In this document: positions 1-64,000 of the stretch, one piece after another | Position numbering within the stretch: the first letter of the stretch is position 1 | How the letters are laid out: the number at the start of each line of letters is the position of its first letter | DNA from: Ostreococcus lucimarinus | Lineage: Eukaryota | Direction: 5' to 3' (one strand) | Assembly: GCA_000092065.1 (NCBI GenBank) | Contig: CP000589.1 | DNA: 64,000 bases | Position numbers and translations under genes: made by a program | Notes under the pieces: model-generated | The model's database searches: none | What the model saw: only the letters and a program-made list of their open reading frames with translations | Told to the model about the DNA's origin: nothing

Positions 1-199
1 ATCCGCTATAGCGGGTACGAGGCTCGAATTCAACCCGGAGTACTTGAATTGGACGGCGCCGCCGATGTAGCTTTTAAAAACAATACCGTGAAATGTGAGT
101 TACAAAGACGAAATGCATTAATACAGAAAGAATTATTTTAGAATACTGCCAGACGCCAGACAAAGCACCGAGTGGTGTGCAGTGGGAACGAGAAGACAT

Positions 200-1510
200 C
201 TACGATGAAATCTCGACCCGTCCCTGTCGTTGCAAGCGCCGAATGGCGCCATTTGAGACCACTGATCGAACGGCTTTGGTCGCCGACGCGGCGACCGCGG
301 GAAGTGTGAGTGAGGATGGAGACACTCGAAGTCCGATTTTCAACGGCGACGAGTCCTCAACCGACTTCGCGCGCGTCAACTTGGCACCTCTCGGCATTGG
401 TAGTTTCCATCTCGTGCGTAAAAGTTGCGCCTCGACGCCTTTGGCGATACTTTTTGTGACGCTATTTTGTGCATCGAGAGCTAACGACAGCGCCGACCTC
501 CCGGTCTCCACGAGAAATCCTCCGAACGAAAGCACTTCGCGAACGATGGGGACGTTTTCGGAAGTTCCCGCCACGACGCCCGATCCCCACGTCACGAATC
601 GTTTAGCCGGAACAAATGGCATGAAGCGAGTGCCCATGCCGAACATGAGCGTCGCGCTGGCGAATCGCCCCGCCTTGTTCCAATTTTCTACGTTCTCGAC
701 GTCCGTCAAAGCCTTGGTTAACCACAGGTGATGCTCCCAAATTCGTCCCTTATTCTCCTCTAGTCTCTTCATGATGCCGTGCTTCACAAACTTACTGCTC
801 ACCGCGGTTTCTCGCGTCAAGTAGTAGCACAAGTCGTTGAGGTAATGCCGGCAATCGTTCACGTGTAACTCGTACACCATGTCGCGAGCGTCGTTGAAAC
901 CGCGAATATCGTCGAGCGACAAGTGTGTCGTCCCCACGAGATATGCTCCATCGGGTAACGAACGCACTTTGTGATCTCTAATCTCCCCCTGTACGCACGA
1001 CGACTTCCTTCGCGCTCTGTGCCTGCCCACGCGACCTCTCGTCATCGCGTACACCGTTTCCCGCGCGCCTTGTTCGCTCGATCTCAGCGTCTTCCCGCCC
1101 GCCAGCGCCAACCAACGATCGTGCACGTCTCCACCCACCGGTCCGAAATCAAACTGTCGCATCTCACCCGTTTTCAAATCTCTGTACACCAGCATGAAGT
1201 GCGCCACGCCCGCTGTCAACAGCGCCTCTCTCGCGCCTCGCGGCAACGCCGAGAATATCCCCTTCCCCCACTCTTGAAACGGTCGACTCACGCAGTACAC
1301 CTCCGCCTCCTTCGTCCCCGAGCGTTCGCGCGCTTCGAGTTCGTCATCGATCGCCTTATCTTTCTCGCTCGCGAATCCCAACCGCCGCGCCGTCGGTCGT
1401 CGTCGGTCGTCGCTCTTTCCCGAGAGACCCGCGCTCGTCGCGACTTTCCCTCGCCTCGCGCCGGGGAACAGCGGTTCGCGCGTCTCGCGCGTCGGCGACG
1501 CGTGCGTCAT
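200..1510 (-). CDS. hypothetical protein; possible PPPDE/DeSI-like thiol peptidase fold
   Basis: Long minus ORF. The upstream 110 codons are GC-rich low complexity, so I trimmed to the in-frame ATG (MTHASP...). The motif YELHVNDCRHYLNDLCYYL resembles the PPPDE/DUF862 catalytic N-C-N-H-F region. Product call is weak. Confidence 0.45.
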   Translation of the reverse strand: MTHASPTRETREPLFPGARRGKVATSAGLSGKSDDRRRPTARRLGFASEKDKAIDDELEARERSGTKEAEVYCVSRPFQEWGKGIFSALPRGAREALLTAGVAHFMLVYRDLKTGEMRQFDFGPVGGDVHDRWLALAGGKTLRSSEQGARETVYAMTRGRVGRHRARRKSSCVQGEIRDHKVRSLPDGAYLVGTTHLSLDDIRGFNDARDMVYELHVNDCRHYLNDLCYYLTRETAVSSKFVKHGIMKRLEENKGRIWEHHLWLTKALTDVENVENWNKAGRFASATLMFGMGTRFMPFVPAKRFVTWGSGVVAGTSENVPIVREVLSFGGFLVETGRSALSLALDAQNSVTKSIAKGVEAQLLRTRWKLPMPRGAKLTRAKSVEDSSPLKIGLRVSPSSLTLPAVAASATKAVRSVVSNGAIRRLQRQGRVEISS

Positions 1511-1836
1511 GATCGTCGCCTTCCCCGCGCCGGTTTCGCGCGCGGTCGCTCGCGCGTCGTCTCGCGCGCGCGCGCAAGATGCGTTGCGTCGGCTCGATCG
1601 ATCGCTTTCTGCGTCCAGGTCAACGCGCGTCGCGCCTCGGCGTCGCGGTCTTCGCCGCGCGCGCGCGCGGTCTTCGCCGCGCGCGGTCTTCGCCGCCGTC
1701 GCCTCGCCGCGCGTCCGTCGCCGCGCGTCGCGGTCTGCGACGCGCGCGTCGAAAGTTCTCGATGCGCCGCGACTCGTGGCTACGGTGCGATCTAAAATGA
1801 TTATTGATACACTATTGATTCCTAAAGCACAACGTA

Positions 1837-2469
1837 TCACGTCGCCGCGCGTTCGCGGCGGCGACGGTCGACGAGCGCGCGCGCGTCCTCGACGAGCGCG
1901 AAAGCGTCCGATGCGAATGCTTCCAACACCCGGTTCCGTCTGGCGGCTTCGTTCGCCTCTTCGGCGAGGGCGGCGCCTTCGGCCGCGTACTGTCTCAACA
2001 ACCCGTCCGCGTCGTCGCAGCGCCGCCTCAACAGCGCCTCCTCCGTGATCCGCGACGCGTCCTCGCCGCCGACTGGCGTCTCTACGGATTCCTCGCGCGC
2101 GCGCGGGGCGACCGCGCGCTCGAGCGAGCGCAACGCGTCGTCGCGTTCGCGCTCCGCGACGCGCGCTCGCTCTCCGAGCCGTCTCGTCTCAGCCTCGAAA
2201 GCCGCTCGAATCCCCGCCGTCGCGTCGGTGTTCGACGTCGACGTCGACGTCGTCGCGCGTTCGACGCGCGCGCGCAGCTCATCGATCGTTCGCGCGTCCT
2301 CCTCCGACTTTCGCTCGACTTGCTCGAGTCTCGATTTCATCGCGCCTAATTCTGCAGTCGCCGTTTCCGCGTACGCCATCGCCGCCGCCGTCGCGCGTCG
2401 CAGCGCACCGCGCAGACGCGCTATTTCTTCGTCTTTATCGTCGTCGCCGCGCGCCATCGCGCCCGCCAT
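1837..2469 (-). CDS. coiled-coil hypothetical protein
   Basis: Minus ORF rich in E/R/A heptad-like runs (RLEQVERKSEEDARTIDELRARVER). Start trimmed to ATG (MAGAMARG) to avoid overlap with the divergent neighbour. Confidence 0.4.
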   Translation of the reverse strand: MAGAMARGDDDKDEEIARLRGALRRATAAAMAYAETATAELGAMKSRLEQVERKSEEDARTIDELRARVERATTSTSTSNTDATAGIRAAFEAETRRLGERARVAERERDDALRSLERAVAPRAREESVETPVGGEDASRITEEALLRRRCDDADGLLRQYAAEGAALAEEANEAARRNRVLEAFASDAFALVEDARALVDRRRRERAAT

Positions 2470-2676
2470 CGCGCGTCGGTGTGCGGATAGAATTTTCGCG
2501 CCAAAAGCGTTGACATCTTCGCGGTGAACACGCGTCACATCGCGAACGAGATGCCGGGCGGTGCGGAGGACGCCGCGTGCGCCGCGACGCGCGTGCGCGG
2601 TGAACTTAACGCCTCGTGGCCGCGCGGAAGAACGCCCGCGAGCGGGTCGACGCCGCTCGTCGCGCTCGCGAAGAAT

Positions 2677-3975
2677 ATGTCCTCGGTGCTTCAACATTTT
2701 GAAGCGGTGAAGACGACGGATGCCGACGACGAGACGACGCAGGTGGCTTCGCTGCGCGCGTTTAGCGAGCGAGAGGTCGTGGTGGATGTGTACGATCGAT
2801 CGGGCGGGGCGACGCGAGCGGTGCGTGAGAAGTTGGGCGCGGTGGGCGGGACGCGGGTGCGGGAAGCCAGAGACGCGAGCGGCGACGGCGACGTCGGGTT
2901 GGTCGTCGTCGACGGGCAGGAAGAAGAGAGTTTCGAAGCGATCGGCAAAATTTTGAAGCAGTCAGGCGTGGCGTCGACGCGAGTGATCGTGCTCGTGTAT
3001 GGGGCGGCGGTGGGGACATTGGAGGAGGCGCGAGCGCGAGCGGCGCGAGAGACGCGAGCGCCGATTGAAAACGTCTTTGCGACGTTTGGGATTTTAGACG
3101 AGTCGACGAGCGAGCGGTTGGATTCGTTGTTGAAGAATCCTCCGCTAAGATCGACGTTGGAGACGTCCGCTGAAGTGAGAGTGTCTGTGCCAGAACCGGT
3201 GTCGGCGTTCGCCTTGGACGACGAAGACGAAGACGAAGACGAAGGTTTGACTTCGATCGCGTTGTCGGACGCGAAGGTCGAGCGTGAAGAATGGGAAACG
3301 ATCGTTCGTGAACACGCGGAGCGATGCTTCGAAGATGCCGTCGACGCCACTATGGAGCAGACGCGACAGTTTTGCTTGCGACGCGCGGAAAAGTTGGCTT
3401 TGCAGTACGAACCGCTGCGTAGTTCTTTATATCAACGGATTAGAGGCGAGCGTTCGAAGACAAAAATCGTGGAGCCGTCGATACAGGCTCGCGTGGCGCC
3501 GCCATCGCAATACGTCGAAGAAATGACGACGACACGTCCGTATAAATTGAATTCCGCGGCGTCGCAACCACTCGGTATCGATATGATCAAGCTTCAATCA
3601 GTGGCGATTTCTGGTGTCGAGCAAGGCGCCGTCGTTGCGTCGCAGGCGGCTGAAAAGGTTGGCTCGTTCCTCAACTGGATCGTAAGCGAGAATGAAGAGA
3701 GCGAGGACGAGCGTAGACGACGAGTTGAGCACGAGCGCGTCTGGCACGAAAGGCGCCAAAAGTTGTGGGATGCCGAGCGCGCGCAACGTGTGGAGACGCA
3801 AAACCGAGGCAAACACTCACCGACGGCGTCCTTCGTCGAAACGACGTCCAAGCTCGTAGACATCATAGACGGTTCGCTTGGCGGCGAATCTCAGCTCGAT
3901 CAAGCCAACGCGAGGATTCGCGCGCTCGAGGCTGCCCTCGCGCGATACGACCCGTCGCACGAGCTGTTGCGCTAA
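2677..3975 (+). CDS. acidic hypothetical protein
   Basis: Plus ORF 2524..3975 trimmed to ATG at 2677 (MSSVLQHFEAV). It has an acidic DEDEDEDE stretch and a C-terminal coiled coil. No recognisable domain. Confidence 0.45.
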   Translation: MSSVLQHFEAVKTTDADDETTQVASLRAFSEREVVVDVYDRSGGATRAVREKLGAVGGTRVREARDASGDGDVGLVVVDGQEEESFEAIGKILKQSGVASTRVIVLVYGAAVGTLEEARARAARETRAPIENVFATFGILDESTSERLDSLLKNPPLRSTLETSAEVRVSVPEPVSAFALDDEDEDEDEGLTSIALSDAKVEREEWETIVREHAERCFEDAVDATMEQTRQFCLRRAEKLALQYEPLRSSLYQRIRGERSKTKIVEPSIQARVAPPSQYVEEMTTTRPYKLNSAASQPLGIDMIKLQSVAISGVEQGAVVASQAAEKVGSFLNWIVSENEESEDERRRRVEHERVWHERRQKLWDAERAQRVETQNRGKHSPTASFVETTSKLVDIIDGSLGGESQLDQANARIRALEAALARYDPSHELLR

Positions 3976-4011
3976 ACTAGTATTTGTATTTAACATCCGC
4001 CCGCTTTGCTA

Positions 4012-4683
4012 CTACGTGTCGTCATCCATCAACGCCCGCACCGCCTTCAACTCGCTCAACAACACGCGAAACTTCTCCTCACTCATCTCCATATCCAAGC
4101 GTCCATCATCTACCGTATCCAACGTCAATCGCACCCCCAAGCTGTCTCCCGGCGCTCGATTCTCGTCATCGCCGTCGCTGCTTCCAAACGTCACTCCCCA
4201 CCCTAAATCCCTCAGCCCATTCACTCGCACCGTGGCTCCGAGCGCGGCTCGCCGTAACCCATCTCTGTCTTTCCCATACGACTTACACATCGCCTCGGCG
4301 TGCTCTTTCGGCAATCCAAGCTGCTCGAGCTCCCGACCCAGCGTCGTTTCGTCGACGTCGAAGCGCGTGGCGTTCGCGATCGCGTATTCCAACGCTGCCA
4401 CCACCGCTTCCGCGTCCTCGGGCGTGATGGCGTCGTCGACAACTTTGCGGAACTTGGAGTAATCGACCTGCACGCGCGGCGTCTCCGCGGGTGCCGTCGC
4501 GTCGTTGTCGTCGGTCGATTTCAATGTCCCGAACGGTTGCGCATTCGACGCCGCTGACGCGCGAACGGCGACCAAGTGCGAGCACAACAGGCGGACGCGC
4601 ACGCTGGAAAGCTTGGAGACGGTGAAGATCTCGGCGAGGAACCAATCTGGGGCGTCGCGGTCGCCGAAGATTTTAAACTTCAT
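4012..4683 (-). CDS. COMM domain-containing protein (COMMD-like)
   Basis: 223-aa ORF. The C-terminal ~70 aa (LGWGVTFGSSDG...LGVRLTLDT...MEMSEEKFRVLLSELKAVRALM) matches the COMM-domain beta-sheet/helix pattern. ATG start verified. Confidence 0.5.
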   Translation of the reverse strand: MKFKIFGDRDAPDWFLAEIFTVSKLSSVRVRLLCSHLVAVRASAASNAQPFGTLKSTDDNDATAPAETPRVQVDYSKFRKVVDDAITPEDAEAVVAALEYAIANATRFDVDETTLGRELEQLGLPKEHAEAMCKSYGKDRDGLRRAALGATVRVNGLRDLGWGVTFGSSDGDDENRAPGDSLGVRLTLDTVDDGRLDMEMSEEKFRVLLSELKAVRALMDDDT

Positions 4684-4727
4684 CGCGCCGACGAATGCGG
4701 GCGAGCGACGCGACGTTCACTACAAAG

Positions 4728-5903
4728 TTATGCTAATTTACCTTTTGAATCCTTCGAATCGACGTCGCCGATGGATTCTAAAATCTCACGCGTCTTTTCG
4801 AGCAAATCGTACATGTTCTCGCCCGCGTCCGCGCGGCGCGCGCGCTTGGGACCGATGACGTCGAGCGCGGCGTAGGCGAGCGTCGGGAAGAAACGCACGC
4901 AATACGTCAACGCCATGATGGGCTGTGGCGCCAAGACGAGCTCGTCGACGTCGGCGAGCGCAGAGCGTACGATGCGCGCGGCGACGTAATCGACGTTCAT
5001 GCGACCTTTCGTGGACGGCGGTCGCGCGGCCGTTCGCGAAATTGCCGTTTTTGACGCGCTCGGCGACGGCGTGGAATCCGCCATATTCTTGCGAAATATG
5101 ACGCGCTCTTGGCCGTTCATCCCCGTCGCGATCGGACCTGGGTACACACACACCACCTTCACGCCCGTGTTCGCGATTTCAGAGCGCAACGAGTTTAAAA
5201 ACGCAGCATACGCCGATTTCGCCGCGGCGTACACGGACTGGCCCGGCGCCGGAACTTTGCTCGCGACGCTACACACGCCGACAATCTTCGGCGCGATCGA
5301 GCCCGCCTTTCGCCGACGCGCCGCGGCGACCATTCGCTTCGCGACTTCCTTCGTCAGAGAAATCGCCCCGATCGCGTTTAATTGAAACAACGCCTTGTCC
5401 ACGTCTTCGTCGTCGCCCGCCAAAGCGCTGCACGCCTGCGACCCGCCCGCGGCGTTCACGAACACATCCACCGTCCCACCCGCCGCCTCGAACGCCCTCT
5501 CGCACGCTTCGCTCAGCTCGCTCCGCGTTCCGCACACGTCAAACACCACGCATTTCGCGCTCGCCGCTCCCAACCGCGCGCACTCCTCCGCGACTTCCGC
5601 GCACCGCTCGGCGCGTCGTCCCGACACCACCACCCTCGCCCCGAGTCTCGCGCACGCGCGCGCCGTCGCCTCTCCGAGCCCCTGCGACGCCCCCGTGATC
5701 CACACCGCGCGTCCTCGAAGCGCGCGCGCCGGTCCCCGTCGCGCCGTCGCCCGCGCGACGACCGCGCGCGCCAGCCACGCGAGCGCGAGCGCGAGCGCGA
5801 GCGCGACGCGACGCCGCGCGCGCGCGAGCGCGACGACCGCGACGACGGGCGCGAGCTCGCGCGCGATCGCCGCGCGACGTCCAGCGCGCGCGAACGCCGA
5901 CAT
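4728..5903 (-). CDS. short-chain dehydrogenase/reductase (SDR) with N-terminal hydrophobic anchor
   Basis: TGASQGLGEATA Rossmann glycine motif, YAAAKSAY catalytic Y-x3-K, N-terminal Ala/Leu-rich TM segment. ATG verified at 5903. Confidence 0.8.
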   Translation of the reverse strand: MSAFARAGRRAAIARELAPVVAVVALARARRRVALALALALAWLARAVVARATARRGPARALRGRAVWITGASQGLGEATARACARLGARVVVSGRRAERCAEVAEECARLGAASAKCVVFDVCGTRSELSEACERAFEAAGGTVDVFVNAAGGSQACSALAGDDEDVDKALFQLNAIGAISLTKEVAKRMVAAARRRKAGSIAPKIVGVCSVASKVPAPGQSVYAAAKSAYAAFLNSLRSEIANTGVKVVCVYPGPIATGMNGQERVIFRKNMADSTPSPSASKTAISRTAARPPSTKGRMNVDYVAARIVRSALADVDELVLAPQPIMALTYCVRFFPTLAYAALDVIGPKRARRADAGENMYDLLEKTREILESIGDVDSKDSKGKLA

Positions 5904-6046
5904 CCCGCGTCGCGCGGTGCGGCTGGTCGGCGCGCGCGCGGCGAACGCGAGAGGCGAGAGGCGAAGCCGCGCGCGGTCGTTCGTGAGATTACGATCACAA
6001 GCCGTCGGACGACGAACGCGACGCGCGCGATGAAGATCGATCGCGC

Positions 6047-7129
6047 TTAATCGAGCTTAAAACCGGGGATCGGGGCGTACAAGAAGGGCTCGCGGGCGAG
6101 CGGCATGCCGAGGAGCGCGAAGACGCCGCCGGCGGCGGCGCCGACGAGAATGATCGTGACGCCCCATTGCACGCCCTTGCGCACGAATTGAGCGACGACC
6201 TCGGGATCGTTTTCGTTGGCGGTCGCGTTCGTCGTCGTGAGCTGACGCCGGACGTCGATACCGAGAAGCTTGCGCTCGGCGGCTCTCGCCGTTTGCTCGC
6301 TCGCTCGACTCGTCAACGCCAGGGCGTTAAATTCGATACCCTTCTCGGCGCGCATCGCGCGCAACACTCTAGCCACGCTCGCTCGCGTTTCGACGACGGC
6401 CCATTTTGCGATTTCGCTCTTCGAGCCAAACTTCTTCGACGCGTACGTCGCCCCCTCCAACGCGACGTACGCGAATTCCGCGCCGTCGCCGCCCTCGAGC
6501 GCGAACGCCCGCGCCCCCTCCTCGAAACACCGCAACTCTCGCTCGACGTACCCTTTCGCCCGACCGAGCGCATCGACGTCGCTCTTCTTCAAAACTTTCA
6601 AGTCGTCGCTCCCGAAGCACGCCTCACGATCGAACAACGCCTTCGTCTTCGCGCGTTCGCACCCGTCGCCTTCGCCGTCGGCGATCGCCTTCGCCGCGTT
6701 CGACAATCCCACCGCACCTTCGACCCGCACCTCCCGCCGCGTCACCCCTGGCACGTCCCAAACATCTGCACCGCCATCCGCCACGATCGCGTCGTGCGCG
6801 AACGTCAAGAACCTTCCCTTTCTCGTCCCCGCGCCGTCGCTCGAGCGTCGCGCCGCGAACCAAATCTTCTCCTCGTCCACCGTCGCCCGCACGACGTCGT
6901 CGCGCGCCGAGACGCCCTCCGCGACGAGTCCGAGCGACGCGCGCGCGATGACGGCGAGCTCATCGAGCGTGATCGCGCGCTTCATCGCGTCGTCGCCCGT
7001 CGAGAGCCATCCATCGGTCGTGGCGTCGAAAAACGTCCCGGCGGTCTCGCGCGTCGCGCGCGCGACGTCGCAGCGCGCGACGAGCGCGACGAGCGCGATC
7101 AGCGTCGCGGCGACGCGCGCGCGAGGCAT
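6047..7129 (-). CDS. secreted/type-I membrane hypothetical protein
   Basis: The in-frame ATG gives MPRARVAATLIALVALVARCDVARA, a signal-peptide-like N-terminus. A C-terminal TM helix (WGVTIILVGAAAGGVFALLG) follows. The upstream 7130..8170 part of the ORF-track entry is antisense to the Vps18-like gene and judged spurious. Confidence 0.5.
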   Translation of the reverse strand: MPRARVAATLIALVALVARCDVARATRETAGTFFDATTDGWLSTGDDAMKRAITLDELAVIARASLGLVAEGVSARDDVVRATVDEEKIWFAARRSSDGAGTRKGRFLTFAHDAIVADGGADVWDVPGVTRREVRVEGAVGLSNAAKAIADGEGDGCERAKTKALFDREACFGSDDLKVLKKSDVDALGRAKGYVERELRCFEEGARAFALEGGDGAEFAYVALEGATYASKKFGSKSEIAKWAVVETRASVARVLRAMRAEKGIEFNALALTSRASEQTARAAERKLLGIDVRRQLTTTNATANENDPEVVAQFVRKGVQWGVTIILVGAAAGGVFALLGMPLAREPFLYAPIPGFKLD

Positions 7130-7217
7130 GGCGACGTTCGACCGACGCGCGCGCGCGGCGTCGCGGTTTGACGATAGATTCCGCGATTCACGACACTCAT
7201 CCGCGCGCGGTCGCGCG

Positions 7218-10200
7218 ATGTCGCGTCCGTTACCCGCGGGTGCGGCGCTGTTGGACGATCCAAACGCCAGGGCGTCGTTCGACGCGTTCGCGCGCCGCGA
7301 CGGGGTCGCGCGCGATGAAGAAACAGACGAAAACGCGCGCGATGTTGATTTGGATGCATCGGCGTCGCGGCCGAAATTCGCGGCGCTGAACGTCGGCGCG
7401 ACGTTGATGACGCCCGGAGTGGAGTCGGATGATGTGGACGATCGCTTAAAGGCGTTCGTGTTGGGTGGGGGTTCGAACGGGCGCGCAGTCGTGAGCGACG
7501 GCGGCGGCGGCGCGTTCGTCGGGCGGTTGGGCGACGGCGCGCGCGACGGCGTCGATGACGACGCGATCGCGCGGAAGATCTCGAGCGAAAACGCGGAAAC
7601 GTCGACGAGCTTGATCGTCGTGGACGATTGGTGCGGCGAACACTGCGTGATCGGGGTGATGGGTCGAGGCGACGGCGCCGGGGACGGGGCGCGATATTGG
7701 CGGCGAGGTTGGGCGGCGGCGCGGCCGCTCGCGGGTTTGCGTGGCGTGCACTGCACGTGCGCGACGTTCGTCAAGGGGAAAGACGGCGACAACGATGGGG
7801 CAAGGATCCTCTTGGGCTCGAGCGATGGGCGCGTGTTCGACGTGCGCGTGGACGCAGCGGACACGCGACGGTTTGAAAAATCGTGCGAAGTGGCGTTAGA
7901 GTTGCGAGACGGGAAAGCCATCACGGGAGTGTGCGCGACGAAAGATCGCGCGAGCGATGGTAGTGAAAGGTTCGGGGCACTGATTACGACGCCGTCGAAA
8001 TTGTACGCGTTCGTGGGGTCGTATTCATTAGAGTCCGTGCTCGCCATGGCACGCGCCCGACCGAGCGGTTTCGAGGCGGCGGTTGAGATGCCCGTGGAGA
8101 GCGATAGGAGTAAGCTGTGCGTGTGGCGAAAGCGGCGATCATCAACGCCTGATCGCATGGCGTGGCTCACCGGGGCTGGGGTTTATCGCGGGAAGCTGAA
8201 TTTCAAAGTCGACGACGCTTCAAGCGTGTTGGAGCAACACGGCGCGCTCCCCTTTCCAAAACTAGAAGACGACGAATCGGGGAACGACGCCCCGATTTCG
8301 CTTGCGATGACGGAGCATCACATTTTATTGCTATACTCGACGCGTTTGGTGGCCATGAATTCAATCACGGGAGATGTGGAAGGGACGATTAAACTACCCC
8401 TAGGTGGCGCGTCGACATTCGCTTTCACCGATCCTGCGACGTCTGTTCCGTACGCGGCGAACGCAGAGAATTTGCTACAAATCGTCGTTACAAACGAAGA
8501 TGCAAACATGTGGCGAGTGTACTGCGACCAAAATGATTACGACCAAGCGATTACGGCGTGCAAGTCTGATTTACAGCGGCAGTTCGTGTACACTGCTCGA
8601 GCAGAACGCGCGTTGAAATTGAAACGCTTCGACGAAGCCGCGACGGCGTTTGCCAACGCCGGCATCGCGCACGCAATCGAAACGATCGCAAAAACGTTCG
8701 TTGACTTGAACGCAAAAGACGCACTGTATGCGTACATGGAAGGGCGGTTACGCGGCTTACCGCAAGACGATGCGGCACGACGTTTGATCATCGCCATGTG
8801 GTTGCTTGAGGAGTACGTCAAGATTGCGAGCTTCTCTCGCAACGAGGCGAACGACTTCAAGGTTCGAGAGTTTTTGCGAGAAAATTTCGAGAGCCTGGAC
8901 GAACGGGAAGCGTTGCGAATTTTAAGCGAAGCTGGTCGTATCGATGACGAAATTTACTTTGCCGAACTGTGCGGTGATTACGACAGGGTATTGGATCATT
9001 TCATGCAAATCGGCGACGCGAGAAAAACTTTAGAAATCGCGGCTTCGCCTAAAGTACCGCGTTCAACGTTGAATCGAGTGTTGCCGACACTCATTAAGGC
9101 ACTGCCAAAAGACTCGATCGATTTCATGCTATCACGCCCGAAGACGGATGACGATGTGAAAATTATAGAGGCTTTGGCTCGCGACGATGCGTCCTACGCG
9201 GCGTCAGAGACGAGTGAATCGCTGGCTGCATACTTGACGAGATATTTAGAGTCCATCACGGCGAAACCGGACGGCGCAGCTCGCGGCGACGCCACGGTGC
9301 ACGATCTTCTGCTCGATGTGTACATCAAACAGCTAGAATCCTCACCCACCGTGGTGGCAACGTTGAACAAGTACATACTCGACGCCGTGGATGAAAGCAC
9401 TAATGCGCCGTACTACGACGTACATTATGCGATTCGTATGTGCGAAAAACATGGCGCACATCGAAGCGCTGTGTACGCATACTGTGTATCTCGGGATTTT
9501 GACATGGCCATGCACGTCGCGTTGACGACGCTTCAAGATGTGGAGTTGGCAAAAACCGTGACGAAAAAAGCCGCCGAGTCGAAATCAGATGATCCAAACG
9601 AAGACGAAATCACGCAGAAAAAACTGTGGATTGAGATTGCAAAGTGGTCGATTCGCAAGTCTGGTGCACTGGACAAGGCAATGGCATCGATGGACGAAGA
9701 CGAAAAGCGCACCGCGATTCGCAGCGCGCTGAGCTTTTTGAATGAAACCAACGGCGCGTTGCGTGTGGAGGACATTCTTCCTCTCCTTCCCGACTTCACC
9801 ATCATCGACGACGTGAAGGACTTGGTGCTGCAGTCTCTCACAGAGCATCGAACGGAGATCGAACAATTGAAAGAAGGCCTAGAAGAGATCACCGCCTTCA
9901 CGCAAGACGTCCAGGACGATATCGAGGAGATGGAACAGAAAACCATCGTCATCTCCAAGGATACGAAGTGCTTTGAATGCGGCAAGCCTGTGGTGCGTTT
10001 GCGTCTGATGGAGACGGCGGATGATCCAAACTTACTCGCCCCTTTCTATGTCTTTCCGTGCGAGATGGCGTATCACACTGAGTGCCTACTCCGACGCACG
10101 CTACCTCTCATGCTCATCGATCAACGCAAACGAGCGTTGGCGCTCATGCGTGCGCTCAAGGTGCCGCTCCCGCGACGGCTCAAGCCCGAGACAAAGTTTT

Positions 10201-10514
10201 GGGGCGCGCCGCCGAAATCTGCCACCGGTCTCACCACCGCCGAAGCCGTGAGTGAGCTCGAAGACATCTTATGCGCAGACTGCCCAGATTGTGGCGCGCA
10301 CGATTTACGTCTCATAAACCTCCCAATCTTGACACCAGAAGAGGAAGCCTTGGACGAGGAACTCGTGCGTTTGCTCCCGCCCGAGTGGTTCGAGCCCATG
10401 CACGCAGCCATCAACATGAACGACCCCGCGGAGACGTACCTGACCATGGAAGATTTCAAAAAAATAGATCTCGGCGAGGGATGGCCCGATCACGACTTCT
10501 TCCGCACGTTTTAG
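7218..10514 (+). CDS. VPS18: class C Vps (HOPS/CORVET) subunit, Vps18/Pep3-like, with C-terminal RING-H2 zinc finger
   Basis: ORF 6270..10514 trimmed to in-frame ATG at 7218. It carries beta-propeller/clathrin-heavy-chain-repeat-like central regions and a C-terminal C-x2-C...C-x-H-x2-C RING (KCFECGKPVV...FPCEMAYHTEC), as in Vps18/deep-orange. Confidence 0.7.
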   Translation: MSRPLPAGAALLDDPNARASFDAFARRDGVARDEETDENARDVDLDASASRPKFAALNVGATLMTPGVESDDVDDRLKAFVLGGGSNGRAVVSDGGGGAFVGRLGDGARDGVDDDAIARKISSENAETSTSLIVVDDWCGEHCVIGVMGRGDGAGDGARYWRRGWAAARPLAGLRGVHCTCATFVKGKDGDNDGARILLGSSDGRVFDVRVDAADTRRFEKSCEVALELRDGKAITGVCATKDRASDGSERFGALITTPSKLYAFVGSYSLESVLAMARARPSGFEAAVEMPVESDRSKLCVWRKRRSSTPDRMAWLTGAGVYRGKLNFKVDDASSVLEQHGALPFPKLEDDESGNDAPISLAMTEHHILLLYSTRLVAMNSITGDVEGTIKLPLGGASTFAFTDPATSVPYAANAENLLQIVVTNEDANMWRVYCDQNDYDQAITACKSDLQRQFVYTARAERALKLKRFDEAATAFANAGIAHAIETIAKTFVDLNAKDALYAYMEGRLRGLPQDDAARRLIIAMWLLEEYVKIASFSRNEANDFKVREFLRENFESLDEREALRILSEAGRIDDEIYFAELCGDYDRVLDHFMQIGDARKTLEIAASPKVPRSTLNRVLPTLIKALPKDSIDFMLSRPKTDDDVKIIEALARDDASYAASETSESLAAYLTRYLESITAKPDGAARGDATVHDLLLDVYIKQLESSPTVVATLNKYILDAVDESTNAPYYDVHYAIRMCEKHGAHRSAVYAYCVSRDFDMAMHVALTTLQDVELAKTVTKKAAESKSDDPNEDEITQKKLWIEIAKWSIRKSGALDKAMASMDEDEKRTAIRSALSFLNETNGALRVEDILPLLPDFTIIDDVKDLVLQSLTEHRTEIEQLKEGLEEITAFTQDVQDDIEEMEQKTIVISKDTKCFECGKPVVRLRLMETADDPNLLAPFYVFPCEMAYHTECLLRRTLPLMLIDQRKRALALMRALKVPLPRRLKPETKFWGAPPKSATGLTTAEAVSELEDILCADCPDCGAHDLRLINLPILTPEEEALDEELVRLLPPEWFEPMHAAINMNDPAETYLTMEDFKKIDLGEGWPDHDFFRTF

Positions 10515-10598
10515 AATTTTAGACATCCATGTTGAAATCGACGGAGCCGTCGCTTATCCACAGCCCGTGCGCGCGCAGAGTCTCCACAGCGCGACGTG

Positions 10599-11876
10599 AT
10601 GCATCGCGCCCTCGCTCGAACTTCTCTGCGGGTATCGCGTCACGACTTAACGACATCAATCTCCAGTCCCGCGTCGCACGCGCGTCGTCGCGCGATGCCC
10701 GCGCTGTCGTCCCGAGCCGACGCCGACTCGAAATCTGTCCCCACCGGGTCGCGAGAGCCACACTTTCGGTTCGGTTTGCTCGCCGACATACAGTACTGCG
10801 ACGGCGACGACCGCAAAAACATCACCGGAACGCAAATGCGGAGGTACAGGAACACGCTGAACGTCGCGGAACGGGCGGTGGAGTATTTTAACACGCACGA
10901 GTGTGACTTTTTGGTGCACAACGGAGACATCACCGACCACCAGTGCGCGTTTGATTTCGCGAGCGATGATTTTAAGCCCATCGAGCGCGGAAGAGAGGAT
11001 TTAGGGGCGGTGATGCGGATATTGAGCCGAGCGAAGTGCGCGGAGTGGTTGTTCACGGTTGGGAATCACGAGCTGTATAATTTTACGCGAGAGGAGTTGC
11101 GCCAAGGCGTGGCGAGTCCTGGGAATTCGTTGAATTTGAAATGCTCGAACGCGGATGGGGAGTTTTATTACTCCTTCAAAGCCGGACCGGGATGGCGAGT
11201 GATGGTGCTGGATCCGTACGCGGTGAGTATTTATCGCAAAGGTCGCCAGCAAGGGCTGTGCGAGGAAGCGGTGGAGCTGTTGCGCAAGCACAACCCAAAC
11301 GTCGACTTGTTCGTCAAGGAAAATCCAGACGTGATAGAGACCGAACGCATGAGCGGGACTTTTCCGTACTTCAAAGACATCGAGGGGCTGGCTGGGCGAT
11401 GGGTGCCGTTTAACGGAGGATTGGGGAAAGAGCAAATCGCCTGGGCTCGCGAGACGATTCGCGCCGCGAGCGCCGCAGACGAAAAGGTATTAATCTTCTC
11501 TCACTTGCTCATCCACCCGCACTCCACGGCGAAAAGATCGGGCAAGACTTTGATGTGGGACTACGACGAAATTTTAGAAATTATCGAGGCCGAGGAAACG
11601 CGAGGGTGCGTGAAGTGCGTAGTCTCCGGCCACCAACACGAAGGCACAAAGTGGCAGTGCGAGAAAACGGGCGTGCATTACATCGGCATGGAGAGCCCGA
11701 TGCTAGCCATGGACGTGTCCCCGGGACCATTTGCCATCGTTGAAGTCTTCGATGATGAAATTGTATTCAAAGGGTACGGGCGAAACGAGGACTCGCTCTT
11801 ATTCCCTTTCGATCCAGAAGAACCACCGACGGAGCCGTTGTTGTGCAGTCTTCGTGTGAATTCGCATGATCCTTAG
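10599..11876 (+). CDS. calcineurin-like metallophosphoesterase, ADP-ribose/CDP-alcohol diphosphatase (ADPRM)-like
   Basis: FRFGLLADIQY...GDDRKN...HNGDITDH...GNHE motifs match Mn-dependent ADPRibase. The first in-frame ATG is at 10599, and an alternative ATG at 10695 (MPALSS) is possible. The N-terminus looks like a targeting peptide. Confidence 0.7.
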   Translation: MHRALARTSLRVSRHDLTTSISSPASHARRRAMPALSSRADADSKSVPTGSREPHFRFGLLADIQYCDGDDRKNITGTQMRRYRNTLNVAERAVEYFNTHECDFLVHNGDITDHQCAFDFASDDFKPIERGREDLGAVMRILSRAKCAEWLFTVGNHELYNFTREELRQGVASPGNSLNLKCSNADGEFYYSFKAGPGWRVMVLDPYAVSIYRKGRQQGLCEEAVELLRKHNPNVDLFVKENPDVIETERMSGTFPYFKDIEGLAGRWVPFNGGLGKEQIAWARETIRAASAADEKVLIFSHLLIHPHSTAKRSGKTLMWDYDEILEIIEAEETRGCVKCVVSGHQHEGTKWQCEKTGVHYIGMESPMLAMDVSPGPFAIVEVFDDEIVFKGYGRNEDSLLFPFDPEEPPTEPLLCSLRVNSHDP

Positions 11877-11879
11877 AGC

Positions 11880-11970
11880 GCCCATCACACCACGTGTTGT
11901 ATTACTTTTACAATCCTTGTTAGTCATATTCTGTCGCTTTGCGATCGTCGCGCGCTTTCATCGGACGAAA
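11880..11970 (-). promoter_or_regulatory. candidate SECIS element region in the MsrA 3' UTR (unverified fold)
   Basis: Minus-strand 3' UTR read 5'->3': ...ccgATGAaagcgcgcgacgatcgcAAAgcgacagaatATGActaacaaggattgtAAAagtaatacaacacgtggtgTGATggg. It contains the SECIS core elements (AUGA, unpaired AAA, UGAU) at plausible spacing. I could not verify the helices by eye. Confidence 0.3.
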
Positions 11971-12064
11971 TCTCAGACGCAATGGCGTCTTTTGCGATTT
12001 CGTCGTCACGCGCGCGCGGACGTCGCTGCGCGAAAACAAATCTACTACTTTGACGCGACGAAAA

Positions 12065-12673
12065 TCACCACCCGAAACGCGACACGCGCGGTTTATTGTA
12101 GTACTTTTGATGGTACTCTTCGGCATCCCACCACGGTGTCGCTAAAGAGACCTCCGGCGGGTAGATATCGGTGAAGAACTTTCGCTGCACTTGCTTCTCG
12201 CGCGCTTCCTTGGACGCCACCGCTTTTTCGTACTGCTCGGGCGTCTGCGCCCAAATAGCGCTCTTATACTGCGCTTTGCTTTCGTACGTGGGTTGATGCT
12301 CGCTCCAAAACTGTTCCAACAGCTTATCGAAGCTCGTCGTCGCCGCGTCGTACGCCACGTAATACCCCTCCGTGTGCCCGGTTCCTCCGGCACACACCGC
12401 TGAATACGTCGGGAAATCGCTCTCGCCTCCTGTGTACCCGACCCTGACGTTCTTCACGCCCTTGAGCGCGCTGAACGAGGCGTCGGGCCCCCAAAATCAC
12501 CCAGAGGCGAAGACGGCGAGTTGGCAATTTTCCGGGACGACGAAACCATCGCCGCGGTCGGTGCGCCGCGCGTCCTTGCTCGCGGGCATCGCGGCGAGCG
12601 CGCGGACGTTTCTTTTGTTCGCGGACGCGCGCGAGGGAGCGGCGACGCGCGCGGTCGCGACGGCAGCGCGCAT
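12065..12673 (-). CDS. MSRA: peptide methionine sulfoxide reductase A, selenocysteine-containing (in-frame TGA at 12497-12499 replaces catalytic Cys of GCFWG)
   Basis: Two same-frame ORF-track entries (12497..12934 ending ...ENCQLAVFASG, and 12065..12457) are separated only by TGA. Read-through gives AVFASG-U-FWGPDASFSALKGVKNVRVGYTGG...TGHTEGYYVAYD...EHQPTYESKAQYKSAIW, a textbook MsrA with Sec at the catalytic position. Start trimmed to ATG (MRAAVATARVAAP, presequence-like) at 12673. Total length 202 aa. Confidence 0.8.
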
Positions 12674-12845
12674 CGGGACGCGCGTCCCGGTGTGACGTGG
12701 CCGCACAGATTTCGACCGCGCGGGCGCGCGCGGTCGAAATCTGAGGCGCACACCGGCGCGACGCGACGCGCGCGCGAGACGAAAGCTAGAGATATGATGA
12801 GTAAAAATATTAATCTCGCGCGCGACGACGACGGCGAGCGCGCGA

Positions 12846-13400
12846 TCAGCGCAGGATGACCAGAGACCAATCCGGGAACTTTGCGTTCCAGTATCGAACG
12901 CCCATCTGCGCGAGCGTTCGCGAGTTATCGTCAAACTTCTTCCCCGCGTACGCCAAGCGCACGAGCCCCGGCATGACTCCAGTTTTATCCGCGATGAGCT
13001 TTTTCACCTCGTTCACGCGCGTGGTGTCCGAGACGTCGATCCAGAACGGCCCTCCGTACTCGCAGTCGACGTGCAGCATGCTCGTGACGAGCAGACGCAG
13101 CGTCTTCGGCGGCTTTCTCATCGCCGCCACTTTCGCGTCGATGAAGCTCCCGAGCGGAATCCCTTTCGCCACGGCCTCGGCTTTATCCTTCAAGTATTCC
13201 TCGCGCGTCGGATCGTACATGGGCGTCCACTCCGAGCTCACCCCTCCCTCCCCGCGCGTCGCCGGCGCGTACCTCTCATCCTCCTCGTACCACGGGTACC
13301 CACCGTTCGGCGGGATCGTCGCCGTCGCCCCCGACCCCCCGGTCCCGGGCGCGTTGTTATACTTTGAAAACGCGAGGTCCGAGCTTCGATACGTCGGCAT
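12846..13400 (-). CDS. ubiquitin-like domain protein
   Basis: 184-aa ORF with verified ATG. The C-terminal ~75 aa (LRLLVTSMLHVDCEYGGPFWIDVSDTTRVNEVKKLIADKTGVMPGLVRLAYAGKKFDDNSRTLAQMGV) has a beta-grasp/ubiquitin-like pattern. Confidence 0.5.
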   Translation of the reverse strand: MPTYRSSDLAFSKYNNAPGTGGSGATATIPPNGGYPWYEEDERYAPATRGEGGVSSEWTPMYDPTREEYLKDKAEAVAKGIPLGSFIDAKVAAMRKPPKTLRLLVTSMLHVDCEYGGPFWIDVSDTTRVNEVKKLIADKTGVMPGLVRLAYAGKKFDDNSRTLAQMGVRYWNAKFPDWSLVILR

Positions 13401-13581
13401 CGCGTCCGTCCGCGTCGTCCTGTGCCGTTTTTCGCGGCCGTTTTTCTCGAGAGATCCAAACCGTTTTTTATCTGACGCGACCGCGCGAGGCGACGTCGCG
13501 CGAGTGGATAAGGCGCCTCACCGCGCCGCGCGCGCGCGCGACGCGCGCGGAGGCGCCGAAAAGCTAGGACCGCGCTCGAGA

Positions 13582-14628
13582 ATGACGCGCGCGTCGATCT
13601 GTCGCGCGGTGCCCGCGCGCGCCGCGCGCGCGGCGCCGCGCGCGCGCGCGAACGCGCGACGTGCGGGACGCATCGCGACGACGACGCGCGCGGCGTCGAC
13701 GACGGACTTCCCGAGCTTCTTCCCGCCCGAAGTGCGCGAACTCGAGGAACCGGCGGCGATCGCGATGGCGCGGCGGTGCCGATCGGTGTCGGTGGACGTC
13801 CCGGGGCGGGCGAAGGCGGTGCTGACGTCGTGCGCGGGCGACGCGGGGCCGGCGGGGAGCGACGCGGCGCCGTTCGTGCTGCTGCACGGATTCGATTCGT
13901 CGTGTTTGGAGTACAGAAGGTTGTTTCCGAAGCTCGCGGCGAAGGCGGAGACGTGGGCGGTCGATTTGTTGGGCTGGGGGTTCACGGACGCGCAGGATGG
14001 AGGGATCGGGGATTACTCGCCCGAGGCGAAGCGAGCGCACTTGTACGCGTTTTGGAAGGCGAACGTCGGGCGGCCGATGGTGCTGTGCGGTGCCTCGCTC
14101 GGGGGAGCCGCGGCGATAGATTTCGCGACGAATCATCCGGAGGCGGTCGAGAAGCTCGTGTTGATCGACGCGCAAGGTTTCATCGAAGGTCTCGGGCCGA
14201 TGGGCGCGTTGCCGCGGCCGGTGGCGAAGATGGGCGTGAACATTTTGCGCACGACGGCTTTGCGCAACGCGGCGAATCAAATGGCGTATTACGACAAAGC
14301 GACGTTCGCTACCGATGATGCGCTTCGCGTCGGGCGCTTGCACACGTTTGCGCCGCAGTGGTGCGACGCGACTTTGTCGTTCATGCAATCCGGCGGGTTC
14401 AAGGTGAGAAACTCCATCGCGAAGGTGCCGATGGAGACGCTCGTGTTGTGGGGTCGTGAAGACAAAATCTTGGAGCCCAGCTATGCTGAAAAGTTCATGA
14501 AGGAGCTACCGAACGCACGATTGGTGTGGGTCGAAAAGTGCGGGCACGTCGCGCACTTGGAGCAACCCGAGTTCATGTGCCAGACGCTTTGGGATTTCGC
14601 GGGAAAGACGAGCGCGGCGACGGCGTAG
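13582..14628 (+). CDS. alpha/beta-hydrolase fold protein with N-terminal transit-like peptide
   Basis: ORF 12856..14628 trimmed to ATG 13582 (the upstream part overlaps the Ubl gene). It has the HGFDSS oxyanion region and GASLGG nucleophile elbow (GxSxG), with a C-terminal His region (CGHVAHLEQPE). Confidence 0.8.
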   Translation: MTRASICRAVPARAARAAPRARANARRAGRIATTTRAASTTDFPSFFPPEVRELEEPAAIAMARRCRSVSVDVPGRAKAVLTSCAGDAGPAGSDAAPFVLLHGFDSSCLEYRRLFPKLAAKAETWAVDLLGWGFTDAQDGGIGDYSPEAKRAHLYAFWKANVGRPMVLCGASLGGAAAIDFATNHPEAVEKLVLIDAQGFIEGLGPMGALPRPVAKMGVNILRTTALRNAANQMAYYDKATFATDDALRVGRLHTFAPQWCDATLSFMQSGGFKVRNSIAKVPMETLVLWGREDKILEPSYAEKFMKELPNARLVWVEKCGHVAHLEQPEFMCQTLWDFAGKTSAATA

Positions 14629-14716
14629 AACTGAAATTTCCATAAATTGCGTTGAAATATATATTGCATCAGATCGTTAGTGCATAAACGCTTTTCTTAT
14701 TCGAATTAAAGTCGAA

Positions 14717-15838
14717 TTAAACGACTTGCAACGGCATCGTCGTTTGCGGCTCGCCGACGAGGATAAAGCTCACGGTGTATACCGGAGCGGCGCCGATCGG
14801 CACTTGCAGCGCGCCTCCAAACATCGACATTCCGGGCATTGCGTACATTTTCCCCAGGAAAACGCCCGGGTAAATCGGTCGCAACTCATCGCGGAAGTAC
14901 GTAAAGTCGTGATTGAACGAGCTGTAATCGACGACGACAGCGTTCGTGCCCGGCTGAAAGTTGGAAGAACTGATTTCGGCTCGGCCCGGGTAGAGTTCGA
15001 TTGGCTCCGCCAGTCGTGGGAAGACGCTGTTCAGTAAGGTGCCGTAATTCAACTGAATCAGATTCCTTACTGACGCAGGATCGATTTGATCAAAGACTTT
15101 GCCGCGCCAGCTGTCGAAATTGAATGTTCTACGAACGCCGTACGCGCGGGCGATCGCTTCGTACGTCCCGGTACCGAGGATACACCCCTCGTAGCGACCT
15201 CGAGGAATTTCTGTGCCGGAAAAGTCCGCGGCTTGCCAGTACGCGTCGTCCATCGCCGTGTCGTCGAGATTCGCGCGCAAGAAATCAGAGCCACACACAT
15301 CGTTTTCGACAAATTTACTCACGTTCAACGGGTTGTATCCAAACTGGCCGTCGTCATCGACGTACGAATATAGATTTTGGGCAAAGGTTGAGTTCCAGCT
15401 CGTCGGCGCGAGCGCCGCTCTCGCGCTTTCATCTGACTGGCGCTCGACCGTGGCTGTCAAATTGAACCGCAAGAGCTCAGAAAAGAAAAAAGTCGTGGCG
15501 CGATTCACCACGCGCTCGACGAACGTCGTCGGCCCGAAGAGGGTGTTATCGGTCGCAAAGTCCAGAAAGTAATCTAGCACGGGCGTCGACGTTTCCTCGC
15601 CGCTTTGTCGCGCGAGAATCCAATCCAACACTGGCGTCGCAGTTTCCTCACCGCTTTGTCGCGCGAGAATCCAATCCAACACTGGTGTACCGTCGCCCTG
15701 AGATCCCAAGAGCTTTCGTCGAGCGATCGCGCTGGTGTACTCCGAATCCGACGTCCGGTCGTCGAGCGTCCTCGCGCTCGCCGCTGTCGCGCAGCCCAGC
15801 GCCGCCAAAACCAGCAGCGCCGTCCCCGCCTTCTTCAT
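14717..15838 (-). CDS. secreted hypothetical protein with internal 17-aa tandem duplication
   Basis: In-frame ATG gives MKKAGTALLVLAALGCATAASA, a signal peptide. TPVLDWILARQSGEET is repeated twice, encoded by a 51-bp DNA tandem duplication. There are several NxS/T sites. Confidence 0.55.
   Translation of the reverse strand: MKKAGTALLVLAALGCATAASARTLDDRTSDSEYTSAIARRKLLGSQGDGTPVLDWILARQSGEETATPVLDWILARQSGEETSTPVLDYFLDFATDNTLFGPTTFVERVVNRATTFFFSELLRFNLTATVERQSDESARAALAPTSWNSTFAQNLYSYVDDDGQFGYNPLNVSKFVENDVCGSDFLRANLDDTAMDDAYWQAADFSGTEIPRGRYEGCILGTGTYEAIARAYGVRRTFNFDSWRGKVFDQIDPASVRNLIQLNYGTLLNSVFPRLAEPIELYPGRAEISSSNFQPGTNAVVVDYSSFNHDFTYFRDELRPIYPGVFLGKMYAMPGMSMFGGALQVPIGAAPVYTVSFILVGEPQTTMPLQVV
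15591..15692. repeat. 51-bp perfect-ish tandem duplication (x2) inside the CDS of the secreted protein
   Basis: gtttcctcgccgctttgtcgcgcgagaatccaatccaacactggcgtcgca is followed immediately by a near-identical copy (3-4 mismatches). Confidence 0.85.
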
Positions 15839-16071
15839 CGCACATCGCGCGCCCTTCACGAACCGCACGTTCACGAAGAATTTTCGCGTCATTTTCCGTC
15901 GCGTTCGTCTCGCGTTCGTCGTGCGCGTCGCGTAATGCCGCCGCCTCGAAACGCTCAATGTGACGGTTAAAATCCATTCGCCTCGAAACGCGCGACTTCG
16001 CGCCTCGAAACCATCGACGGTGGCGTCGCGCGTCCGAGTCGACGCGCGGCGCGCGAGCGCATTCGCACTCC

Positions 16072-17103
16072 ATGTCCGCGTCGCCCGCGTCGCTCGTCGC
16101 TCTCGCGCGTCGCGTCGCGCAGTGGCGCGCCGTCGACGATGACGCGCGTGGCGGCGGCGTCGTCGCGCGCGCGAATCCCAAGGCGTCGCGCCGCGCGCGC
16201 CAGCGGAGAGAACCGAACGAAAGCCACCCCAAACGCAAGTACACGATCGAGGAGCGTTTGAAGCACAAGGGCGTGGACGTCGAGCGGGCGCGGATGGGCG
16301 GCGCGCGGGACCGGGACGACGCCGGCGGCGGGGCGGCGTCGAGCGCGGCGGTTTCGACGAGTGGAGACGTCCCGAAGGGCGAAGACGTGTGCGAACGCGT
16401 GGCGGAGTTGGCGTTCAGGCAAGACGCCGAGGGGTGGCCGGCGCAAAAGACGGAGGCGTGGGCGTTCGCGCGGGCGAGCGCGTTGACGGCGAGCGACGTC
16501 GGGCGAGTGTTGAGCGGCGACGGCGCGAAAGTCTTGATGCGCAAACAGCGCACGCGAGCCGCGGAGCAGGCGTTAGAGCGCGACCGTGCGACTTCGGCTT
16601 TGGTGCGAGAGGTAACAGAGGCGCCGGTGGCGACGGGGTCGTCGAAAAAGGAAAGGAAAGGGAAGGGCGGAGGTACGTCTCCCGCGATTCGACACGGTAA
16701 CGAATTTGAATCCGAAGCCTTGGCGCACTACGAAGCCGTATTGGGGACAAAGTGCCTGGAATTCGGACTCAAAATACATGACGTGCACTACTGGCTCGGC
16801 GCTTCGCCCGATGGCGTGCATCCCAGCGGTCGCATCGTCGAGATAAAATGTCCGTACTCTCGACCAATCATCGCGCGTCGGCGCGCGATGGAGCACTATG
16901 CCCAAATTCAAACCTTGTTGGAAGTCTTCGACCTCGATTATTGCGACTTTGTGCAGTACAAGCCCGCGGGACGCGGCAAAGGCCGTTCGGGCGACCCTGA
17001 CGCTCCGGAATTCCTCTGCGAAACCATCGCTCGAGACGCCGAGTGGTGGTCGACGCACTTCGACGAGCTCCAAACTTTCGCCGCGAGCCTTCCTTCGCCC
17101 TAG
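16072..17103 (+). CDS. YqaJ-like (lambda-exonuclease/PD-(D/E)xK) recombination exonuclease domain protein
   Basis: ATG verified. QKTEAWAFARASALTASDVGRVL ... GASPDGVHPSGRIVEIKCPYSR is the canonical YqaJ motif set (TE(E)W..R.G.ITAS; G.SPDG; EIKCP). Confidence 0.7.
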   Translation: MSASPASLVALARRVAQWRAVDDDARGGGVVARANPKASRRARQRREPNESHPKRKYTIEERLKHKGVDVERARMGGARDRDDAGGGAASSAAVSTSGDVPKGEDVCERVAELAFRQDAEGWPAQKTEAWAFARASALTASDVGRVLSGDGAKVLMRKQRTRAAEQALERDRATSALVREVTEAPVATGSSKKERKGKGGGTSPAIRHGNEFESEALAHYEAVLGTKCLEFGLKIHDVHYWLGASPDGVHPSGRIVEIKCPYSRPIIARRRAMEHYAQIQTLLEVFDLDYCDFVQYKPAGRGKGRSGDPDAPEFLCETIARDAEWWSTHFDELQTFAASLPSP

Positions 17104-17302
17104 CGCGCTGTGCACGCATGTAAACATTTATTGGTTTCTCGCCGCACTCCGGACGTCGAGCGCGCTCGTCGACGCGCGCGCATTCATCCGCGCGTCGTCG
17201 CGCGCGCAAAAATTTGAAATTTCCCACAGCTCGAGCCGTCCCGTCGTGCCCATCGCGCCGTCGCCAAACCGCGCCTCGCGCCCGGGGCGTCATCCGCTCG
17301 CC

Positions 17303-20300
17303 ATGGATTGGGCGTGTCTAAACGACGCCTCGCAACCCCCCGACGACGTCGAACGCCTCGCGCGTCGCACGGCGGAGGCGGAAGAGTCGCGATTGATTTC
17401 CTCGTACGAACACGCCGTGCGGAGAGCCGCGTCCGGAAACGCGCACGAAGCGATCGAGAGCCTGCGCGCGGTGCTCGCGCACGCGCTGACGAATCGCGAG
17501 GACGTCTCCGCGCGATTGCTCCGGGTGAAGTTTCTGTCGCTGAAAAATCTCGGGCGATTGCTGGATGAACGCGGGACGGCGGCGAGCGAAGACGACGAGG
17601 CGGCGCGAACGGATCGAGAGGAGGCGGTGCGGTGCTACGCGAGCGCGGTAGAGATAGACGACACGGATGCGTTGGTGTGGGGAAGATTGGGACGCGCGGC
17701 GGTGGCGGTGGGCTCGATGGCGGTGGCGAGGATGGCTTACGAGAGAGCGGTGAGCGCGAGCCCGCGGAATCAGCTGTTTTTGGAAGACTTGAGCGAAGTG
17801 TGCCTGAGCGCGGGGGATTTTGAAACAGCCAAGGCGTTGGCCGGGGCGGTGATGGAGATTGACCCTGGAAATGCGCGCGCGCGAGCGATGAAACGCGCGC
17901 CGGAGGCGCTGGAACCGACTCGGGCGATGAAGGTGGCGAGAGAAAGAGCGGCGTCGGCGGCGTCGACGAGGGATGAGGGAGAAATCGCGATTCGGTTGAG
18001 CGCGGACATGGACAAGAATTGGGGGGTGATAACCGCATTATTAGCGCGCCTCGGTGGTGCTCCGACTCCGGAATCGATCACGAGGAGCGGCAAAGCGAAG
18101 GATGCCGCTGAGCCCGAGACGCCCGCTGAGGCGGAGAATGCCGACGCACCGGCTACACCGACGCAGTCAAAAGAGGTGGACGTGGTGCCAGGATCGGCAA
18201 CGGCAGACGACGAGGATGTTTCGGAAGATGATGTGATTTCTTCTTCATTCGCAAAGTATATGCGCCACGTGCGAGACGTCCACATCCCGAGAGATGTGAT
18301 AGGGAGAAAGGTTCGATTCGTGTTTGATTCGCCGTCTTCGATGCCGATGGAATTAGGAACGACTGATGTCGTCGATCTGACGGACAAAGACGTTTTGACA
18401 CAACCATCTGTGGACACGCCATCTACATCCCAGCCGGTGAGCGAAGTGAGTGCAAGCCAAGCCAACAAAACGCCCTCCAAGGCGGCTGCAAAGGCCAAGG
18501 CGGCTGCAAAGGCGCAGAAAGATGTCGCTACAATTCGGAAATCGCGACGTCAACTGGAATTAGACGAGAAAAAAGCGCTCGAAGACGAAAAGATGCGCAT
18601 TATCGCCGAACAGGAAGCCATTCAAAAAGCGCTAGAAAAGGAGGAGAAGAGAAAAGCTGCCGAGGCAAAGGAATGGAAACCGGAATCGAACATCTCTCGC
18701 GCTCTGTTGAATTTGATAGGCGCTGAAGACCCAGTCGTGTCAGCGGTAAAAAAAGCAACTACCGACGTCGCGGGTGCCAGAGATCGTGCGAATACCATCA
18801 AAAAGCAACATCAGAGAGAATTGAAGGAGGCAGCTGCGAAGAGGGCGAAAGAGGAGCGTGAAATGAAGACGCATAAGCGAGTTTCTTCATTCGTTAACGC
18901 CATTGACGATGTGCATGCAGGCGCCGCGCACATCGCTTGGCGATTCTTATCTACAACAGCTGCTCGCTGGCGACCGGACACTGAAGATGATTGCTCGCCA
19001 CCTCCTTGGTCGATCATTTACCTGTATCACATCTTTGGCGTTGGACAGGGAGACGAGCTCGCGCCCGTGGCGCGAATATTGTTGTGCATCGCTGACACCG
19101 CAATTCTTGCGGCGCGCGAATGTGCGCTTGGACATCCGGGGCGCACGTACTTCAGAAACATGGCAGTCGGGTTGTTAGACGAGGTATCTTTAGTGATGAA
19201 CCGTGATCCGAAACAAGACTTTCACGCAGAGAGCCTGTTCTTACGTCATAAGCTTGTGGATCTAGATGGCGAAGATCGAAGTGTGAGCATGTTCTACCTT
19301 GAACGGGCGCAAGAAGTTGCTCCGGATGATGCAGATCTCCCGCCGGCACCTGCCTCAATCGAAGATGCCGCACCCGCACGTTTCAGTAAGCAGTCATTAC
19401 GTGCCGCGATGGACGCAATGAAGGTGAAGGAAGTTGTCATTGGCGCCGCGGCGAGATTTGCCAAGGGGCAGACTACCGAAGTAGTATCAACGTTGACACC
19501 TCTACTCTTACCCGATGAAGATCAGGAAGAATCGACCGATAATTTGGACGCGCTTTGCTTGACGCAATCAGAAAAGCAAAATGCACTTAAGGTGCTCGCG
19601 GCGGCGGCGAAAAGGCAAGGTCCATCGTGTGTCGTTATTCAGATAAAAGCTCTCAAGATGGCTTACGACTTGGACGTAACGAAACATCACTCGATGCTGA
19701 GACTCATCGCTGAGGCACTGGAATCCACCGACCGCGCACACACAAAGCAAGCGCTCGAAGTCGTTGAATCTATGGGATTAGCGGCGATCGCGGCGTCGCT
19801 GTTTGAGGCGCATTACACCGAGTTCGCGATGGCACCTGGAGTGAAGAAGAAAAACAAAGCTTCGCGTTATGCTGCCGCAAGCTTGGAGGCTTCAGCACTA
19901 CTAATCTCCGCTATCCAGCGAGCTTCAAAGCCAAAAGATTTGGAACTCATTGAGTTGCATGAGAAACTTCATGATCGCCTCGCGGACTGTCGATGCTGTT
20001 GCGGCGACTATCGGAAAGGAGTGTTTCTGAAGTCGTCTCTTGTCCAGTTGGCCAAATGCAGAAATCGTATTACAAAGGCGCGAGATCAACGACACGCTAC
20101 TGAACCCACAAAAAAGCGGACAACGAAAGTCACCATCGAAAACCGTAGCAAGGACACTTCCGATAAGGTGAAAAGGAAAAAGAAGGTGGATGCGGATGAT
20201 GAGGGTGAATTCCGCCGACGTGTGCGTCGTCAGCGTAGCAGCATCAGTAGCATCGAAGACGACGATAGAACACCGCAAGACAAGGCTGATCGTAAACTTC

Positions 20301-23300
20301 TAGATCGGTTGGATAAACTCATAATCCAGCTGTGTCACTGCGTGTATGGATTTACATTGGATCAGCCCACTCGGAATTGCCGAGAAGAATATGGCGCATG
20401 TACGACCACACTTCATATTTCGAACGAAATGGAAGCCGCCAACCTTTGGTTGGCCATTCAACCTTACGCCATGGTGAACAAGGAAAGTATTCCCAGCGCC
20501 GTCATTGAGGAGATCCGCAAGAAAATATCCGATCCACCGAAGACCGAGCAAGCTACACTTATCGAGAAGTACTTGTCCACAGGCTCAGACGACCTTGCGT
20601 GCTCGTCTATCGCAAACTTTGGAGAGATAACCGAGCAAGATCGACAGCTCGCTCGAGAGCTAATCAGCACGCCGACCGCAGATGAAGTCATCGTTGCTCG
20701 ACAAGGAGGCTCGACTCCGAAGAACGGCCCCAGCGCGCCGCCGACTCCGGTTGTCACTACAGACGTCATGCATTATCTCACGAGTACTCCAACTACAGAC
20801 CGTGCGCTTCGCACCGTTCAATCCGATGAGAAAATTTCGTTGTTTGCGAGCTTTTACAAAACTTTCTTGCAATTTTGTGCAGACATGGACGTTGTTGCGC
20901 TCGAAACATTGCTCGAGGACGAACAAACAGATTATGATCAACTTCATGCGTTGCTTGGAAGTGTTGCATCGTCGACTCCCACGGCGCAGCAATCTGCTGT
21001 GGCGGCCAAGAGCGAGGAGGTGACGAAGCTGTACAAGTTTGACGTCGAGTACAATCCCACGCGCCCGCAAAGTTGGATCGCGCTGGCCGATCACCTGGAT
21101 AACATCAAAGATATCGTTCTTAACGATGCCGCCAAAATCTTGGCAGTCGGCACCTTCCGCGCGTCTCCAATGTTGACAATGCTTCAGTCGACGCAGCTGG
21201 CGATTCGACGGGCGTTGATTGCGGCGGAAGAGGCTTTAACAATGACTCATTATCCTGGACACCCGGAGACGGAGTGGGTGCGGTCACAAATTTACGAGCG
21301 CCTCGGCCAAACTGCGTACGAGCTCGTACAGGATGCTCCACCAATATACGACTCTCGCAAGTTTGCTTTGGTCAAAACTACTCCTACGTACGCATCCACG
21401 CTTGCGTTGTGCAAACAAGCGTTCACGAAAGCTTCCGAAGCTTATCCCGACAATTGGATATACCCCCACTACCTGGCGAAGATCGCGAAAAAAGATGGCC
21501 AACCTTTATCACACGTTCTCGAAACCCACGCACAGGCGCTCGCGATAAAGCCGGGCTGTTTGGAAGCAATCTATCAAGTGACGAATATTCGTTTGCACAT
21601 GCTCTTGTCCATCGAGGTTAGCGGAAGAAAGAAGATGACTCCAGAGTCACAAGCAATCACGCTTTGCGTACTCAAGCAACCGTTTAACCCAGGAGACATG
21701 CAAAATAGTTGGATCGGTGCATATCGAGATTGCATCGTAGCGTTGCTCTTCATCAACAAGAATTATCCCAAGTTCCACAAGGCGAGCTATCGTCTTGCGT
21801 GGGCTCGCTTGAAAAAGTCTCCGGGAGAACTCGGGCACTGTCAAAAAGCTTTGGAGTACCTGAACCCTCTATTCAAAAGTCCTCGGACTGGAACGTTCAA
21901 GATTTTCATGACTGAAATCGATGACACAAATTTGGGCATCAAGACTCCCGTGGAGACGGTCGACGGAAATATTGCGTATGAGTGCGGTATCAGCGAATCT
22001 CGACGACGCTTCATAGCGAACGTTCGCCGTACGCTTCGCTTGTACTTGACGTTGCTTTACACAAACGAGGACATGGGTACACTTGCGGCGGTAGTTTCTT
22101 ACATCACGGACTATTCCAAAACCGCCACGAAAACGCGTCTGCCAATCATCGCGAACTCACAAGACGTGCGCTTCTTTGCTTTCGGACTTTTGTTGCGAGC
22201 CCTTGCGGCAAGGCTCTCGGTTGTGGGTCGAAGAATTCAAGAATCATTGCAGAAAGAACAAGCGTCCATGCTCGCTGGAAAAGAAGGCGCGAATACAGAA
22301 GCGGGTACGCCACAAGCGGCGTCGGTCGCATCGACCAAACTAGATGTGTACCTCGAACAAGCGTACAATGTTTGGTTTGACTTCGCGGTTCCCGCTCGAG
22401 GAAATATGTTGTCTTGGGAGCAAAATGTCGACGAGGCTTTCACACAACTTGAAGTCGAGGAAAGCCGCACCGACGAAGGCCCTGATCTCGTCAAGGAACC
22501 TTACAAGACGGCGTTCAGTAGCGCGAGCAAGTTCACGAAGTCATCACCAGAGATGAATTTCGAACAGTACGCTCTCGAGTGCATAACCGACTTGGAAGCC
22601 AAATCTGACTTGAATACGCTCGCCGCACGGCTATCCCTCTGTCAAAAACGTTTCAGGGAAATCGAACCTGAAGCCGACGCGCAAGTGAAAGAATCAGGCA
22701 TGAATCGTTTGAAGATTCTTGGTAACGCGTTGAAGGATGCGTTCATCAGATGCTCTGCGCCGACGATTGAACTCTTGGCAAAAGGGGAAATCAAGTTATG
22801 CCCGGGTGGTTTAGAAAACGTCGAAGAAGAGACCTCGAAGAAGGACAACGATGCTGTCGTCGACGAAGCGAAAGAAGGTACCGAGGCTGTGAATTCGCCG
22901 CAAAAGTCTACGCCAACCAACTTCACCGAAATCGTCCTCGTCACTGCGCGGCGTCTTCATGTGGTAACGAAGACAGAATCTACGGCACGACTGTACGAGT
23001 TCGCTGTCCAACGACGCAATTCATTGCAAGCTCTGATCGATGCGATTGATTCTGGTAGCACACCAACGGACATGGAAGACCCGAGCGTGCCTGTCGTCGC
23101 TAAACTTCACGCGGAAGTCACCAAGCTAACGGCAAAAATTGCCGAGCTGAAAACAAAGCACAGCAATTTGGTCGAAAGCGCGCTCGTCGCCGAAGGCCAG
23201 ACGACCGATCCAGAACAACTAAAGCTCGTCAAGGAAACGTACGAGGAGCTCACCACTACGATTGTTCGATGTGAGAAACTCAAGGCGGATCACGCCTGTG

Positions 23301-23571
23301 AAGTGGTCAATTACCGCAAAGAGACGAGCCAGCTCGCGGATGAAATGGGCAAGCGCGACATTGGCAACGCTGATTCGACAGAATACATCCTGCGCGTGAT
23401 GAGCGCCGTGCTCCAACGTGAAGTGACCGATATCGATGAAGCCGAACGCGAAGCCGAAATCGCCATCGGAGAGCTGAGAAGGTTGCGTTCGGACGTCGCG
23501 AAAACGAAACGCGCGAAAGTCAGTCGCGGTCGCTCAAAAAAATCCGCGGCGACAAACGCGACGGAAGCCGT

Positions 23572-23609
<38 letters not shown>

Positions 23610-23716
23610 TCGAACCTCGCCAAGAGCTCGAGCCCCCTCGGCCCGAGCCCGAGCCCACCTCTGACGTCACCATGCTCGTCGCCGACGCCGTCGCCGACGC
23701 CGTAGCCGACGTCTGA
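17303..23716 (+). CDS. giant TPR-repeat protein, CABIN1/Hir3-like (HIRA-complex component candidate)
   Basis: 2137 aa from in-frame ATG (MDWACLND). The N-terminal TPR region (VRCYASAVEIDDTDALVWGRLGRAAVAVGSMAVARMAYERAVSASPRNQLFLEDLSEVCLSAGDFETAKAL) matches the Hir3/CABIN1 signature. It also has long coiled-coil/K-E rich segments and a C-terminal DADADADA microsatellite-encoded tail. Confidence 0.5.
23573..23610. repeat. (GCCGAC)n hexanucleotide microsatellite encoding a poly(Asp-Ala) tail
   Basis: gccgacgccgacgccgacgccgacgccgacg. A second degenerate copy is at ~23671-23706. Confidence 0.9.
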
Positions 23717-23758
23717 GGTCCCCGTTGTAAAAACATCCCCACTCGCCCACTCGGGCGC

Positions 23759-25840
23759 ATGCGAACGACCACCTCTCTGTTCGCGCAACGTTTGACCCTC
23801 ATCAGTGGCCTACGCGCGTTCACCACCACGCGCTCCGCGCCCCGTCGCGCGCTCCACGCGTCGTCGTCGTCGATCGTTTTCGCCGCGCGCGCGACCCCGG
23901 ACGCGAATCGCGACATGTTTCGCGACGGTCCCGACGCCGGTGGGCGCGGACAACCGCGCAAGCGCCCTCGAGGCGGTCGAGGCAACGGCGGCGCGCCCCG
24001 TCCGCGCAGCGATGGCGCTCGAACGCACGTGAACGATCGACTCGAGAAGCCGTGGGAAGGTCAGGACGACGCGCCGAGATCGAGCGCGCCGCCACCGCGA
24101 CCGAATTTGATGAAAAACACGCACGGAGGCGCGCTCGCGCAGGCGCAGATCGTGGAAGTCGCGACGGGGAACGCGCCGAGCACGACGGCGGCGTTCGCGA
24201 ACATGGGACTCACGGAGGCGTCGATGCGAGCGATTCACGAGGTGATGGGATTCACGCACGCGACGGCGGTGCAAGATTCGACGCTGCCGCACATCATGCG
24301 AGGATTGGATGTGCTCGCGCGCGCGAAGACGGGAAGCGGGAAAACGGTTGGATTTTTGTTGCCGGCGATCGAACGGTTGGCAAAACAAGGAGCGCCGCGA
24401 AAGGGGGACGTGTCGTGCCTGGTAATTTCGCCGACGAGAGAGTTGGCGTCGCAAATCGGCGAGGAGGCGAAGAGTTTGTTGACGTATCATCCGTTCAATT
24501 GCCAGGTTGTCTTCGGTGGGACGAACATTAACAGCGAACGAAAGCGATTGACGTCGCAAGGGGTTGAATTTTTGGTCGCTACTCCCGGACGGTTGATCGA
24601 TCACTTTGAGTCGAGCAACTTGGCGCGCGCGTGCCAAAACCTCGACGTCTTGGTGCTCGACGAGGCGGATCAGCTTCTCGACATGGGTTTCCGACCGAGC
24701 TTGGAAAAAATTTTGTCTTATTTGCCTACGCAGCGACAGACGTTGTTGTTCTCCGCCACGGTGCCGAAAACGGTGCATCAAATCGCTGCCAACGCTTTGC
24801 GACCGGGTCATCAGTACATCGACTGCGTCGGCGACGACGCACCGGCGACGAATTTGCAAGTTAAGCAATCGCTCATCGTCGCCTCGTTTCACGACCACTT
24901 GACGCTGATGACGCAAGCTATTGAAGAACATCAGGCGGAGGAACCAAATCACAAGATCATGGTATTCTTTCCCACCGCTCGTTCGACGCAACTCGCGTCA
25001 GAAATGTTCGAGGCGTGCGGCAAACCCGTCTTTGAGATTCACAGCCGCAAGTCTCAGGCTGTTCGTACGAAGGCGGCGGATAAGTTCCGCGAAGCCCGCG
25101 CGGCGGTCATGATGTCTTCTGATGTCACCGCACGCGGTATGGACTTTCCAGACGTGACGATGGTTATTCAAATCGGTGTTCCGTCTGCTCGCGAGCAATA
25201 CATTCATCGTCTTGGTCGAACCGGGCGCGCAGGCAAGACGGGCAAAGGCTTGCTCATGCTCGATCCCGCGGAGAAGTTTTTCCTCAACGGCGTTCGTGAC
25301 TTACCCATCGAAGTCTTAAACCCTGCGATTGATTCTCAAGTCGACCAGCGCGTGCGCAAGGCCATCAGCAGAATCAATCCGGATACCAAGGCGCAAGCAT
25401 ACAGCGCATGGTTGGGCTTTTACAACGGCTCGAGCGGAAAGATGAAGTGGAGCAAGGACGATTTGATCTTTGCAGCCAACAACTACGCCTTGGAGACCTT
25501 GCAGTGCGAAAGTTTGCCCGGTCTTTTGAAGAAGACTGTGGGTAAGATGGGTCTCAAGGGGTTCACCGCGAACTTGAACATTGTCTCCGAGTTGGGCGGC
25601 GGCGGCGGCGGCGGTCGCGGCGGCGGCGGCGGCGGTCGTGGCGGCGGTGGCGGCGGTCGCGGTGGCGGCGGCTTCGGTGGTGACCGCGGCAGTGGTGGAT
25701 TCGGCGGTGGTGGCGGTGGTCGCGGTGGTCGCGGCGGTGGTCGTGGTGGCGGCGGTGGTCGCGGCGGCGGTCGCGGCGGCGGACGCGGCGGTGGCGCCAA
25801 CGCGACGAGCATGAACTGGCAACAGCAAAGCTTCTATTGA
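23759..25840 (+). CDS. DEAD-box ATP-dependent RNA helicase (Mss116/plant RH-like) with presequence and C-terminal RGG/GGR repeat tail
   Basis: Motifs present: AKTGSGKT (I), PTRELA (Ia), VLDEADQLLDMGF (II), SAT (III), HRLGRTGRAGKTG (VI). The N-terminus (MRTTTSLFAQRLTLISGLRAF) is mitochondrial-presequence-like. The C-terminus is (GGRGGG)n. Confidence 0.9.
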   Translation: MRTTTSLFAQRLTLISGLRAFTTTRSAPRRALHASSSSIVFAARATPDANRDMFRDGPDAGGRGQPRKRPRGGRGNGGAPRPRSDGARTHVNDRLEKPWEGQDDAPRSSAPPPRPNLMKNTHGGALAQAQIVEVATGNAPSTTAAFANMGLTEASMRAIHEVMGFTHATAVQDSTLPHIMRGLDVLARAKTGSGKTVGFLLPAIERLAKQGAPRKGDVSCLVISPTRELASQIGEEAKSLLTYHPFNCQVVFGGTNINSERKRLTSQGVEFLVATPGRLIDHFESSNLARACQNLDVLVLDEADQLLDMGFRPSLEKILSYLPTQRQTLLFSATVPKTVHQIAANALRPGHQYIDCVGDDAPATNLQVKQSLIVASFHDHLTLMTQAIEEHQAEEPNHKIMVFFPTARSTQLASEMFEACGKPVFEIHSRKSQAVRTKAADKFREARAAVMMSSDVTARGMDFPDVTMVIQIGVPSAREQYIHRLGRTGRAGKTGKGLLMLDPAEKFFLNGVRDLPIEVLNPAIDSQVDQRVRKAISRINPDTKAQAYSAWLGFYNGSSGKMKWSKDDLIFAANNYALETLQCESLPGLLKKTVGKMGLKGFTANLNIVSELGGGGGGGRGGGGGGRGGGGGGRGGGGFGGDRGSGGFGGGGGGRGGRGGGRGGGGGRGGGRGGGRGGGANATSMNWQQQSFY
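25595..25798. repeat. GGC/GGT-rich low-complexity tract encoding the RGG/GGR tail of the DEAD-box helicase
   Basis: ~200 bp of (GGCGGC/GGTCGC) units. Confidence 0.9.
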
Positions 25841-25958
25841 GCGCGGTGTCACCCTTTTTTCAAATAAATTCGCAGTAGATTACATTCTTTTATCCGTCGT
25901 GTGGACTAGAACCCTATTCGACTAGAACCGTGATTGTATCAAACGCCTACTCTCCTCT

Positions 25959-27419
25959 CTATTTCACGCACTTCTTTAGATGCCTCAGGACGTCGCCGAC
26001 CAAATACAGACTGCCAGTGACGAGGACGTTGACGCGCGCCGGCGCCACCTCTCGCGCTCGATGTCGAATGAGACTGAGCGCTTGATGAATGCTCGAAACC
26101 ACGACACCTCGAGTGTCTTGAGCTTTTTCTGCGAGCACGTTCGCACGTTTGACGATGATATCGTCCCACGTACGCGCACACCTGTCTTGCCAAGAGGTCG
26201 CCTTTGCGTCCCCGCACTTGTCTAACCCGCTCGTGGTGCTATCCGGCGGGCTAAAAATAGCGCGCTCTAACTGTACGTTTGAAGTCGTGTGGAAAACATC
26301 CGCGACCGGTTCGAGTAAATCCTCCGGTTTGCGATCATCCATGCAGTTGAAAAGCATGATGTTGTGCTCCGCCGTCACCGCTCGCGCGGTGCTCGTAAAC
26401 CATTCGGCGCTGTGGCGCATGGATTCGATGGTGTGCGCGCCGTCGAGATAAAACGTCAAGTTCATCACATCGGGATCGTGCATCACCTGCGATCGACCCG
26501 GCCACGTCGTCTTCTCTAACCCGACGCGAAAGCTCTCCGGTAACTCGTTTCGCGCGAACGAAGCCTCCATCTCCTCCGCCCACGGCTGGTTCGTGGCGTT
26601 CGCCCACTCCCGCACCAACTCCACGGCGACGGCGGCGTTGACGCGTTGGTGCGGTCCCGCCAACCCGACTTCGATCTCACTCCCGCCCTCATAGCTGTCT
26701 AAATCTCTCGCGACGACTAACGGCGAACCAACCTCGGCGGCGCGACGCTCGAGCGCGACCATCGCCTCGGGTTTTTGCGGCGCCGTAAACGTTCGCACGC
26801 CCGGCTTCATGATCCCCGCCTTCTCCGTCGCGATTTTCCCCAAAGTATCCCCTAAAATATCCACGTGATCCATCCCGAGCGACGTGATCCCGCACGCCGC
26901 CGGCGCGCGCACCACGTTCGTCGCGTCCAGGCGCCCCCCCAACCCCACCTCCAGCACGCACGCCTCCACCCCCGCGCTCGAGAAAATTCGCAGCCCCAAC
27001 AGCGTCAAAAACCTAAAGTACGCCGGCATCCCCAGATCTCCGCACCGCGCCGCGATCGCGTCCCGCGTCCACCAAAACTCCCTCGCGAACGTCTCCTCGT
27101 CCACCATCGCCCCGTCGATCCGAAATCGTTCTCGCACGTCCATCAAGTGCGGGCTCGTGAACGTCCCCACCCGCGTCCCGCTCGCCCTGAGCATCCCCTC
27201 CACCATCGCGCACGTCGATCCCTTCCCCTTCGTCCCCGCCACGTGCACCACGTCGAGCGCGTCGACGCGCCCTCGCAGGTCCAGCCTCGAGACGTACGTC
27301 TCCAGCTGCGCGAACTGCGCCTCCCACGTCACCGCGCCCGGGTCCGCGCGTTTTTTACCCGTGATCGTCTTCGCGAGCTCGCGCACCGCCGCGTCGTACG
27401 TGCGGTCGTCGTCGCGCAT
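25959..27419 (-). CDS. FPGS: folylpolyglutamate synthase (FPGS, Mur ligase family)
   Basis: HVAGTKGKGST P-loop, LEVGLGGRLDATNV, and the C-terminal Mur-ligase domain. ORF trimmed from 27740 to in-frame ATG 27419 (MRDDDRTYDAAV), removing the low-complexity leader. Confidence 0.85.
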   Translation of the reverse strand: MRDDDRTYDAAVRELAKTITGKKRADPGAVTWEAQFAQLETYVSRLDLRGRVDALDVVHVAGTKGKGSTCAMVEGMLRASGTRVGTFTSPHLMDVRERFRIDGAMVDEETFAREFWWTRDAIAARCGDLGMPAYFRFLTLLGLRIFSSAGVEACVLEVGLGGRLDATNVVRAPAACGITSLGMDHVDILGDTLGKIATEKAGIMKPGVRTFTAPQKPEAMVALERRAAEVGSPLVVARDLDSYEGGSEIEVGLAGPHQRVNAAVAVELVREWANATNQPWAEEMEASFARNELPESFRVGLEKTTWPGRSQVMHDPDVMNLTFYLDGAHTIESMRHSAEWFTSTARAVTAEHNIMLFNCMDDRKPEDLLEPVADVFHTTSNVQLERAIFSPPDSTTSGLDKCGDAKATSWQDRCARTWDDIIVKRANVLAEKAQDTRGVVVSSIHQALSLIRHRAREVAPARVNVLVTGSLYLVGDVLRHLKKCVK

Positions 27420-27814
27420 CGTCGTCGTCGTCGCGCGGGTCGTCGTCGTTCGATTCGTTTCGATGTTTCGTTTCGATTCGACGCGTTCGTCGCCTTCCGC
27501 GCGCGAGTTCGACGCCGTCGAATTCCGCGGATTATTTTTATCTCGCGATTCGCCGCGTCGGCGATCGCGGCGCGTTCGCGCGCGCGCGCGTCGCGCGATC
27601 GCGCGCGCGGCGCGCGGTCGAGGCGGCCTCGTCGTTTTATATAGCGAAAGTGTCGTATTTAAGGAGTCTCTCGTTCGCGTTGAGTCACGACCCGTCGAGA
27701 GAGTCGTAACACCCCCGCGATTGTGACGGCGCGCGCACACCGCGACGCGCGCGGTCGCGTCGCGCGCGCGTCGCCGCGGTCGCTCGGACTCGATTCCGAC
27801 GACGCGCGCGCGCG

Positions 27815-28855
27815 ATGGCGTCGCCCGCGCGACGGACGCGCGAGACGGACGACGCGACGGTGAACGCCATGGGTGGCGATCGAAACGTGTTCGCGTCGCG
27901 CGCGTGCGACGCGTGCCGCGCGCTCGGGTCGTTCATGGTGCTCGTCGTGCTGGCGATCGTCGGGCTGACGTACTACGCCACGGTGGTCGTCGTGTACGGA
28001 CCGTTGGCGGCGGAGGGGGGGGAGGACGCGGGCGTGGCGACGGGGGCGCTGTGCGCGTATCACGTCTTCGCGTTCATGCTGCTGTGGTCGTACTTTGCGT
28101 GCGTGCTGACGGCGCCGGGAGACGTGCCGAGGGGGTGGACGCCGGCGCCGGAGGATCCCGAGGAGGCGGCGTCGGAGGCGAAGAAGTCGAACAGCGAAAA
28201 GAGACGGCGGTTTTGTAAAAAGTGCGCGGCGTGGAAGCCGACGCGGACGCACCACTGCTCGGTGTGCAAACGATGCGTGTTGAAGATGGATCATCACTGC
28301 GTGTGGGTCGCGAATTGCGTGGGGGCGTATAACTATAAATTTTTTCTGCAGTTTTTGGCGTACACGTTCTTGGCGACGGTGCTGGATGCGATTTTACTGT
28401 TGAGCAATTTTATAGATTTCTTCAAAGACGTCGAGGAGAGTCAGGCTGCGGGAAGCCAAGGGGCGGACGCGAAGGTCGATCCGGCGGAAGGAACGGAGTT
28501 AGCGGTGGTGTTTGTGACGTTTATAGTCAACGTGGCGTTCTCGGCGTCGTTACTGGGCTTTTTAGTGATGCACGGTAACTTGATCCTGAGCAACATGACG
28601 ACGATCGAAATGTACGAAAAGAAAAAGACGCTTCCGTGGAAGTACGACTTGGGAAGGTTCAGAAACTTCAAGGAAGTGTTTGGAGAGAACGTTTTCATGT
28701 GGTTCCTCCCCGTGCATTCGAGCTCGCACTTGGAAAAGATGCGCGTGAACACGGGGATTTCAGACGGGGAATGTTTAGAAGGCGCCGCGTACGCCAGGGC
28801 GTGCGAAAGCGCGCAACGAGAGGCGACGATCGGGAATAGAAAAGGTCGAGCGTAG
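27815..28855 (+). CDS. DHHC-type protein S-palmitoyltransferase
   Basis: CKKCAAWKPTRTHHCSVCKRCVLKMDHHCVWVANCVGAYNYKFF is the DHHC-CRD. Four predicted TM segments flank it. ATG verified. Confidence 0.9.
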   Translation: MASPARRTRETDDATVNAMGGDRNVFASRACDACRALGSFMVLVVLAIVGLTYYATVVVVYGPLAAEGGEDAGVATGALCAYHVFAFMLLWSYFACVLTAPGDVPRGWTPAPEDPEEAASEAKKSNSEKRRRFCKKCAAWKPTRTHHCSVCKRCVLKMDHHCVWVANCVGAYNYKFFLQFLAYTFLATVLDAILLLSNFIDFFKDVEESQAAGSQGADAKVDPAEGTELAVVFVTFIVNVAFSASLLGFLVMHGNLILSNMTTIEMYEKKKTLPWKYDLGRFRNFKEVFGENVFMWFLPVHSSSHLEKMRVNTGISDGECLEGAAYARACESAQREATIGNRKGRA

Positions 28856-29254
28856 ATTTATTGGATGCAAGCATAGATTTGTCGAGCGCGCGTCGCGTCC
28901 ATGGAGATGTCGACGTCGCGAGCGATACAAGTGACTAGAAAGACGAAGCGCGGGACTATTGTGTAGTATACATGCACTCGCTACTGTCTGCGTCTTTCGC
29001 TACCCTCGCCTCGGTTTGCTCATGATTTCTTTCAACATCTGCCGCCTCGCCAGCTCTCTCGGCGCGTTCGCCGCCTCTATTTTCTTCTCCAGCGCCAACT
29101 TCTTCTCGCTCAAATTCTCCAACAACTCGTATCGCAGCTGCGGCATCGCTCGCGAGCGTCTATCGTAATTCTCAATCGCCGTCTTCGCGCTCGAACTGCG
29201 CGTCATCCGAAGCGCACGTCGACGCATTCGTCAGTCACCCGCGCGCCTTCGTCG

Positions 29255-29668
29255 TTACGCGTCGCCGTCGAGTCCTCGCGCGCGCTCGCTCGGCTCGCAA
29301 CACCAATCGCACCTCATCGCCTTCACCGCCCGCTCGAGCGTCGGCAAATCGCTCGTCGCGCTCGCCTCGCTCTGTATCGCCGCGTTCAGCGTCGTCGTTC
29401 GCAGCACCTCCGCCGCGTCTCGCACGTTCGCCGCCGTCGCGTCGACGCACGCGCGCGCGAACCCATCGACGAAGTGCGTCCCGCGCTTCGCGATGAAACT
29501 CGCGACTTCGCCCCCCCCCGCGCCGTCGCCGCCGCCGACGAGCGCGTGCATCGCGCCCTGCGTCACCGTGTCGCTCACCGCGGACGCCGCGGTGGAGAGC
29601 GTGGACGAGAGCGCGTCCATGGCGCGTCGCGATGTCGCGCGCGGGGCGCGACTCGACGCGCGCGGCAT
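29255..29668 (-). CDS. small hypothetical protein
   Basis: 137-aa minus ORF (MDALSSTLSTAASAVSDT...CDWCCEPSERARG). No recognisable domain. May be a real small gene or GC-driven. A further same-frame 75-aa ORF at 29000..29227 follows, after a TAA. Confidence 0.25.
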   Translation of the reverse strand: MPRASSRAPRATSRRAMDALSSTLSTAASAVSDTVTQGAMHALVGGGDGAGGGEVASFIAKRGTHFVDGFARACVDATAANVRDAAEVLRTTTLNAAIQSEASATSDLPTLERAVKAMRCDWCCEPSERARGLDGDA

Positions 29669-29901
29669 TTCGCCGCCGTCGGCGCGTCATGCGCGCCGTC
29701 GTCTCGGCGCGCGCGCGAAGCGCGCGAAGCGCGCGCATCGAGGCGTCGACGAGCGGCGCGACGGCGCGAGGACTCGCGGCGCGCGCGCGCGGCGCGAGGA
29801 TTCGCGATCGGTGTGGAACGGTTTCGACGACCGTCGAACGACGCGCCGTCGCGCGCGCGCGCGGCGGACGCGAAAGCGACGGGACGGACTCGTTCGACGC
29901 G

Positions 29902-30429
29902 ATGTTTCGCGATCTCGAGCGAGAGACGCGGTGGATGTTCGAGCGCGCGGCGCGCGAGTCGAGGGCGCTCGAGGGACGCCGGCGCGAGGCGCTCGAGCGG
30001 CGGCGAGCGGCGCCGCGCGACGCGGGAATCGGGGACGATTGGCGACGAGAGGAGCGCGGAGAAAAGCTTCTACCCGGAGGTGGGGTGCACAGGTATTACG
30101 TCAGCGAGCGGGTGACGACGTACGGAGGCGCGCCCGCGCGAGGCGCTCGCGTCGGCTCGGCGGTCGGCTCGAGCTCGGGGTTCCTCGCGACGTGCCTCGC
30201 GCTCGGCGTCGCGGCGACGTACGCGAGCCTGGGGAGAAAGTTTTTCAAAGGCTTCGACAGGACGTCGTACAAAGAGGACGCGAAACTCGGTCTCACAGCG
30301 CGCTGGCCGCTGTTGTACGCGTCTTCAAGCAGGTTTCGGGACGAGTTCGCCGCGGCGACGGCGGACCCACCGCGCGACGACGACGATCGCGGCGCGAAAA
30401 AAGACGTCGACGTCGACGTCGACGAGTAG
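29902..30429 (+). CDS. hypothetical protein with C-terminal hydrophobic segment
   Basis: ORF 29632..30429 trimmed to ATG (MFRDLERETRWMF). Contains GFLATCLALGVAATYASLG, a TM-like segment. The DNA ends in a (GACGTC)n repeat. No family assignment. Confidence 0.3.
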   Translation: MFRDLERETRWMFERAARESRALEGRRREALERRRAAPRDAGIGDDWRREERGEKLLPGGGVHRYYVSERVTTYGGAPARGARVGSAVGSSSGFLATCLALGVAATYASLGRKFFKGFDRTSYKEDAKLGLTARWPLLYASSSRFRDEFAAATADPPRDDDDRGAKKDVDVDVDE

Positions 30430-30472
30430 CTCACGTAGCGTTCAGACGTGTCCATTTCAACACTTTGTGCGA

Positions 30473-30520
30473 TTCAAAAAACCATCCGGGCGTCGGTTCA
30501 AAAAACCATCCGCGCGTCGG
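30473..30520. promoter_or_regulatory. 24-bp direct tandem repeat (x2), ~115-160 bp upstream of the HAD-fibrillin start codon
   Basis: ttcaaaaaaccatccgGgcgtcgg / ttcaaaaaaccatccgCgcgtcgg, one mismatch. An A-rich core in an otherwise GC-rich region. The position is promoter/5'UTR-like. Confidence 0.5.
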
Positions 30521-30634
30521 TCGCCGCACAGTCAGCGTCGTCCGCGGAATATCTTTCTAGAAAGTCGACCCCGACCCCGGCAAACCTCCGCGCGCGCGCG
30601 CGCCGCCGGACGCGCGCGCGCGCGCACGAGCGCC

Positions 30635-33154
30635 ATGGACGCGACGTCGGCCACCGCGCGCGTCGCGACGCGCGCGCGCGGCATCGGCGTGCGAAACGCT
30701 GCGCGACCGGGTGTCCCCGCGCGCGCGCACCGCGCGACGCGTCGCGCGCGACGCGACGCGACGGCGAGAGCGTCGGAGCGCGCGGACGACGAACGCACCG
30801 CGGGACCCGACAGTCTGCGCACGCGGGCGCGAACGGCGGTGGACGCGGCGAACGCGGCGCTCGGGACGGGCTCCGCGGCGCGTTCGCGCGAGAGCGCGGC
30901 GGGACGACGGCGCTCGAGCGAGCCCGCGCGCGTCGAGGCGAACGATGGGGTGGAGTACGACGTTAAATTAATCGTCACTGATGTCGATGGAACGCTGTTG
31001 GACTCGAAGCAGCGGTTGAGCGAGAGGACGGCGGCGGCGCTGCGGGAAGCGGCGGAGTTGGGCGTGCGCACCGTCGTCGCCACGGGGAAGACCAGAGGGC
31101 CGTGGGCGCGCAAGCTGTACGACGAGCTCGGGCGGGATAACAAGAAGATGCCTGGGTTATTCATACAAGGTCTCATCACGTGCGACGGACTCGGGAAGAC
31201 GATCAAGAGTCGGACGCTGGATAAGGCGTACGTGAAGGATATTTTGCGCTTTGCGCAAGCGCGAGACTGCACGATTGTGGCGTTTTGCGACACTAAGATC
31301 GTGTGTTCGACGCGAAATGAGCTCACGGACAAAGTCTTAGACTACGGCGAGCCAGAACCGGTGGAGTGCGGAGATTTATTGGCCAAGAGCGATGAGTACG
31401 ACGTCAACAAGTTGTTACTCTTTTGCGACGACGCCGACGTGCAACGATACCGCCTCGAGGTGCGCGGAAGCTCGCTCTCCGACGCATGCGATGTTACCGT
31501 GGCCGTGTCCGGTATGTTAGAATTCTTACCGAAAGGTGCGAGCAAAGGCGCCGCTGTTCGCGAGCTGTGTGAGTCGTTGGAAATCGATTTAGCCAACGTC
31601 CTGGCGCTGGGCGACGGTGAAAACGACAAGGAAATGCTAACCTACGCGGGTGTCGGCGTCGCCGTCGGAAATGCGAGCGACGCCACGAAAGCGGTGGCGG
31701 ATATTGTTTTGGACGAAACGAACGATGATGACGCCGTGGCTGTGGCTATAGAAAGGTACGTGCTTCCGGTATTGAGACGCGAAGCCAAAGCCAAGGCGGA
31801 GGCAGAGGCGGAAGCAAAGCGCAAGCTGAAAGAAGAAGCTAAAGCCAAGGCCACAGCAAAGGTTCAGGCAGCGAAAGAAAAAGCGGAGTATCAAGTGCTT
31901 TTAAGACAAAAGACCGAAGACGAGCGCAGAGAGGCGGAAGCTGAGCTCGAGGCTGAGCTCGAGTTGAAGGTCGAAACTGAGGAAAAATTGCTCGGATTGG
32001 TCAGAGCAGTGGCGCAAGGCACACAACGCGTCAGCGAAGCGCTCACGCCGCAAGAAATTGAAGCGAACGAAGCTAGAGACGCGGCGTCGACGACGTCTTC
32101 GTCGGTGGAAAGTGAGACCACAACCGACGAGAGGCAGGCGCAGCTCGACGCGATCGAAGCGTTGGCCGCAAAGCAATCGCAAGAGTTGCTTGAACGCCAA
32201 CGCGCGAATCAAGAGCGTTTGAAAAGACTGCAGCTCGAGTACCAAGCCGCCAAGGCGGAGCTCGCAAAGGTTGAAAAGAAAAGCACGGCAAAAATGGCTG
32301 CAAAAGTTGTCAAAGTTGACGACCGCGCGACGTCCACCGACGCCGAGGAAGACGAGAAGGAACGCATTCGTTCTGAGACAAACATCATCAAGGCTCGTAC
32401 ATCTCTCAAGAAAGCCGCTCAAAAGGCGAAGAGTGACGCCCGAAAGTCTGAAAAAGAAGCGCGCGTACAGGAAAAGCGCCAAGTGGAGGAGACTGGCGTA
32501 ACAACTAAGGACGCGGTGAACGGTGCAAATCTCTTCGCCGGCTTCGTCGCCTCGGCGCTTAAAACCGTCGCCACGCTGGGCGGAGCGGAAGTTTTGCGTC
32601 GTCGTCAAGAGGCTGATCGCGATGCGTCGAAAGCGCGCTTACTTTTGGAATTGGTGGATGTCGACGGCGGCCGCGAATGTAGTCCAGACACGCTCGAGCG
32701 CATCAACGAGGCAATCGCCACGCTCGAGGCGTTGAATCCCACAAAAAAAGGAGCGAAGAGCACTCTGATGCTCGGCCTTTGGAGCTGCGCGTTCACGAAT
32801 TGTCCGCAGATTCTGGGAACGGAAGGCATCAACATGATGAAACAGAAGGGCGCGACCACATTCTTTAGCTACGATCTCGACACCGAGCGGTGCGAAATCG
32901 ACCGAGGGTGGCCTCTGAGACGTCTGCGAGCGAGCGTATCGTACAGAACTGATTCTTCGTTCGAGCTCGATATTCCCCTGGCTCCCATATCTAAAGTGTT
33001 CGGGATTTCGTTATCCAACGAAGAGCGCAACTACTCCGCCCTGACGGTGACGTATCTCGATCCGGACATGCAAATTTGCCGAGGTCGCGACGATACCGTG
33101 TACGTCTTCGTGCAAAACGACCCGACGCACAGGCTCGATCTCATCGGCGATTAA
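30635..33154 (+). CDS. HAD-superfamily Cof-type hydrolase fused to coiled-coil region and C-terminal PAP/fibrillin (plastid lipid-associated protein) domain
   Basis: N-terminal transit-like peptide. LIVTDVDGTLLDS (HAD motif I), GKTRGP, GDGENDKEM (motif IV). A ~250-aa E/A/K coiled coil follows. The C-terminal IATLEALNPTKKGAKSTLMLGLWSCAFTN...YLDPDMQICRG matches the fibrillin domain (ALEALNPTP...LxGKWxLxYTS). Confidence 0.65.
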   Translation: MDATSATARVATRARGIGVRNAARPGVPARAHRATRRARRDATARASERADDERTAGPDSLRTRARTAVDAANAALGTGSAARSRESAAGRRRSSEPARVEANDGVEYDVKLIVTDVDGTLLDSKQRLSERTAAALREAAELGVRTVVATGKTRGPWARKLYDELGRDNKKMPGLFIQGLITCDGLGKTIKSRTLDKAYVKDILRFAQARDCTIVAFCDTKIVCSTRNELTDKVLDYGEPEPVECGDLLAKSDEYDVNKLLLFCDDADVQRYRLEVRGSSLSDACDVTVAVSGMLEFLPKGASKGAAVRELCESLEIDLANVLALGDGENDKEMLTYAGVGVAVGNASDATKAVADIVLDETNDDDAVAVAIERYVLPVLRREAKAKAEAEAEAKRKLKEEAKAKATAKVQAAKEKAEYQVLLRQKTEDERREAEAELEAELELKVETEEKLLGLVRAVAQGTQRVSEALTPQEIEANEARDAASTTSSSVESETTTDERQAQLDAIEALAAKQSQELLERQRANQERLKRLQLEYQAAKAELAKVEKKSTAKMAAKVVKVDDRATSTDAEEDEKERIRSETNIIKARTSLKKAAQKAKSDARKSEKEARVQEKRQVEETGVTTKDAVNGANLFAGFVASALKTVATLGGAEVLRRRQEADRDASKARLLLELVDVDGGRECSPDTLERINEAIATLEALNPTKKGAKSTLMLGLWSCAFTNCPQILGTEGINMMKQKGATTFFSYDLDTERCEIDRGWPLRRLRASVSYRTDSSFELDIPLAPISKVFGISLSNEERNYSALTVTYLDPDMQICRGRDDTVYVFVQNDPTHRLDLIGD

Positions 33155-33330
33155 CGCGACGCGCGAAGCGTTCGTTCCTCGCCTCGCCTTAGCTCTCGCG
33201 TTGTGATAGAGGTGCCCGCAATCGTCCCTCAACTCCCCCCCGGTGCCCGGATTTTCAGAGAATCGCGATCGCGCGCAGAACTCGGAGACGAGCGCGCGCC
33301 GGCGCGGCGCCACCGCGCGTCGCGCGCGCG

Positions 33331-35892
33331 ATGTCGAACCCGCTCGAAGAACGCTTCCGCAGGTCATGGTTCGAACACCTCAGTCGCCTTCGAGAAGTCG
33401 AAGCCGCGTGCGCGCCGGAGATCGAAGGCGATCCGGCCCTCCGGTACAGCGTGCCCCGGATCGTCTGCATCGGTGAAGAGTCCTCTGGGAAATCCTCCAC
33501 GCTCGAGCGCGTGGCGATGATGAGCGTGTTTCCGAGCGACGAGAGACTGTGCACGCGGGTGCCGATCGAGCTGCGGCTGAGGCATCGCGATCGGGAGAGT
33601 TTGGCAAAGGAGGAAGAGCGGTTTAGGGACGGGTACGTCGTCATGAAAATGGCGCCGGGCGAGGATTCCAAGTTAAACGCGGACGTTTCCTCACAGATGC
33701 ATCCCGATGAAGTTCCGGCGCAAGTTCGCACGTGGATGGAAGAGCTAGTCGCGGCGGCGAACGGCAAAGTGACGGGCGTGACGGATGACCGGATAATCAT
33801 CGAGCTGTACTCTCCGCTGTGCGTCAACCTGGATTTGATCGATTTACCTGGGATCGTGGCTGGGAGCATACCAGGGGAGCCTACGGACATGATGGACCGC
33901 ACGAGAAATCTATCGGCATCGTTCTTGAATGATAAGGCGCATCCACATACGTTTGTCATCGCCGTCGCATCGGCGCGCGAGGCGAGAATTCGTAACTCGC
34001 AAGCGATGGAATTGGTGCAGCGTTACAATAAAGTGCAATTCACTATTGGTGCTTTGACGATGGCGGATCTTTCAGCAGACAGTCGCCGTGAATCACCATA
34101 TACGAGACTGATCGAACGTTTGAATGCACAAGCGGACGATACGCCGGAGCTCGGTCTTGGGTACGTGGCTCTCAAGAATCGCGACACCGTTACGGCGACA
34201 CGAGAAAACCAATCGAGAGAAGAACTCGAGAAGGCCAACCAAGATGAAAAAGAATGGTTTGCTGAGCATCTTTCCGGACATACTGAACGCTGTGGCATTG
34301 AAAGTCTCGTCGATAGACTCGTGCAAAAAGTTGACGAGTACACCAGGGGGCCATGGATCGTAGCCGAGCGCGAGCGCATCGAGACTGAGCTCGTGAAAGT
34401 GCGACAAGAATTAAGCGACATGGGCGAGTTCCTGCCGAACGATTTGAATGAACTTATTTCTTACTTTTCCAGTGAGATAGAGAAGCAGTGTAAACCTTCG
34501 TTTGAAACACTTCTTGAGTTTGTTCCAACGGTGACATCCGGCAGCGCCGGACTGCAAGATATCTACGACGCCGCAAACTTTACGATTTGGCAACACAGCG
34601 ATATCCACTCGCTAATGCCGTCAATTTCTCCAACCACTTTAAAGACATTCGACGGTCGAATGTTCTACGGCGAACCCACCTTTACAAAAAGATGGTCGCC
34701 GTTTGTGAAAATCACGCACAAACATCTTTTTGGGCAAGACACGCAGACACCTGAGACACCGTCCCATGCCTCATCAAATGGCGTTTGGACAATGCGGCGT
34801 GACGCTATAAACACAATTTCAGATCACTTCAATCAGACTTTTTGTAACGGTAGCCTGCTATTCGTTGGCCGACGTTGCTCATACGACGACGATGGTTGCG
34901 GTGGTGACAAGTTGGTTGGATTCTTTATCACACAGGACATGATACAACAAAGAAGACACGATATTCAGACCATGTTGGCGGCGTTGGGCAAGCGTGTGCC
35001 AACAGACAACCGTTCTCCTTGGACGAAGAGAGAGAACCATGAGAGCGATTCTCAGGATTCGAATTCTCAGTCACCAAATAATGTTGGAACAGGCACTGGT
35101 TTTGATTTTGCTCCGAACCTTTTTACTCAGCGTGCAGAGCGCGGACCGTTTCGTCGCGCGCGACGTTCAACGCGCGGCGGTCTCGAACAAGATGGGGAAG
35201 TAGTTGTTCTTTACCACCCTGCACGACCAGCTTTCAGAGCGAAGTTAGAGATATCTGAGGACCTGGAGAAATATTATGAGAACGTCTTGCATCTGCGCGA
35301 GTCTGTCGTTCGGATTTTCCAGACGAATGCTCGCGCCTTCTTTAAATCATCAATCACGGACGTATTGGACGTTCTGAAAGCAAAGGATGCGCGATTTTCT
35401 GTGTTTTTCGAATCGCTCTCTGTGATTCTTGATGATTGGTGCGAGGTGTGTGTTCGGAACGTAACCACTGAATTTGCTGAGTGGCTTACGAGGACAGGAG
35501 CCGTATCAGAGAATCGTGATGCGCATTTTCAAATCACCGCTTCGTATTTTACTAACTCGATAACACGCAAAATGCGCGAAATGATATTCTTTCATTACGC
35601 TGATTCAAGCATTGCCAAAGTTTTCGAATCAGGCGAGCTCAATGAAATCATGCGGCGGCACTGCGACGAGCATAACATCGATGTAGACGATCTTTACGTT
35701 GAAAACTGTGTTGAACAGCGTAAGAAAGCGGTGATGAAAATGGAAATGCTGACAACCATGAAGAACAGCCTACATCAAATATTTACGAGTGAAGTGGACG
35801 AACAAAGTAACGAACAACTTCCAAACACGCCAGAAGCAGATGCGGCACCTGTCCCGACTCTCTCGCACTCTCTCAGTCGAACTTCGATCTGA
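33331..35892 (+). CDS. dynamin-superfamily large GTPase (Mx/DRP-like)
   Basis: PRIVCIGEESSGKSSTLERV (G1), ...TRVPIEL (G2 region), DLIDLPGI (G3), and LTMADLS (a TKxD-like G4 region). Long alpha-helical C-terminus. ATG verified. Confidence 0.75.
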   Translation: MSNPLEERFRRSWFEHLSRLREVEAACAPEIEGDPALRYSVPRIVCIGEESSGKSSTLERVAMMSVFPSDERLCTRVPIELRLRHRDRESLAKEEERFRDGYVVMKMAPGEDSKLNADVSSQMHPDEVPAQVRTWMEELVAAANGKVTGVTDDRIIIELYSPLCVNLDLIDLPGIVAGSIPGEPTDMMDRTRNLSASFLNDKAHPHTFVIAVASAREARIRNSQAMELVQRYNKVQFTIGALTMADLSADSRRESPYTRLIERLNAQADDTPELGLGYVALKNRDTVTATRENQSREELEKANQDEKEWFAEHLSGHTERCGIESLVDRLVQKVDEYTRGPWIVAERERIETELVKVRQELSDMGEFLPNDLNELISYFSSEIEKQCKPSFETLLEFVPTVTSGSAGLQDIYDAANFTIWQHSDIHSLMPSISPTTLKTFDGRMFYGEPTFTKRWSPFVKITHKHLFGQDTQTPETPSHASSNGVWTMRRDAINTISDHFNQTFCNGSLLFVGRRCSYDDDGCGGDKLVGFFITQDMIQQRRHDIQTMLAALGKRVPTDNRSPWTKRENHESDSQDSNSQSPNNVGTGTGFDFAPNLFTQRAERGPFRRARRSTRGGLEQDGEVVVLYHPARPAFRAKLEISEDLEKYYENVLHLRESVVRIFQTNARAFFKSSITDVLDVLKAKDARFSVFFESLSVILDDWCEVCVRNVTTEFAEWLTRTGAVSENRDAHFQITASYFTNSITRKMREMIFFHYADSSIAKVFESGELNEIMRRHCDEHNIDVDDLYVENCVEQRKKAVMKMEMLTTMKNSLHQIFTSEVDEQSNEQLPNTPEADAAPVPTLSHSLSRTSI

Positions 35893-35969
35893 TACTTTTG
35901 TGGAACCCGTGGAGTAAAGAGTCGTAACAACAATGAATCAAATATACAACATGTTTTCTATGTTTTCTT

Positions 35970-37787
35970 CTACAAAAGTCCCGCGCGCGTTATCTCGAGC
36001 AACTCGTCCCCTGGCGCCGAGCGCACGTGAAAGTTCACCAGCGTCGGTTGCATGTACGCGATGGAAATGGACATCGCGAACGGGTACACGGGATGAAAAA
36101 CGTACTGCACGCGTCGCTTGCTTCGTCCGTTATTCGCCAGGGAGTTGTTCAGCATTAACTTGAAACTCACGCGACGCCGTTGACCCTGTTGCGCGCTGAC
36201 GAATTTAATGCCAAAGTCCACGTGCGGCTGCAAGCGGTCGATGGCGGTGATCGTGCGCTCGTCGTAAGAGAAGAGCCTCTTGTCAAAGTACGGCGACAGC
36301 GACCTGAACTGCGGTGGGTAATCTTGCGTACGGAACAAGCGCGTGGCGATGGTGTTGAACGCATCCTCATCGTCGTCATCGATCTCCGCCGTGGACGTGT
36401 TACACACAGCCAGCGCCTCTCCTTGGCTCCCCGCGAAGCGCGCCCAGGGAAAATCGCCGCGCGGCGGAGCGTTTAACTCTTCGTCCACCATTCCATTCGT
36501 ATCGCTCATGCTCGTCGCCGTCTGCGTAAATGCATTCTTACTCAGATCGAAGACACCATACATCGTCGGCCCGATGACGTTGTCCCCGCGCCGCGCCAGC
36601 GCGTACTCGGGCGTGCCAAACTTGATGAGGAGCAAATTCGCGTCCAGGATGCGCACGCGAAGCATCACCAACGACACGTATCGCTCAAAGTTTCGGTGCA
36701 ACAGTCGCAGCGCGTCCGGGCTCGACGATCGTCGCGCGTCGTGATATAACGATGTCACCAAACGCTGCGTCAATCCGGTGAGCATCGACCGCCCCGAGGC
36801 GGCGAATCCCGTCGCGCGCGTTCGCGCCTTCTCCGCCGCTTGCGGTTCGGCGTCCATCCAAGCCCGCTCGCGCGCGTCTTGTGCGGCTACAGTTTCCTTG
36901 TCCTCGTTCGTGATGTGCTCACCGATCGATGCGACTTCTTCGAATCGTCCCTCTTCGTGCACTCGCAGAAAAATCACGCGCTGATGCTTCATCGACAACA
37001 CCGCGAGCGTGTCGCCTCGAAGACTCACCGCGCCGTTCCGCGGCAGGTGCATGAAATCGTCTCGAAACGTGAACGAGTCCAATTTCTCGCCCGTCTTCGT
37101 GCGCACGAGATGTAACACGATGCGCTGCATCGAAGGCGCTCCCGAAATCCCGCCCGACGTCTCCTGCGTCTCCGTTCCGCGTCGCCCTCTCGCTCGCGCC
37201 GCCGCTCGCGCCGGCGCCCCGTCTTCGTCCTCTCGCATCGCCCCTCCCGCGGCGACCGACGACCCATCCAACGGCGTCGCGCTCGCCGCGACGATGTACT
37301 CCCCATCGTGCACCTCGAGCATGAAATCCTTCACGATCGCGTCGTCTCCATCGCTCAGATGCGTCGTCCACTTCTCTTCAAAGTACGACCAAAACGATCC
37401 CATCGCCCGCTCCGTCGCCTCGCTCGCCACCACCTCCCCTCGCTTATCCCGCCTCAGGCACGCCCGCATTCCCCTGAACGCGTACCCCACCAGCTCTTGC
37501 TGATGTCTCGACACGCACAGCAGCATCGACCCGTCGTTCGTGAACTTTCTCGGCGCCACGTCGGGAAAATCGCACACGCGACACGTCGCGTTCGGCGTCA
37601 CCCCGCTCGCGTACACTCGCCGCGCGTTCGCGTGATCGTTCCCCGCGCCTCGTCCCAGCGCCGCGCGATCGAGCGTCCACCTGAAGACGCTCGCGCGCGA
37701 CGTCTCCGCGTCGCCGTCGCGTCTTCCGCGCGCCATCCCGTCGCCATCGTCGCCGTCGTCGTCGTCGCGCCGCCGCTTCTTATCCAT
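35970..37787 (-). CDS. DET1: DET1 (de-etiolated 1) homolog
   Basis: C-terminal SLSPYFDKRLFSYDERTITAIDRLQ...VQYVFHPVYPFAMSISIAYMQPTLVNFHVRS aligns with the conserved DET1 C-terminus (SPYLDLSLFSYDD...VAFTFHPFEPFAISVQR...VVNFHMR). ORF trimmed to in-frame ATG (MDKKRRRDDDD). The upstream 37788..39017 part of the ORF-track entry is a pure CG repeat and antisense to the next gene. Confidence 0.75.
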   Translation of the reverse strand: MDKKRRRDDDDGDDGDGMARGRRDGDAETSRASVFRWTLDRAALGRGAGNDHANARRVYASGVTPNATCRVCDFPDVAPRKFTNDGSMLLCVSRHQQELVGYAFRGMRACLRRDKRGEVVASEATERAMGSFWSYFEEKWTTHLSDGDDAIVKDFMLEVHDGEYIVAASATPLDGSSVAAGGAMREDEDGAPARAAARARGRRGTETQETSGGISGAPSMQRIVLHLVRTKTGEKLDSFTFRDDFMHLPRNGAVSLRGDTLAVLSMKHQRVIFLRVHEEGRFEEVASIGEHITNEDKETVAAQDARERAWMDAEPQAAEKARTRATGFAASGRSMLTGLTQRLVTSLYHDARRSSSPDALRLLHRNFERYVSLVMLRVRILDANLLLIKFGTPEYALARRGDNVIGPTMYGVFDLSKNAFTQTATSMSDTNGMVDEELNAPPRGDFPWARFAGSQGEALAVCNTSTAEIDDDDEDAFNTIATRLFRTQDYPPQFRSLSPYFDKRLFSYDERTITAIDRLQPHVDFGIKFVSAQQGQRRRVSFKLMLNNSLANNGRSKRRVQYVFHPVYPFAMSISIAYMQPTLVNFHVRSAPGDELLEITRAGLL

Positions 37788-38184
37788 CGCGTCGTCGCCT
37801 CGCGCGCGCGGTCGCGGTGCGCCGTCGTCGCGCGCGCGCGCTCGCTCGCGCGTCGCCTCGCGCGACGCGTCGCGCGCGCGGCGTATCGTATTTTCGCGCG
37901 CTCGGCGTTCGCGTCGCGCGCGTCGCGCGCGGTCGCGCGCGCGGTGTGCGGCGCCGACGCGACGACCGACGTCACCGCGGGACGTTTCGAGCGTTTCGCC
38001 GTCGATTCGCGTCGACGCGCGCGTCGCGACGCGCGCGACGCGAACGCGCGCGCGCGCGCGGTCCGCGACGGAGAAAAATTTCGCGCGCGCGGTCGCGCGC
38101 CGTCGCGCGCGGACGCGCGTCGCGCGCGCGTCGCGACGCGTCGCGACGCGCCGTCGTCGCGAATGCGCGAATTCGCGACGCGCG
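37788..38184. promoter_or_regulatory. CpG-alternating (CGCG)n-rich island forming the DET1 / glycosyltransferase divergent intergenic region
   Basis: ~400 bp, almost exclusively C and G, with long (CG)n and GCGCGCG runs (e.g. gcgcgcgcggtcgcggtgcgccgtcgtcgcgcgcgcgcgctcgctcgcgcg). Confidence 0.6.
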
Positions 38185-39615
38185 ATGCGATCCGCGTCCG
38201 CGCGCGTCGCGCGATCCGCGACGCGCGGCGCGCGGTGTCGACGCCGACGCGCGCGCGTCGCGCGATCGACGCGCGCCGCGAGGCCGACGGCGCCGTCGAT
38301 CGCGTTCGTCGGGTGGGAGTGGATCGAACCGTCGTCCTCGGCGGCGGGCGCGCGGTCCGTCGCGCTCGTCGCGGAGGCGCTGCGGCGAGGGTGGCGCGTG
38401 ACGTGCGTCGCCAGCGCGGAGGCGCGCGCGGGGCAGGAGGACGCGCTCCGCGCGATGGGCGCCGAGACGCGCCGGATGAAGGCGAATCGAGGGGATGAAT
38501 TGCGCGCGCTCGTCGAGGCGGCGAGACCGGATTGCGTCGTGTTCGATAGGTTCCTCGCGGAGGAGGCGTACGCGGGGAGGCTGCGGGAGATCGCGCCGAG
38601 CGTGGTGCGAGTGCTCGACATGCAGGACGCGCACGCGCTGCGAAGGGCGAGGGAACGCGCGGCGAAGGCGGCGAAGACGCGCGGCGAAGACGCGGCGAAG
38701 GAGGTTTTGAAGAGCGCGCCGAACGCGAGGGACGAGGATTTGATGCGCGAGATCGCGAGCGTGCAGAGGAGCGATTTAACTCTGGTGTGCTCGCCCGTGG
38801 AAAAGGAGTGGTTGACGCGCGAGTGCGGCGTGGCGGAGAGGAAATTACGCTTGGCGTCCTTCTTCGTCGATTCCGTCGACGCCGAGGCGATGAAGAGGGA
38901 TTTTAGCGCGCGGAAGGATTTCGCCACCATCGGTACGTTCATGCATAAACCAAACGTAGATTCTGTAGAGTGGTTGTGCGAAGAGGTGTGGCCGTTGGTG
39001 CGCAAACAGCTCCCCAACGCGACGATGCGCGTGTACGGATCTTACGCCACCGAAAACCATCGTCGACGATTTCACAAACCAGCGCAAGGATTCTTGTTCG
39101 AAGGTTTCGCGGAGGACTTGGGCGAGACGTTGCGCGCGCATCGCGTGTTGCTCGCCCCGCTTCGGTTCGGCGCCGGTATCAAAGGCAAGATTCTCGACGC
39201 GTGGCGATACGGATTACCCGCGTGCACGACGCCCATCGGCTCCGAGGGATGCGTGCCGGACGTCGTCGAGTTTTGGTCGCCCACTTCGAGCGCGCCGATA
39301 GACCCCGAGCACGGGTGGGGCGGGTTTGGCGATTTCACAAACCCGCAAGATATCGCCGACGCCGCCGTTCGTCTTCACGAAGACGAAAATTTGTGGCGTC
39401 TCGCTCGCGGAAACGGCGCCGACCTCCTCGATCGCCTCTTCTCCGCCCGCGTCAACTTACCCGACGTCTTCGACGCCATCGAGCGCGTCATCGACGATGT
39501 CGATGCCGTTCGAGACGCGGATTATTTCGGCCAGTGCTTATGGCGAGAAGACGTGCGTTCGACGACGTACTTTTCCAAATGGATCGAAGCGAAAGAAACC
39601 GGCGCGACGAATTAG
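38185..39615 (+). CDS. GT-B fold glycosyltransferase (GT4-like)
   Basis: The C-terminal FEGFAEDLGETLRAHRVLLAPLRFGAGIKGKILDAWRYGLPACTTPIGSEG matches the GT4 'E..G.....EAma.G.P.v' sugar-donor-binding region. The N-terminus is R/A-rich and transit-like. ATG at 38185. Confidence 0.6.
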   Translation: MRSASARVARSATRGARCRRRRARVARSTRAARPTAPSIAFVGWEWIEPSSSAAGARSVALVAEALRRGWRVTCVASAEARAGQEDALRAMGAETRRMKANRGDELRALVEAARPDCVVFDRFLAEEAYAGRLREIAPSVVRVLDMQDAHALRRARERAAKAAKTRGEDAAKEVLKSAPNARDEDLMREIASVQRSDLTLVCSPVEKEWLTRECGVAERKLRLASFFVDSVDAEAMKRDFSARKDFATIGTFMHKPNVDSVEWLCEEVWPLVRKQLPNATMRVYGSYATENHRRRFHKPAQGFLFEGFAEDLGETLRAHRVLLAPLRFGAGIKGKILDAWRYGLPACTTPIGSEGCVPDVVEFWSPTSSAPIDPEHGWGGFGDFTNPQDIADAAVRLHEDENLWRLARGNGADLLDRLFSARVNLPDVFDAIERVIDDVDAVRDADYFGQCLWREDVRSTTYFSKWIEAKETGATN

Positions 39616-39654
39616 TTTCTAGTCTTGAATTGTATCGTGATAGATGGTCGTTAA

Positions 39655-41139
39655 TTAAATCGTGCAAATCGGGTTGTTCTTCACCGACGTGATTTGCATC
39701 TTCGAGCCGAACAAGTCGCGAATGTTGTCGATGCCGTACATGATCATCGTCGGTCGCTCGAGCGAGAGACCCCAGGCGATGACGTTGACGTCCTCGGGCA
39801 GACCCATCGGCTCGAGCATCTCCGGACGAAACATCCCGGAGTTACCGACCTCGACCCACTTGTCGAGCATCGGGTGGAAGGCGAAAATTTCCATTGAAGG
39901 CTCGGTGTACGGGTTGAACGCGGGCTTGAATCGAAGCTGCGTCATCCCGAGACGCTCAAAGAATTGATACAACACGCCGATGAGATCGCCGAGCGTGAGA
40001 TCTTTGTCGCAAATAACACCCTCGACTTGGTGGAACTCGGCGAGGTGCGTGCGATCGACGGCTTCGTTGCGAAACACGCGATCGATGGAGAACATTCGCG
40101 CCGGCTTGAAACCGGTTTGCGCGATGTCGTACAGCATGCGCGCGCTCACCGCGGTGGTGTGCGTGCGAAGAATATTCTTATCCGCCTCTGCGCGCTTCCA
40201 CGCGTACTGATGACCGATCGAACCGTTCCCCCCGGTCTCGTGCATCTTACGCACGCGTTCCACGTAATCCTCCGGCGCAAAGTTCATCGTCGCCGGCGTC
40301 TTCATAAAAAACGTGTCGTGCGCGTCTCGCGCCGGGTGCTGTTGCGGTTGAATCAGCGTGTCAAAATTCCAAAATCCACTCTCCACGAAGTTATTCGTCG
40401 GCATCTCCGAGAACCCCAACGAGAAGAAAATCTCCCGAAACGCCTGTCGAACCTTGAGCAACGGGTGCACGTGCCCGCTCGCCGGCTGCGCCCCCGCCCC
40501 CGGCACCAAATTATACGCCTTAAACGCCTGTCCCCTCCACGACCCTTCATTCATCATCTCCTTCGTCAAATCCGCCGGCAGCACCTTGCGCTCGAGCGCG
40601 AACTCCGCCCCCTTCGTCAATTCGTACTCTTTCCACCGCTCCTCCTTGGCCAATTTTCGCTTCTTCGTCAGCGTCTCCAGCGTCTTCGCATCCACGGTTT
40701 CTCCACCCCTCAGCGCTCGCAGCGCCTCCCGCACGTCATCCTCGATCGTCTCCACCCGTCGCTCCACCCTCGGCGTCGCTCCCTTCACCATCGCCAACCA
40801 ATTCCTTTGCATCGCCTGCTTGAACCCGACGTCCGCCGCCCCCGGTCCCGCGCGCGTCCTGAACGCGTCCAGCTCGATCCCCTCCTCCGGCACGCACGCG
40901 AACGCGCGCGCCTCGGGCGATCCCTCATCGACGCACCGCTCGCCCTCCGCCGTCAGCGTCGTCCTGGAGCGCTCGATCGCGCGCGCGACGACCATGTTCG
41001 CCGCCGTCAGCCGCTTGACGACGCCGACGACCGCCTGATGATCGACGCCGTGGCGCGCGCTCGCGGACGCGGTGTCCGCGATGCCGTCGCGGGCGATCGC
41101 GGCGAGGACATCGCGCTCGATCGCGTCGGCGTCGGACAT
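39655..41139 (-). CDS. FARSA: phenylalanine--tRNA ligase alpha subunit (cytoplasmic type)
   Basis: QQHPARDAHDTFF, FKPAFNPYTEPSMEIF, VEVGNSGMFRPEML and AWGLSLERPTMIMYGIDNIRDLFG are near-identical to eukaryotic FARSA class-II motifs. Trimmed to in-frame ATG (MSDADAIERD). Confidence 0.95.
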   Translation of the reverse strand: MSDADAIERDVLAAIARDGIADTASASARHGVDHQAVVGVVKRLTAANMVVARAIERSRTTLTAEGERCVDEGSPEARAFACVPEEGIELDAFRTRAGPGAADVGFKQAMQRNWLAMVKGATPRVERRVETIEDDVREALRALRGGETVDAKTLETLTKKRKLAKEERWKEYELTKGAEFALERKVLPADLTKEMMNEGSWRGQAFKAYNLVPGAGAQPASGHVHPLLKVRQAFREIFFSLGFSEMPTNNFVESGFWNFDTLIQPQQHPARDAHDTFFMKTPATMNFAPEDYVERVRKMHETGGNGSIGHQYAWKRAEADKNILRTHTTAVSARMLYDIAQTGFKPARMFSIDRVFRNEAVDRTHLAEFHQVEGVICDKDLTLGDLIGVLYQFFERLGMTQLRFKPAFNPYTEPSMEIFAFHPMLDKWVEVGNSGMFRPEMLEPMGLPEDVNVIAWGLSLERPTMIMYGIDNIRDLFGSKMQITSVKNNPICTI

Positions 41140-41299
41140 CGTCCGCGGCTCGCGCGCGGCTCGAGCGTCGCGCGATGGCGCGCGATGGCGGATCGACAGA
41201 CCCTCGAACGCGCCATCGACGGTTCGTGACTCAAGAAGAGAGGGGGTCGACGACGCGGGCACGCGACGCACCGCATCGGCGCGACCGCAGACGGCGACG

Positions 41300-42568
41300 A
41301 TGGCGCGCGCGCGCGCGAGCGATCGGCGGCGACCCGCGGCGGCGCTCGCGGTGGCGCTGACGCTCGCGTGCGTCGCGCGCGCGACGACGCGAGGCGCGGC
41401 GCCACCGACGCGCGTCGAAAAGATGACGACGCGACGCGCGGCGCGCGACGCGTTCGCGTCGACGACGAGCGGCGACGCGAGGACGCTCGACGACGCGCGA
41501 CGCGCGTTCGCGTTCGCGAGCGATCGCAAGGCGCACGCGCTGGTGACGGGCGGCGCGGGATTCATCGGGTCGCACTGCGCCGAGGCGCTGCTGCGGCGCG
41601 GCTACGCGGTGACGACGGTGGATAACATGAGCCGAGGGAACGCGGGCGCGGTCGAGGCGCTGCGAAGGATGGCGCCGAAGGGAAGCCTGCGAGCGGTGCG
41701 AGGGGATCTGGGCGTCGTCGAGGACGTGGACGCGGCGTTCGGGAACACGAACATGCCGGTGGACGCGGTGTTTCACTTCGCGGCCATCGCGTACGTGGGG
41801 GAGTCGATGGCGGATCCGGTGAGGTATTACTCGAACATCACGACGAACACGGTGAATTTATTGCGAGTGATGCAGGCGAAAGATGTGAGGAAGATGATTT
41901 ACAGCTCGACGTGCGCGACGTACGGGAACGTGGAGAAGTTGCCCATCACCGAGTCGACGCCGACGAGGCCGATTAATCCGTACGGCAAGTCCAAGTTGTA
42001 CGCCGAAAACGCGATCAAGGATTACGCGCTGGCGAATCCAAAGTTTAAGGCGTCGATTTTGCGGTATTTCAACGTGTTCGGGGGCGATCCCGAGGGCGTG
42101 TTGGGCGAGTTGCCGCGCGCGGAGTTGCGCGAGCACGGGAGAATTTCCGGCGCGTGCTTCGACGCGGCGATGAAGAACATCGACAAGCTCACGGTGATGG
42201 GGACGAAGCACCCGACGCGGGACGGGACGACGATACGAGACTTTGTGCACGTCGTAGATTTAGTGGACGCGCACATAGCGGTGGCGGAAAAGAACAAATT
42301 TGATAATCCTCCGTCGTTGTACAACGTCGGCACGGGGAGCGGCGTGAGCATGCGAGAGTTCGTGGAGACGTGTAAAAAGGTGACGGGCGTCGACATAGAG
42401 ATTCACTATCGCGCTGAACCTCGGCCCGGAGATTACGCCGAGGTGTACGCGAACGTGGACAAGATCAAACACGAGCTCGGGTGGGAGGCAAAGTACACGG
42501 ATTTGCACGAGAGCCTGACGCACGCGTGGAAGTTTAGAAAAACGAAGGGCGACACCTGGGAATTGTAA
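41300..42568 (+). CDS. NAD-dependent UDP-sugar 4-epimerase (GalE/UDP-arabinose 4-epimerase MUR4-like, type-II membrane anchored)
   Basis: VTGGAGFIGSH Rossmann, YSSTCATYG...PINPYGKSK (SxnYxxxK). The N-terminal hydrophobic anchor (AAALAVALTLACVA) resembles Golgi UXE/MUR4 enzymes. Trimmed to in-frame ATG (MARARASD). Confidence 0.8.
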   Translation: MARARASDRRRPAAALAVALTLACVARATTRGAAPPTRVEKMTTRRAARDAFASTTSGDARTLDDARRAFAFASDRKAHALVTGGAGFIGSHCAEALLRRGYAVTTVDNMSRGNAGAVEALRRMAPKGSLRAVRGDLGVVEDVDAAFGNTNMPVDAVFHFAAIAYVGESMADPVRYYSNITTNTVNLLRVMQAKDVRKMIYSSTCATYGNVEKLPITESTPTRPINPYGKSKLYAENAIKDYALANPKFKASILRYFNVFGGDPEGVLGELPRAELREHGRISGACFDAAMKNIDKLTVMGTKHPTRDGTTIRDFVHVVDLVDAHIAVAEKNKFDNPPSLYNVGTGSGVSMREFVETCKKVTGVDIEIHYRAEPRPGDYAEVYANVDKIKHELGWEAKYTDLHESLTHAWKFRKTKGDTWEL

Positions 42569-42605
42569 ACGAGCTGTAATTGTACTACCGTAGCAACGAA
42601 TTTTT

Positions 42606-43538
42606 CTACAAATCGCTAAGTGTCTGCGCGAACGCGCCCTCTAACATCGCCATCTCTTCGAACACATCGTCTCGAGACCCGTCGAGCGCGCGCGCGTCGC
42701 GTAAGAGCGCGCGTCGCGCTTCGTTCGCCGCCGCCGCGACGGCGGCTCGTCGGGCGTCCGCGGCGTCGGCGACGACGCGCGACACGCTCGCGCGCGCACG
42801 AACATCGAGCGCGTGCAACGCCGACTTCGCCGTCTCCGCGCGCGCGGCCTCGCGTTCGAGCTCGCGTTCCGCTTCGCTCGCCGGAACATCCGGCGCCGGT
42901 CCCCAAAACTCGAGCGCGCGCGACCACGCGGCGTCCACGTCCGTCTCCTCCGTCGCGTCCACGACGAACGCCGGAAACGTCGCCCCATCTCCCGGCGTCG
43001 TCACCGCCGGCGCCTCGAACGCGCGCGTCATGCGTTCGAACACCTCCTCCGGAACCGCCTCCGCGCCCTCGCGATTTCGATTTCGCCGTCTCGCCTCCTT
43101 CGTCGGCGCCGTCACGTGCGCGCACGCGCAGCTCGCCCTCGCCTCCCTCGCCGCGCGAAACACCTCCCACCGCATTCCTCTGTAATACATGTTATCGTCC
43201 ACGATCACCACCGTCTTCACGCCGTCTTCTCGCGCGTTTCCTCGTCTCGTCGCCGCGTCGACGTCCGCCGCCGCCTCGGCGCGCGCCGCTCGCCACCGCG
43301 CCGGCTCGAACGCCGTCGTCCCGTCCTCGCGCGTCATCGCGCGCAGCTCGCGCGCGTCGTAACGCGCGTGATGCGCGTCGTGCCCGCTCTCGCGCGCGCG
43401 TCGCGCGAGCGCGCGCGCGAGCGTCGTCTTCCCGACCCCCGGCAGGCCGCACAGGACGAGCACGAGCGTCTTGGACGCGTCCTCGCGCGGCGCGCGCGCC
43501 GCTCGCGGACGCGACGCGGCGTCCGAGGCGGTGGCCAT
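42606..43538 (-). CDS. PSTK: probable L-seryl-tRNA(Sec) kinase (PSTK); KTI12/PSTK P-loop kinase family
   Basis: LVLCGLPGVGKTTLARALA P-loop. VVIVDDNMYYRGMRWEVFRAAREA matches the PSTK D-D-N-x-Y-Y-x-x-M-R-x-E-V motif (human LVLDDNFYYQSMRYEVYQLARK). The downstream segment (...CAHVTAPTKEARRRNRNRE...VPEEVFERMTRAFEAP) parallels PSTK (CQLFLDCPLETCLQRNGQRP...LPPETIHLMGRKLEKP) better than KTI12 (DSLNYIKGFRYEL). Trimmed to in-frame ATG. Confidence 0.5.
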   Translation of the reverse strand: MATASDAASRPRAARAPREDASKTLVLVLCGLPGVGKTTLARALARRARESGHDAHHARYDARELRAMTREDGTTAFEPARWRAARAEAAADVDAATRRGNAREDGVKTVVIVDDNMYYRGMRWEVFRAAREARASCACAHVTAPTKEARRRNRNREGAEAVPEEVFERMTRAFEAPAVTTPGDGATFPAFVVDATEETDVDAAWSRALEFWGPAPDVPASEAERELEREAARAETAKSALHALDVRARASVSRVVADAADARRAAVAAAANEARRALLRDARALDGSRDDVFEEMAMLEGAFAQTLSDL

Positions 43539-43616
43539 CGCGCGCGCCGCGCGCGGCGGCGCGCGCCGCGCCGCGCGCGACGCGGCGCGACGCAGCGCGC
43601 CGCAGAGCGCGACGCG

Positions 43617-44498
43617 ATGTCCCGCGGCGGCAGGAAGACGCACGCGCACGACGATCAGTACGGCGAGGTCGGACGCGGCGACGACGGCGACGCGCGCGAC
43701 GACGGCGCGCGATCGACCGGCGGCGCGGGCGCGCGGAAGGGCGCGAAGGGGAGCGTGGCGTACGTTCGAAGATTGCCAAAATTTCTAGAGGCGCACGCGG
43801 GACTTCTGGGCGCGACGACGACGACGCGCGACGACGACGACGCGCGAGCGACGGTGAACGACGCGGTGAACGCGCGGACGGAGGCGGTGCGCGGCGAGAC
43901 GGACGCGAGGGCGCGGACGGGGGCGGCGCCGCGGCGGTCGGCGTTGAGCGCGCTGGGATTCGACGACGACGAGTCGATCGCGGAGATGGCCGCGGTGCAC
44001 AAGGGCGAGGGGAACAGGGCGTTTCAAGAGAAGCGATTCGAAGACGCGGTGGCGTCGTTTTCGCGCGCGGCGGCGCTGGAGCCGAAAAATTGGGTGTTTT
44101 TTAGTAATCGGAGCGCCGCGTACGCCGAGCTTGGGCGGTACGACGACGCGTTGGATGACGCGAAGGAGACGATTCGATTGAACTGCGAGTGGACGAAGGG
44201 GTACGTTCGACTCGCGACGGCGTGCTCGGCGCTGGGTAGGTTGTCCGAGGCGACCGCGGCGTGGAGGAGGGCGTGCGAATTGGACGACGAGAACGCGTCT
44301 TTGCGGGAATCGCTCGCAAAAGCGGAAGCGGCGGAAGAGTCGTCCTTGAAGGAAGGCAAGTTCAAGTTTCAAGGGTCGAAGCGTAAAGAGACGGCCGGCG
44401 ACGGTGAAGACGTCGCCGGAGGCGATGTGACGGAGGCGAAGAAGAAGAAAAAGAAGCCGCCTCCCGCGACGCTGTCGTTTGCGGATGACGACGGGTGA
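43617..44498 (+). CDS. TPR-repeat protein (Hop/STI1-type TPR module, Lys-rich C-terminus)
   Basis: AEMAAVHKGEGNRAFQEKRFEDAVASFSRAAALEPKNWVFFSNRSAAYAELGRYDDALDDAKETIRLNCEWTKGYVRLATACSALGR is three canonical TPRs. Trimmed to in-frame ATG 43617. The upstream part of the ORF-track entry is antisense to PSTK. Confidence 0.65.
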   Translation: MSRGGRKTHAHDDQYGEVGRGDDGDARDDGARSTGGAGARKGAKGSVAYVRRLPKFLEAHAGLLGATTTTRDDDDARATVNDAVNARTEAVRGETDARARTGAAPRRSALSALGFDDDESIAEMAAVHKGEGNRAFQEKRFEDAVASFSRAAALEPKNWVFFSNRSAAYAELGRYDDALDDAKETIRLNCEWTKGYVRLATACSALGRLSEATAAWRRACELDDENASLRESLAKAEAAEESSLKEGKFKFQGSKRKETAGDGEDVAGGDVTEAKKKKKKPPPATLSFADDDG

Positions 44499-44540
44499 GT
44501 TACGGTAGAAGTATTAATAATGTACCATGCGAAACGATTA

Positions 44541-46775
44541 TCAATCTACATCCTTTAACGAAGAGGCCGCGCGCGCGGACGTATTTTCGACGGTCGCGCT
44601 CTCCGATCGCGCGACGGATAAAACTTCGAGTTTTGCCTTCATGTCGGCGAGTTTCTTGGCTTGCTCCTCGGCACGCTTTTCCTTCATTCGCTTTTGCAAC
44701 CGACCAACCTTGTACAAGTCTTCGTAATTCGTTATCACCGCCACGTCCGGGTTCTCGCGTATGGCCTTGTCTTCCGCCGTTTCCTCGTCTTCCGATTCGG
44801 TGTCCCAACCGAAATCGTCGTCGTCGCGCGTGAAATCCGCCTTCGCAATGATTTCCCAATCTCTGGCGAGATCGTTTGGCACGGGCGCGATGGATCCTTC
44901 GGGTACGCGCGCGTCACCGCTCGGCATTTTTGACTCATGAGAGCTAGCGTGCACGCGAAGCGCGTATGGACTCGAGCCCATGAGCACGTCTCGACACGAC
45001 ACGACAAGACGGTAAAAGCCATCCTCGACGGGCTCGTACGAAGCCACGAATCGCCCGCGTCCGTCGTCTTCAATCTTCACTCCATCCTTAGTTTTGATTT
45101 CGTGTCCGTTGACGTCGGTGACCGAGATTTGCAAAGGAAGCTGCTCGCTTAAGTTTCCAAACACATCGTTATCGAATTCATCGCGAGCCTTGATCGTAAA
45201 CGATGCGCGCTGTGAAACCGCGGCTCGCCTCGTACCATCGCCTTCGACGACGCAATGCTTTGCGCTCGCACGCGCGGGCTCGACCACGACGTCGTATGGA
45301 GAGTTTCCGCACTGTTCGTCGTTTCCAATGATGACTTCGCACTGATACGCGCCGGCGACCGTGCACGTGTAGTACGCCACATACGTCCCGTCGCCGTTAT
45401 CCGTCACGGTGCCGTATTCGACGAGTTCGTCGTCCGTCTCCATGGAATCCACGTGTGTTAGCTTGACGGTAAATATATCTCCCCCGCTCAAGCGTTTATT
45501 CTTCAACTCATCCTTCGCCTCGATGCCAATCATGCTCGCTTCCCCCGCGCGCGCTTTCACGACGCCCGGCCCGAAAACTTTCGTAAACGCCGGTTCGGCG
45601 GTACTTTGGCACCAGCAATCGCGTTCCCATTCGCCGCGATACTTTGTGCCATCGGCGAAGACGCACACGCCGTAACCGTGTCGCTCGTCTCGCACCCACT
45701 CGCCTTGATATTCATCACCGTTGGCGTACGTGCACGCGCCTTTGCCGTGTCGCTTACCGTCACACCACTCGCCCTGGTAAATTGTGCCGTCGGCGTACAA
45801 TCGCTTGCCTTTGCCGTTTTCGGCGTCTTCGTCGAACGCGCCGCGATACTCCTCACCGAGGTCGGTGAATTTGCAAACGCCCTGTCCTTTTCGACGACCC
45901 CCTTCAAAGTCTCCAACGTACTCGAACGTCGCTGTTTTCAACACGCCCTTGCCGTGATACTGATCGTCTCGCCACTCGCCGTCGTACGTCGATCCCGTGG
46001 CGAGTTCGCACTTGCCTCGCCCGTGCCTGAGATCGTCGCGCCACTGCCCTATGTACTTGTACGACCCAACGGCGGCAAACTTACCGCGACCATGCCGATA
46101 ATCACCGCGCCACTCTCCGTCGTACTCCACCGATCCGTCCTTCGCCGCGTACCTTCCGCGCACTCGCGATCCCGAAAGCGTCGCGCCGTTAAACGTGGAC
46201 CCGTCCGCGTACGTATACATCCCATTACCCTCGACGATATCATCCACCCATTCGCCCTCGTACACGTCCCCGCTCGCGAAACGTTGCGTACCCCACCCCC
46301 AGCGATGATCATTCTTCCACTCACCCTCGTACACGTCGCCGTTGACGTACTCGCACCTCCCTCGCCCGCACGTCTTGTCGTCTTCCCATTCGCCCTCGTA
46401 CTTCAATCCCGACTTGAATGTCATCGTCCCTCGTCCGTGTCGCTTATCGTCCCTCCAGTACCCATCGTACACGTCCCCAGTGCTACACACGTGTCTCCCT
46501 CGTCCGTGTCGCGTCTCATCGACGCACTCGCCCACGTACTCGTCGCCGTTCGTGTACTCGAGCGCGCGCTCGTCGTAATACCGAGGCTCGAGCGCTTCCG
46601 CCTCATCCACGATCGCGCGCGACTCCGCGTCGTCCTCGGCGCGCGCGAGCATTTCCCTTCGCACCGCGCGCAACCGCTCGAGCTCCGCGCGCATCTCCTC
46701 CGTCGTCCGTTTCTTCCCTCCATCATCCGCCTCCGCCTCGCGCGTCCCGACGATTCGTCCATGATCGACGCTCGC

Positions 46776-46808
<33 letters not shown>

Positions 46809-46841
46809 CGCGTCCTCGTCGCGCAATTCTTCGATGATCAT
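44541..46841 (-). CDS. MORN-repeat protein with two C-terminal filamin/IPT-type Ig-like domains
   Basis: Roughly 15 consecutive YxGxWxxxxxHGxG MORN units (YDGYWRDDKRHGRG, YEGEWEDDKTCGRG ...), followed by FGPGVVKARAGEASMIGIEAKDE...YTCTVAGAYQCEV and a second filamin-like repeat. Trimmed to ATG (MIIEELRDED). The upstream 400 codons of the ORF-track entry are Pro/Ser/Arg low-complexity. Confidence 0.8.
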
Positions 46842-47243
46842 TTCCCTCGACCGAACGCGCGCGCGCGTCGCGCCGTCGCGTCGCCGTGTCGCGCGCGCGC
46901 CGCGTTCGCGCGCGCCGTCGTCTCGAGCGTTACGCGTGCGTTTCTCGCGCGCGCTCGACGAGTCGACGCCGTCGCGCGCGCGCGCCGTCGCGCGCGCGTC
47001 GCGCGTCGCGCGCCATCGACGCGAGAAATTTCGCGTCGTCGGTTCGTCGCGCGCCGTCGTCGCGCGCGGCGTCGCGCGCGCGCGACGGCGTCGATTCGTC
47101 GCGTCGCGTCGCGCGTCTCTCGCGCGTCGCCTCGACCGCTCGAGGTCGCGCGCGCGATCGAGCGAGGGGTCGTCACTCGCGCGCGCACGACGCGGCGACG
47201 TCGGCGCGCGGGCGAGCGCGCGCGCGCGATCGACGCGCGTCGC

Positions 47244-47266
47244 GGTCGGTCGGTCGGTCGGTCGCG

Positions 47267-47297
<31 letters not shown>

Positions 47298-47349
47298 AAC
47301 GCGACGAAAGTTTGGATTGGATTGGATTGGACTGGTTTGGATTGGATTC
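47244..47349. repeat. microsatellite cluster: (CGGT)5 at 47244-47263 and (TTGGA/TTGGAC)n at 47312-47349
   Basis: cggtcggtcggtcggtcggt ... tttggattggattggattggactggtttggattggatt. Lies in the divergent intergenic region between the MORN gene start (46841) and the gene starting at 47354. Confidence 0.85.
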
Positions 47350-47353
47350 GACG

Positions 47354-48220
47354 ATGTCGGACGCGGTGGCGGGCGCGGATGAGACCGTGGGGCGACGGAC
47401 GACGCGACGGGGCGCGGACGGCGGCGCGGGGAGCGCGCAGGCGGCGGCGAGGCGGGAAACGATCGAGATGCGGACGGAGCGGTACGCGAATTGTAGGGTG
47501 CATAAGAATTGCGGGGACGCGTACTGCGAGTTTCGGAAGCTGGCGTGGGAGTTTCGAGCGGTGCGGGATCGAGCAGAGGCGAAAGGGTCGAAGGCGAAGG
47601 CGGTCGCGGAGGCGTGGGTGAGAGCGGCGATGAAGGAGGACGACGCGTGGAATGAGGCGGCGGAGAGGGAGCGGAAGAGGTTGCGGGCGGAGGCGGCAAA
47701 GGTGACGAAGGCGATGGAGCTCGCGGCGAGAAGCGCGCCGACGGAGCGAGAATTGAGACGCGCGCGGGCAAAAGAGTTGAAGCGTCTCGATGGAGACGCC
47801 GATGTGAGCGAAGAACCGTCGCGCGCGGGGACGCCACCGCCGGAGACGGAGGAGGAAAAGAAGACACGACAGGCGATGGAGATTTACGAGAAGCGCATGC
47901 AGCGCGTGCGCGACTTGACCAAACGCCGCGCCATGCTCTTGGCTCGCGCCAGTACGGTGGTGGTGCACCCGGGAACAAACAAGGTGATCGCGTTGTCAAC
48001 GCCCGAAGAGCTGTCAATCGTGCTGAAGATTGAGGCAAAGAAGAAGGCGCAGATGGAACAGAGGCGGCGTCAACGCGGCTTGAAGCGTCCGATGAAGGGT
48101 CCGAACATTGGCGACATGTACAGAATGCCGCGTCTTTTCGAGGAAGTCTGGCTGTATGAAGACAGCAACGTGGACGAACCGACTATTTCGGATTTGATTC
48201 ACATGAACATAGGAATGTAG
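47354..48220 (+). CDS. hypothetical K/E/R-rich protein
   Basis: ORF 46886..48220 trimmed to in-frame ATG (MSDAVAGADE). Charged coiled-coil-like middle region and a CRVHKNCGDAYCEF Cys cluster. No family recognised. Confidence 0.4.
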   Translation: MSDAVAGADETVGRRTTRRGADGGAGSAQAAARRETIEMRTERYANCRVHKNCGDAYCEFRKLAWEFRAVRDRAEAKGSKAKAVAEAWVRAAMKEDDAWNEAAERERKRLRAEAAKVTKAMELAARSAPTERELRRARAKELKRLDGDADVSEEPSRAGTPPPETEEEKKTRQAMEIYEKRMQRVRDLTKRRAMLLARASTVVVHPGTNKVIALSTPEELSIVLKIEAKKKAQMEQRRRQRGLKRPMKGPNIGDMYRMPRLFEEVWLYEDSNVDEPTISDLIHMNIGM

Positions 48221-48259
48221 CTCTCTACCAATACAATTAAAGAGAATTCTAAAGACTCT

Positions 48260-50359
48260 TCACGACGACTTTTCTCGCTCGACGATTTCGTCAATCTTAC
48301 GGAACTGCCACGGCCATCGCACGTTGTACAGGAACTGTCGCTGATCGAATCTATTGTCGTCCGGCGAGTAATTTTCAGCGTGATACGACGGCGTGAGCGT
48401 TGTCATCTTGTGCCTGTTGCACGAATAAAAGAAGAAAAATTTCTTCACCTTTTCGGCGATTTCGCTCGCAGAGAGCCCGCGATCCGCCCACTCCACGGTG
48501 TACAGACGCTTGAACATCGCCACTGGTCCAAGACGGGCGATTTTACGCAACCTTCCGTAAACACCGAGATCGTCGTAACTCATACCCATGTCCTCTTCGT
48601 CGGTTTGTACGTAGTCATCGCGAATAGGTTCGAGTTCCGCGGTAGGCGGCGCCTTTTCGACTTCTGCGAGCGTGGGATATCCCAAATTCATCGCCCCCCA
48701 GCGCAAGAACGATCGCAAATCGGCTTTGCTGATGCCGCCAATCGGATTTACGTCGGCACTCGAGCAATCGTACTTGGTCATGTATCCTCTCAATCCCTCG
48801 TCCACGTTCGCGCTCCCCAACACGAGCAAAAAGCCAGATTTACCTCGAACCCAAGGCAAAAGTTGCGCGAAAAGGAAGGACAAAACCATGCGCACGCGAG
48901 CTTGGATGTTTTGAAGCGCCAAGTTTTCCGCGTTTGACCCGCCGTCCACCTTAAATTTCGGCGTTTTCCCAGTCACCGTGGTGAAGAATGTTACGACGGC
49001 TGTCACCACGACGTCGATGGCGACGCTCAAATGCGAGGCGCCGATATCATTCGCGAGCGCCGCCGCGCGCGCGCGCGTCTCCGCGCTGCTGTTGTCCGTG
49101 CCAAGGTAAACAGTCGTAAATATCATCTTCGCCAACTCTTCGGCGCTCGGGATCGGGACGTCGCTCGCAAGTTGGGCGACGCGACGAATATCGTCGGCGA
49201 CAATCGCGTCCCCCGCGCTCGCCGCCCTGGTGACTAGTTGACACATGCTTCCGACGATGGCGGCCGTGCTGGCCGAGTCGGCGCCTCCGGAAAGCGGCAA
49301 AAAGTATCCGCTCGCGCCCGAGCGCCTGAGATAATCCCACAACCAGCACGCTGGCCCGAGCGCGATTTCCTCCTCGGGCGCATGAAACGAAATTGCCCGC
49401 TTCGGCGTCACCTTGAGATTCTCAGAAACGCACAGCTTGCCCGATACACGCACGGTAGGTATGCGCTTCACACTCGCCGCTTGTACACTCATCGATTGAA
49501 ACGCTCCTCGATGCGATTGAACTTCATCGAGATCCACCGTCGCGGCGACGACTTCGACGTCGCTCACGTCGAATTGTTTCCCTTGCGCCACGATTTCCCC
49601 ATTCACCGCGATGCACGCGCATCCATCGTAGTACAATCGCCCACCGTCACACCCGCGCTGATTGGAGTACAAATACACCCCACCCGCCTTCCCACTCGCG
49701 CTCTTGATCAAATTCATCCTGGCGTCCAACTTTCTCAATTGGTGGTGCGACCCGCTCCCGTTGCTCACGATTTCAATCCCATTCAACGCCAACGCGATGT
49801 GCGGCGCGTCGGGCGTCCACAACTCCTCACACGTCTCGCATCCTAATCCCGCGTCGTCGAACACCACCGCTCCGTCCCCGAACGCCACGCTCGTTTTCCC
49901 GTCCATTCCGAACCTCGCGCAACTCTCCGGCAGCGTAAACTCCTCCACTTCGTTCGCGCGCGTCCACGCCGTGAACCACCGCGACTCGCGATAATTCCCA
50001 TCATCCGCCAGCGCTCTCTTCGGTCGCACGAACGCGATCGCGCCGTCGACGATGATGACTCGACAATTATACCTCGCCCCGCGCGTCGTCGCCGGCGCGC
50101 CGACGTCCACCACCGCCCCGCGCATCAATTCCTTCTCCTCGCACAGCTTCGCGATCACCTCCCACGCGTGCGTCTCCGTGTCGCGCTCGTGAAAGTGATC
50201 CTCGCACCCGTACCCGCACGTCTCGAGCTCGGGCCCGACGCGATAGCGCGCGCCGAGTCTTTTCGCGCGCAGGATGCTCTCTCGAATCCGCGCGTAATTT
50301 CCATCAAAGTCCAGCGCCCACTGGTTCAGCGCGCAGCACGCGACGGCGACGACGCGCAT
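48260..50359 (-). CDS. NADSYN1: glutamine-dependent NAD(+) synthetase (NADSYN1-type: N-terminal CN-hydrolase plus NAD synthase domain)
   Basis: MRVVAVACCALNQWALDFDGNYARI (nitrilase-like N-terminus), LPLSGGADSASTAAIV PP-loop, and the C-terminal ...YHAENYSPDDNRFD. Trimmed to in-frame ATG 50359. Confidence 0.9.
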   Translation of the reverse strand: MRVVAVACCALNQWALDFDGNYARIRESILRAKRLGARYRVGPELETCGYGCEDHFHERDTETHAWEVIAKLCEEKELMRGAVVDVGAPATTRGARYNCRVIIVDGAIAFVRPKRALADDGNYRESRWFTAWTRANEVEEFTLPESCARFGMDGKTSVAFGDGAVVFDDAGLGCETCEELWTPDAPHIALALNGIEIVSNGSGSHHQLRKLDARMNLIKSASGKAGGVYLYSNQRGCDGGRLYYDGCACIAVNGEIVAQGKQFDVSDVEVVAATVDLDEVQSHRGAFQSMSVQAASVKRIPTVRVSGKLCVSENLKVTPKRAISFHAPEEEIALGPACWLWDYLRRSGASGYFLPLSGGADSASTAAIVGSMCQLVTRAASAGDAIVADDIRRVAQLASDVPIPSAEELAKMIFTTVYLGTDNSSAETRARAAALANDIGASHLSVAIDVVVTAVVTFFTTVTGKTPKFKVDGGSNAENLALQNIQARVRMVLSFLFAQLLPWVRGKSGFLLVLGSANVDEGLRGYMTKYDCSSADVNPIGGISKADLRSFLRWGAMNLGYPTLAEVEKAPPTAELEPIRDDYVQTDEEDMGMSYDDLGVYGRLRKIARLGPVAMFKRLYTVEWADRGLSASEIAEKVKKFFFFYSCNRHKMTTLTPSYHAENYSPDDNRFDQRQFLYNVRWPWQFRKIDEIVEREKSS

Positions 50360-50582
50360 GTCGAACCTTTTCGCGCGTCGTTTCGCGCGCGATTCGGCGC
50401 GCGCCGTTCTCGCGCGTCGGCGCGCGGCGCGCGAATCGTCGAATTTCCGGGAAATCGCACCACCGGACGCGTCAGAGACCGACGCGCGTCGGACCGTCGG
50501 CGACGGACGCGCCGCGCGCGCGCGCGAGGCGTCGCGCATGACCCGCGCGCGCGCGCGGACGTGATCGAGCGACGCGCGCGCG

Positions 50583-52637
50583 ATGCGCCGCCGCGCTCGC
50601 GAACGCGACCGCGCGCGAAGCGCCGCGGCATCGCGCGTCGTCGCGCTCGCGCTCGCGCTCGCGGGCGCGGCGAACGCGCGCGCGCGCGCGGCGAACGCGG
50701 GCGGGGGCGGACGACCGTCGTTCGAGGCGGCGGTGCTGCCGCCGAGCGCGTTCGCGGGACGGACGAGCGCGGTGACGGTGCACGGTTTGAACTTTTTGCC
50801 GGGCCGGGACGCGGCGTGCGCGGATTGTAACGCGAACGGCGCCGCGACGACGCGGTGCGCGTTCGGAGACGCGAGGGATAACGGTGCGGTGAGCGCGTTC
50901 GATGGCTCGGACGCGAGCGCGTTTGAGTGCGCGGTGAACGCGGTGGACGGGGCGACGGGGACGCCGAGGCTGGGCTTCGCGCGCGGGAGTTGGAGCGCGA
51001 ACGGAGGGTACGATTGGGCGGTGTTCGGGGGCGAGAGCGGGGGGGGGGAGGATGGCAGCGTGCACTTCATGAAGATACCGAGCGTGGATGACGTCATCGC
51101 GAGCGTGGCACCGATGGGAATGCCGACGTACGCGACGGGTGGAGATTTCGCGCGAGGCGCGCTCGGGTGTTACTTTGAGTCCAGAAACGACGCGGGGTCG
51201 TGGGTGATGCGGGCGACGGGGACGGCGGCGGAGGCGGCCGAACACAGAGGGCTGTTTGTGAGCTCCGCGCTGTATCGATGCGAATCGCCGACGTACGAGA
51301 GGACGACGCCGTCCAAGGCGACGCTGGCGCGGTTCGCCGTCGGCGTCTTGGGAAACGACGGCGGCTCGCTGACGAATGTGGTGAGTTATAAGGAAAACTA
51401 CTGGCTCACCCCGGGCGCGGCGACCGTGAGTAGTGGGACGTACGGTCTCACTGGGGGAGAGACGATCAGCGTCGGAGTGAGCGATTCGGATGGAGATTGG
51501 GCAAACATCGGTTGTCTCGTGGGAACGACGCGCGTGAGCGCGCGGTCGGTGTCTACGTCCACGGTGACGTGCGTAGCCCCTGCGCGCGCGGAGGATGATA
51601 TTGCGAACGTGCCGATCATGGTTGGCGTACGGTATGCCGAACAGAGCGCGTCGGTCGTGACGAGATCGACGGACGTGACGACGTACTCGGGCGGTACGCC
51701 AAAGCCGACGAGCCCGTACGAACTCCTCAACGACGAGTTATTCCTATTCGGTCGCGGGAAACAAGTCATGCAAGTTTCTTCAGAAGAAGATTTCACGTGC
51801 GTGTTGACTACGGTTGTCGACAACGTGACTTCGGTGTTCAAATCGACGACGGCGAACGCGTCTCCCTTTGACCAAATCTTAAACTGTCTCCTTCCTTTGA
51901 ACGTCGAGGTGGGATTCGTGGCGATGGGCATCACCGGTGGGAAATACGAGGGCGTGACGCAAGTCATGTTCGTCGATCCACCGCGGGCGATCAGCGCGTC
52001 GCCAAGACGAAGCCCGAGCGAAGGCGGTGGCATCGTGTGGGTGTACGGCTCGAATTTGAACGCCGGCACCGATCCGTACTCGTCGTGCGTGTTCACTGCC
52101 GACGAGTCGTCGAGTTTCAAATGGGCAGTGGGAACCGGCGCTCGCGCGAGTTCCGCTCTCGTCGCGTGCGAGCTACCGCCCGCGGCGTCCGTGGTGGTGC
52201 AGAACAATCAGCGAACAACGGCGGTGGCCGTCGTCATGCGTCCTGCTTCGGCGAGCGCGAACGCCTTGGATTCGGGAGCTTCGATCGAGTATGCCGTAAA
52301 CGTCGCGTCGGCGTCCATATCTCCAGTGCGTGGATCGTTAGAAGGAGGGACACCCGTGCGCCTGGATCCGACTATGACGTGGGTCGTGTCGCAAAGCTCG
52401 TCGGGGACGCCAGATACGGATGATTTCGGCACGGGTGGGTGTCGCTTCAGCGCTGTCACCGTGTCCGCGCGCGTCGCCGACTCGGGAGCGATCGAGTGCG
52501 TGTCACCGTCGCTAGGTAACTTTCCGTACGCCAACGCACCGGTCGCGATCGCGGTGGATTGGCGAACGAGCTCGTCGCCCCTCGTCTTCTTTACGAGTAC
52601 GAACACGTTTCTCAACTTTTCATACGTTCGATTCTAG
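50583..52637 (+). CDS. secreted repeat protein with IPT/TIG-like Ig-fold domains
   Basis: ATG verified. N-terminal signal-like hydrophobic stretch (VVALALALAGAANARA). Repeated segments of the form SxSPxxGSLEGGTPVRL / VSPSLGNFPYANAPVAI are typical of IPT/TIG domains. Gly/Ser/Thr-rich. Confidence 0.5.
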   Translation: MRRRARERDRARSAAASRVVALALALAGAANARARAANAGGGGRPSFEAAVLPPSAFAGRTSAVTVHGLNFLPGRDAACADCNANGAATTRCAFGDARDNGAVSAFDGSDASAFECAVNAVDGATGTPRLGFARGSWSANGGYDWAVFGGESGGGEDGSVHFMKIPSVDDVIASVAPMGMPTYATGGDFARGALGCYFESRNDAGSWVMRATGTAAEAAEHRGLFVSSALYRCESPTYERTTPSKATLARFAVGVLGNDGGSLTNVVSYKENYWLTPGAATVSSGTYGLTGGETISVGVSDSDGDWANIGCLVGTTRVSARSVSTSTVTCVAPARAEDDIANVPIMVGVRYAEQSASVVTRSTDVTTYSGGTPKPTSPYELLNDELFLFGRGKQVMQVSSEEDFTCVLTTVVDNVTSVFKSTTANASPFDQILNCLLPLNVEVGFVAMGITGGKYEGVTQVMFVDPPRAISASPRRSPSEGGGIVWVYGSNLNAGTDPYSSCVFTADESSSFKWAVGTGARASSALVACELPPAASVVVQNNQRTTAVAVVMRPASASANALDSGASIEYAVNVASASISPVRGSLEGGTPVRLDPTMTWVVSQSSSGTPDTDDFGTGGCRFSAVTVSARVADSGAIECVSPSLGNFPYANAPVAIAVDWRTSSSPLVFFTSTNTFLNFSYVRF

Positions 52638-52678
52638 CTCATCGATTAGCACATGTATTTCAGCAGCGTCTAGATCCA

Positions 52679-54313
52679 CTAAATCTCGCTATCGCTCGAG
52701 CTCAACGCACCCTTGGTCGTGATCGCAATCGCCAAAGCGCGCTTCAACGTCGCCACTTCAGCGTATCCAGGCTCATCGCCGTAGTCGTGCAAGAGTAACA
52801 AAAAGTCATCCGTCTTCATCGACATGATATATTGCTCGGAAAGCGCTTCATTGATCTGCACTCGAGGGTCGTTGAATGTGGGATCACCGCGCTTTCTCGC
52901 CGCGTGCTCGACAAAATCTACGACGACTTCGTCGAGAGTGACGTACGGCACGTTGAGAATGTTCATTTCGGAACGGAATTCAGACACATACATTTGGCCG
53001 ACGTACTTGAGCATCGCCGATGTCGTGCCGGGTGTGGAGACGACGTTTCTAGGATCGATACCACTCTTACGAATCGCGGCCGACTCCATATCGTCTGACT
53101 CGAATTGATTGTACTTGCCCGCAAGCGTCGTCGTCGTCGTCGTCCTCGTCTCCTTTGCGTCGAATTCAAACGAGGACGTCGAATCTTCTCTGGCGTTGAA
53201 CGAACTCGGCGTTCGCGCGTCTTCATAGATCGACTCGTCCACGGTGTTGTCAAACTCCCAATAATCACTCATTCCCGGCGTCGCTTGCGGCACGCGCGTC
53301 GACTTCGAGGACGCGGGCGTGTCCTCGAAAGGATTTCCTCGCGCCGCCGTCGACTTTTTCGCCGTCGATGTGAATCGCCACGCTTCGTCTCGCACCGCCG
53401 CAATTTCCGCGTCCGTGGGCGATGGATAATCGTCCATATCGTTGAACACGTGCTTACCGCGCCAGCTTCCGATCGCGCCCGCGGGTGTTGACGGATTCAC
53501 GTCGTTCGAACGCTTCTCCAAGCTCGGCAGCGGATCGAGCTCGACGACGTGCGGCTCGGGCGACGCCGCCATCGGCGACGCGCGCGCGAACGGATTCACC
53601 GGCACGATCGGCGACGGCATCTCATCGGGAATAACGCGCGGACCCAGCTTCGCCCGCCCCGCGTCGATGATATCCGCTTCGATCGCCCGCAGTTCCTTCG
53701 CGAACCCGTCCGCGAGCGTCTCGAGCAACGTCTCGCACTCGAGTTCGACGTCCACCTGATACTGCGCCTCCGTCTCGCTCGCGCGCTCGTACGCCGACCA
53801 CGCGCGAAACGCCACGAGCGCCGAGCACTTCCTCTCCACGCGCCCCTCCAAAATCACATCCTTCCTCGCGCACGACCGCAGCGTAATTTTTCCGTCTCTC
53901 CGCGTTCCGCCCGCGAGCGCCCACTGCGCCTCCCGCGTCACCGCCTTCGTCTCGAACCGCATCACCGTCTCCCCCTTGTGCACGGTGACGTACTTCCCAT
54001 AACACCCAGCGTCAAAATTCCCATCGCGCACGACGAACGCGTACTTCGCGCCCTCTTTACCGTTCCCTCCCTCGTCCCCGCGCGTTATTCGAACCGCCGT
54101 CAACCGCGGCGCCGTCGTCTCGTCCAACACCGCCTCCCCGAACGCCTCCCGCGCGCTCCTCGCGCCGCGCACTCGTCGCACGACGATCACGTCTCCATCG
54201 CTCAGCGGGTCCTCGCGCGCGCGCGCCTCCGCGTCGCGCCGCAGCGCCTCGAACGCGTCGTCGTTCTTCGCTCGACGCGCCGCCTCGCCGAGCTCCAGCG
54301 TCGCCTCGCCCAT
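52679..54313 (-). CDS. hypothetical protein with PH/GRAM-like N-terminal domain
   Basis: ORF 52679..54385 (the first codon there is GTG). The in-frame ATG is at 54313 (MGEATLELGE). The N-terminal KYAFVVRDGNF...VTVHKGETVMRFETKAVTREAQWA is PH-like. The conserved-looking C-terminal block (YVGQMYVSEFRSEMNILNVPYVTLDEVVVDFVEHA...FLLLLHDYGDEPGYAEVATLKRALAIA) has no family I can name. Confidence 0.45.
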   Translation of the reverse strand: MGEATLELGEAARRAKNDDAFEALRRDAEARAREDPLSDGDVIVVRRVRGARSAREAFGEAVLDETTAPRLTAVRITRGDEGGNGKEGAKYAFVVRDGNFDAGCYGKYVTVHKGETVMRFETKAVTREAQWALAGGTRRDGKITLRSCARKDVILEGRVERKCSALVAFRAWSAYERASETEAQYQVDVELECETLLETLADGFAKELRAIEADIIDAGRAKLGPRVIPDEMPSPIVPVNPFARASPMAASPEPHVVELDPLPSLEKRSNDVNPSTPAGAIGSWRGKHVFNDMDDYPSPTDAEIAAVRDEAWRFTSTAKKSTAARGNPFEDTPASSKSTRVPQATPGMSDYWEFDNTVDESIYEDARTPSSFNAREDSTSSFEFDAKETRTTTTTTLAGKYNQFESDDMESAAIRKSGIDPRNVVSTPGTTSAMLKYVGQMYVSEFRSEMNILNVPYVTLDEVVVDFVEHAARKRGDPTFNDPRVQINEALSEQYIMSMKTDDFLLLLHDYGDEPGYAEVATLKRALAIAITTKGALSSSDSEI

Positions 54314-54472
54314 CGCGCGCGTCGCGCCGTCGCGCGCGCCGGCGCGCGCGTTTCGTTTCTTCGCCGCGAGGTCTCGCGCGTCCACGGGCGCGTCGCGTCG
54401 CGCTCTGGCGCGCGATCGATCGCGCTGGATGATTTTGAATTCAAATCGAGCCGTCTCACTCGCGCGCGCGCG

Positions 54473-55426
54473 ATGCCGCGCGCGCGCCGCGCCGCGACGC
54501 GCGCCGCGGACGAGAGCGCGCGCGACGAAAAAAAATCACCGCCCGCTCGCGCGACGCGCGCGCGCGGCGCGACGCCGGCGCGCGCGCCGCCGCCGCCGCG
54601 ACCGACCGACCGACCGCGACGACGCGCGACGGCGACGACGACGACGACGCGCGCGACGCGCGCGCGGTCGAACGCGCGGTCGCGCGCGGTGCTCTTGGTC
54701 GCGCTCGCGGCGGCGCTCGCGCTCGGCGCGCTGCGCGCGCGACGCGCGACGACGACGGGACGCGGCGGCGGCGCGGACGCCGACGCGGCGGCGCGCGCGA
54801 CGACGCTGCGGCGCGCGCTCGACGCGGTGACGCGAAGCGCGAGCGCGGTGGAGTTCTTCGTCGAGGACGTGGCGACGCGACGGGCGTCGCACAAGGCGCC
54901 GACGGTGCTGGTGGCGGCGAACACGCCGGAGGGGTTGCGCGCGGCGCGGGCGAGTCTGGAGGCGACGCTGCGGAGGGGCGCGCGCGGGCGGTGCGCGATG
55001 ACGCTGGACTGCGCGGCGGCGAACCTGCGGGAGTTGGACGCGGACGAGGCGCGAGGGCGGTTGCAGCGCGCGCTGGCGCGACACTTGGCGGGATGTTCGC
55101 GCGACGAGGACGGCGCCGTCGTGGTGCTGCACGACGTCGCGAACATGTCGCCCGAGCACGTCCCGGCGTTGCTTCCCGCGCTGAGCGAAGACGGGGCGTA
55201 CGCGTACGATGGGGAATCGATCTCGACGACGAGAGGCGTGTTCGTTCTCACCGCGCACCTGCCGGCGACTCGAGCGGCGGCGGCGGCGCCGACGGACGAG
55301 AAGACGTTCACGAACGCGGCGAAGATGGCTTTATTGGACGCCATGCGCGCGAAAACTAGCGACGACGACGCCACGGCGTTGGCGTTTAGACGTAGAATAG
55401 ACGTCGCCGTTCCGGCGAACGCGTGA
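54473..55426 (+). CDS. hypothetical single-pass membrane protein
   Basis: ORF 53549..55426 trimmed to in-frame ATG (MPRARRAAT). Thr/Arg low-complexity, then a TM helix (AVLLVALAAALALGAL), then a ~200-aa luminal-type domain. No family recognised. Confidence 0.4.
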   Translation: MPRARRAATRAADESARDEKKSPPARATRARGATPARAPPPPRPTDRPRRRATATTTTTRATRARSNARSRAVLLVALAAALALGALRARRATTTGRGGGADADAAARATTLRRALDAVTRSASAVEFFVEDVATRRASHKAPTVLVAANTPEGLRAARASLEATLRRGARGRCAMTLDCAAANLRELDADEARGRLQRALARHLAGCSRDEDGAVVVLHDVANMSPEHVPALLPALSEDGAYAYDGESISTTRGVFVLTAHLPATRAAAAAPTDEKTFTNAAKMALLDAMRAKTSDDDATALAFRRRIDVAVPANA

Positions 55427-56129
55427 CGGCGCGTAAAATGTAACCGTAACCGTTACTATTTTCAACCGCACGTACTGTAACTGTTTTCAAAAATCCGCGC
55501 GTCGACGCGGCACCGCGCGCGACGTCGCGGGAACGAACCGCGACGACGACGCGATCGTGACGTGCACGATCCATCGCCGTCGCGTCGGCGCGTCCATCAT
55601 CGCGGACGCGGCGCCGAACGAATCGGCGTTTTCGCGTCCCGAGTCACTCCGCCTTCGTCCCCGCGCGCCGCGCGTCGTCCCGCGACCGCGCGCGCGCCGC
55701 CGCGCGTTCGCCTACCGCGCGTTCTCGCCGAGCGCGCGCTCCACGGCGCTCAAGATGCGCTCAATCTTCACCGGATCGTCGACGTACCCGTCGCCTCGCG
55801 TCAACTTTGAGTGCACTAATTCGCCGGCGACTTTGACCTCGAGCGCGCCGCTCGTCGTCGGCGTCGGCTCCGCGGCCACGGAGGCTCGCGGAAATTTCGC
55901 CACGATGGCGCGCTCGATCGCCGTCGCGAAGCGCAGGTAGCCTCAGCCGCCTCAGTAAGTGATGTGTACGAGAGGATTCATCACGACGAGCGTCGCGAGT
56001 CGCGAAGTGACGACGAGTCGAGCGAGGACTGAAGGAATGTCGGAATACCGATGTTCGCGCGCGTGTCTAATGATATGGTTTCTAAAGCTACTGCGGCGCT
56101 GGCTACGGTGCGCGCGGCGCGCGCGGTGG

Positions 56130-58157
56130 TCAGAGAATGACGACGCGTTTAGCTTCTTTGCGCCTGGACGGCCTGGACGGCGCCGTCGCGACGCGAACGT
56201 CGTTGTGAGGAATGACCAAGGCGACCGTGTCTTCGAGCGCGCGGTTCGCCGTTTCGAGGACGGCGTACTTGACGTAAATCGCACCCACGACGCACACGAC
56301 GGCGAAGAAGACGTGGATGGCAGACGCGCCGAAGGCGTCGAGGGCGAGTTCGTACGCGAACGTCTCTACGAAGACGTACGACCAGTACAGCGTGAGCGTG
56401 AGCGAGATTGCCGTACCGCGCGCGTGCTGAGGGAACAGCTCAGCGGCGATGAGCATCGGTATCGCCGCCATGCCAAGTCCGTAGAAGAAGGCAAATGAGA
56501 TGATGGCGACGTCGAGCGCGTCCCGCGCCGAGCCCAAGGCGTAGCCGGCGGCGGCGCTCGCCATGGCGAGGTTGCAGAGACACATACCCGCTAAAGATGC
56601 CAGCATGCACGGCTTCCGCCCCATGTAATCTACCATTCTCGAACACACCATGATGCCGAACAAGAGCGTGACGACGTATGCGATCCGAGTCTCCGTCGAC
56701 GACGGCACCGCGCCGTTCGACGGAATTTCGCCGTCGTCGTGCACGGCGAGCGACAGTCCGCCGAGCTGTTGGATCCCGACGAGCGCACAAGCGATCATCA
56801 TCGATCTCGATAGATGCGAGTCAAGCAATAGATCGTACCACCTGAACGCGGCAAACGCGCCGGGTGGTGAAGTCTTTGCATTTTCGCGAGCGACGATGTT
56901 CGCGACATCCTCCATTGCCTCGCGTTCCTTATACGCCCCTCGAAGCGTTGTGAACGCTTCCACCGCCTCGATGCGCATTTCTCGCGCCAGCAACCATCTT
57001 GGAGATTCCACTACGCATATAATGGCGATGATCAGAGCGATGACGTTGAACATAGCGCACACGCCGGCTAAGTGTCTCCAGTGCATCGTCACCGGACTCA
57101 ACGGGCTCAGATACATGAACAACACACCCTTTACGATGGCCAAATTAGGCAAGATCGCGTGCGCACCGCGCATAGATTTTGAACTAGCCTCAATGAGTAA
57201 CAAGGGCGCCGCAGTGGTGACAATACCCACAGAAATGCCCGCGAGCACCCTCCCAACCATCGCCGTCGTCGAAAACGCAGGCGCGCAAGCCGCCAGCGCC
57301 CACCCTAAGATCGCCGGTATCGTCGCCGCAACAACCGTTCGGCGCCTACCAAACCTATCGCACCCCCAACCCGCGCGCGCTGCGCCCACAATCGCCCCCA
57401 GGAAGAGCGCCGCTTGTAAAGTGGCGATTTCGTCCTCGTTCGCGCCATCCGTCCCGCACGCCGCCGTCTCGCCACCGCACGACATCGTCTTCCTAGCCGC
57501 AAACGGAAACCCGATAGCCAACCCCACGGTGAAGCACGTGAGCGATACCGATGCCGTCGCCGCCCACGTGCGCCAGGTTTTCGGCACCATCGCCGCGACG
57601 ACGCTCGATGTCGAGTGCAGGTTCGCTCCCGACACCCGAGCGCTCACGCCGACGCCGCGTTCAACTTCATCCAGCGTCCGCAGCGCGTCCCGCGTCAACC
57701 GCGTGTACCCTCGCGCGCTCGTGCTCTCCACGAACATCCGATTCGCGCGTGCATCGCCGGCGTCATCGTCATCGCTCGACGTCGTCGACGACTCGCCGCC
57801 GTCAACACCCCGCGATTTTTTGCTCGACGACAGCGTCGTGCGCGCGTCGTCCGCGTGCGTCGTCCCGGTGTCGCTCGTCGCGTACCCTCGATCATTTCGC
57901 AGTAATTCCTCGCGTTCGCCGTCGTTGGCGCGTCCGACTTTCGGCGCGCCGCTGAAGAGCGTCTTCAACATCCCAGAGACTGAAGCGCGCGGGGACGCGC
58001 TGGAATCTCGACTCGCGCTCGCGCGACGCGCGCGTCTCTCGCGCCTGCGCGACTCGCGACCGTCGCGACGATCATCTCTCGCTTTCTTCTCGGCGCGCGC
58101 CTTCTGGAACAGGCGCGCCTTGTTGGCGAGCTCGAGTTCCTCCTTGCTCGGCGGCAT
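56130..58157 (-). CDS. MFS sugar porter-family transporter with long hydrophilic N-terminus
   Basis: GCDRFGRRRT (DRxGRR), VESPRWLL (PESPRW), 12 TM-like segments, PMLIAAELFPQHARG. Trimmed to in-frame ATG (MPPSKEELEL). Confidence 0.8.
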   Translation of the reverse strand: MPPSKEELELANKARLFQKARAEKKARDDRRDGRESRRRERRARRASASRDSSASPRASVSGMLKTLFSGAPKVGRANDGEREELLRNDRGYATSDTGTTHADDARTTLSSSKKSRGVDGGESSTTSSDDDDAGDARANRMFVESTSARGYTRLTRDALRTLDEVERGVGVSARVSGANLHSTSSVVAAMVPKTWRTWAATASVSLTCFTVGLAIGFPFAARKTMSCGGETAACGTDGANEDEIATLQAALFLGAIVGAARAGWGCDRFGRRRTVVAATIPAILGWALAACAPAFSTTAMVGRVLAGISVGIVTTAAPLLLIEASSKSMRGAHAILPNLAIVKGVLFMYLSPLSPVTMHWRHLAGVCAMFNVIALIIAIICVVESPRWLLAREMRIEAVEAFTTLRGAYKEREAMEDVANIVARENAKTSPPGAFAAFRWYDLLLDSHLSRSMMIACALVGIQQLGGLSLAVHDDGEIPSNGAVPSSTETRIAYVVTLLFGIMVCSRMVDYMGRKPCMLASLAGMCLCNLAMASAAAGYALGSARDALDVAIISFAFFYGLGMAAIPMLIAAELFPQHARGTAISLTLTLYWSYVFVETFAYELALDAFGASAIHVFFAVVCVVGAIYVKYAVLETANRALEDTVALVIPHNDVRVATAPSRPSRRKEAKRVVIL

Positions 58158-58248
58158 CGCCGCGCGAGGCGCGAACTGAGGACGACGCGAGCGAACGGGC
58201 TGTCGTATTATTCTCGAGCTATCGAAATCTAACTTTCTATCGAGCGCG

Positions 58249-59973
58249 TCATCGCTCCTTCTTACTCTCGTTTTCGGTCGCATCGTCCTTCTTACTCTCG
58301 TCTTCGGCGCCGGCGTCGGCGACGTAGCCGAATTCATTCGCGCGAGTTTCGTCGACGCGATAGACGCGTCTCTGATACAAGAATAAGAGGAAGATGACGT
58401 CGTCTCTGAAGACGGAAATGCGGTGAAGTGTGGGCATCTTGATGACGAAGGCGAATAAGTCGTCGATGATGGTGTTTAGGAACTTGTAGCCCATCTGTTT
58501 CCACGGCATAGCGGCGACGCTCTTGAGTTTGTAGTTGACGTACAGCTGAGGCGTCATGCTGATGAAACCAAAAGTATAGACAGCCCCGACGAGCGTACTC
58601 AGGACGAACGACCACCAACCTTTGTGTTCGTGCGTGCGCAGGCTGTACACGGCGTATACTCCCACGAGTGGATATAGCGCGTACGACAAATAGCGCATGG
58701 CGTCCGCGTCGTGTCGAGCGGTGTCGCTCTTGAGCGCGCTCGCCTTGTCGGCGACGCGAAGCCGCGGAAAGCGTCCGTCTCGATCAACAGAGACGTCCAT
58801 CGCGCGCGTCACCTTCCAAAACTCAATAACGACGCCCAAACCACTGGAAATAAGTATCATCCACGACGTTTCGTTGTCGCACAGGTACAAAAAGATGACG
58901 AGCTGACAAAAGGCGTTCAAAAGAACGCTTCGAGCGGACAATCCTTCGAGACTTTTGCGATTTCGCCAAAACTGCACGTCGTGTTTGAATGCAAAGAAAT
59001 CAAATATCGTGTGTAGCAAACTCACAACTGTCGTCACCGCGAGCAACGTCGGATTTCCTTCGAGAAACACGCGCTTCATGTTGTCCGCGTCGTGTTCTCC
59101 CGCCGCGCCGAACGCGCGTTGCGTCGACCACGTCTGCTCCATGGACTCTTCCATCTGCCAACGAAACTGAGAAATCGTCTCGAGGTTCAAGTTTATCTTC
59201 ATCTCGCGCGCGCTCGTTTCGTTCAGCTCGCGCAGATGGCTCTTGATGATCCAAAACTCGTTAAAATACACCGTGGGATAGTATCCCGACCGCCGCTCGT
59301 CCGAAAATCGCATTCGCCTCGCCAGGATGTCTGGAATCGTCGCCCCGCGATACGCCGCGAAATCATCCACCACGGTCAACGTCGCGTTGGGTTTATAATA
59401 CGCCTGATAATACTCCATCCCATCTTCCAACCCCTCCGTCCCGTCCTCGCGCGGCTCCGCCCGCGCCGAATCCTCGCCCAAGAGCTTCCTCCTTCGCGCG
59501 ACTCTTCGTCTTCGCCAAATCGTCGCGTCGAAAGACACTCGCAAAACGTCCCCATCGTCGTACCCCTCGTCCGCCGGATCCAGCGACGCGCCTAAACGCG
59601 AAACGATCGCGTGCAATTTCACGCTCACGTTTCTCGCCACCGCGTCCACGAGCGCGACCCCGAGATCCAACTCGACGTCGCGCGTCGCCGACGCCAGCGG
59701 CGCCGTCGTCCCCCACAGCGGCGTCTCCGCGTGAAAATTCACGCTCGACGCCTCGTAATCCTCCGCGAGCGCGTGCACGCGCACGTCAACGACTTCGTCC
59801 CGGCGCCACAGGTTCCGACAGACGTCCGCGTACGCCGTCGTCGTCGTCGTCGTCGTCGCGACGTCTTGGAACGCTTTCGGCGCGGAAACCGTCGTCAAGC
59901 TTCGCGTCAGGCGCACGGCGAAGCCGTACATCGCCGCGAGGCGCGCGATCTTGAGCGCGCTCTGCGCTCGCGA

Positions 59974-60007
<34 letters not shown>

Positions 60008-60018
60008 TCGGTCGACAT
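58249..60018 (-). CDS. CLPTM1: CLPTM1 (cleft lip and palate transmembrane protein 1) family membrane protein
   Basis: YYQAYYKPNATLTVVDD, YYPTVYFNEFW, MKRVFLEGNPTLLAVTTVVSLLHTIFDFFAFKHDVQFW, SARSVLLNAFCQLVIFLYLCDNETSWMIL are diagnostic CLPTM1 blocks. In-frame ATG at 60018. The C-terminus ends in an ESKK-repeat encoded by a 30-bp tandem repeat. Confidence 0.85.
58256..58315. repeat. 30-bp tandem repeat (x2) at the 3' end of the CLPTM1 CDS
   Basis: tccttcttactctcgttttcggtcgcatcg / tccttcttactctcgtcttcggcgccggcg. Encodes ESKKDDATENESKKER on the minus strand. Confidence 0.8.
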
Positions 60019-60039
60019 CGCGGCGCGGCGCGGCACACG

Positions 60040-60528
60040 ATGACGCCGCTCGAAGACGAAATCGCGTCGAGAATCGCGCGACAGCGCGCGCTGGCGCGCG
60101 CGAACGCCGCGGAGTTGGCGTGCGCGACGCTCGCGTTGACGCCGCGCGCGCGGCTGCGCGAGGCGCGGGCCGCGGCGGAAGAGATGGCGAACGCGTCGGC
60201 GGACGCGGCGACCGTTAGAGCGCGCGTTCGCGATTGGCGCGACGCGCAGAGGCGCGCCGAGGACGCGCGCGCGAAGGAAACGACGCGAGCGATGGACAGT
60301 GAACGACGCGCGCGCGCGCGGGAGGCGACGGTGGCGCGAGAGGCGCGAGAGACGAGGATCAGAGCGCGCGCGGCGTCGAAGGCGCGGCGACGCGCCGAAG
60401 CGGAGGCGGCGAACGCGCGAGCGGCGAACGCGCGAGCGACGAGTCGCGCGGCGAACGAGGCGATGATTTCGTTATTTCAGGTGCGCATCGCGACGCGCGA
60501 ATGGGTCGGTGAACGACGGAGGGACTGA
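60040..60528 (+). CDS. small Arg/Ala/Glu coiled-coil ORF (uncertain). A second ORF 60509..60898 follows in the next frame
   Basis: In-frame ATG (MTPLEDEIASRIARQRALARA). Composition is dominated by GC bias. The two ORFs could be one gene with a frameshift, or noise. Confidence 0.2.
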   Translation: MTPLEDEIASRIARQRALARANAAELACATLALTPRARLREARAAAEEMANASADAATVRARVRDWRDAQRRAEDARAKETTRAMDSERRARAREATVAREARETRIRARAASKARRRAEAEAANARAANARATSRAANEAMISLFQVRIATREWVGERRRD

Positions 60529-60985
60529 CGACGCGCTCGTTTCGTTTGGTTCGCGCGCGAGGCAGGCTCGAGACGCGCAAACGGTACGACGACGCCGCGA
60601 CGCCATCGCGGCGTTAGACGTGGAAATAGCCGAGCGCGAATTGCGATTGGAAACTGCGACGGCGCGCGCGCGCCCGTTCGTGCACCGCTCGAGAGAACGC
60701 TTGTCGAGTTGGACGGAGGCCGCCGCGCGCCGTTTCGTGGCGACGACGCTCGAGCGCGAGCGCGTCGAGGATCTCGACGTTTTCGCGCGCGCCGCGCGTC
60801 AGGGGTGGGTCTTAGACGCGCACAAGTACCGTCGCACCGCGCCGCGTTGGCGCGTGTTAGATCCTCGATGCGGCGGCGTCGTCATTCGCGAGTATTAAGT
60901 CGCGCGTCTGGGTAGTTAGAGTAGCTCGTCCCGAACAACAGTCGTTGATCGTCCGACTTCAGACGCCGCCTCTCGCCTCGCCACG

Positions 60986-63820
60986 ATGCGCGCGAACCGC
61001 GACCGCGCGTTTCACGGCATACACTCCGACGCCACCGTCGCCGGAAGCGACGGCGCCGCGCCGCGTCGTCGCGACGAGCGCGAGCTCACCGAGCTCGACG
61101 TCTTCGGGACGCTCAAGGAAAAGCACCACAAAAACACCGTGAAAACGATGCGCGCGATGTACGCGGACGTCCGCGAGCGACGGCGAAGGGCGATGGAAGA
61201 TTTAACGCCGCTCCAACGCCGGGCGCGGGCGAGCGGAGGCGTGAATCCGTTCGATTGGTCGGATGGACACGTGGGACACTTTTACGAGTTCATGGTGGCG
61301 GAGAACGCGGCGAGCGAACGAGGAGCGAAGTCGCGCGCCATGGTGTTCGAGAGACAGGATGAGTCGGGACAAAACGTGGTGGAGGAATTATTCGATAGTT
61401 TTAGGGCGGACTACGCGGATCGGTGGCGGGCGGAGGTGGTGTGCGGGATCGACGCGAGCGCGGGGGCGTGCGAGCGGTATAGGGACGCCGCGGCGGAGGC
61501 GTGCGAAGCGTTGCTGGGAGACGACGACGCACGAGAGATGGGGGCGTGCGAGACGTATTTGCACACGTATGGGATCGTGCACGAGCATTGGCACGTGGAA
61601 GATTACGTGCAGGCCAGGAATACGTTGGGATACTCAAAGCCAAAGATGGAGGCGCCAAAGCGATATCCGGCGAATTTGTGGGGAGACTCGGTCTTGGCGC
61701 GCTCGAGAAACGGGGAATGTTCGGCCTGTAGTACTCAAGTGATCACTCTTCAAGGATATGTCGACGTGGATGTGGGGACGACCTATTCTTTAGGCGCCGA
61801 GCGAGAGGACAAGTGGGTGTTCGACGCCGAGCGATGGGCGCACGACGTACCAATGACAAAGTTCAAAATTGCGAAGACGTGTTGCACGAACGCGCAATTC
61901 GCGTGCTTTGTCGAAACAGGAGGTTATGCCGACAGAAGTCTTTGGAGTCACGAAGGGTGGCGATGGGTGGAAAAACGACGCGCCGCGGGTGAATTGTTGG
62001 CGCCTCTCGGTTGGAAAGTGTCGCCGTGCGTGAAATTCTTAAGCAACGGCGAAGAAGCACCCGCGTGTGAGAGTTGGCGATGTGCGTACTTTGATGAAGC
62101 GCCACGCGCACTACATCCGCAGCACCCTGTGTGCCACGTGTCGTGGTACGAAGCCGAGGCGTATTGTAACTGGATTGGCGCACGTTTACCGACTGAGGCG
62201 GAATGGGAAGCAGCCGCGAGAACGACGACGAGTTGGTCGACGGACAAACAAACCACAAAGCGTCGCACGTATCCGTGGGGTGAAGAATCTCCTTCAGAAG
62301 ACAAAGCAAATCTTGGTGGACACTTTGGAGGTACTATTGATGTCAGTGCTTTGGGTGCGGGCGATAGCGCGCACGGTTGCCGACAGATGTTGGGCAACGT
62401 TTGGGAATGGACGGCGTCGGCTTTCCTGCCTTTTCCCGGTTTTCAAATGGACTACCCGTATCGCGAAAACAGCTGTCCGTGGTTTGGGTATAGAAAAGTC
62501 GTCAAAGGCGGGTGTTGGGCGACGAGCGCGCCCATCGCGCGTGCGGCATATAGACACTCGTTTTGGCCGCACATGCACAACACGTTCAGTGGATTTCGCG
62601 CCGCTATCGGTGGCTCGCAAAAGCGCGCGCTTTGCATTCTTCCGCAAAAAATACAGAGCGGCGCAAAATGTGGCAACGTGGTCACGATGGAAAGAATTTC
62701 TTCGCATCTCGAGAAGAATCACATCATGAGCATCACGCGTTCGATTTTTGATCTGCCGCAGTCAAAGGAGGATTTGGCGAACATAATACACGCGATGAAC
62801 GTCGATTTGATCATCGTCTTGCACGCTTTCAAGTGCGGTGCCGTGATCGATACCGTACAGGCATATAAAGACATGCTCCCGCCTATCGTTCTAGTGCTCG
62901 GCGGCACCGACGTCAACGTGGATTCTCGAAAGTCTGCGCTCGCTGAGGAACAATTTCGCCGACGCGTTGACGTCGCGACAAAAGTTGTCTCGTTTTCCTT
63001 GTCCATGATAGAAGCCGCACCCAAAGGTGCGTTGAAATTTATCGAGTCGGACTCGACATCTAAAACCAAACTGATACCGCAAGGAGTCATGCTCCCGAGC
63101 ACGTTGAAGGCTTCAAAGCGCAAAAGGCTTGCAGATGAAACTGTGGAAACACCCGGCGAGCTTCAAGGCACCTCGCGGCCTGCGGACCTATCGATACCGA
63201 TCATGTTCCTACCTGCGGGATTACGCCCAGTCAAGGACGTGTGCTTCATAAACGACGCATTGACTGCGTATAACTCAAATGGAATCAAAGCACATCTGAC
63301 TGTGTGCGGCCCTTTCCTCGATTCGGCGTACGCGAAACGCGTGCGATGTCAGTTTGACGGTCGTTCCGATTGTACCTTGCTAGCAGGTGTCGATCGCGCG
63401 ACGCTTGTAAGGTTCATCGGCGAGGCGAAAGTTTTGTTGAACACCTCGGTATCGGAAGGTCAAAGCGGAACCATCGCTGAAGCGATGATGGTGGGGACTT
63501 TAGTCTTCGCGCGAGATATTCCAGGCAATCGTCAGCTCTTTGAGTTGTGCGAAGCGAGAGCGCTCGCAGCACTCGGTCCTGCGACGATAAAGGAGATGAA
63601 GGGCGATGGATGGGAGGTTCACCCGGTGGGAGTACTATTCTCGACTCCAGAGGGTTGCATGCGCGCTTTCGAAGCATTAGGTCTCGAAAGAGAGTCGACC
63701 GAAGACGTGGATGTATCGTTGATTAGACTCCGCGCGCGCGAAGGCGTCGCCGAACTGTCATTGAACGAAGCGAAGCGTTGGACGGAAATTTTAGACGAAA
63801 TCACCGCGCACGGTTCATGA
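60986..63820 (+). CDS. fusion protein: DinB-like/FGE-sulfatase (EgtB/OvoA/SUMF-like) domain plus C-terminal GT4-like glycosyltransferase domain
   Basis: ATG verified. The middle region (HPVCHVSWYEAEAYCNWIGARLPTEAEWEAAAR...YPWGEE...MLGNVWEWTASAF...KVVKGGCWATSAPIARAAYRHSFWPHMHNTFSGFR) is a complete FGE-sulfatase/C-type-lectin-like fold. The upstream HEHWHVEDY His cluster suggests a DinB-like metal site. The C-terminal 350 aa end in SEGQSGTIAEAMMVGTLVFARDIPGNRQL, a GT-B donor-binding motif. Confidence 0.65.
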   Translation: MRANRDRAFHGIHSDATVAGSDGAAPRRRDERELTELDVFGTLKEKHHKNTVKTMRAMYADVRERRRRAMEDLTPLQRRARASGGVNPFDWSDGHVGHFYEFMVAENAASERGAKSRAMVFERQDESGQNVVEELFDSFRADYADRWRAEVVCGIDASAGACERYRDAAAEACEALLGDDDAREMGACETYLHTYGIVHEHWHVEDYVQARNTLGYSKPKMEAPKRYPANLWGDSVLARSRNGECSACSTQVITLQGYVDVDVGTTYSLGAEREDKWVFDAERWAHDVPMTKFKIAKTCCTNAQFACFVETGGYADRSLWSHEGWRWVEKRRAAGELLAPLGWKVSPCVKFLSNGEEAPACESWRCAYFDEAPRALHPQHPVCHVSWYEAEAYCNWIGARLPTEAEWEAAARTTTSWSTDKQTTKRRTYPWGEESPSEDKANLGGHFGGTIDVSALGAGDSAHGCRQMLGNVWEWTASAFLPFPGFQMDYPYRENSCPWFGYRKVVKGGCWATSAPIARAAYRHSFWPHMHNTFSGFRAAIGGSQKRALCILPQKIQSGAKCGNVVTMERISSHLEKNHIMSITRSIFDLPQSKEDLANIIHAMNVDLIIVLHAFKCGAVIDTVQAYKDMLPPIVLVLGGTDVNVDSRKSALAEEQFRRRVDVATKVVSFSLSMIEAAPKGALKFIESDSTSKTKLIPQGVMLPSTLKASKRKRLADETVETPGELQGTSRPADLSIPIMFLPAGLRPVKDVCFINDALTAYNSNGIKAHLTVCGPFLDSAYAKRVRCQFDGRSDCTLLAGVDRATLVRFIGEAKVLLNTSVSEGQSGTIAEAMMVGTLVFARDIPGNRQLFELCEARALAALGPATIKEMKGDGWEVHPVGVLFSTPEGCMRAFEALGLERESTEDVDVSLIRLRAREGVAELSLNEAKRWTEILDEITAHGS

Positions 63821-64000
63821 AGTAACTTATCATTTATTATTTCACGTATTATTTCCTCACCTAGTGCATCGCCGCGGCTAAGCAACCGAAGTTCACGACC
63901 GCCATTTCGTATTATTCGTTCGCTGACTATTTCTCTCTTCAGAGATGGTGCTCCTGCTGGCTCTTTCGCCTCTGAAACGACGCGAGAATATCCAGTTTTG

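Follow-up and report, generated by a model that had tools for sequence, protein, structure and literature searches.

A form-2 SECIS element very probably lies in the convergent spacer downstream of the selenoprotein MsrA gene of Ostreococcus lucimarinus

Results and Discussion

The MsrA locus and its selenocysteine codon

We analyzed a stretch of 64,000 nucleotides of the Ostreococcus lucimarinus genome, referred to as the window, and in particular the 188-nt spacer (11877-12064) between the stop codons of two convergent genes; the coordinates of all features are collected in Table 1. The minus-strand gene encodes a methionine-S-sulfoxide reductase (MsrA), identified by its PMSR domain (PF01625, residues 53-195, E=1.3e-38, 133 bits), and its translation begins with a presequence-like stretch. 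The plus-strand gene encodes a protein with a Metallophos domain (Pfam, E=3.1e-9) that matches the zebrafish dimetal phosphatase 2NXF (PDB 2nxf_A, E=4e-33). A ubiquitin-like gene at 12849-13400 on the minus strand neighbors MsrA, and its product has the same sequence as XP_001419754.1 from Ostreococcus lucimarinus CCE9901. The open reading frame at 6270-10514 on the plus strand has 1414 codons for amino acids, of which, by comparison with the orthologous loci and PF05131, only the C-terminal ~1100 residues resemble a real Vps18/Pep3 protein; its N-terminal part is low-complexity read-through, as is usual in GC-rich sequence.

The MsrA frame reads ...LAVFASG-U-FWGPDASF... in translation, where U (residue 59) is encoded by the one in-frame TGA and takes the place of the catalytic cysteine in GCFWG, i.e. 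the arrangement of a selenoprotein MsrA. Our translation is the same as the O. lucimarinus MsrA published in additional data file 2 of PMC2375036, barring evident text-extraction errors. The NCBI entry of the gene, XP_001419753.1 (12068-12499, minus strand), is a 'predicted protein, partial' of 143 residues, and hence is cut at the Sec codon, which is a point for the annotation of this gene. Gene callers run on marine metagenomes also begin MsrA after the TGA, with products of 97-136 amino acids.

Table 1. Coordinates of the features discussed, given in the direction of the strand on which they are read
Feature	Position in the window	Strand	Details
MsrA coding sequence	12673..12065	minus	202 residues and stop, single exon; from translation and Pfam PMSR
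In-frame TGA (Sec codon) of MsrA	12499-12497	minus	catalytic Cys position of GCFWG
MsrA stop codon TGA	12067-12065	minus	
Metallophosphoesterase gene, convergent	10596..11876	plus	open reading frame; stop TAG 11874-11876
Whole SECIS stem-loop with extended lower stem	12032-11935	minus	minimum free energy fold
SECIS proper	12018-11948	minus	covariance-model matches
SECIS core region	12017-11950	minus	
Extended lower stem	12032-12019 with 11949-11935	minus	fold
Helix I, 5' strand GCGCGC	12017-12012	minus	6 bp, pairs with 11955-11950
Helix I, 3' strand GCGCGC	11955-11950	minus	fold
5' core G-UGA	12009-12006	minus	unpaired G12009, then U12008, G12007, A12006
Helix II, 5' strand GACGAAAUC	12004-11996	minus	9 bp with 11972-11964
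Helix II, 3' strand GAUUUCGUC	11972-11964	minus	folds and covariation
Unpaired 5' internal loop GCAAA	11995-11991	minus	conserved adenosines A11993-A11991
Form-2 mini-stem	11990-11975	minus	6 bp AGACGC/GCGUCU, CAUU tetraloop
Unpaired GA	11974-11973	minus	fold
3' core C-GA-U	11963-11960	minus	GA = G11962, A11961
UGUAA, probable MsrA poly(A) signal	11912-11908	minus	37 nt past helix I; probable assignment to the MsrA mRNA
UGUAU, poly(A)-signal variant	11898-11902	plus	
SelW-like selenoprotein gene, coding sequence	55981-55712	minus	MNPLVHITY-U-GG-U-GYLRF...; Rdx/SelW domain, E=1.8e-13
SelW-like Sec codons (TGA)	55954-55952, 55945-55943	minus	UGGU motif
SelW-like SECIS	55656-55584	minus	third-ranked match of the orthologue model R1, 15.9 bits

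The TGA is conserved among the relatives of the gene, and so is the frame in front of it. The nearest database relatives of the MsrA protein are shortened gene calls that start past the TGA on marine metagenome contigs. We fetched 11 such loci (L001-L011); counted with the window, they fall into seven distinct lineages. The order of genes is the same throughout, namely ubiquitin-like, MsrA, convergent Metallophos and Vps18, and their identity to MsrA is 71-97% over the aligned C-terminal two-thirds of the protein. The TGA is kept in L001-L010, all of which read G*FWG, and the conserved upstream frame follows the pattern GDGF.VP..C.LAVFA.G. In L011 (1-722) the MsrA frame is shifted upstream of residue ~70 and G*FWG is unreadable, while the rest is near-identical to L002; the frameshift is probably an assembly indel.

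One could take the TGA for a genuine stop or a pseudogene lesion that needs no recoding element, and both the partial 143-residue database entry and the prokaryote-style metagenome callers, which start past it, would fit such a reading. We give it next to no credence. The protein is conserved upstream of the TGA in the ten readable loci, all readable lineages retain the codon, and it sits at the essential catalytic cysteine of the PMSR domain. Furthermore, Chlamydomonas has an established selenocysteine-containing MsrA, and others are listed for Thalassiosira and the two Ostreococcus species (PMC2375036).

A hairpin with the SECIS layout in the MsrA 3' UTR

The spacer folds into a single strong hairpin on the MsrA strand. 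It is both the minimum free energy and the centroid structure of a 99-nt segment (-49.8 kcal/mol, z=-3.63 against shuffles), and folding the whole spacer gives the same hairpin by both measures. At its base, 12019-12026 pairs with 11941-11949 and 12030-12032 with 11935-11937, extending the 6-bp helix I downwards to 12032/11935. A small internal loop separates helix I from the core, where GUGA faces CGAU across the loop between helix I and helix II, and C12005 follows the 5' core. The 9 bp of helix II fall in the range of a SECIS (about 9-12 bp), and the first conserved adenosine lies 12 nt past the core UGA, where about 10-13 nt would be typical; in the orthologues parsed by hand this distance is 10-13 nt. 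The unpaired adenosines belong to the internal loop GCAAA with a mini-stem above it, i.e. form 2, and not to an apical loop as in form 1. The element starts 32 nt past the MsrA stop, and its 5' core is 55 nt past the stop and ~490 nt past the Sec codon, which places it in the predicted 3' UTR of a gene with an in-frame UGA at a Cys/Sec position. Tandem sheared G.A pairs are the geometry of SECIS elements and kink-turns. By analogy, G11962 and A11961 would form such pairs with A12006 and G12007.

We also considered every UGA/GA pair in the MsrA 3' UTR, forcing the first pair of helix II to form and folding what the two motifs enclose. Among all combinations, only GUGA(12009)/GA(11962) encloses a stable helix II and apical part bounded by both cores, with -20.9 kcal/mol and a clean SECIS layout. 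Patterns of motifs are of no use here. The string ATGA-N9-14-AAA-N15-45-TGAT occurs three times in the window compared with 1.55 +/- 1.34 times in dinucleotide shuffles, at least three being reached in 19 of 100 shuffles, and the pattern GTGA..AAA..GAT, too, appears in the window only at chance frequency; thus the presence of such motifs alone carries no weight.

Conservation and covariation of the hairpin

The equivalent hairpin was obtained by folding each orthologous spacer separately. Across the seven aligned hairpins, with a mean identity of 59%, the invariant columns are UGAC, AA, GA and one position of helix I; the base before UGA is G in six lineages and A in one (L001). Both helices and the mini-stem are recovered by RNAalifold on a MAFFT alignment, and compensatory changes are seen in 16 of 18 pairs. 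The helix I pairs at columns 17-21/84-88 of alignment A1 are among those with compensatory changes.

A model-based alignment (A4) gives a similar picture. In it 90.9% of the cells are paired, compared with 34-49% after shifting the partners by 1-3 columns, and both sides have changed in 11 of 15 pairs (7 of 10 in helix II and 4 of 5 in the modelled mini-stem); none of 500 shuffles reached the observed values. This alignment was fitted to the model and hence leans towards the structure, while the independent MAFFT/RNAalifold result agrees with it. L010 was omitted from the covariation count, and MAFFT misplaced its 3' core. Its hairpin was not recovered by the covariance model described below at E<=0.001, and parsing it by hand gives GUGAC, a helix of 1+9 bp that contains a single bulged base, then GAAAA, a mini-stem and UUGAU. 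The frame-shifted L011 retains an intact SECIS, which the same model scores at 78 bits.

The hairpin is the strongest match in the window to a model that had not seen it. We built a covariance model (R1) on four of the metagenomic orthologues alone, excluding the window and the 97%-identical L008, and scanned both strands of the 64 kb with filters off. The top match is 11948-12018 on the minus strand, with 47.1 bits and E=3.1e-9, and the runner-up has 19.7 bits.

We rejected this runner-up (60750-60793, minus, rough E 0.0095) as a candidate, being a local match that has no 5' core and no upstream minus-strand gene. The sequence folds into a GC-rich hairpin that has a mini-stem and AAAA in an internal loop but lacks a properly spaced 5' UGA core. 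A CLPTM1 gene (58249-60036, minus) starts on one side of it and an FGE-sulfatase/glycosyltransferase gene (60986-63820, plus) on the other. The hairpin is probably there by chance.

The Rfam SECIS model fits this lineage poorly

An Rfam scan of the whole window at the gathering thresholds matched no family. Scanning 551 nt with E<=10 gave no SECIS either, only chance-level matches to snoZ159, CRISPR-DR28 and fiv_FSE. The family RF00031 (SECIS_1) surfaced only on a 111-nt stretch, where the filters are laxer: 11949-12018 on the minus strand is matched to model positions 1-64 with 26.6 bits and E=0.0011, which is lower than the gathering threshold of 35 bits.

The register of this match is the same as ours, covering helix I, the xUGA core, a 10-position helix II, AAA, the apical stem and the 3' GAU; GUGA is aligned to AUGA, AAA to AAA and CGAU to UGAU. 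The differences are that the MsrA element has G rather than A before the UGA, C rather than U before the 3' GA, and a mini-stem longer than the apical stem of the model. We take RF00031 to be built mainly from animal SECIS elements. The SECIS of the SelW-like gene in the window was not detected at all by Rfam, and hence we read the 26.6 bits as a poor fit of the model to this lineage and not as evidence against the element. For annotation this means that both SECIS elements of the window are missed by SECIS_1 at its gathering threshold.

The strand on which the hairpin acts

The hairpin is nearly palindromic and about as stable on the plus strand (-49.5 kcal/mol), and therefore the strand cannot be chosen by thermodynamics alone. 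We considered a plus-strand SECIS serving the metallophosphoesterase gene and rejected it; that strand has no UGA/AA/GA in SECIS order and no Rfam SECIS match.

Given the nearly equal energies on the two strands and the location between convergent genes of a very compact genome, the hairpin might instead be a strand-neutral palindrome, e.g. a terminator, a barrier or a limiter of read-through, in which the SECIS-like motifs are incidental. We consider this very improbable. The positions that never vary in the seven lineages are the SECIS signature UGA, AA and GA on the MsrA strand at canonical spacing, whereas the stems vary freely with compensation. A pure palindrome would have no reason to keep an asymmetric unpaired AAA and a UGA/GA internal loop, and SECIS_1 matches the minus strand only. 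In addition, the conserved TGA codon of MsrA calls for a SECIS. The hairpin may nevertheless have a second role besides that of a SECIS.

Probable poly(A) signals and predicted 3' ends of the two transcripts

In O. lucimarinus the dominant poly(A) signal is UGUAA, with UGUAU as a variant (PMC6413133). The palindrome TTGTA-N7-TACAA at 11897-11913 contains both, UGUAA on the minus strand and UGUAU on the plus strand. A UGUA[A/U/C] follows the SECIS in each of the seven lineages, and the palindrome TTGTA-N7-TACAA itself recurs in L009. This palindrome may be a bidirectional poly(A) signal shared by the two genes. From the positions of UGUAA and UGUAU, we infer that the MsrA and the neighboring mRNAs overlap by a few tens of nucleotides, at ~11890-11925. 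If UGUAA at 11912-11908 is the poly(A) signal, then the MsrA mRNA probably ends near or before 11887. The signal positions also suggest that the neighbor's mRNA ends before the SECIS, with no overlap between the SECIS and the neighbor's 3' UTR.

We speculate further that the spacer could be a shared 3' module, in which UGUAA would serve MsrA and UGUAU the metallophosphoesterase gene. The two mRNAs would share a few tens of nucleotides and each would stop shortly before the functional elements of the other, and the nearly palindromic SECIS stem might in addition hold back read-through of the convergent gene. We regard this as rather unlikely, and were it true the identity of the SECIS would be unchanged.

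These signals also bear on the sequence-only reading of this region, which had placed the SECIS in the same spacer with another anatomy: a 5' core AUGA at 11961-11958 or 11927-11924, the functional adenosines in an AAAA at ~11909-11906 and a 3' core UGAU at 11887-11884, beside or overlapping the end of the neighboring gene. All three motifs are indeed present on the minus strand with SECIS-like spacing, and the 5-bp hairpin UUGUA-N7-UACAA shows the run of A's in its loop. As the core of the SECIS, this anatomy is most improbable in our judgement. The pair AUGA(11927)/UGAU(11887) encloses a segment of only -2.0 kcal/mol without helix II. No downstream GA allows AUGA(11961) to form the first pair of helix II; this AUGA lies on the 3' side of our hairpin, where its first A doubles as that of the 3' GA. 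The motif string is at chance frequency, as given above. The A-run belongs to UGUAA, the probable poly(A) signal, while the conserved adenosines are at 11993-11991. The TGAT at 11887-11884 is missing in the closest relative L008 and in the other orthologues, and with the MsrA mRNA end predicted above it would sit at or past the poly(A) site. Both covariance models put the SECIS at 11948-12018, ~50 to 80 bases upstream of these motifs, with GUGA (12009-12006) as the 5' core and CGAU (11963-11960) as the 3' core. Nor does the element reach the neighboring coding region, since the extended stem stops at 11935, 59 nt away from the neighbor's stop codon, and the core helix I already ends at 11950.

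In other respects the sequence-only reading was right. The 188-nt spacer convergent with a metallophosphoesterase gene is bounded by the two stop codons as it had described, and the in-frame Sec TGA in MsrA and a form-2 SECIS inside the spacer are upheld by the TGA itself, the folds, the R1 match, the covariation and the SECIS_1 register. It had proposed three checks. SECIS-constrained folding favored GUGA/GA and went against the noted cores; the covariance-model search succeeded with R1 and recovered the same register with SECIS_1, the latter staying below its threshold; and comparison with another SECIS of the same genome, that of the SelW-like gene, revealed the same design. Reading the raw sequence thus gave the existence of the SECIS, its type and the interval correctly, and the nucleotides wrongly.

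Predicted function in selenocysteine insertion

We are highly confident that the spacer holds the eukaryotic form-2 SECIS of the O. lucimarinus MsrA mRNA. In characterized SECIS elements the UGA/GA core is a kink-turn bound by SBP2, which recruits eEFSec with Sec-tRNA, and the upstream UGA is recoded as selenocysteine. In MsrA the 3' UTR is predicted to fold into the GC-rich helix I, the small loop, the kink-turn of UGA (12008-12006) and GA (11962-11961), helix II, the A-loop and the mini-stem. By analogy with the characterized elements, SBP2 would bind this core and would bring eEFSec and Sec-tRNA[Ser]Sec to ribosomes at the UGA at 12499-12497. The chain would then not end there but would carry selenocysteine at the catalytic position of MsrA.

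Comparison with known selenoprotein genes

The window contains a second selenoprotein gene, SelW-like, whose product with two Sec residues appears as 'O. lucimarinus Wb' in additional data file 2 of PMC2375036. Its SECIS follows the design of the MsrA element. This SECIS begins about 55-65 nt past the stop codon, and has GUGAC (55647-55643), a helix II of 10 bp interrupted by one bulge, AAAA left unpaired 11 nt past the UGA, a mini-stem of 6-7 bp with a small loop, and UGAU at 55599-55596. The two elements differ in that their stem sequences are unrelated and that the SelW-like one has two Sec codons (UGGU) to serve, the MsrA one a single codon.

Lobanov et al. (2007, Genome Biol 8:R198; PMC2375036) identified 29 selenoproteins in O. 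lucimarinus by SECISearch, MsrA included, and reported labelling with 75Se for the whole proteome of O. tauri. According to the same paper, the SECIS elements of O. lucimarinus have an unpaired G before the core in all but one case, and none of them is type I. Since Ostreococcus elements use GUGA and not AUGA, pattern searches based on AUGA fail in this lineage. The portions of the text and supplements of PMC2375036 available to us print neither coordinates nor a drawing of the MsrA SECIS; the hairpin described here is the sole SECIS-like one in the 3' UTR, and hence is presumably the element predicted by those authors. With MsrA, its Sec codon and the SECIS type all published in 2007, the element was already known. 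The MsrA SECIS is real, conventional and previously published, and implies no new biology.

Beyond the genus, the selenoprotein MsrA of Chlamydomonas reinhardtii with its SECIS (ref. 12 in PMC2375036) is alike in having Sec in place of the catalytic cysteine in a green alga, and differs in coming from another algal class. The closest known system is the Ostreococcus-type SECIS itself, defined by an unpaired G and a long mini-stem (PMC2375036). The MsrA element has both, G12009 and a mini-stem of 6 bp, and it agrees with that type in organism, gene, unpaired G, form 2, long mini-stem and location in the 3' UTR, with nothing substantive setting the two apart.

Follow-up and report, generated by a model that had tools for sequence, protein, structure and literature searches.

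The minus strand of a 64,000-nucleotide stretch of Ostreococcus lucimarinus DNA (hereafter the window) carries a frame for methionine sulfoxide reductase A (MsrA) that is interrupted by one TGA, and the question raised by this locus is whether that codon ends translation, is an error, or is read as selenocysteine (Sec). Based on the results presented below, we put at about 96% the probability that the locus is a nuclear gene for a Sec-containing methionine-S-sulfoxide reductase A of O. lucimarinus CCE9901, in which UGA codon 59 would be decoded by means of a SECIS element in the 3' UTR. A preliminary description of this DNA had proposed a Sec-for-Cys MsrA, and this reading is supported by the conserved TGA, the coding constraint and the SECIS.

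Reading frame and family membership

The two open reading frame pieces at 12497..12934 and 12065..12457 on the minus strand share a common frame, and translation from the ATG to the terminal stop meets one internal stop among the 202 codons, in the context GCC TCT GGG TGA TTT TGG GGG CCC. The preliminary description had noted two same-frame ORFs split by this single TGA, had read through it to a 202-aa MsrA and had placed it exactly at the catalytic Cys of GCFWG; the coordinates proved exact, and the other two points are borne out by the frame and by the following matches. With the TGA translated as Cys, the protein matches the Pfam family PMSR (PF01625) at 133 bits (E=1.3e-38; cut-off 23.7), and the match spans residues 53-195 and profile positions 2-147 of 153, which is nearly the full domain. 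In a search of solved structures, the TGA column falls on Cys51 of E. coli MsrA (1FF3, ...IAIFAMGCFWG...), with LAVFASG-(TGA)-FWGPDASF of the query aligned to IAIFAMG-C-FWGVERLF; in bovine MsrA (1FVA), the corresponding Cys likewise lines up with the TGA codon, and the homologues P0009 and P0032 have the Cys of GCFW at this position. The motifs GYTGG, GHTE and QYKSAIW are also present; they line up with the chains from E. coli and cattle and are kept in all nine lineages compared here. The roles of GYTGG, of the Glu of GHxE and of the Tyr of QY(K/R)SAI in the MsrA active site are established in the structural literature. Membership in the MsrA family is thereby established. At its other ends, the protein finishes in ...PRVSRFGW, with no C-terminal Cys, and begins with MRA..., followed by a stretch rich in Ala, Arg, Ser and Thr; the MRA start is common to lineages L004, L005, L007, L009 and L011. 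To judge from its composition, the N-terminus looks like an organellar transit peptide.

Table 1. Positions of the features of the MsrA locus and of the second selenoprotein gene within the window.
Feature	Position	Strand	Remarks
Sec-MsrA CDS	12065..12673	(-)	202 codons including Sec59, and terminal TGA at 12065-12067; ATG at 12673
In-frame UGA, read as Sec59	12497..12499	(-)	Motif G-U-F-W-G; conserved TGA and alignment to Cys51
17 codons directly 5' of UGA	12500..12550	(-)	DGFVVPENCQLAVFASG; protein-level conservation; include Cys50
Residues around Sec59			QLAVFASG-U-FWGPDASFSALK
Form-2 SECIS of MsrA, 3' UTR	11948..12022	(-)	Rfam SECIS_1 sub-threshold match, fold, covariation
SECIS helix I	~12015-12020 with 11951-11956	(-)	CGCGCG/CGCGCG in the single-sequence fold
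SECIS unpaired G	12009	(-)	Precedes the 5' core UGA
SECIS 5' core UGA	12006-12008	(-)	
SECIS 3' core GA	11961-11962	(-)	
SECIS helix II	11996-12004 with 11964-11972	(-)	9 bp; GACGAAAUC with GAUUUCGUC
SECIS apical AAAA bulge	11990-11993	(-)	12 nt past the core
SECIS mini-stem	11985-11989 with 11976-11980	(-)	GACGC/GCGUC
TGA stop of the ubiquitin-like neighbour (control)	12846..12848	(-)	ORF 12846..13400 (-), exact match to XP_001419754.1
SelW-like CDS	55712-55981	(-)	89 aa, two in-frame TGAs; MNPLVHITY-U-GG-U-GYLRF...
Form-2 SECIS-like element of the SelW-like gene	55584-55657	(-)	R1 31.2 bits, E~3e-8; GUGAC...UGAU core, AAAA, 6-bp mini-stem

Locus and orthologous lineages

The window is gene-dense, with 53-67% G+C, and no tRNA gene was found within its 64 kb. 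Two of its proteins match entries of the green alga O. lucimarinus CCE9901 exactly, namely the ubiquitin-like XP_001419754.1 next to MsrA and the dynamin-like XP_001419538.1 at 33331-35892, in agreement with the algal origin that had been suggested from the sequence. Around the MsrA gene the order is abhydrolase / ubiquitin-like / Sec-MsrA / metallophosphatase / Vps18 (10596-14628). The MsrA and metallophosphatase genes are convergent, their stop codons lie 188 nt apart, and the SECIS is located inside this gap.

Orthologue contigs were fetched from the closest database relatives, and most lineages are syntenic marine-metagenome relatives. Nine lineages were compared: the window species itself, represented by three SRA assemblies (L001-L003), and L004, L005/6, L007/8, L009/10, L011, L012, L013 and L014. 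The gene order is conserved in at least six diverged marine-metagenome lineages (loci L001 and L004-L011), and of the nine lineages compared at least seven have it.

SECIS element in the 3' UTR

The preliminary description had called for a search for a SECIS in the 3' UTR of MsrA, and one is present. The hairpin shows every part of a eukaryotic SECIS; it begins ~43 nt past the stop, its core UGA lies 57 nt past the stop, and the core is 489 nt downstream of the Sec-UGA. The mini-stem that follows the AAAA bulge makes it a form-2 element. Its predicted fold has an energy of -52.3 kcal/mol, with z=-3.55 against shuffled sequences. The Rfam model SECIS_1 matches 11949-12018 over its full length with 26.6 bits and E~1e-3, a sub-threshold match (gathering score 35) that appeared in a search of 101 nt only. 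Across 11700-12700, Rfam gave no SECIS at E<=10, and nothing was found when the whole 64-kb window was compared with Rfam at gathering thresholds.

A SECIS hairpin lies 31-100 nt past the stop in the 3' UTR of each lineage (in L012 and L014 as read by eye). When the nine SECIS regions were aligned with MAFFT, L012 and L014 were misaligned, and they were left out of the covariation test. Among the seven lineages that remained aligned, the UGA, GA(U) and apical AA columns are invariant, and 92.7% of the helix II and mini-stem cells hold standard pairs, compared with 70.9% after shuffling and 31-54% when the partner strand is slid. Compensatory double changes occur in 12 of the 16 SECIS pairs, and a covariation score as high as that observed appears in none of 500 shuffles. 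The same helices are predicted independently by RNAalifold, together with helix I, which in the consensus is shifted outward by one base relative to the single-sequence fold. The covariation is carried by helix II and the mini-stem, since helix I is out of register across lineages and its support is mostly weak. A custom model built from seven sequences (R1) gives 74 bits for the MsrA element, and covariance-model scores in orthologues are 65-78 bits; for the most distant lineages, L012 reaches 12 bits only and L014 is unreported. The presence of a co-varying SECIS downstream of the MsrA frame is established by these data.

This result bears directly on the possibility that the UGA is read as Trp, Cys or Arg by a near-cognate tRNA, through local recoding or read-through that does not depend on a SECIS. 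Residue 59 is read here from the DNA sequence, which leaves some room for such recoding, but a hairpin with the invariant UGA...GA core, the apical AA and co-varying stems stands 31-100 nt past the stop codon in every lineage. Furthermore, O. lucimarinus is documented to make selenoproteins, and TGA is the normal stop both in the adjacent ubiquitin-like gene and in the MsrA gene itself; on the strength of the same two stops, genome-wide TGA reassignment was rejected. We therefore regard near-cognate recoding as very improbable, and Sec as the residue probably encoded.

Conservation of the UGA codon and of the surrounding frame

When the orthologues are read in frame upstream from the true stop, the Sec codon is TGA in nine of nine lineages; TAA, TAG, TGC and TGT do not occur there. 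The terminal stop, by comparison, varies among lineages between TGA and TAA, and the codons beside the TGA vary synonymously (GGG/GGA, TTT/TTC, TCT/TCG/TCC/AGT). This pattern indicates that the TGA codon itself is under selection. Among seven lineages, the differences at codon positions 1, 2 and 3 are 0.18/0.18/0.61 over the 17 codons that precede the TGA and 0.23/0.21/0.59 over the 25 codons downstream. Such third-position-biased change on both sides implies that both are translated in one frame, which establishes a continuous coding constraint and confirms, with numbers, the earlier remark that conservation resumes past the TGA. An intron removing the TGA was considered and rejected: in every lineage, the frame and G-x-F-W-G run on through the codon without a break.

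The public gene models tell a different story, and those of prokaryotic-style callers are the argument for a truncated product or for two products, in which translation either stops at the TGA or starts downstream of it (for example at GTG 12457) to give an MsrA-like protein without the catalytic residue. The NCBI model XP_001419753.1 / ABO98046.1 is a 'predicted protein, partial' of 143 aa that starts with FWGPDASF directly after the TGA, so that the deposited annotation is truncated at the Sec codon and has neither the 58 N-terminal residues nor the Sec. The closest database relatives are all truncated as well; the orthologue models produced by metagenome gene callers are fragments of 97-136 aa, models of just the kind that prokaryotic-style callers produce. 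That gene callers would truncate this gene had been anticipated in the preliminary description. However, the called downstream starts differ from one model to another, which marks these models as artefacts. Moreover, the 17 upstream codons show, in this same frame, the substitution pattern of translated sequence, the TGA lies inside the G-x-F-W-G motif, and a protein without the nucleophile would be inactive. A truncated product thus has as little to recommend it as near-cognate recoding, and the full-length Sec-containing protein remains the preferred reading.

The least probable alternative is a pseudogene, or else a fault of assembly or sequencing, in which the TGA would be a recent nonsense mutation or a miscalled Cys codon. 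One base change does turn TGC or TGT into TGA, and the public models are truncated at this codon, but the independent assemblies L001-L003 of the same species agree fully in their read-through translation, the position of the internal stop included, which excludes a sequencing error, and the TGA recurs in all nine diverged lineages (the eight others included) though ~60% of the neighbouring third positions differ, with purifying selection on both sides of it and the conserved, co-varying SECIS downstream.

A second selenoprotein gene in the window

Another finding is a SelW-like gene with two in-frame TGAs. With U taken as C, its product is assigned to the Rdx/SelW family (PF10262) with E=1.8e-13. 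The R1 scan covered the whole window, and besides the MsrA element it gave one further strong match, which begins ~55 nt past the TAG stop of this gene. That the window contains another selenoprotein gene, equipped with a SECIS of its own, was counted in favour of the Sec reading of MsrA and as indirect support for a Sec machinery in this genome. The protein itself is not new, as a two-Sec SelW-like protein with a U-G-G-U motif has already been reported for O. lucimarinus [Lobanov 2007, PMC2375036; Jiang 2020, PMC7539508].

The SelW SECIS is unreported by the Rfam SECIS models, and minimum-free-energy folding also misses the element (z=+0.24). Two weaker R1 matches, at 60750-60793 and 47146-47189 (~18 bits), have no core or no helix and were dismissed as GC-rich noise. 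The two elements of the window illustrate that Rfam SECIS models under-detect SECIS elements of the Ostreococcus type (GUGA, long mini-stem), while R1 recovers both.

Comparison with known selenoproteins

Selenoprotein synthesis in these algae is documented. O. lucimarinus has been credited with 29 selenoproteins and O. tauri with 26, and MsrA stands once in each list (Lobanov et al. 2007, Genome Biol 8:R198, PMC2375036, Table 2); in the same work, the C. reinhardtii selenoprotein MsrA served as query, O. tauri was labelled with 75Se, and an Ostreococcus type of SECIS was described, a form-2 element whose core is preceded by an unpaired G and whose mini-stem is long. For Mamiellophyceae, a complete Sec machinery has been reported (Liang et al. 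2019, PMC6627142), and MSRA has been listed as one of the selenoproteins most widespread in algae (Jiang et al. 2020, PMC7539508). The gene described here is almost certainly the Sec-MsrA catalogued in 2007 (PMC2375036), to judge from the single MsrA entry there: the organism is the same, the SECIS features at 11948-12022 are identical to those described, and nothing substantive differs. The finding of a Sec-MsrA is real but already known.

Liang et al. (2019, PMC6627142) distinguished a 'bacterium-like' Sec-MsrA_b that is restricted to Mamiellophyceae and Mesostigma, and the Ostreococcus MsrA probably belongs to this class. Outside the Mamiellales-like group, the nearest full-length matches are MsrAs of bacterial MAGs with 44-49% identity, which fits the 'bacterium-like MsrA_b' label (PMC6627142).

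Three further comparisons place the enzyme. Like the Ostreococcus protein, the MsrA of Chlamydomonas is green-algal, has Sec in place of the catalytic Cys and uses a 3'-UTR SECIS, but Chlamydomonas is a different lineage; the C. reinhardtii selenoprotein MsrA is reportedly the subject of work by Novoselov et al. in 2002 and Kim et al. in 2006. The search of solved structures also returned the chains 4LWJ-4LWM at E ~1e-25 to 1e-26, which we take to be the 1-Cys-type selenoprotein MsrA of Clostridium/Alkaliphilus oremlandii. That enzyme resembles the Ostreococcus MsrA in having Sec at the catalytic position and no C-terminal recycling cysteines. The two differ in the recoding signal: in A. oremlandii it is a SelB-dependent SECIS within the CDS, right after the UGA, whereas in Ostreococcus it is a eukaryotic kink-turn SECIS in the 3' UTR, 489 nt away. 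Finally, the Cys-MsrAs of E. coli (1FF3), cattle (1FVA) and poplar (2J89) match at E ~1e-29 to 1e-31. They share the fold family and the motifs GxFWG, GYTGG, GHxE and QY(K/R)SAI with the Ostreococcus protein, but their nucleophile is Cys instead of Sec; the E. coli and bovine enzymes also have C-terminal recycling cysteines, which the Ostreococcus MsrA does not.

Proposed mechanism of decoding and catalysis

From established selenoprotein biology and the general chemistry of MsrA, the mechanism of decoding and catalysis may be outlined. The form-2 SECIS, ~490 nt downstream, would recruit SBP2 and eEFSec with Sec-tRNA[Ser]Sec, and we infer that the ribosome actually inserts Sec at UGA codon 59 instead of terminating. 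The product would be a precursor of 202 aa with a probable organellar targeting peptide. In the G-U-F-W-G motif the nucleophile would then be a selenolate and not a thiolate; following MsrA chemistry, this selenolate would attack methionine sulfoxide, giving a selenenic acid that a thiol reductant would resolve.

The route by which the enzyme may be recycled is more speculative. In the absence of a C-terminal recycling Cys, the Ostreococcus MsrA is probably a '1-Cys-type' enzyme, or else it uses another Cys. Two cysteines are candidates for this role. Cys50 (12524-12526, minus strand) lies nine residues before the Sec, in the pattern P-x-x-C-x-L-A-V-F-A-x-G-U; it is kept in seven lineages with synonymous TGC/TGT variation, is shifted to -7 in L013 and is absent in L014. 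Cys94 belongs to VCAGG and is found family-wide. On a fuller proposal, the Mamiellales Sec-MsrA would be a bacterium-derived, organelle-targeted 1-Cys-type selenoenzyme whose recycling proceeds via the lineage-specific Cys50, via Cys94 or via glutaredoxin/glutathione; taken as a whole, we consider this proposal unlikely.

Significance

The locus serves mainly as a positive control, in that reading the raw sequence caught a real UGA-Sec recoding event that automated callers and the NCBI model still truncate. The entry XP_001419753.1 could be extended to a selenoprotein of 202 aa that includes Sec59, with its SECIS at 11948-12022, and the residual value of the analysis lies in this annotation repair and in a working SECIS model for Ostreococcus-type elements. 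On the biological side, the large selenoproteomes of marine picoalgae were already described, and nothing is added to that account. If true, recycling through Cys50, Cys94 or glutaredoxin/glutathione would refine the mechanism of a known enzyme to a modest extent and would not amount to a new system.

Follow-up and report, generated by a model that had tools for sequence, protein, structure and literature searches.

Among the closest described systems to the gene considered here are lambda exonuclease (Red-alpha) and LHK-Exo of Laribacter hongkongensis (1avq, 3sm4, 3syy; PF09588). Enzymes of this YqaJ/lambda-exonuclease family are Mg-dependent, degrade double-stranded DNA from its ends in the 5'→3' direction and form a toroidal trimer; in the 3sm4 complex, R28 of lambda exonuclease binds the 5'-phosphate of the DNA end. 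Large viruses have such enzymes as well. Mimivirus R354, the Cas4-like nuclease of MIMIVIRE (5yet/5yeu), has a YqaJ core with the same motifs, and compact core YqaJ exonucleases occur in prasinoviruses and other phycodnaviruses (DSLPV1 ORF115; proteins of ~236-238 aa on the IMG/VR contigs L014 and L032). The prasinoviruses concerned infect the very group of algae to which the present gene belongs. In land plants, nuclear-encoded proteins of phage type have been named "phage-related exonuclease" or "restriction endonuclease type II-like" (At1g67660; tomato Solyc10g081050). Both presumably carry PF09588, an assumption to which a Brassica gene annotated as YqaJ lends indirect support. The tomato orthologue of At1g67660, Solyc10g081050, has been found in the chloroplast stroma proteome (PMC10493611).

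The green alga Ostreococcus lucimarinus provides a further case. The stretch of DNA analysed, hereafter the window, is 64 kb long and contains one copy of a YqaJ gene: an intronless and complete reading frame encoding 343 aa plus a stop (Table 1). An exact-sequence look-up returned a 100% match to XP_001419534.1 / UniProt A4S2I1 of O. lucimarinus CCE9901, which already bears the name "YqaJ viral recombinase domain-containing protein"; proteins encoded next to it were matched to the same genome. Since the gene has been public with the CCE9901 genome and carries its domain label in UniProt, it is not a new discovery; a literature search for the function of this protein in Ostreococcus turned up no paper. 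The reading favored here, which we consider likely, is that the frame is a resident, single-copy and vertically inherited nuclear gene of O. lucimarinus for a catalytically intact YqaJ/lambda-exonuclease protein.

With regard to the nuclease domain, the first-pass annotation had recognized the full YqaJ/lambda-exonuclease motif set in this frame, and the motifs are indeed present: TEAWAFARASALTASDVGRVL (aa 127-147), GASPDG (aa 243-248) and EIKCP (aa 257-261). The assignment to the YqaJ group of PD-(D/E)XK nucleases also stands. Pfam PF09588 matches aa 130-280 with E=1.4e-11 and 45.3 bits, against a gathering cutoff of 22, over profile positions 2-141 of 150, and PHROG 149 ("exonuclease") matches with E=1.8e-16. 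Comparisons with structures agree. The single sequence matches LHK-Exo (3syy, 1.5e-9), mimivirus R354 (1.6e-6) and lambda exonuclease (6e-3) in the PDB, and a family profile matches the same three at 6.9e-19, 1.5e-15 and 2.2e-8, respectively. The score for NCBIfam TIGR03033 (phage_rel_nuc), 54.7 bits in an alignment confined to the C-terminal half (aa 200-298), is under the cutoff of 68.05, so that the protein is to be regarded as a divergent member. In the AlphaFold2 (AF2) model, pLDDT exceeds 90 across most of aa 100-180 and 206-343. Foldseek searches with this model retrieved lambda exonuclease, LHK-Exo and R354 at E ~1e-9 (R354 at 6e-9), the best PDB matches being 3sm4, 3syy, 3slp, 5yeu, 1avq and 3k93, with a probability of 1.00.

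The likeness extends to the active site. In a HMMER alignment to 6m9k_A, where QGDDAWHKLRLGVITASEV faces qkteaWafaRasvltasdv, residues R28, E85, D119, E129 and K131 of lambda exonuclease correspond to R134, E213, D247, E257 and K259 of the algal protein; these five residues are invariant across 16 homologues with identities down to 32-37% (alignment A1). Thus the fold, the catalytic E-D-E-K set, the 5'-phosphate arginine and the order of motifs (QxxxW..R..TAS, HG..E, SPDG, EhKCP, Y.Q.Q) are common to the algal protein, lambda exonuclease and LHK-Exo, although identity is only 16-26%. Judged from its sequence, the protein belongs to the YqaJ/lambda-exonuclease branch of the PD-(D/E)XK nucleases and has its catalytic residues intact; its activity is predicted on this ground. 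In comparison with the two phage-type enzymes, it has ~100 additional residues at the N-terminus (a leader and a basic module), a helix-and-loop of 55 residues (aa 151-205) and a Gly/Arg loop longer by 8 residues (aa 299-306), and its gene is a eukaryotic nuclear one, without an adjacent annealase gene. R354 shares 17% identity, with N- and C-terminal additions of its own and a different genomic context.

Table 1. Features of the YqaJ locus of O. lucimarinus, with positions in the 64-kb window
Feature	Position	Strand	Evidence
Alpha/beta-hydrolase gene, second upstream syntenic anchor	13492..14628	+	Pfam Abhydrolase_6, E=6e-22
Secreted-type protein gene, upstream syntenic anchor	14717..15892	-	No Pfam match; signal-peptide-like MKKAGTALLVLAALGCATAASA
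Divergent intergenic (promoter) spacer between secreted-type gene and YqaJ gene	15893..16071	.	Repeats; orthologous loci
YqaJ/lambda-exonuclease-family CDS	16072..17103	+	ORF list; Pfam; exact-sequence match; colinear with orthologues and PDB homologues
Leader aa 1-34, variable, net-basic, Ala/Ser/Arg-rich	16072..16173	+	Homologue leaders; dN/dS; pLDDT <50
Conserved basic module aa 35-74, NPKASRRARQRREPNESHPKRKYTIEERLKHKGVDVERAR	16174..16293	+	Alignment A1; Mamiellophyceae-type clade only; no Pfam match
Nuclease domain, lambda-exonuclease fold (aa 99-343)	16366..17100	+	AF2 pLDDT >90 outside loops; Foldseek 3sm4, 3syy, 5yeu; profile vs 3syy
Codon R134, motif Q-K-T-E-x-W-x-x-A-R (lambda R28)	16471..16473	+	HMMER alignment to 6m9k_A; invariant in A1
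Lineage-specific insertion aa 151-205	16522..16686	+	AF2 model (secondary structure, pLDDT); variable, with gaps, in A1
Codon E213, motif HGNEFE (lambda E85), metal-site acidic residue	16708..16710	+	6m9k_A alignment; invariant in A1
Codon D247, motif GASPDG (lambda D119)	16810..16812	+	Alignment sPDg / SPDG; invariant; direct read
Codons E257-I258-K259, motif EIKCP (lambda E129-L130-K131)	16840..16848	+	Alignment veikCP / LELKCP; E257 and K259 invariant; direct read
Clade-specific Gly/Arg loop aa 297-311, KPAGRGKGRSGDPDA	16960..17004	+	Alignments; pLDDT ~59
2137-aa TPR protein gene, downstream syntenic anchor	17303..23716	+	TPR matches

The N-terminal extension had been described as long and Arg/Ala-rich, and it is both real and ~100 aa in length, upstream of the nuclease domain. 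Its first part, the leader, terminates at a conserved junction, V-x-R-A | (H/N)-P; in homologues, leaders measure 14-84 aa, are poorly conserved and contain few acidic residues. The leader is a candidate organellar transit peptide, and the tomato protein in the chloroplast stroma offers a parallel. The basic module that follows has the consensus RAHPxASxRAxxRRxPDxxHPKRxxTVxERLxxKGVDVERxR in alignment A1. It can be recognized in Micromonas-like and Bathycoccus-like homologues, but not in those of Pyramimonas or of viruses. Its features would fit a putative nuclear-localization signal or a tail that binds DNA or a partner. The signals for the cellular compartment are ambiguous: the leader resembles a transit peptide, yet aa 40-57 are compatible with a bipartite nuclear-localization pattern (RR-x12-KRK).

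Two further additions lie within the domain itself. The insertion at aa 151-205, placed between the R134 and E213 helices, begins in the AF2 model with a long helix (151-181) and continues as a disordered loop rich in Lys and Gly (182-205), and the stretches on its two sides nearly adjoin in viral and bacterial homologues. The Gly/Arg loop, in which K297, P298, G300, G302, G304 and G307 are invariant, is longer than in viral and bacterial homologues and faces an 8-residue gap in LHK-Exo. The variable leader, the HPxAS+RA..PKR..ERL..KGVD module, the KP.G.G.G..G loop and a position beside the secreted-type gene are all found in O. lucimarinus; they mark what is called here the Mamiellophyceae-type host YqaJ clade, a grouping defined in this analysis.

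How does this clade relate to the enzymes of prasinoviruses? The two share 35-41% identity over the whole domain, a helix before Q-K-S/T-E-x-W, and the motifs LEV/ILDLE.CDF.QY and RDREWF. Unlike the algal protein, the viral ones are compact, with neither leader nor basic module and with a shorter loop, and their genes are part of a viral replication cluster, RNase III - YqaJ - SNF2. Closer in sequence are homologues from other prasinophytes (Pyramimonas obovata MMETSP1169 P0106, Pyramimonas sp. P0331, and Cymbomonas tetramitiformis CYMTET_15275 P0127), with 43-47% identity in the domain; the one of P. obovata is transcribed, as it comes from an MMETSP transcript. Like the O. lucimarinus protein, they are extended at the N-terminus and carry a basic loop behind VQY, but they lack the HP..S+RA...KGVD module. 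They fall outside the Mamiellophyceae-type clade in a neighbor-joining tree whose relevant branches are unsupported, and some of them could be virus-derived. No land-plant protein was among the best homology-search matches to the YqaJ protein; of ten distant matches looked up by cluster, nine carried no name and the tenth only "hypothetical protein".

The surroundings of the gene are those of a host chromosome. The window contains genes for Vps18, DET1, PheRS, dynamin, DHHC, KTI12, NAD synthase and CLPTM1, that is, ordinary nuclear DNA, and the earlier description of the frame as a stand-alone gene is correct. It had also been placed between a secreted-protein gene and a CABIN1-like gene. The former is where it was said to be, and a TPR gene does lie downstream; the CABIN1-like label goes back to one faint precomputed match to HIR3_TPR_N, in one orthologue (L004) only, and the domain scan of the 2137-aa window protein gave TPR repeats only. 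This protein is possibly HIR3/CABIN1-like.

The same arrangement is found in metagenomic relatives, whose genus labels (Micromonas-like, Bathycoccus-like) are assigned from GC content and introns only. The order hydrolase(+) / secreted(-) / YqaJ(+) / giant TPR(+) / DEAD helicase(+) is kept in L001/L002, L004, L005 and L006, with flanking-gene identities of 48-87%. Orthologues of the hydrolase gene share 69-84% identity in L001, L002, L005, L006 and L010 and occur as exons in L009. The secreted-type gene is orthologous, with position and orientation kept, in L001/L002, L004, L005, L006 and L008 (57-87%) as well as in L010 (36%), and orthologues of the TPR gene (48-58%) lie directly 3' of the YqaJ gene in L001-L006. 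In L008 the order is kept up to the ends of its 2.5-kb contig. The more distant, GC-rich L010 retains hydrolase / secreted(-) / YqaJ(+), and the distant, intron-bearing L009 has the hydrolase, the secreted gene, YqaJ and Vps18 inside ~15 kb. In short, every relative recovered (seven related loci) has a YqaJ gene at this locus. The first-pass annotation had named shared flanking genes in relatives as evidence that would speak against a mobile element; orthologues with both flanks conserved exist in five relatives, at 55-94% identity, and two more show partial order.

The spacer upstream of the gene contains three exact copies of CGCCTCGAAAC, at 15942, 15979 and 16001. CCTCGAA(A/T)-like motifs were found again in the equivalent spacer of orthologous loci. 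As a genome-wide promoter motif, CGCCTCGAAAC was rejected, because it is not enriched (10 occurrences against 6.0 expected, with one mismatch); its core CCTCGAAA shows mild enrichment (9 against 3.6). The copies are best regarded as a local cluster, peculiar to this locus.

The viral side of the family was approached with the seven-sequence alignment A2 as query, which retrieved relatives at 573 IMG/VR loci; identity reaches 35-41% in the best of them, and several are named GVMAG. The nearest non-algal relatives are therefore giant-virus genes, mainly core exonucleases that are called prasinovirus-like where their genomic context was checked. In L014, this context reads RNase III - YqaJ - SNF2 ... 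RNR large subunit - TBP, plus DUF5855 and DUF5871, and agrees with the prasinovirus-type order reported for DSLPV1. The best matches in BFVD were medusavirus, a probable chlorovirus entry and klosneuviruses. In a neighbor-joining tree with bootstrap, built on 223 columns and comprising only algal, viral and bacterial sequences, the 13 Mamiellophyceae-type sequences form a clade of their own, monophyletic and separate from the prasinovirus YqaJ proteins (94% bootstrap). The eukaryotic and giant-virus sequences together are split from the bacterial group at 95%; where the host clade stands among the viral and Pyramimonas sequences is supported at no more than 27%. On the favored reading, the gene has belonged to the host from the last ancestor shared by the Ostreococcus-, Micromonas- and Bathycoccus-like lineages onwards, if not longer, and goes back deep in time to a common origin with the core YqaJ exonucleases that giant viruses encode, among them the prasinoviruses of this host group.

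Could the gene nevertheless be a recent arrival, either a fragment of an endogenous giant virus or what is left of a DNA transposon, for instance one of ISL2EU/PHIS type with a YqaJ nuclease? Phages and giant viruses typically have this domain, as do some transposons (PMC4482050), and the DNA around the gene is CG-rich with many short imperfect repeats. This explanation is nonetheless extremely improbable. The same host genes enclose it in seven independent related loci, and since it occupies one chromosomal site throughout the relatives, it did not arrive recently by insertion of a virus or transposon. Identity to the top viral sequence is only 35-41%, and an IMG/VR scan with the window protein alone found no relative, its exact peptide patterns being too specific. 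Purifying selection acts on the gene: dN/dS in aa 101-343 comes to 0.146 in the comparison with L008 (94% identical) and to 0.08-0.18 with the other relatives, with 0.33-0.86 in aa 1-100. Its GC3 of 0.76 declines over thirds (0.87/0.75/0.68), a 5'-to-3' gradient that nearly all window genes share, and no compositional break in GC or GC3 separates it from its neighbors. Between 14.5 and 18.5 kb there are 28 inverted and 27 direct repeat families, short, CGCG-rich and with 70-94% matches; given this composition, and as no pair brackets the gene, they were dismissed as compositional. The search for terminal inverted repeats, target-site duplications and a GC discontinuity that had been proposed for 15.8-17.3 kb thus came back empty. 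Pfam scans of 27 window ORFs detected no transposase, integrase, capsid or polymerase domain and no viral hallmark gene in the 64 kb. An endogenous giant-virus element (GEVE/EVE) would be recognized by viral hallmark flanks, compositional discontinuity and patchy presence, and an ISL2EU/PHIS-type transposon by a DDE transposase, terminal inverted repeats, a target-site duplication and multiple copies; neither set of features is seen here. The suggestion that a mobile element in decay or an inserted endogenous virus shows itself here is accordingly not supported. The idea of a domesticated nuclease fares differently. The closest relatives outside the green algae are giant-virus genes, and an ancient viral connection is therefore possible. 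In this scenario, an NCLDV YqaJ gene was captured long ago by the ancestor of the Mamiellophyceae or of a wider group of prasinophytes and was domesticated by the addition of an N-terminal targeting/basic module. The viral relatives, the BFVD matches, the prasinovirus-type order of L014 and the separation from bacterial sequences all favor such a capture, as do the reports that prasinoviruses have two YqaJ genes each (PMC5769502) and that YqaJ is considered an ancestral or core NCLDV gene (PMC3493329; PMC3620924). Against it, the host clade is nested in no viral clade, its placement in the tree is weak, the tree has the limited method and sampling given above, and the data suit a transfer in the other direction, from the host to the virus, or separate gains from phages just as well. 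The capture is therefore tentative and less likely than not, and for an ancient virus-host exchange, which is possible, the neighbor-joining tree is equally compatible with either direction. The capture scenario concerns the origin of the gene only and is compatible with its being a resident host gene.

As for the role of this resident gene, homology allows a mechanism to be sketched. E213, D247, E257 and K259 would form the metal site, and R134 would grip the 5'-phosphate of a double-stranded DNA end. The 5'-ended strand would then be degraded 5'→3', and the 3' single-stranded tail left behind may serve single-strand annealing or strand invasion in double-strand-break repair or recombination-dependent replication. 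At the N-terminus, the Mamiellophyceae-type lineage appears to have gained two basic parts, the variable leader and the conserved module. They probably send the protein to the nucleus or to an organelle, either plastid or mitochondrion, and may also anchor it to DNA or to a partner. The most likely function is, by sequence, Mg-dependent 5'→3' resection of double-stranded DNA ends in host recombination or repair. The two-component module of phage Red type, an exonuclease with an adjacent annealase, is not seen, the neighbors being the secreted-type and TPR proteins. Pfam scans of the 27 window ORFs, which were not aimed at annealases, gave no RecT, Red-beta or ERF type, so that the phage-style mechanism may not apply.

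Might the enzyme instead take part in the encounter with viruses, by attacking linear viral DNA ends or by being exploited by prasinoviruses? Its resemblance to R354 in sequence and fold recalls the Cas4-like role proposed for the latter in MIMIVIRE, and the viruses of this host clade encode homologous core exonucleases. Such a part is nevertheless very unlikely: no PADLOC defense-model family matched at E<=0.01, the adjoining genes are housekeeping ones with no MIMIVIRE-like helicase or nuclease partner, synteny is stable, the domain shows purifying selection with no rapid arms-race evolution, and the leader points to organellar or nuclear housekeeping. A more elaborate proposal unites origin and role. 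To our knowledge, the green lineage has no established enzyme dedicated to 5'→3' end resection in organellar recombination-dependent replication and repair. A giant-virus gene captured before the split of Ostreococcus, Micromonas and Bathycoccus, and retargeted by a transit peptide, would now be such a nuclease; as a whole, this proposal is unlikely.

Resection of DNA ends by a resident host enzyme thus remains the preferred reading, and its wider meaning is twofold. An exonuclease of phage and giant-virus type is documented as a stable, selected host gene across a class of marine picoalgae, and since core homologues are present in the viruses that infect the same algae, the pair offers a clean case for ancient gene exchange between virus and host. 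Should the leader prove to be a transit peptide, the enzyme would be a candidate for the resection of DNA ends in organelles.

As for the YqaJ gene itself, the ORF and the motifs quoted in the first-pass annotation are both found in the sequence, and the family assignment is solid, with Pfam, PHROG, PDB sequence matches and AlphaFold2 plus Foldseek in agreement. The protein matches PF09588 (E=1.4e-11, 45.3 bits vs a gathering score of 22) and PHROG 149 "exonuclease" (E=1.8e-16). As a single sequence it matches the solved structures of LHK-Exo (3syy), mimivirus R354 and lambda exonuclease, and a 16-homologue profile run against the PDB gives 6.9e-19, 1.5e-15 and 2.2e-8, respectively. The AlphaFold2 model, built on the homologue alignment, has pLDDT >90 over aa 100-180 and 206-343, and its nearest PDB folds are lambda exonuclease, LHK-Exo and R354 (Foldseek E ~1e-9, probability 1.00). 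The protein scores under the cutoff of the narrower NCBIfam family TIGR03033 and is, judged by its sequence, a divergent yet bona fide PF09588 member. The five residues equivalent to those of lambda exonuclease (native numbering) are invariant, 5/5, in homologues down to 32-37% identity, which argues that the protein is very probably an active nuclease.

Anatomy of the YqaJ gene and its protein
Feature	Position	Strand	Basis or remark
YqaJ-family ORF, ATG to stop, 343 aa	16072-17103	+	ORF listing
Leader, variable, net-basic, Ala/Ser/Arg-rich	aa 1-34		ends at conserved junction V-x-R-A / (H/N)-P
Basic module, conserved	aa 35-74		homologue alignment; consensus HPxAS+RA+x+RxPDxxHPKR+xT..ERLxxKGVDVE
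Linker, disordered	aa 75-98		AlphaFold2 model
Nuclease domain	aa 99-343		AlphaFold2 model, alignments
Long inserted helix and Lys/Gly loop in nuclease domain	aa 151-205
Invariant Gly/Arg loop KP.G.G.G..G	aa 297-307
Equivalent of lambda exonuclease R28 (5'-phosphate arginine)	R134		profile alignment to 6m9k_A
Equivalent of lambda exonuclease E85	E213		profile alignment to 6m9k_A
Equivalent of lambda exonuclease D119	D247		profile alignment to 6m9k_A
Equivalent of lambda exonuclease E129	E257		profile alignment to 6m9k_A
Equivalent of lambda exonuclease K131	K259		profile alignment to 6m9k_A

The leader ranges from 14 to 84 aa in homologues, with few acidic residues, and the basic module also matches a bipartite nuclear-localisation pattern. 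In place of the Gly/Arg loop, which is missing from LHK-Exo, viral homologues carry a shorter, non-glycine one. An exact-sequence look-up returns XP_001419534.1 / ABO97827.1 / UniRef100_A4S2I1, titled "predicted protein [Ostreococcus lucimarinus CCE9901]" and "YqaJ viral recombinase domain-containing protein"; the protein is thus public and annotated already.

Is the gene, then, a degraded mobile element or an endogenous viral insertion, as the first-pass annotation had suggested? Homologues on metagenomic contigs are 94% (L008), 64% (L001, L002 and L003), 57% (L004 and L006) and 55% (L005) identical to the window protein, and all these loci keep, within each contig's reach, the order alpha/beta-hydrolase(+), secreted-type(-), YqaJ(+), TPR(+, ∼2100-2240 aa in these loci) and DEAD helicase(+). 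By tblastn, the flanking orthologues are 76-84% (hydrolase), 57-87% (secreted gene), 48-58% (TPR gene), 69-87% (helicase), 75-78% (metallophosphatase) and 60-62% (Vps18) identical, and YqaJ divergence falls within this range of its neighbours. The more distant L010 (P0017, 36% identity in the alignment) retains hydrolase, secreted(-) and YqaJ(+), and the intron-bearing L009 (63.6% GC) holds the hydrolase, secreted-gene homologue, YqaJ and Vps18 within ∼15 kb. Over aa 101-343, dN/dS (Nei-Gojobori) comes to 0.146 in the comparison with L008 and 0.08-0.18 with the other relatives; constraint is looser in the first 100 aa (0.33-0.86). GC3 of the gene is 0.76 (thirds 0.87/0.75/0.68, the gradient of almost all window genes), with no GC step at its borders. 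There is one copy in the window, and no repeats bracket it, the matches found being short, CGCG-rich and 70-94% identical. Conserved flanks, dN/dS in the purifying range, host-like GC, lack of bracketing repeats and a single copy in the window therefore leave the suggested origin unsupported, and identity as an endogenous virus or transposon was rejected; the check that the first-pass annotation itself proposed showed relatives to share the flanking genes and brought up no hallmark of a mobile element.

Apart from this gene, the window consists of ordinary nuclear DNA from a mamiellophycean (Chlorophyta), with genes for Vps18, metallophosphatase, alpha/beta hydrolase, DEAD helicase, DHHC, dynamin (XP_001419538.1 of strain CCE9901), DET1, PheRS-alpha, KTI12, NAD synthase, CLPTM1 and a fibrillin-domain fusion. 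Among the 27 ORFs of the window scanned with Pfam, none encodes a transposase, integrase, capsid protein or viral polymerase. The fusion, an 839-aa ORF (30635-33151), joins a HAD / sucrose-6-phosphate-phosphatase-like hydrolase domain to a C-terminal PAP_fibrillin domain; L009 also has a fibrillin-domain gene close to YqaJ.

Several smaller features accompany these genes. Three exact copies of CGCCTCGAAAC (15942, 15979, 16001) lie in a 70-bp stretch (15942-16011) of the divergent promoter that separates the YqaJ gene from the secreted-protein gene. In L008, L001, L004, L005, L006 and L010, the equivalent spacer likewise contains CCTCGAA(A/T)-type motifs, and the motif is possibly a cis-element conserved with the gene pair; CCTCGAAA occurs 9 times in the whole window vs 3.6 expected. 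A 51-nt tandem duplication (15564-15665, copies 82% identical) inside the secreted-protein gene encodes the repeated peptide TPVLDWILARQSGEET. The 200-bp gap from the YqaJ stop codon to the TPR gene holds a GC-rich inverted repeat (17160-17207; 19 nt, 89% complementary, 10-nt spacer), possibly a promoter or 3'-end element, possibly just a product of composition. The mechanical TPR ORF starts 405 nt before the conserved ATG at 17303 and runs into the YqaJ 3' end (16898-17302); orthologue alignments begin at 17303, and the overlap is therefore an artefact. GC3 drops from the 5' to the 3' third in nearly all 28 long ORFs (e.g., 0.92/0.72/0.72, 0.85/0.75/0.68), and spacers and gene 5' ends reach 70-76% GC; because of this, spurious antisense or out-of-frame ORFs are many. 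Overlaps of ∼90-170 nt between long ORFs (42609-43538(-)/43371-44495(+), 52682-54313/54205-55344(-), 56133-58337/58252-60018(-)), one such pair being KTI12 with a TPR protein, are probably not real and stem from ORF starts set too far upstream in GC-rich 5' regions.

How old is the gene in its host? When 1.84 billion representative proteins were searched exhaustively with a profile, 10,098 matched at E<=1e-3, and 85 of these at E<=1e-30. Full-length relatives share the N-terminal architecture; with genus-type labels given solely by GC content and introns (L009 0.636 with introns, L011 0.444), the GC-rich set (403-507 aa) is probably Micromonas-type and the AT-rich set (341-353 aa) probably Bathycoccus-type. 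L011, of the latter, has a minus-strand gene directly upstream of YqaJ, as in the window. Named cellular relatives are a Pyramimonas obovata transcript (MMETSP1169), Pyramimonas sp. and Cymbomonas tetramitiformis CYMTET_15275; no land-plant proteins are among the best matches. In a neighbour-joining tree (70 sequences, 223 columns, 100 bootstraps), the algal and viral group splits from bacterial homologues (95%), the 13 Mamiellophyceae-type sequences form one clade (94%), and the genus-level clade containing the window protein has 97%. YqaJ was therefore a host gene before the Ostreococcus-, Micromonas- and Bathycoccus-type lineages split.

The viral side of the family is broad. Scanning IMG/VR with the family alignment turned up 573 loci, of which the best reach 35-41% identity; GVMAG names account for 7 of the 80 loci listed, and 29 extracted viral ORFs are mostly 234-244 aa. 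One GVMAG-named contig, L014, reads RNase III, YqaJ, SNF2 helicase ... RNR large subunit, TBP, plus DUF5855 and DUF5871, in agreement with the prasinovirus-type order of DSLPV1 (ORF114 RNase III, ORF115 exonuclease, ORF119 RNR, ORF125 TBP; PMC5769502), a source listing two YqaJ exonucleases per prasinovirus. The RNase III-YqaJ-SNF2 cluster (L014 9179-12396), with RNR large subunit and TBP nearby, has the same layout in L032 and L073, likewise prasinovirus-like IMG/VR contigs. On L007 (13 kb, 54% GC), either viral or an integrated element, a 322-aa homologue that shares 37-46% identity with the window protein and has a long, charged tail at its C-terminus adjoins an 813-aa DUF5906 primase-helicase and a JmjC protein (4083-8043). 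The window gene and the giant-virus genes have a common deep ancestry; the host clade is placed relative to viral and Pyramimonas sequences at <=27% bootstrap. PMC3493329 regards YqaJ as an NCLDV gene of ancestral type, possibly of phage origin, and its Figure 2 legend lists "Ostlu" and "Micsp" among the species, so the host protein may already stand in a published tree.

Another question is what the protein does. Enzymes of the lambda exonuclease / LHK-Exo family digest the 5'-phosphorylated strand 5'->3' at double-stranded ends in a Mg-dependent manner. By analogy, the window protein would function in the same way, and the 3' tails so made would serve annealing or strand invasion. Pfam scans of the window, not aimed at annealases, found no annealase partner, and membership of a Red-like module was rejected on that ground; no PADLOC defence model matches the protein. 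The leader may direct organelle import, or the basic module nuclear import. In tomato, an orthologue of Arabidopsis At1g67660 ("phage-related exonuclease") is among the proteins of a chloroplast stroma proteome, a list that also includes histones (PMC10493611); it is no more than a parallel, not an established orthologue of the algal gene.

Beyond the existing annotation, these data add synteny and selection evidence, a clade-specific N-terminal module, and a relationship to the prasinovirus core exonucleases. Speculatively, a viral exonuclease might have been captured anciently and then retargeted to organelle DNA maintenance.

Follow-up and report, generated by a model that had tools for sequence, protein, structure and literature searches.

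A single uninterrupted reading frame in the window (the whole 64,000-nucleotide stretch of DNA that was analysed) encodes a Cof-type HAD phosphatase and a fibrillin domain in one polypeptide, with a long, charged and helical linker between them (Table 1). Comparison with related sequences indicates that this fusion is real and is conserved among related picoalgae. The architecture is new and uncharacterised; its two component families are known. We propose that the protein is a plastid-targeted phosphatase that would be tethered to a plastid lipid surface by its fibrillin end, a reading to which we give about an even chance of being correct.

Table 1. Features of the HAD–fibrillin gene; positions are counted from the first nucleotide of the window.
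Feature	Residues	Position	Strand	Remarks
Whole gene, single exon		30635..33154	+	839 codons plus stop; HAD phosphatase – helical linker – fibrillin domain
N-terminal extension	1–105	30635..30949	+	Candidate organelle (plastid) targeting peptide plus disordered stretch
Cof-type HAD-IIB phosphatase domain with cap insert	110–377	30962..31765	+	Pfam, NCBIfam and PfHAD1 alignment
HAD motif I, DVDGT		30980..30994	+	Nucleophile D116, general acid/base D118; invariant in 34 aligned homologues
HAD motif II threonine, in ATGK	T150	31082..31084	+	A149, T150, G151 and K152 invariant
HAD motif III lysine, in SKG	K304	31544..31546	+	K304 and G305 invariant; S303 nearly so
HAD motif IV, GDGEND		31610..31627	+	Predicted Mg2+-binding D327 and D331; G326, D327, N330 and D331 invariant
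Charged helical linker	378–630	31766..32524	+	AF2 secondary structure, composition
Conserved heptad island, QELLERQRANQERLKRLQLEYQAAKAELAKVEKK	515–548	32177..32278	+	Candidate coiled-coil or partner-binding segment
Conserved amphipathic helix, ANLFAGFVASALKTVATL	631–648	32525..32578	+	Directly before the fibrillin domain
PAP_fibrillin lipocalin-like domain	651–836	32585..33142	+	Two N-terminal helices plus eight β-strands

The ATG at 30635 is the first in a frame that is open upstream as far as a GTG at 30467, and the same start appears in independent gene calls on four other contigs, each of which yields the identical protein from a single gene. That protein has entries in 48 blocks of the sequence collection, including marine metagenome assemblies such as Tara, and the gene probably belongs to the nuclear genome of an Ostreococcus-like green picoalga. 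Minus-strand ORFs overlap the gene and were regarded as shadow ORFs of the sort commonly seen in GC-rich coding DNA. The initial annotation had described one polypeptide made up of a Cof-type HAD hydrolase, a helical E/A/K-rich region and a fibrillin domain. This description is borne out: both domains pass their family cut-offs, with scores well above anything expected by chance, and the strings quoted as diagnostic are present in the translation, with DVDGTLLDS at residues 116–124 and GDGENDKEM at residues 326–334 in the HAD domain, and ATLEALNPTKKG at residues 695–706 and LMLGLWSCAFTN at residues 711–722 in the fibrillin domain.

The same architecture was found in 61 sequence clusters from independent assemblies, in three divergent groups at 32–95% identity. 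The groups are named Ostreococcus-, Micromonas- and Bathycoccus-like after one named O. tauri member and sequence composition. The O. tauri proteins OUS48960.1 and CEF99027.1, together with UniRef100_A0A6U0ADY5, hold both domains. When compared with a 93%-identical sister lineage, which served as the reference for all dN/dS values given here, the linker has a dN/dS of 0.28, indicative of purifying selection, and islands within it are conserved across the three fused groups. The 61 clusters in three groups, the selection acting on the linker and the O. tauri reference proteins argue that the fusion is not an artefact. The competing explanation, that an error in sequencing or assembly joined neighbouring HAD and fibrillin genes, or that the two are expressed separately, appears extremely improbable and is close to refuted by the sequence comparisons. 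It can draw on the fact that ORF finders, the source of metagenome gene calls, are blind to internal promoters; however, it has to contend with a frame that is uninterrupted in the window, where neither of the artefacts considered initially (a stop or a frameshift) is seen, and in the clusters of all three groups, with the many listings of the identical protein, with reference models of O. tauri and an entry in UniRef that span both domains, and with a linker that combines purifying selection with invariant residues. Moreover, searches with the fibrillin region alone, or with a 13-sequence profile, returned only shortened members of the same fused family and no named stand-alone fibrillin.

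The fusion is thus not unique to the source genome, and it is already in public annotation, where it is unremarked or misnamed; O. tauri CEF99027.1, for one, carries the name 'Cation-transporting P-type ATPase' despite its HAD and fibrillin domains. The initial annotation knew of no characterised fibrillin fused to a phosphatase, and full-text literature searches likewise found no paper on a HAD–fibrillin fusion.

In the HAD domain, the full Pfam Hydrolase_3 profile (PF08282, positions 1–255) is matched by residues 113–372 with an E-value of 4.7e-49, and the NCBIfam Cof-subfamily model TIGR00099 reaches 154.9 bits, above its cut-off of 137, over profile positions 1–256. All four HAD motifs (DxDxT; S/T; K; GDxxxD) are present. 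Across 34 homologues there is no substitution at D116, D118, T120, T150, K304, D327 or D331, an argument that the enzyme is active and not a pseudo-enzyme. The claim of a complete Cof-like HAD hydrolase is therefore upheld by full profile matches and a full set of catalytic motifs. Its placing within the N-terminal ∼ 300 residues is not, as the domain occupies residues 110–377 and follows an extension of ∼ 105 residues. The AF2 model of the domain has a pLDDT of about 90, and the cap is an α/β insert (∼ residues 181–299, pLDDT about 90) between motifs II and III. With a dN/dS of 0.11 the domain is under the strongest constraint in the protein, and it is probably a catalytically competent phosphomonoesterase.

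The closest solved structure is that of PfHAD1 (PDB 4qjb/4zev), a promiscuous, cytoplasmic sugar-phosphate phosphatase of the IIB/Cof-like subfamily (PMC6234871). The match to 4qjb covers the full domain (E = 6.8e-25) with few gaps across the cap, and the four catalytic motifs and the cap insert are held in common. PfHAD1 and the Cof-type enzymes of bacteria stand alone as soluble proteins about 270–300 residues long, whereas the present protein adds an N-terminal presequence and a 460-residue C-terminal extension. The equivalog-level NCBIfam models (sugar-phosphatase, HMP-PP phosphatase, pyridoxal phosphatase and others) all score far below their cut-offs, the sugar-phosphatase model reaching 103 bits against a required 273, and so no specific substrate can be transferred to this domain.

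The N-terminal extension is A/R/T-rich, contains a single acidic residue within its first 40 positions and is modelled by AF2 with a pLDDT below 50. In the 58 family members that begin with M and have 40 or more residues ahead of the HAD domain, the median length of the extension is 121 residues and the first 40 residues are net positive in 54. Its dN/dS is 0.92, from few sites. On composition, residues 1–105 are a plausible candidate for a transit peptide, and roughly as plausible a candidate for a mitochondrial presequence.

At the other end of the protein, the C-terminal domain scores as PAP_fibrillin (PF04755), as had been proposed initially, with 42.1 bits for the whole protein and 46.8 bits for the isolated region against a Pfam cut-off of 22, and all 13 of 13 diverse homologues match the family (best E = 5.5e-19). 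A profile of this C-terminal region aligned full-length with the Fibrillin 5 homolog chains 9kaf/9jwr (FBN5 residues 9–202, E = 3.5e-5). The AF2 model of the domain (pLDDT 80) contains eight strands and two helices, and its best Foldseek match is rice FBN5 (9jwr; E = 1.8e-9, TM 0.58–0.65), followed by CRBP, FABP and lipocalins. The C-terminal 190 residues share the eight-stranded barrel and N-terminal helices of rice FBN5 (PDB 9jwr, 9kaf) at an identity of only 16–18%. The family hallmarks are kept, namely a helix-LExxNPT segment, the GxW 'lipocalin motif 1' (G714, W716) and a C-terminal YLDxD...RG; residues L711, G714, W716, F720, T721, D809 and R816 are invariant, and Y807 and L808 nearly so, in 24–34 homologues. 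The dN/dS of the domain is 0.20. Both the GxW motif and a conserved C-terminal Asp motif are named features of fibrillins (PMC5507956).

Typical fibrillins are single-domain proteins of 200–400 residues, whereas here the domain forms the C-terminal fifth of an 839-residue enzyme fusion, with a family-specific amphipathic helix ahead of it. Another multi-domain fibrillin is Arabidopsis FBN11, which carries a kinase-like domain. An Ostreococcus fibrillin with two FHA domains has also been described (PMC2716323). Both likewise join a fibrillin to a signalling or enzymatic module via low-complexity regions; however, their partner domains differ from the present one, neither carries a phosphatase, and literature searches found no functional study of them.

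The region between the two domains was initially described as an E/A/K-rich coiled coil of ∼ 250 residues. A long helical region is indeed predicted, and its coiled-coil character has partial support, in that one conserved island of 35 residues shows a heptad pattern. The AF2 model places helices at residues 377–423, 428–460, 496–556 and 567–620, amounting to about 195 helical residues that would reach up to ∼ 29 nm if fully extended, with S/T- or acid-rich disordered breaks at residues 462–494, 553–569 and 622–649. Over 244 residues the linker holds three Pro/Gly, and 43% of its residues are charged. In a heptad-periodicity test, helix 496–556, which contains the island, was the sole linker helix with a/d enrichment (0.41 versus 0.11), and the signal was weak (shuffle p = 0.07); the remaining helices are 45–52% charged and hydrophobic-poor, with no significant heptad register (p = 0.31–0.91). 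A textbook coiled coil is thus weakly indicated at most, and, given the weak heptad signal, dimerisation through the linker is a guess. Within the island, residues R528, L529, L532 and L543 are invariant in all three groups. The linker is the part of the protein least conserved in length, which ranges from 214 to 400 residues across homologues, and in sequence; given its conserved islands it may nevertheless be more than a passive tether.

Directly before the fibrillin domain, and outside the region that can be aligned to FBN5, the amphipathic helix shows the consensus GFxASALKTVxxL in all groups. Reading of the sequence places hydrophobic residues at positions i, i+1, i+4, i+5, i+8, i+9, i+12 and i+15 of residues 631–648. 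A641 is invariant in a 24-sequence alignment and nearly so in a 34-sequence alignment, and L648 is nearly invariant. The full-length AF2 model has a pTM of 0.42, and the inter-domain geometry is not confident.

Together, these features can be accommodated in a model in which the HAD enzyme would be permanently tethered, by a charged arm of ∼ 250 residues, to the fibrillin barrel and the adjacent amphipathic helix. The fibrillin end would dock on a hydrophobic plastid surface, either a plastoglobule monolayer or the thylakoid membrane, and the heptad island of the arm might mediate pairing or the binding of a partner. The HAD domain would dephosphorylate a small phosphorylated metabolite near the lipid surface, and a phosphatase activity that is normally soluble would thereby be confined to plastid lipid bodies. 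Fibrillins associate with plastid lipids, either embedding in them or binding them; AtFBN3a, for example, binds phosphatidic acid (PA), SQDG and saturated fatty acids (PMC12674411). Two points count against this model: the usual substrates of Cof-type enzymes are soluble metabolites, and the gain from a lipid surface is not evident; and some fibrillins, FBN5 among them, are stromal and work by enzyme binding rather than on lipid bodies.

The binding of phosphatidic acid by AtFBN3a would also suit a rather unlikely alternative, in which the protein is a lipid-phosphate phosphatase with a built-in carrier. Here the barrel would hold a hydrophobic tail and offer the head group to a HAD domain, either its own or that of a partner chain, by analogy with FBN5, which handles the solanesyl chain for its synthases; substrates might include prenyl phosphate, phytyl phosphate, phosphatidic or lysophosphatidic acid, or PG-phosphate. 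In line with this idea, the barrel is lipocalin-like and its GxW motif is conserved, the disordered breaks of the linker would permit the arm to fold back, and PfHAD1 controls flux into the MEP isoprenoid pathway (PMC6234871). FBN5 is a partner of solanesyl diphosphate synthases, and an FBN5 orthologue is reportedly absent from O. tauri and M. pusilla (PMC5507956). However, FBN5 is the top structural match because it is the sole solved fibrillin, and the match is uninformative on orthology; a spacer of 214–400 residues is odd for direct hand-over, the nearest relatives of the HAD domain function without a fibrillin domain, and characterised Cof-type enzymes favour small soluble phosphoesters (PMC6234871). 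It is quite improbable that the protein is instead a structural scaffold, that is, a long helical plastid protein that organises lipid bodies or membranes, like other long coiled-coil plastid proteins, with the HAD domain as a binding module or a minor activity. The extent of the helical region, its conserved islands and the classical role of fibrillins as structural coat proteins (PMC5507956) point in this direction, but the catalytic residues are all invariant in what is the most constrained domain, and the linker is both the least conserved part and weak in heptad signal.

The relatives of the HAD domain bear on a further reading. Outside the fused family, the HADs closest to this domain are proteins of the green lineage that carry N-terminal extensions (Picochlorum, Nannochloris and Mesotaenium) and chloroplast YbeY–HAD fusions; the nearest eukaryotic relatives are 37–39% identical over the whole HAD domain and share the motifs TGKxxGPW, FxQGL and YGEPxPE. 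The fused, green-algal and YbeY HADs were split from Chloroflexota HADs in 38 of 40 bootstrap replicates, the one robust division, and monophyly of the fused clade was moderate (27/40). The fused clade is sister to seven green-algal stand-alone HADs in the NJ tree; this exact relation recurred in only 2/40 replicates and thus lacks bootstrap support. A cyanobacterial ancestry of the domain had been expected; among the matches listed in a genome scan with a single peptide pattern, the nearest bacterial relatives are Anaerolineae/Chloroflexota. The Picochlorum and Nannochloris proteins are named 'Endoribonuclease YBEY', though they contain the HAD domain only.

Land-plant chloroplast YbeY (AtYbeY, of the At2g25870 type) has a HAD domain related to the present one, with YbeY placed N-terminal of HAD, whereas here the fibrillin lies C-terminal of it. 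The AtYbeY HAD domain is conserved in plant homologues and its role is unexplained (bioRxiv 10.64898/2026.08.26.747336). This conservation, and the clade that unites the fused and YbeY HADs, would fit a function in the metabolism of chloroplast ribosomes or RNA. In that case the HAD domain would act as it does beside land-plant YbeY, for example by removing phosphate that arises in RNA or nucleotide processing, and the fibrillin end would anchor it at thylakoid membranes. We consider such a function very unlikely. No RNA-binding domain was found in the protein with Pfam, nor was the YbeY domain (PF02130), even at E ≤ 1; identity to YbeY-HAD is 37%, not above the 35–44% of bacterial homologues among the matches listed in the single-pattern genome scan; and the closest green-algal relatives are stand-alone, YbeY being one among several fusions of a versatile enzyme. 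Other HAD fusions carry EF-hand, Nudix or CHRD partners. The C-terminal tail of a Nannochloris HAD protein (P0065) was considered as a cryptic fibrillin and rejected, with an hhalign probability of 0.1 and a weak Pfam match to CHRD instead.

Most fibrillins are, to our knowledge, without a known biochemical function. The fusion might act as a 'Rosetta stone', revealing that the green-lineage plastid HAD acts on a phosphorylated lipophile (a prenyl or lipid phosphate) whose tail is held by the fused fibrillin barrel. This is unlikely, but if true it would establish a novel type of plastid phosphatase for lipid or prenyl phosphates and the first enzymatic partner built into a fibrillin, and the fusion would possibly substitute for the FBN5 orthologue reported missing in O. 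tauri and M. pusilla. Proof of the carrier arrangement would likewise identify a new lipid or prenyl-phosphate phosphatase, and proof of the tether that we propose would show how a soluble metabolite phosphatase becomes confined to a lipid surface. The analysis also exposes annotation errors that hide the HAD–fibrillin family. O. tauri, which bears a homologue of the same architecture, is genetically tractable. A conserved, natural HAD–fibrillin fusion gives a concrete connection, open to testing, of a phosphatase activity with plastid lipid bodies, in lineages that are abundant marine picoalgae.

The HAD-fibrillin gene lies in an open frame at 30467-33154 (+) of the window, with its first ATG at 30635, and translation from that position gives 839 codons and a stop. 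Every sequence string cited in the initial annotation is found in this translation, and its core observation is confirmed, in that both domains are encoded within a single, uninterrupted frame.

Layout of the window protein, and database proteins in which both domains are found
Feature or protein	Position (aa)	Length (aa)	Description
N-terminal extension	1-105		A/R/T-rich; one acidic residue in first 40; modelled as disordered
HAD domain	110-377		AlphaFold pLDDT ~90
Linker	~378-630		Predicted helices 377-423, 428-460, 496-556 and 567-620; disordered S/T- or acid-rich breaks between them
Amphipathic helix	631-648		ANLFAGFVASALKTVATL; conserved in all groups; outside the canonical fibrillin domain
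Fibrillin domain	651-836		PF04755; two helices and eight strands in the AlphaFold model
OUS48960.1 (O. tauri reference protein)		875	HAD and fibrillin both present
CEF99027.1 (O. tauri reference protein)		706	HAD and fibrillin both present
UniRef100_A0A6U0ADY5		859	HAD and fibrillin both present

The description of the enzyme part as a complete Cof-like HAD hydrolase holds. The whole Hydrolase_3 profile of Pfam is covered (aa 113-372, E 4.7e-49), the NCBIfam model TIGR00099 (Cof subfamily of HAD-IIB) scores 154.9 bits against a cut-off of 137, and the motif I-IV residues D116, D118, T150, K304, D327 and D331 are unchanged in 34 homologues. The active site of the phosphatase is intact and strongly constrained. 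The substrate-specific equivalog models of NCBIfam all fall far under their cut-offs for this part of the protein. The domain sits behind an N-terminal extension rather than forming the N-terminal ~300 residues, as had been proposed. In the fused family, that is, proteins with the same HAD-linker-fibrillin architecture, the extension has a median length of 121 aa, and its first 40 residues are net positive in 54 of the 58 members that begin with M and have 40 aa or more ahead of the HAD domain. Its composition is that of a putative targeting peptide.

The C-terminal domain was correctly identified as PAP_fibrillin: the whole protein scores 42.1 bits with the Pfam model (cut-off 22), and PF04755 is matched by 13 of 13 diverse representatives. 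A profile of these 13 aligned with solved 'Fibrillin protein 5 homolog' chains (residues 9-202, E 3.5e-5). The AlphaFold model (pLDDT 80) finds its best PDB matches in the three rice FBN5 chains (E ~1e-9, TM ~0.6); retinol- and fatty-acid-binding proteins and lipocalins rank next. Two hallmarks of fibrillins (PMC5507956), lipocalin motif 1 and the C-terminal Asp motif, are invariant in the aligned homologues. Together, these data show that the C-terminal part is a genuine fibrillin barrel plus an extra amphipathic helix.

The segment between the two domains, initially described as a ~250-aa coiled coil, is indeed a long charged helical region (43% charged, three Pro/Gly in 244 residues; 214-400 aa in homologues), but it shows a heptad signal, a weak one, at one site only. 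Two conserved islands are present, the clearer being ELLERQRANQERLKRLQLEY..AKAEL with invariant R528, L529, L532 and L543. In a simple a/d-position test the helix carrying this island was the only one enriched (p 0.07), and the other linker helices, which are 45-52% charged and poor in hydrophobic residues, displayed no register. It is thus fairer to call the segment a long charged helical arm that bears a single coiled-coil-like island.

A database search recovered the HAD and fibrillin architecture in 61 clusters at the 90% identity level, comprising three divergent groups with 32-95% identity to the query; the labels Ostreococcus-, Micromonas- and Bathycoccus-like were given to these groups from composition, O. 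tauri being the sole taxon-named member. Among the close homologues, two O. tauri proteins alone are named; the representative of their cluster is 52% identical to the window protein. An identical copy of the window protein occurs in 48 blocks of the collection, Tara marine assemblies among them. A Nei-Gojobori comparison with the counterpart in a sister lineage of 93% identity (L005) gave dN/dS values of 0.11 (HAD domain), 0.28 (linker), 0.20 (fibrillin domain) and ~0.9 (N-terminal extension), all from small counts. Despite those counts, the linker is translated in the HAD-fibrillin frame and the N-terminus is evolving almost freely, which is also how targeting peptides behave. The helical arm is both conserved and translated, and the whole domain arrangement is kept across a picoalgal clade. 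Given the 61 clusters of the same architecture, the two-domain O. tauri and UniRef proteins and the linker dN/dS, a merged-gene or frameshift artefact is very unlikely. Two proteins (P0210 and P0356; 925-926 aa; contig sizes 1.3-3.0 Mb) represent a more divergent member of the family, in which the fibrillin helix motif reads LERCDPSEE in place of the usual LExxNPT and the Pfam fibrillin score of 17.5 bits is under the cut-off; they may mark its taxonomic edge.

The flanking ORFs encode a DHHC palmitoyltransferase, a DEAD-box helicase, a dynamin-family GTPase and Det1. These genes are tightly packed with short intergenic gaps, which indicates a compact and apparently intron-poor nuclear genome. 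Immediately upstream, an ORF at 29632-30429 (+; 265 aa) is free of Pfam matches and is a conserved neighbour, called as a 246-248-aa gene in five of five related contigs. The dynamin-family gene (33331-35892, +; Dynamin_N and Dynamin_M domains) has a GC content of 0.51, against 0.59 and 0.66 for the two genes flanking it. The segment containing it, 33139-35923, is a lineage-specific insertion or deletion: L005 lacks the gene and has ~40 bp in place of these 2.8 kb. Its left break lies 16 nt ahead of the HAD-fibrillin stop codon, and therefore the final few residues differ between the two lineages. Across 1-64000, GC in 2-kb windows ranges from 0.47 to 0.72; the dynamin-like gene is one of the low-GC patches, and another, at 18000-22000, sits within a 2272-aa ORF (16898-23716) whose matches are to TPR families only.

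When 1.84 billion representatives were searched exhaustively by HMMER with the enzyme part, the full fused architecture was found in only about six 50%-level representatives among the best 150 matches, the remainder being HAD-only or joined to other partners. The best unfused matches, of which those named are from Picochlorum, Nannochloris and Mesotaenium, have N-terminal extensions and the common motifs TGKxxGPW, FxQGL and YGEPxPE. A YbeY HMM scan detected an N-terminal YbeY domain in 11 of the 152 matched sequences; further partners are EF-hands, Nudix and a CHRD-like tail. Neighbour joining placed the fused proteins in a single clade (27 of 40 bootstraps), nested in a group rich in N-terminally extended sequences that includes YbeY-HAD fusions and is split from Chloroflexota HADs in 38 of 40 replicates. 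The closest bacterial homologues among the matches listed are almost all from Anaerolineae/Chloroflexota MAGs (35-44% identity) and not from cyanobacteria, a predominance that may be biased as the genome scan used one peptide pattern.

The main claim of the HAD-fibrillin interpretation is supported; its function we infer from the known behaviour of fibrillins and Cof-type HADs. On that analogy, and with an even degree of confidence, we favour a tether. The fibrillin end would dock onto plastoglobule or thylakoid lipid, the helical arm would keep the phosphatase close to that surface, and the conserved linker island may serve in chain pairing or in binding to a partner. Alternatively, the barrel, with its structural likeness to lipid-binding proteins, could bring the enzyme a lipophilic phosphate ester, which we consider unlikely. 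The solved structure closest to the HAD domain is P. falciparum HAD1, a cytoplasmic enzyme that dephosphorylates sugar phosphates promiscuously and without which MEP-pathway intermediates increase (PMC6234871).

Land-plant chloroplast YbeY carries a HAD domain of this type on the same protein, its role unassigned (bioRxiv 10.64898/2026.08.26.747336). A YbeY-linked role as in plants is quite improbable for the fused protein, and so, to the same degree, is a chiefly structural one, which would have to be set beside the invariant catalytic residues. That the fusion is an artefact is scarcely credible.

Both domains are clear members of known families, and no description of their combination was found in the searchable literature, in keeping with the initial statement that no characterised fibrillin is known to be fused to a phosphatase. 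Another chimeric Ostreococcus fibrillin carries FHA domains (PMC2716323), and O. tauri and M. pusilla are reported to be without an FBN5 orthologue (PMC5507956). Because public databases already contain the gene and both families are known, it is an uncharacterised new domain architecture and not a new kind of system. Its database names are uninformative or wrong. CEF99027.1 is misnamed 'Cation-transporting P-type ATPase', and the stand-alone HADs of Picochlorum/Nannochloris (WPT15093.1 and the Nannochloris protein P0065) are named 'Endoribonuclease YBEY' without a YbeY domain; these names are annotation-transfer errors. Domain fusions restricted to a lineage are unsurprising in themselves, and this one offers a useful way into two plastid protein families that are poorly understood.

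Follow-up and report, generated by a model that had tools for sequence, protein, structure and literature searches.

Compaction with a retained UGUA-type signal as the probable origin of short convergent 3' spacers in an Ostreococcus nuclear genome

Six short spacers separate the stop codons of convergent gene pairs within the window, the whole stretch of 64,000 nucleotides analyzed in this study. These spacers are probably normal 3' intergenic DNA in an Ostreococcus nuclear genome that is extremely compacted, and not a module with a specified length. Under this explanation, deletions would shrink the 3' intergenic DNA toward the smallest size that still works, and the shrinkage would halt where a short, AT-rich, unstructured stretch carrying a poly(A) signal is indispensable. 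Each spacer would usually keep at least one UGUA-type near-upstream element within about 0–30 nt of a stop. The lengths of 36–42 bp would then be values piled on a soft lower bound within one compacted 15-kb run of alternating genes.

The window is GC-rich (~0.61; regional GC 0.56–0.69) and very gene-dense eukaryotic nuclear DNA. Eukaryotic domains were identified by Pfam in its ORFs, including Vps18, COMMD, KTI12, Det1, cytosolic PheRS-alpha, MORN/filamin, DHHC, CLPTM1, and dynamin. The O. tauri protein falls in a 90%-identity cluster whose representative is 83% identical to the PheRS-alpha of the window; the value for the Micromonas-containing cluster is 71%. O. tauri chromosome 9 is syntenic, with FPGS, DHHC, HAD, Det1, GT, PheRS, epimerase, KTI12, and MORN in the same order. 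These matches place the host in the chlorophyte genus Ostreococcus, a lineage documented to use UGUAA. The window sequence recurs in many marine and estuarine metagenome contigs. The contigs returned by a metagenome scan were all genomic, and none ended in a poly(A) tail. When the window was searched for known structured RNAs and tRNAs, none was found.

The gene map was built from ORFs, Pfam matches, and independent gene calls, and was extended by ~20 kb of flank from the same-species contigs L011 and L012. The map covers ~84 kb of the lineage, and the sample is only 16 convergent pairs. Comparisons were made with the sister L018 (92–95% nucleotide identity), with lineages B (L006, L024, and L025), C (L009 and L020), and D (L007, L021, and L023), and with O. 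tauri. The orthologous spacers can be read across lineages because the gene order of the locus is conserved. The six short spacers of the original prediction were recovered at exactly the ORF stops, with stop-to-stop lengths of 36, 39, 37, 42, 39, and 41 bp. The flanking stops match independent gene calls on same-species contigs. At five of the six pairs, with KTI12 among the genes aligned, the alignment to orthologues of four other lineages extends through the final residues. The flanking genes are convergent protein-coding genes, with stops validated by Pfam domains, independent gene calls, and orthologue C-termini.

The first spacer, 3976–4011 (36 bp), lies between u472 on the plus strand (stop ending at 3975) and COMMD on the minus strand (stop 4012–4014). 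Its TGTA at 3985 serves the plus-strand gene, and COMMD has a TGTTA variant only. Similarly, the spacer at 39616–39654 (39 bp), between a plus-strand glycosyltransferase (GT) and a minus-strand PheRS-alpha, carries a plus-strand TGTA at 39631, and PheRS is without TGTA. The spacer at 42569–42605 (37 bp) separates a UDP-sugar 4-epimerase (Epi, plus) from KTI12 (minus). It contains TGTA at 42575, as the full TGTAA, and at 42581; in addition, TGTAA or TGTAG encloses each flanking stop codon. Between a TPR protein (plus) and a MORN/filamin protein (minus), the 42-bp spacer at 44499–44540 has its TGTA at 44521. The spacer at 48221–48259 (39 bp) lies between u288 (plus) and NAD synthase (minus). Its only TGTA is on the minus strand (TACA at 48232), and a TGTAG overlaps the u288 stop. 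The spacer at 52638–52678 (41 bp), between a TIG-domain protein (plus) and u568 (minus), carries TGTA at 52654, with only a TGAAA variant for u568. The plus strand therefore holds TGTA in five of the six spacers. The earlier claims of local AT enrichment and of a TGTA in every spacer were both confirmed: the GC content of the six is 0.31–0.44 vs ~0.61 window-wide, each carries TGTA on one strand, and all the quoted motif strings were found.

TGTA/TACA is the sole 4-mer, among 136 strand-symmetric 4-mers, that is common to all six spacers, and the 4-mer search across the six gave no other shared motif. Seven copies were counted vs 2.6 expected, with P ~0.002 for all six spacers carrying one (5000 shuffles). 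The motif was further analyzed in a pooled set of 80 genes, of which 45 belong to this lineage and 35 to B, C, and D, over the 45 nt that follow each stop. As the original prediction implied, TGTA was enriched just after the stops on the sense strand. It was the top over-represented 4-mer in the pooled set, with 33 copies vs 17.3 expected from dinucleotide shuffles and z = 4.5, a value that is inflated because orthologous genes of different lineages are not independent. Within this lineage alone, TGTA occurred 15 times vs 8.3 expected (z = 2.8) and followed 14 of 45 stops. Sense TGTA peaks from -15 to +30 of the stop, at about twice the mean of eleven same-composition 4-mers, and TACA peaks from +15 to +60 as the mirror signal from the convergent partners. 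A 3'-end signal would be expected to have such a strand-specific placement. In the motif-bearing genes of the six pairs, TGTA is located 0–26 nt after the stop. After stops, the enrichment of TAGA, GTAG, and CTAG is similar to that of TGTA (z = 4.0–5.3; window, L006, L007, L009, L011, and L012). TAG is also frequent 3–8 nt downstream of TGTA, a putative TGTA-N(3-8)-TAG pattern that may mark a cleavage-site context. There may also be a likeness to the old yeast terminator consensus "TAG...TATGTA...TTT".

The motif is not universal. TGTA is present within 45 nt of about one third of the stops and absent from about two thirds. COMMD, PheRS, and u568, three of the 12 genes of the six pairs, have no TGTA within 110 nt, and TGTA is missing from both strands in 6 of the 34 convergent spacers no longer than 125 bp. 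The copies inside the spacer proper serve one gene per pair; when the copies overlapping a stop are included, both partners are served in only two of the six pairs. The full TGTAA accounts for only one of the seven spacer copies. In this lineage, the 3' flanks contain TGTAA five times, TGTAT seven times, TGTAC twice, and TGTAG once, and TGTAT is thus at least as common as TGTAA.

Across lineages, TGTA is retained at shifting offsets by Det1, KTI12, and NAD synthase, and the GT copy is retained in the sister at a different alignment position. This suggests that TGTA is kept by selection despite sequence turnover. Stops located inside TGTAG or TGTAA are those of Det1 (35970–35972), KTI12 (42606–42608), the epimerase (42566–42568), and u288 (48218–48220), and the stop-embedded motif is conserved in other lineages for Det1 and KTI12. 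In such genes, the stop codon might also serve as a portion of the poly(A) signal.

These data bear on the possibility that the spacers are leftover AT-rich DNA, in which TGTA occurs by chance or composition and the 3' ends are specified elsewhere, for example in the coding region of the partner. The small sample would allow it, and so would the many stops and the few convergent spacers that lack TGTA. The loss of the sole TGTA of the TPR/MORN spacer by deletion in the sister, and spacer substitutions at about the synonymous rate, point in the same direction. However, the twofold enrichment over both dinucleotide shuffles and same-composition 4-mers, the strand-specific position relative to the stop, and the retention of TGTA by several genes across lineages despite turnover argue against it. 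Moreover, experimental data from a congener identified the same motif as its poly(A) signal (PMC6413133). Leftover DNA is considered an unlikely explanation.

Of the intergenic classes on the map, only the convergent spacers are AT-rich. The GC content of the short ones is 0.30–0.44, compared with 0.59–0.98 for divergent spacers, 0.58–0.72 for tandem spacers, and about 0.6–0.7 for the genes that flank convergent spacers. Folding of the spacers gave no RNA structure beyond chance (z-scores -0.40 to +2.48), and the search for inverted repeats in them gave none but one short palindrome. Hairpin-type (intrinsic) terminators were ruled out by the folding scores together with the inverted-repeat search. 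Palindromes of 6 bp picked out by eye (ACTAGT, GAATTC, ATCGAT, and ATTAAT) were also set aside, with ~0.7 per spacer expected by chance in a rough estimate.

The sharp GC contrast, from 0.30–0.44 in convergent spacers to ~0.6–0.7 in genes and up to 0.98 in divergent spacers, would also fit spacers that act mainly via chromatin, and the same can be said of their lack of RNA structure. The spacers would then be nucleosome-excluding 3' boundaries that halt or separate converging polymerases, with TGTA incidental. This is highly unlikely, since the strand-specific position of TGTA relative to the stops would be left unexplained, and spacers of 27–42 bp are shorter than typical nucleosome-free regions.

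The other intergenic classes have features of their own. The divergent ATG-to-ATG spacers at 43539–43580 (42 bp, GC 0.98) and 54386–54424 (39 bp, GC 0.79) are CG-repeat-like. With divergent spacers of only 39–42 bp, the promoters and 5' UTRs must overlap the adjoining coding sequences. In the tandem spacers at 23717–23758 (42 bp) and 4684–4727 (44 bp), the TGTAA or TGTAG of the upstream gene lies 4–10 nt past the stop and only ~30–40 nt before the next ATG. Successive mRNAs are therefore expected to overlap, the upstream one by its 3' end and the downstream one by its 5' end.

The lengths of all 16 convergent spacers are 36, 37, 39, 39, 41, 42, 77, 87, 88, 105, 114, 118, 118, 122, 188, and 703 bp. 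The original prediction had listed the short pairs only. The ten other convergent spacers in the ~84 kb span 77–703 bp; those of 77, 88, 118, 188, and 703 bp lie in the window, and those of 87, 105, 114, 118, and 122 bp lie in the ~20 kb of flanking same-species sequence. The 77-bp spacer (35893–35969, GC 0.32), between dynamin (plus) and Det1 (minus), is a longer member of the same class; Det1 has TGTA at +21 and its stop inside TGTAG. The 88-bp spacer (14629–14716, GC 0.30), between an alpha/beta hydrolase (plus) and u391 (minus), has TGTA on neither strand. The 118-bp spacer (25841–25958, GC 0.43), between a DEAD helicase (plus) and an FPGS-like gene (minus), has TGTAs distant from both stops (+94 and +74). 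The 188-bp spacer (11877–12064) separates a metallophosphoesterase (plus, TGTA at +21) from MsrA (minus). The 703-bp gap at 55427–56129, between the convergent u333 and a sugar transporter, is GC-rich (0.65) and by far the longest 3' spacer here. No convincing gene was found in it, only one called ORF of 55 aa, and it has no Rfam or tRNA match.

Six of the 16 lengths fall in one 7-bp range. The probability of such a cluster is 0.004 if the lengths are lognormal, 0.02 if they are uniform, and 0.07 if they follow a floor-plus-exponential distribution. The six short lengths are not independent, because five of them sit in one 15-kb gene run. A length of ~40 bp is also not peculiar to convergent pairs, because spacers of 39–44 bp exist among the tandem (23717–23758 and 4684–4727) and divergent (43539–43580 and 54386–54424) classes, where starts are less certain than stops. 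The length cluster is less secure than the spacer coordinates and the motif.

Length was compared across orthologous spacers. The GT/PheRS spacer, 39 bp in the window, is 67 bp in the sister L018, 95, 139, and 148 bp in B, C, and D, and 78 bp in O. tauri. The Epi/KTI12 spacer of 37 bp is 27 bp in L018 and in L017, 84–92 bp in B, 81 bp in C, and 113 bp in D. Similarly, the TPR/MORN spacer of 42 bp is 33 bp in L018, 56, 59, and 88 bp in B, C, and D, and 21 bp in L043, and the u288/NAD synthase spacer of 39 bp is 28 bp in L018 and 55, 62, and 54 bp in B, C, and D. The TIG/u568 spacer of 41 bp is 80 bp in B and 68 bp in C. The u472/COMMD spacer of 36 bp is 37 bp in L063 (95% COMMD identity), 37 bp in L064 with unrelated sequence, and 120 bp in L065. 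Overall, the O. tauri spacers are 67–78 bp, those of B, C, and D are 54–148 bp, and other lineages together span 21–148 bp. The length differs in four of four sister comparisons (39 to 67, 37 to 27, 42 to 33, and 39 to 28 bp). These orthologues clearly show that spacer length is free to vary and can fall below 36 bp. The same lengths indicate that the window lineage and its sister have contracted the short spacers far more than their relatives did.

The 27-bp Epi/KTI12 allele of L017 and L018 arises from a 10-bp deletion that removes one TGTA. The L017 KTI12 protein is >99% identical to that of the window, yet L017 carries the 27-bp allele of the more distant L018; this 10-bp indel thus separates very close relatives. 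The pattern suggests a segregating 10-bp indel or inter-lineage recombination. In the TPR/MORN spacer of L018, the sole TGTA is deleted. Base-level alignment with L018 showed that aligned spacer positions are 91–96% identical, similar to third codon positions (87–98%, about 93%), and spacer substitutions occur at about the synonymous rate. Indels number 27–51 events per kb in the spacers vs <1.2 per kb in coding sequence. The 3' spacers change fast by indels, and the genes and gene order are fixed.

The original prediction had read the uniform length as a constrained bidirectional termination module of ~40 bp, whose set length and TGTA would direct the 3' ends of both convergent genes. This claim is contradicted by the orthologue lengths in every lineage comparison, where 67, 27, 33, and 28 bp replace the lengths of the window in the sister and 21–148 bp are found elsewhere. 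The 10-bp indel between contigs with nearly identical KTI12 is a second argument against a set length. The only motif shared by the spacers is one 4-mer, both partners have a TGTA in just two of six pairs even with stop-embedded copies, the floor-plus-exponential null gives P = 0.07, and 39–44 bp recurs in tandem and divergent spacers. The module could claim the concentration of six of 16 convergent spacers at 36–42 bp with none shorter in this lineage, the low probability of this cluster under the lognormal and uniform nulls (P = 0.004–0.02), the TGTA in all six spacers, and the 36–37 bp of the COMMD pair in three lineages, including one whose spacer sequence is unrelated. It is nevertheless very improbable. 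Were a length-specified bidirectional element real, it would be a new rule of 3'-end formation for minimal eukaryotic genomes; the evidence points to the opposite.

Compaction with a retained poly(A) signal also makes predictions about the transcripts. In motif-bearing genes, the poly(A) sites are predicted to lie past the middle of the spacer or in the last codons of the partner, because the O. lucimarinus element sits ~10–30 nt upstream of the cleavage site. With only 27–42 bp between the stops, the two 3' UTRs would share DNA on opposite strands. Overlap of the 3' UTRs of convergent partners is therefore very probable, although, like the cleavage positions, it is inferred. Within each pair, the very short 3' UTRs of the two mRNAs would be complementary, either partly or in full. 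Epi/KTI12 is a possible exception to the overlap: both signals lie in the stops, and each UTR could be <20 nt. The claim of overlapping 3' UTRs is a reasonable one, with documented cases in the genus (PMC2367439) and in Micromonas (PMC4815162).

A stronger form of overlap would be an AT-rich 3'-end element of ~30–40 bp that is shared and obligatorily bidirectional, with both poly(A) sites at or inside the stop of the partner and with two length classes of spacers. The bimodal look of the small samples (27–42 vs ~60–120 bp) could reflect a real two-class architecture. If this were true, each mRNA pair would be fully complementary over its 3' UTRs, with antisense coupling of neighbours, and a fully overlapping class of 27–42 bp would stand beside a tail-to-tail class of ~60–120 bp, with intermediates selected against. 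Such a shared element is regarded as unlikely.

The arrangement of the genes around the short spacers was also analyzed. Orientation alternates strictly over 12 consecutive genes from Det1 to u333 (35970–55426), a given run of 11 alternations having a chance of ~2^-11. This strict alternation produces the chain of five short convergent spacers. The alternating arrangement is conserved in B and C and is broken only by inserted genes in D and O. tauri. Just before this run, the dynamin-family gene at 33331–35892 lies in a region of GC 0.47, with GC3 0.55 vs ~0.75–0.8 for its neighbours. The gene is confined to the window lineage; in L018, B, C, D, and O. tauri, no gene intervenes between the convergent HAD and Det1. 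The dynamin gene looks like a recent insertion. A viral origin of this lineage-specific gene was considered and rejected, the IMG/VR scan being negative.

Other features of the gene map are recorded here. A very large ORF (2156–2272 aa) at 16898–23716 has GC 0.50–0.57 and GC3 of only 0.59, and its sole Pfam matches are a few TPR repeats near the N-terminus. MsrA is present as two separate ORF pieces (12065–12870). At 60040–60898, ORFs of 162 aa and 129 aa overlap in different frames upstream of an FGE-sulfatase/glycosyltransferase gene. Both 12065–12870 and 60040–60898 are probably intron-containing or frameshifted genes.

These results are useful chiefly for annotation and as a clear negative finding. 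For Ostreococcus-like metagenomic contigs, an AT-rich dip of 25–45 bp with a sense TGTA marks convergent 3' ends, and GC-rich CpG stretches mark divergent 5' ends. The six loci are also convenient test cases for the minimum length of a eukaryotic 3' UTR and for regulatory effects of obligatory sense/antisense overlap.

The readings of a poly(A) signal and of overlapping transcripts are known properties of Ostreococcus genomes, and the uniform-length module was the only new element. In O. lucimarinus, the near-upstream element is mainly UGUAA, used at 30–40% of sites, and the element is defined at ~-30 to -10 from the cleavage site (PMC6413133). Published variants are UUUAA, UGAAA, and UGUUA. 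The earlier assignment of UGUAA as an algal poly(A) signal fits this genus. An earlier EST survey (Wodniok et al. 2007) had confined UGUAA to "late-branching" chlorophytes, with Mamiellophyceae outside its sampling (PMC1868727). Compared with the chlorophyte UGUAA element of Chlamydomonas and O. lucimarinus, the signals here share the genus of the latter, a sense UGUA core soon after the stops, and an AT-rich stretch. The carriers of UGUA, about one third of the genes, are close to the published usage of 30–40% in O. lucimarinus. The difference is that the full pentamer is in the minority among the copies counted here, with TGTAT at least as common as TGTAA and one TGTAA among seven spacer copies.

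Similarly, O. lucimarinus ESTs revealed convergent transcripts that overlap across small intergenic regions and cause over-clustering of ESTs (PMC2367439), and convergent overlapping gene pairs were described in Micromonas (PMC4815162). The likeness to these Mamiellophyceae is in tail-to-tail genes so close that their 3' UTRs would have to share DNA. The Micromonas pairs, however, are defined by a low-GC region and upstream distances of ~0.9–1.3 kb; the pairs here are located in normal high-GC DNA (regional GC 0.56–0.69), with upstream divergent spacers of 39–512 bp. Compacted genomes such as those of microsporidia and nucleomorphs (Williams et al. 2005, as cited in PMC2367439) also share with this genome the shrunken intergenic DNA and the overlap of neighbouring transcripts. 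Microsporidia and nucleomorphs often lose recognizable termination signals and read through whole neighbours, whereas in this Ostreococcus genome a poly(A) motif is kept near many stops.
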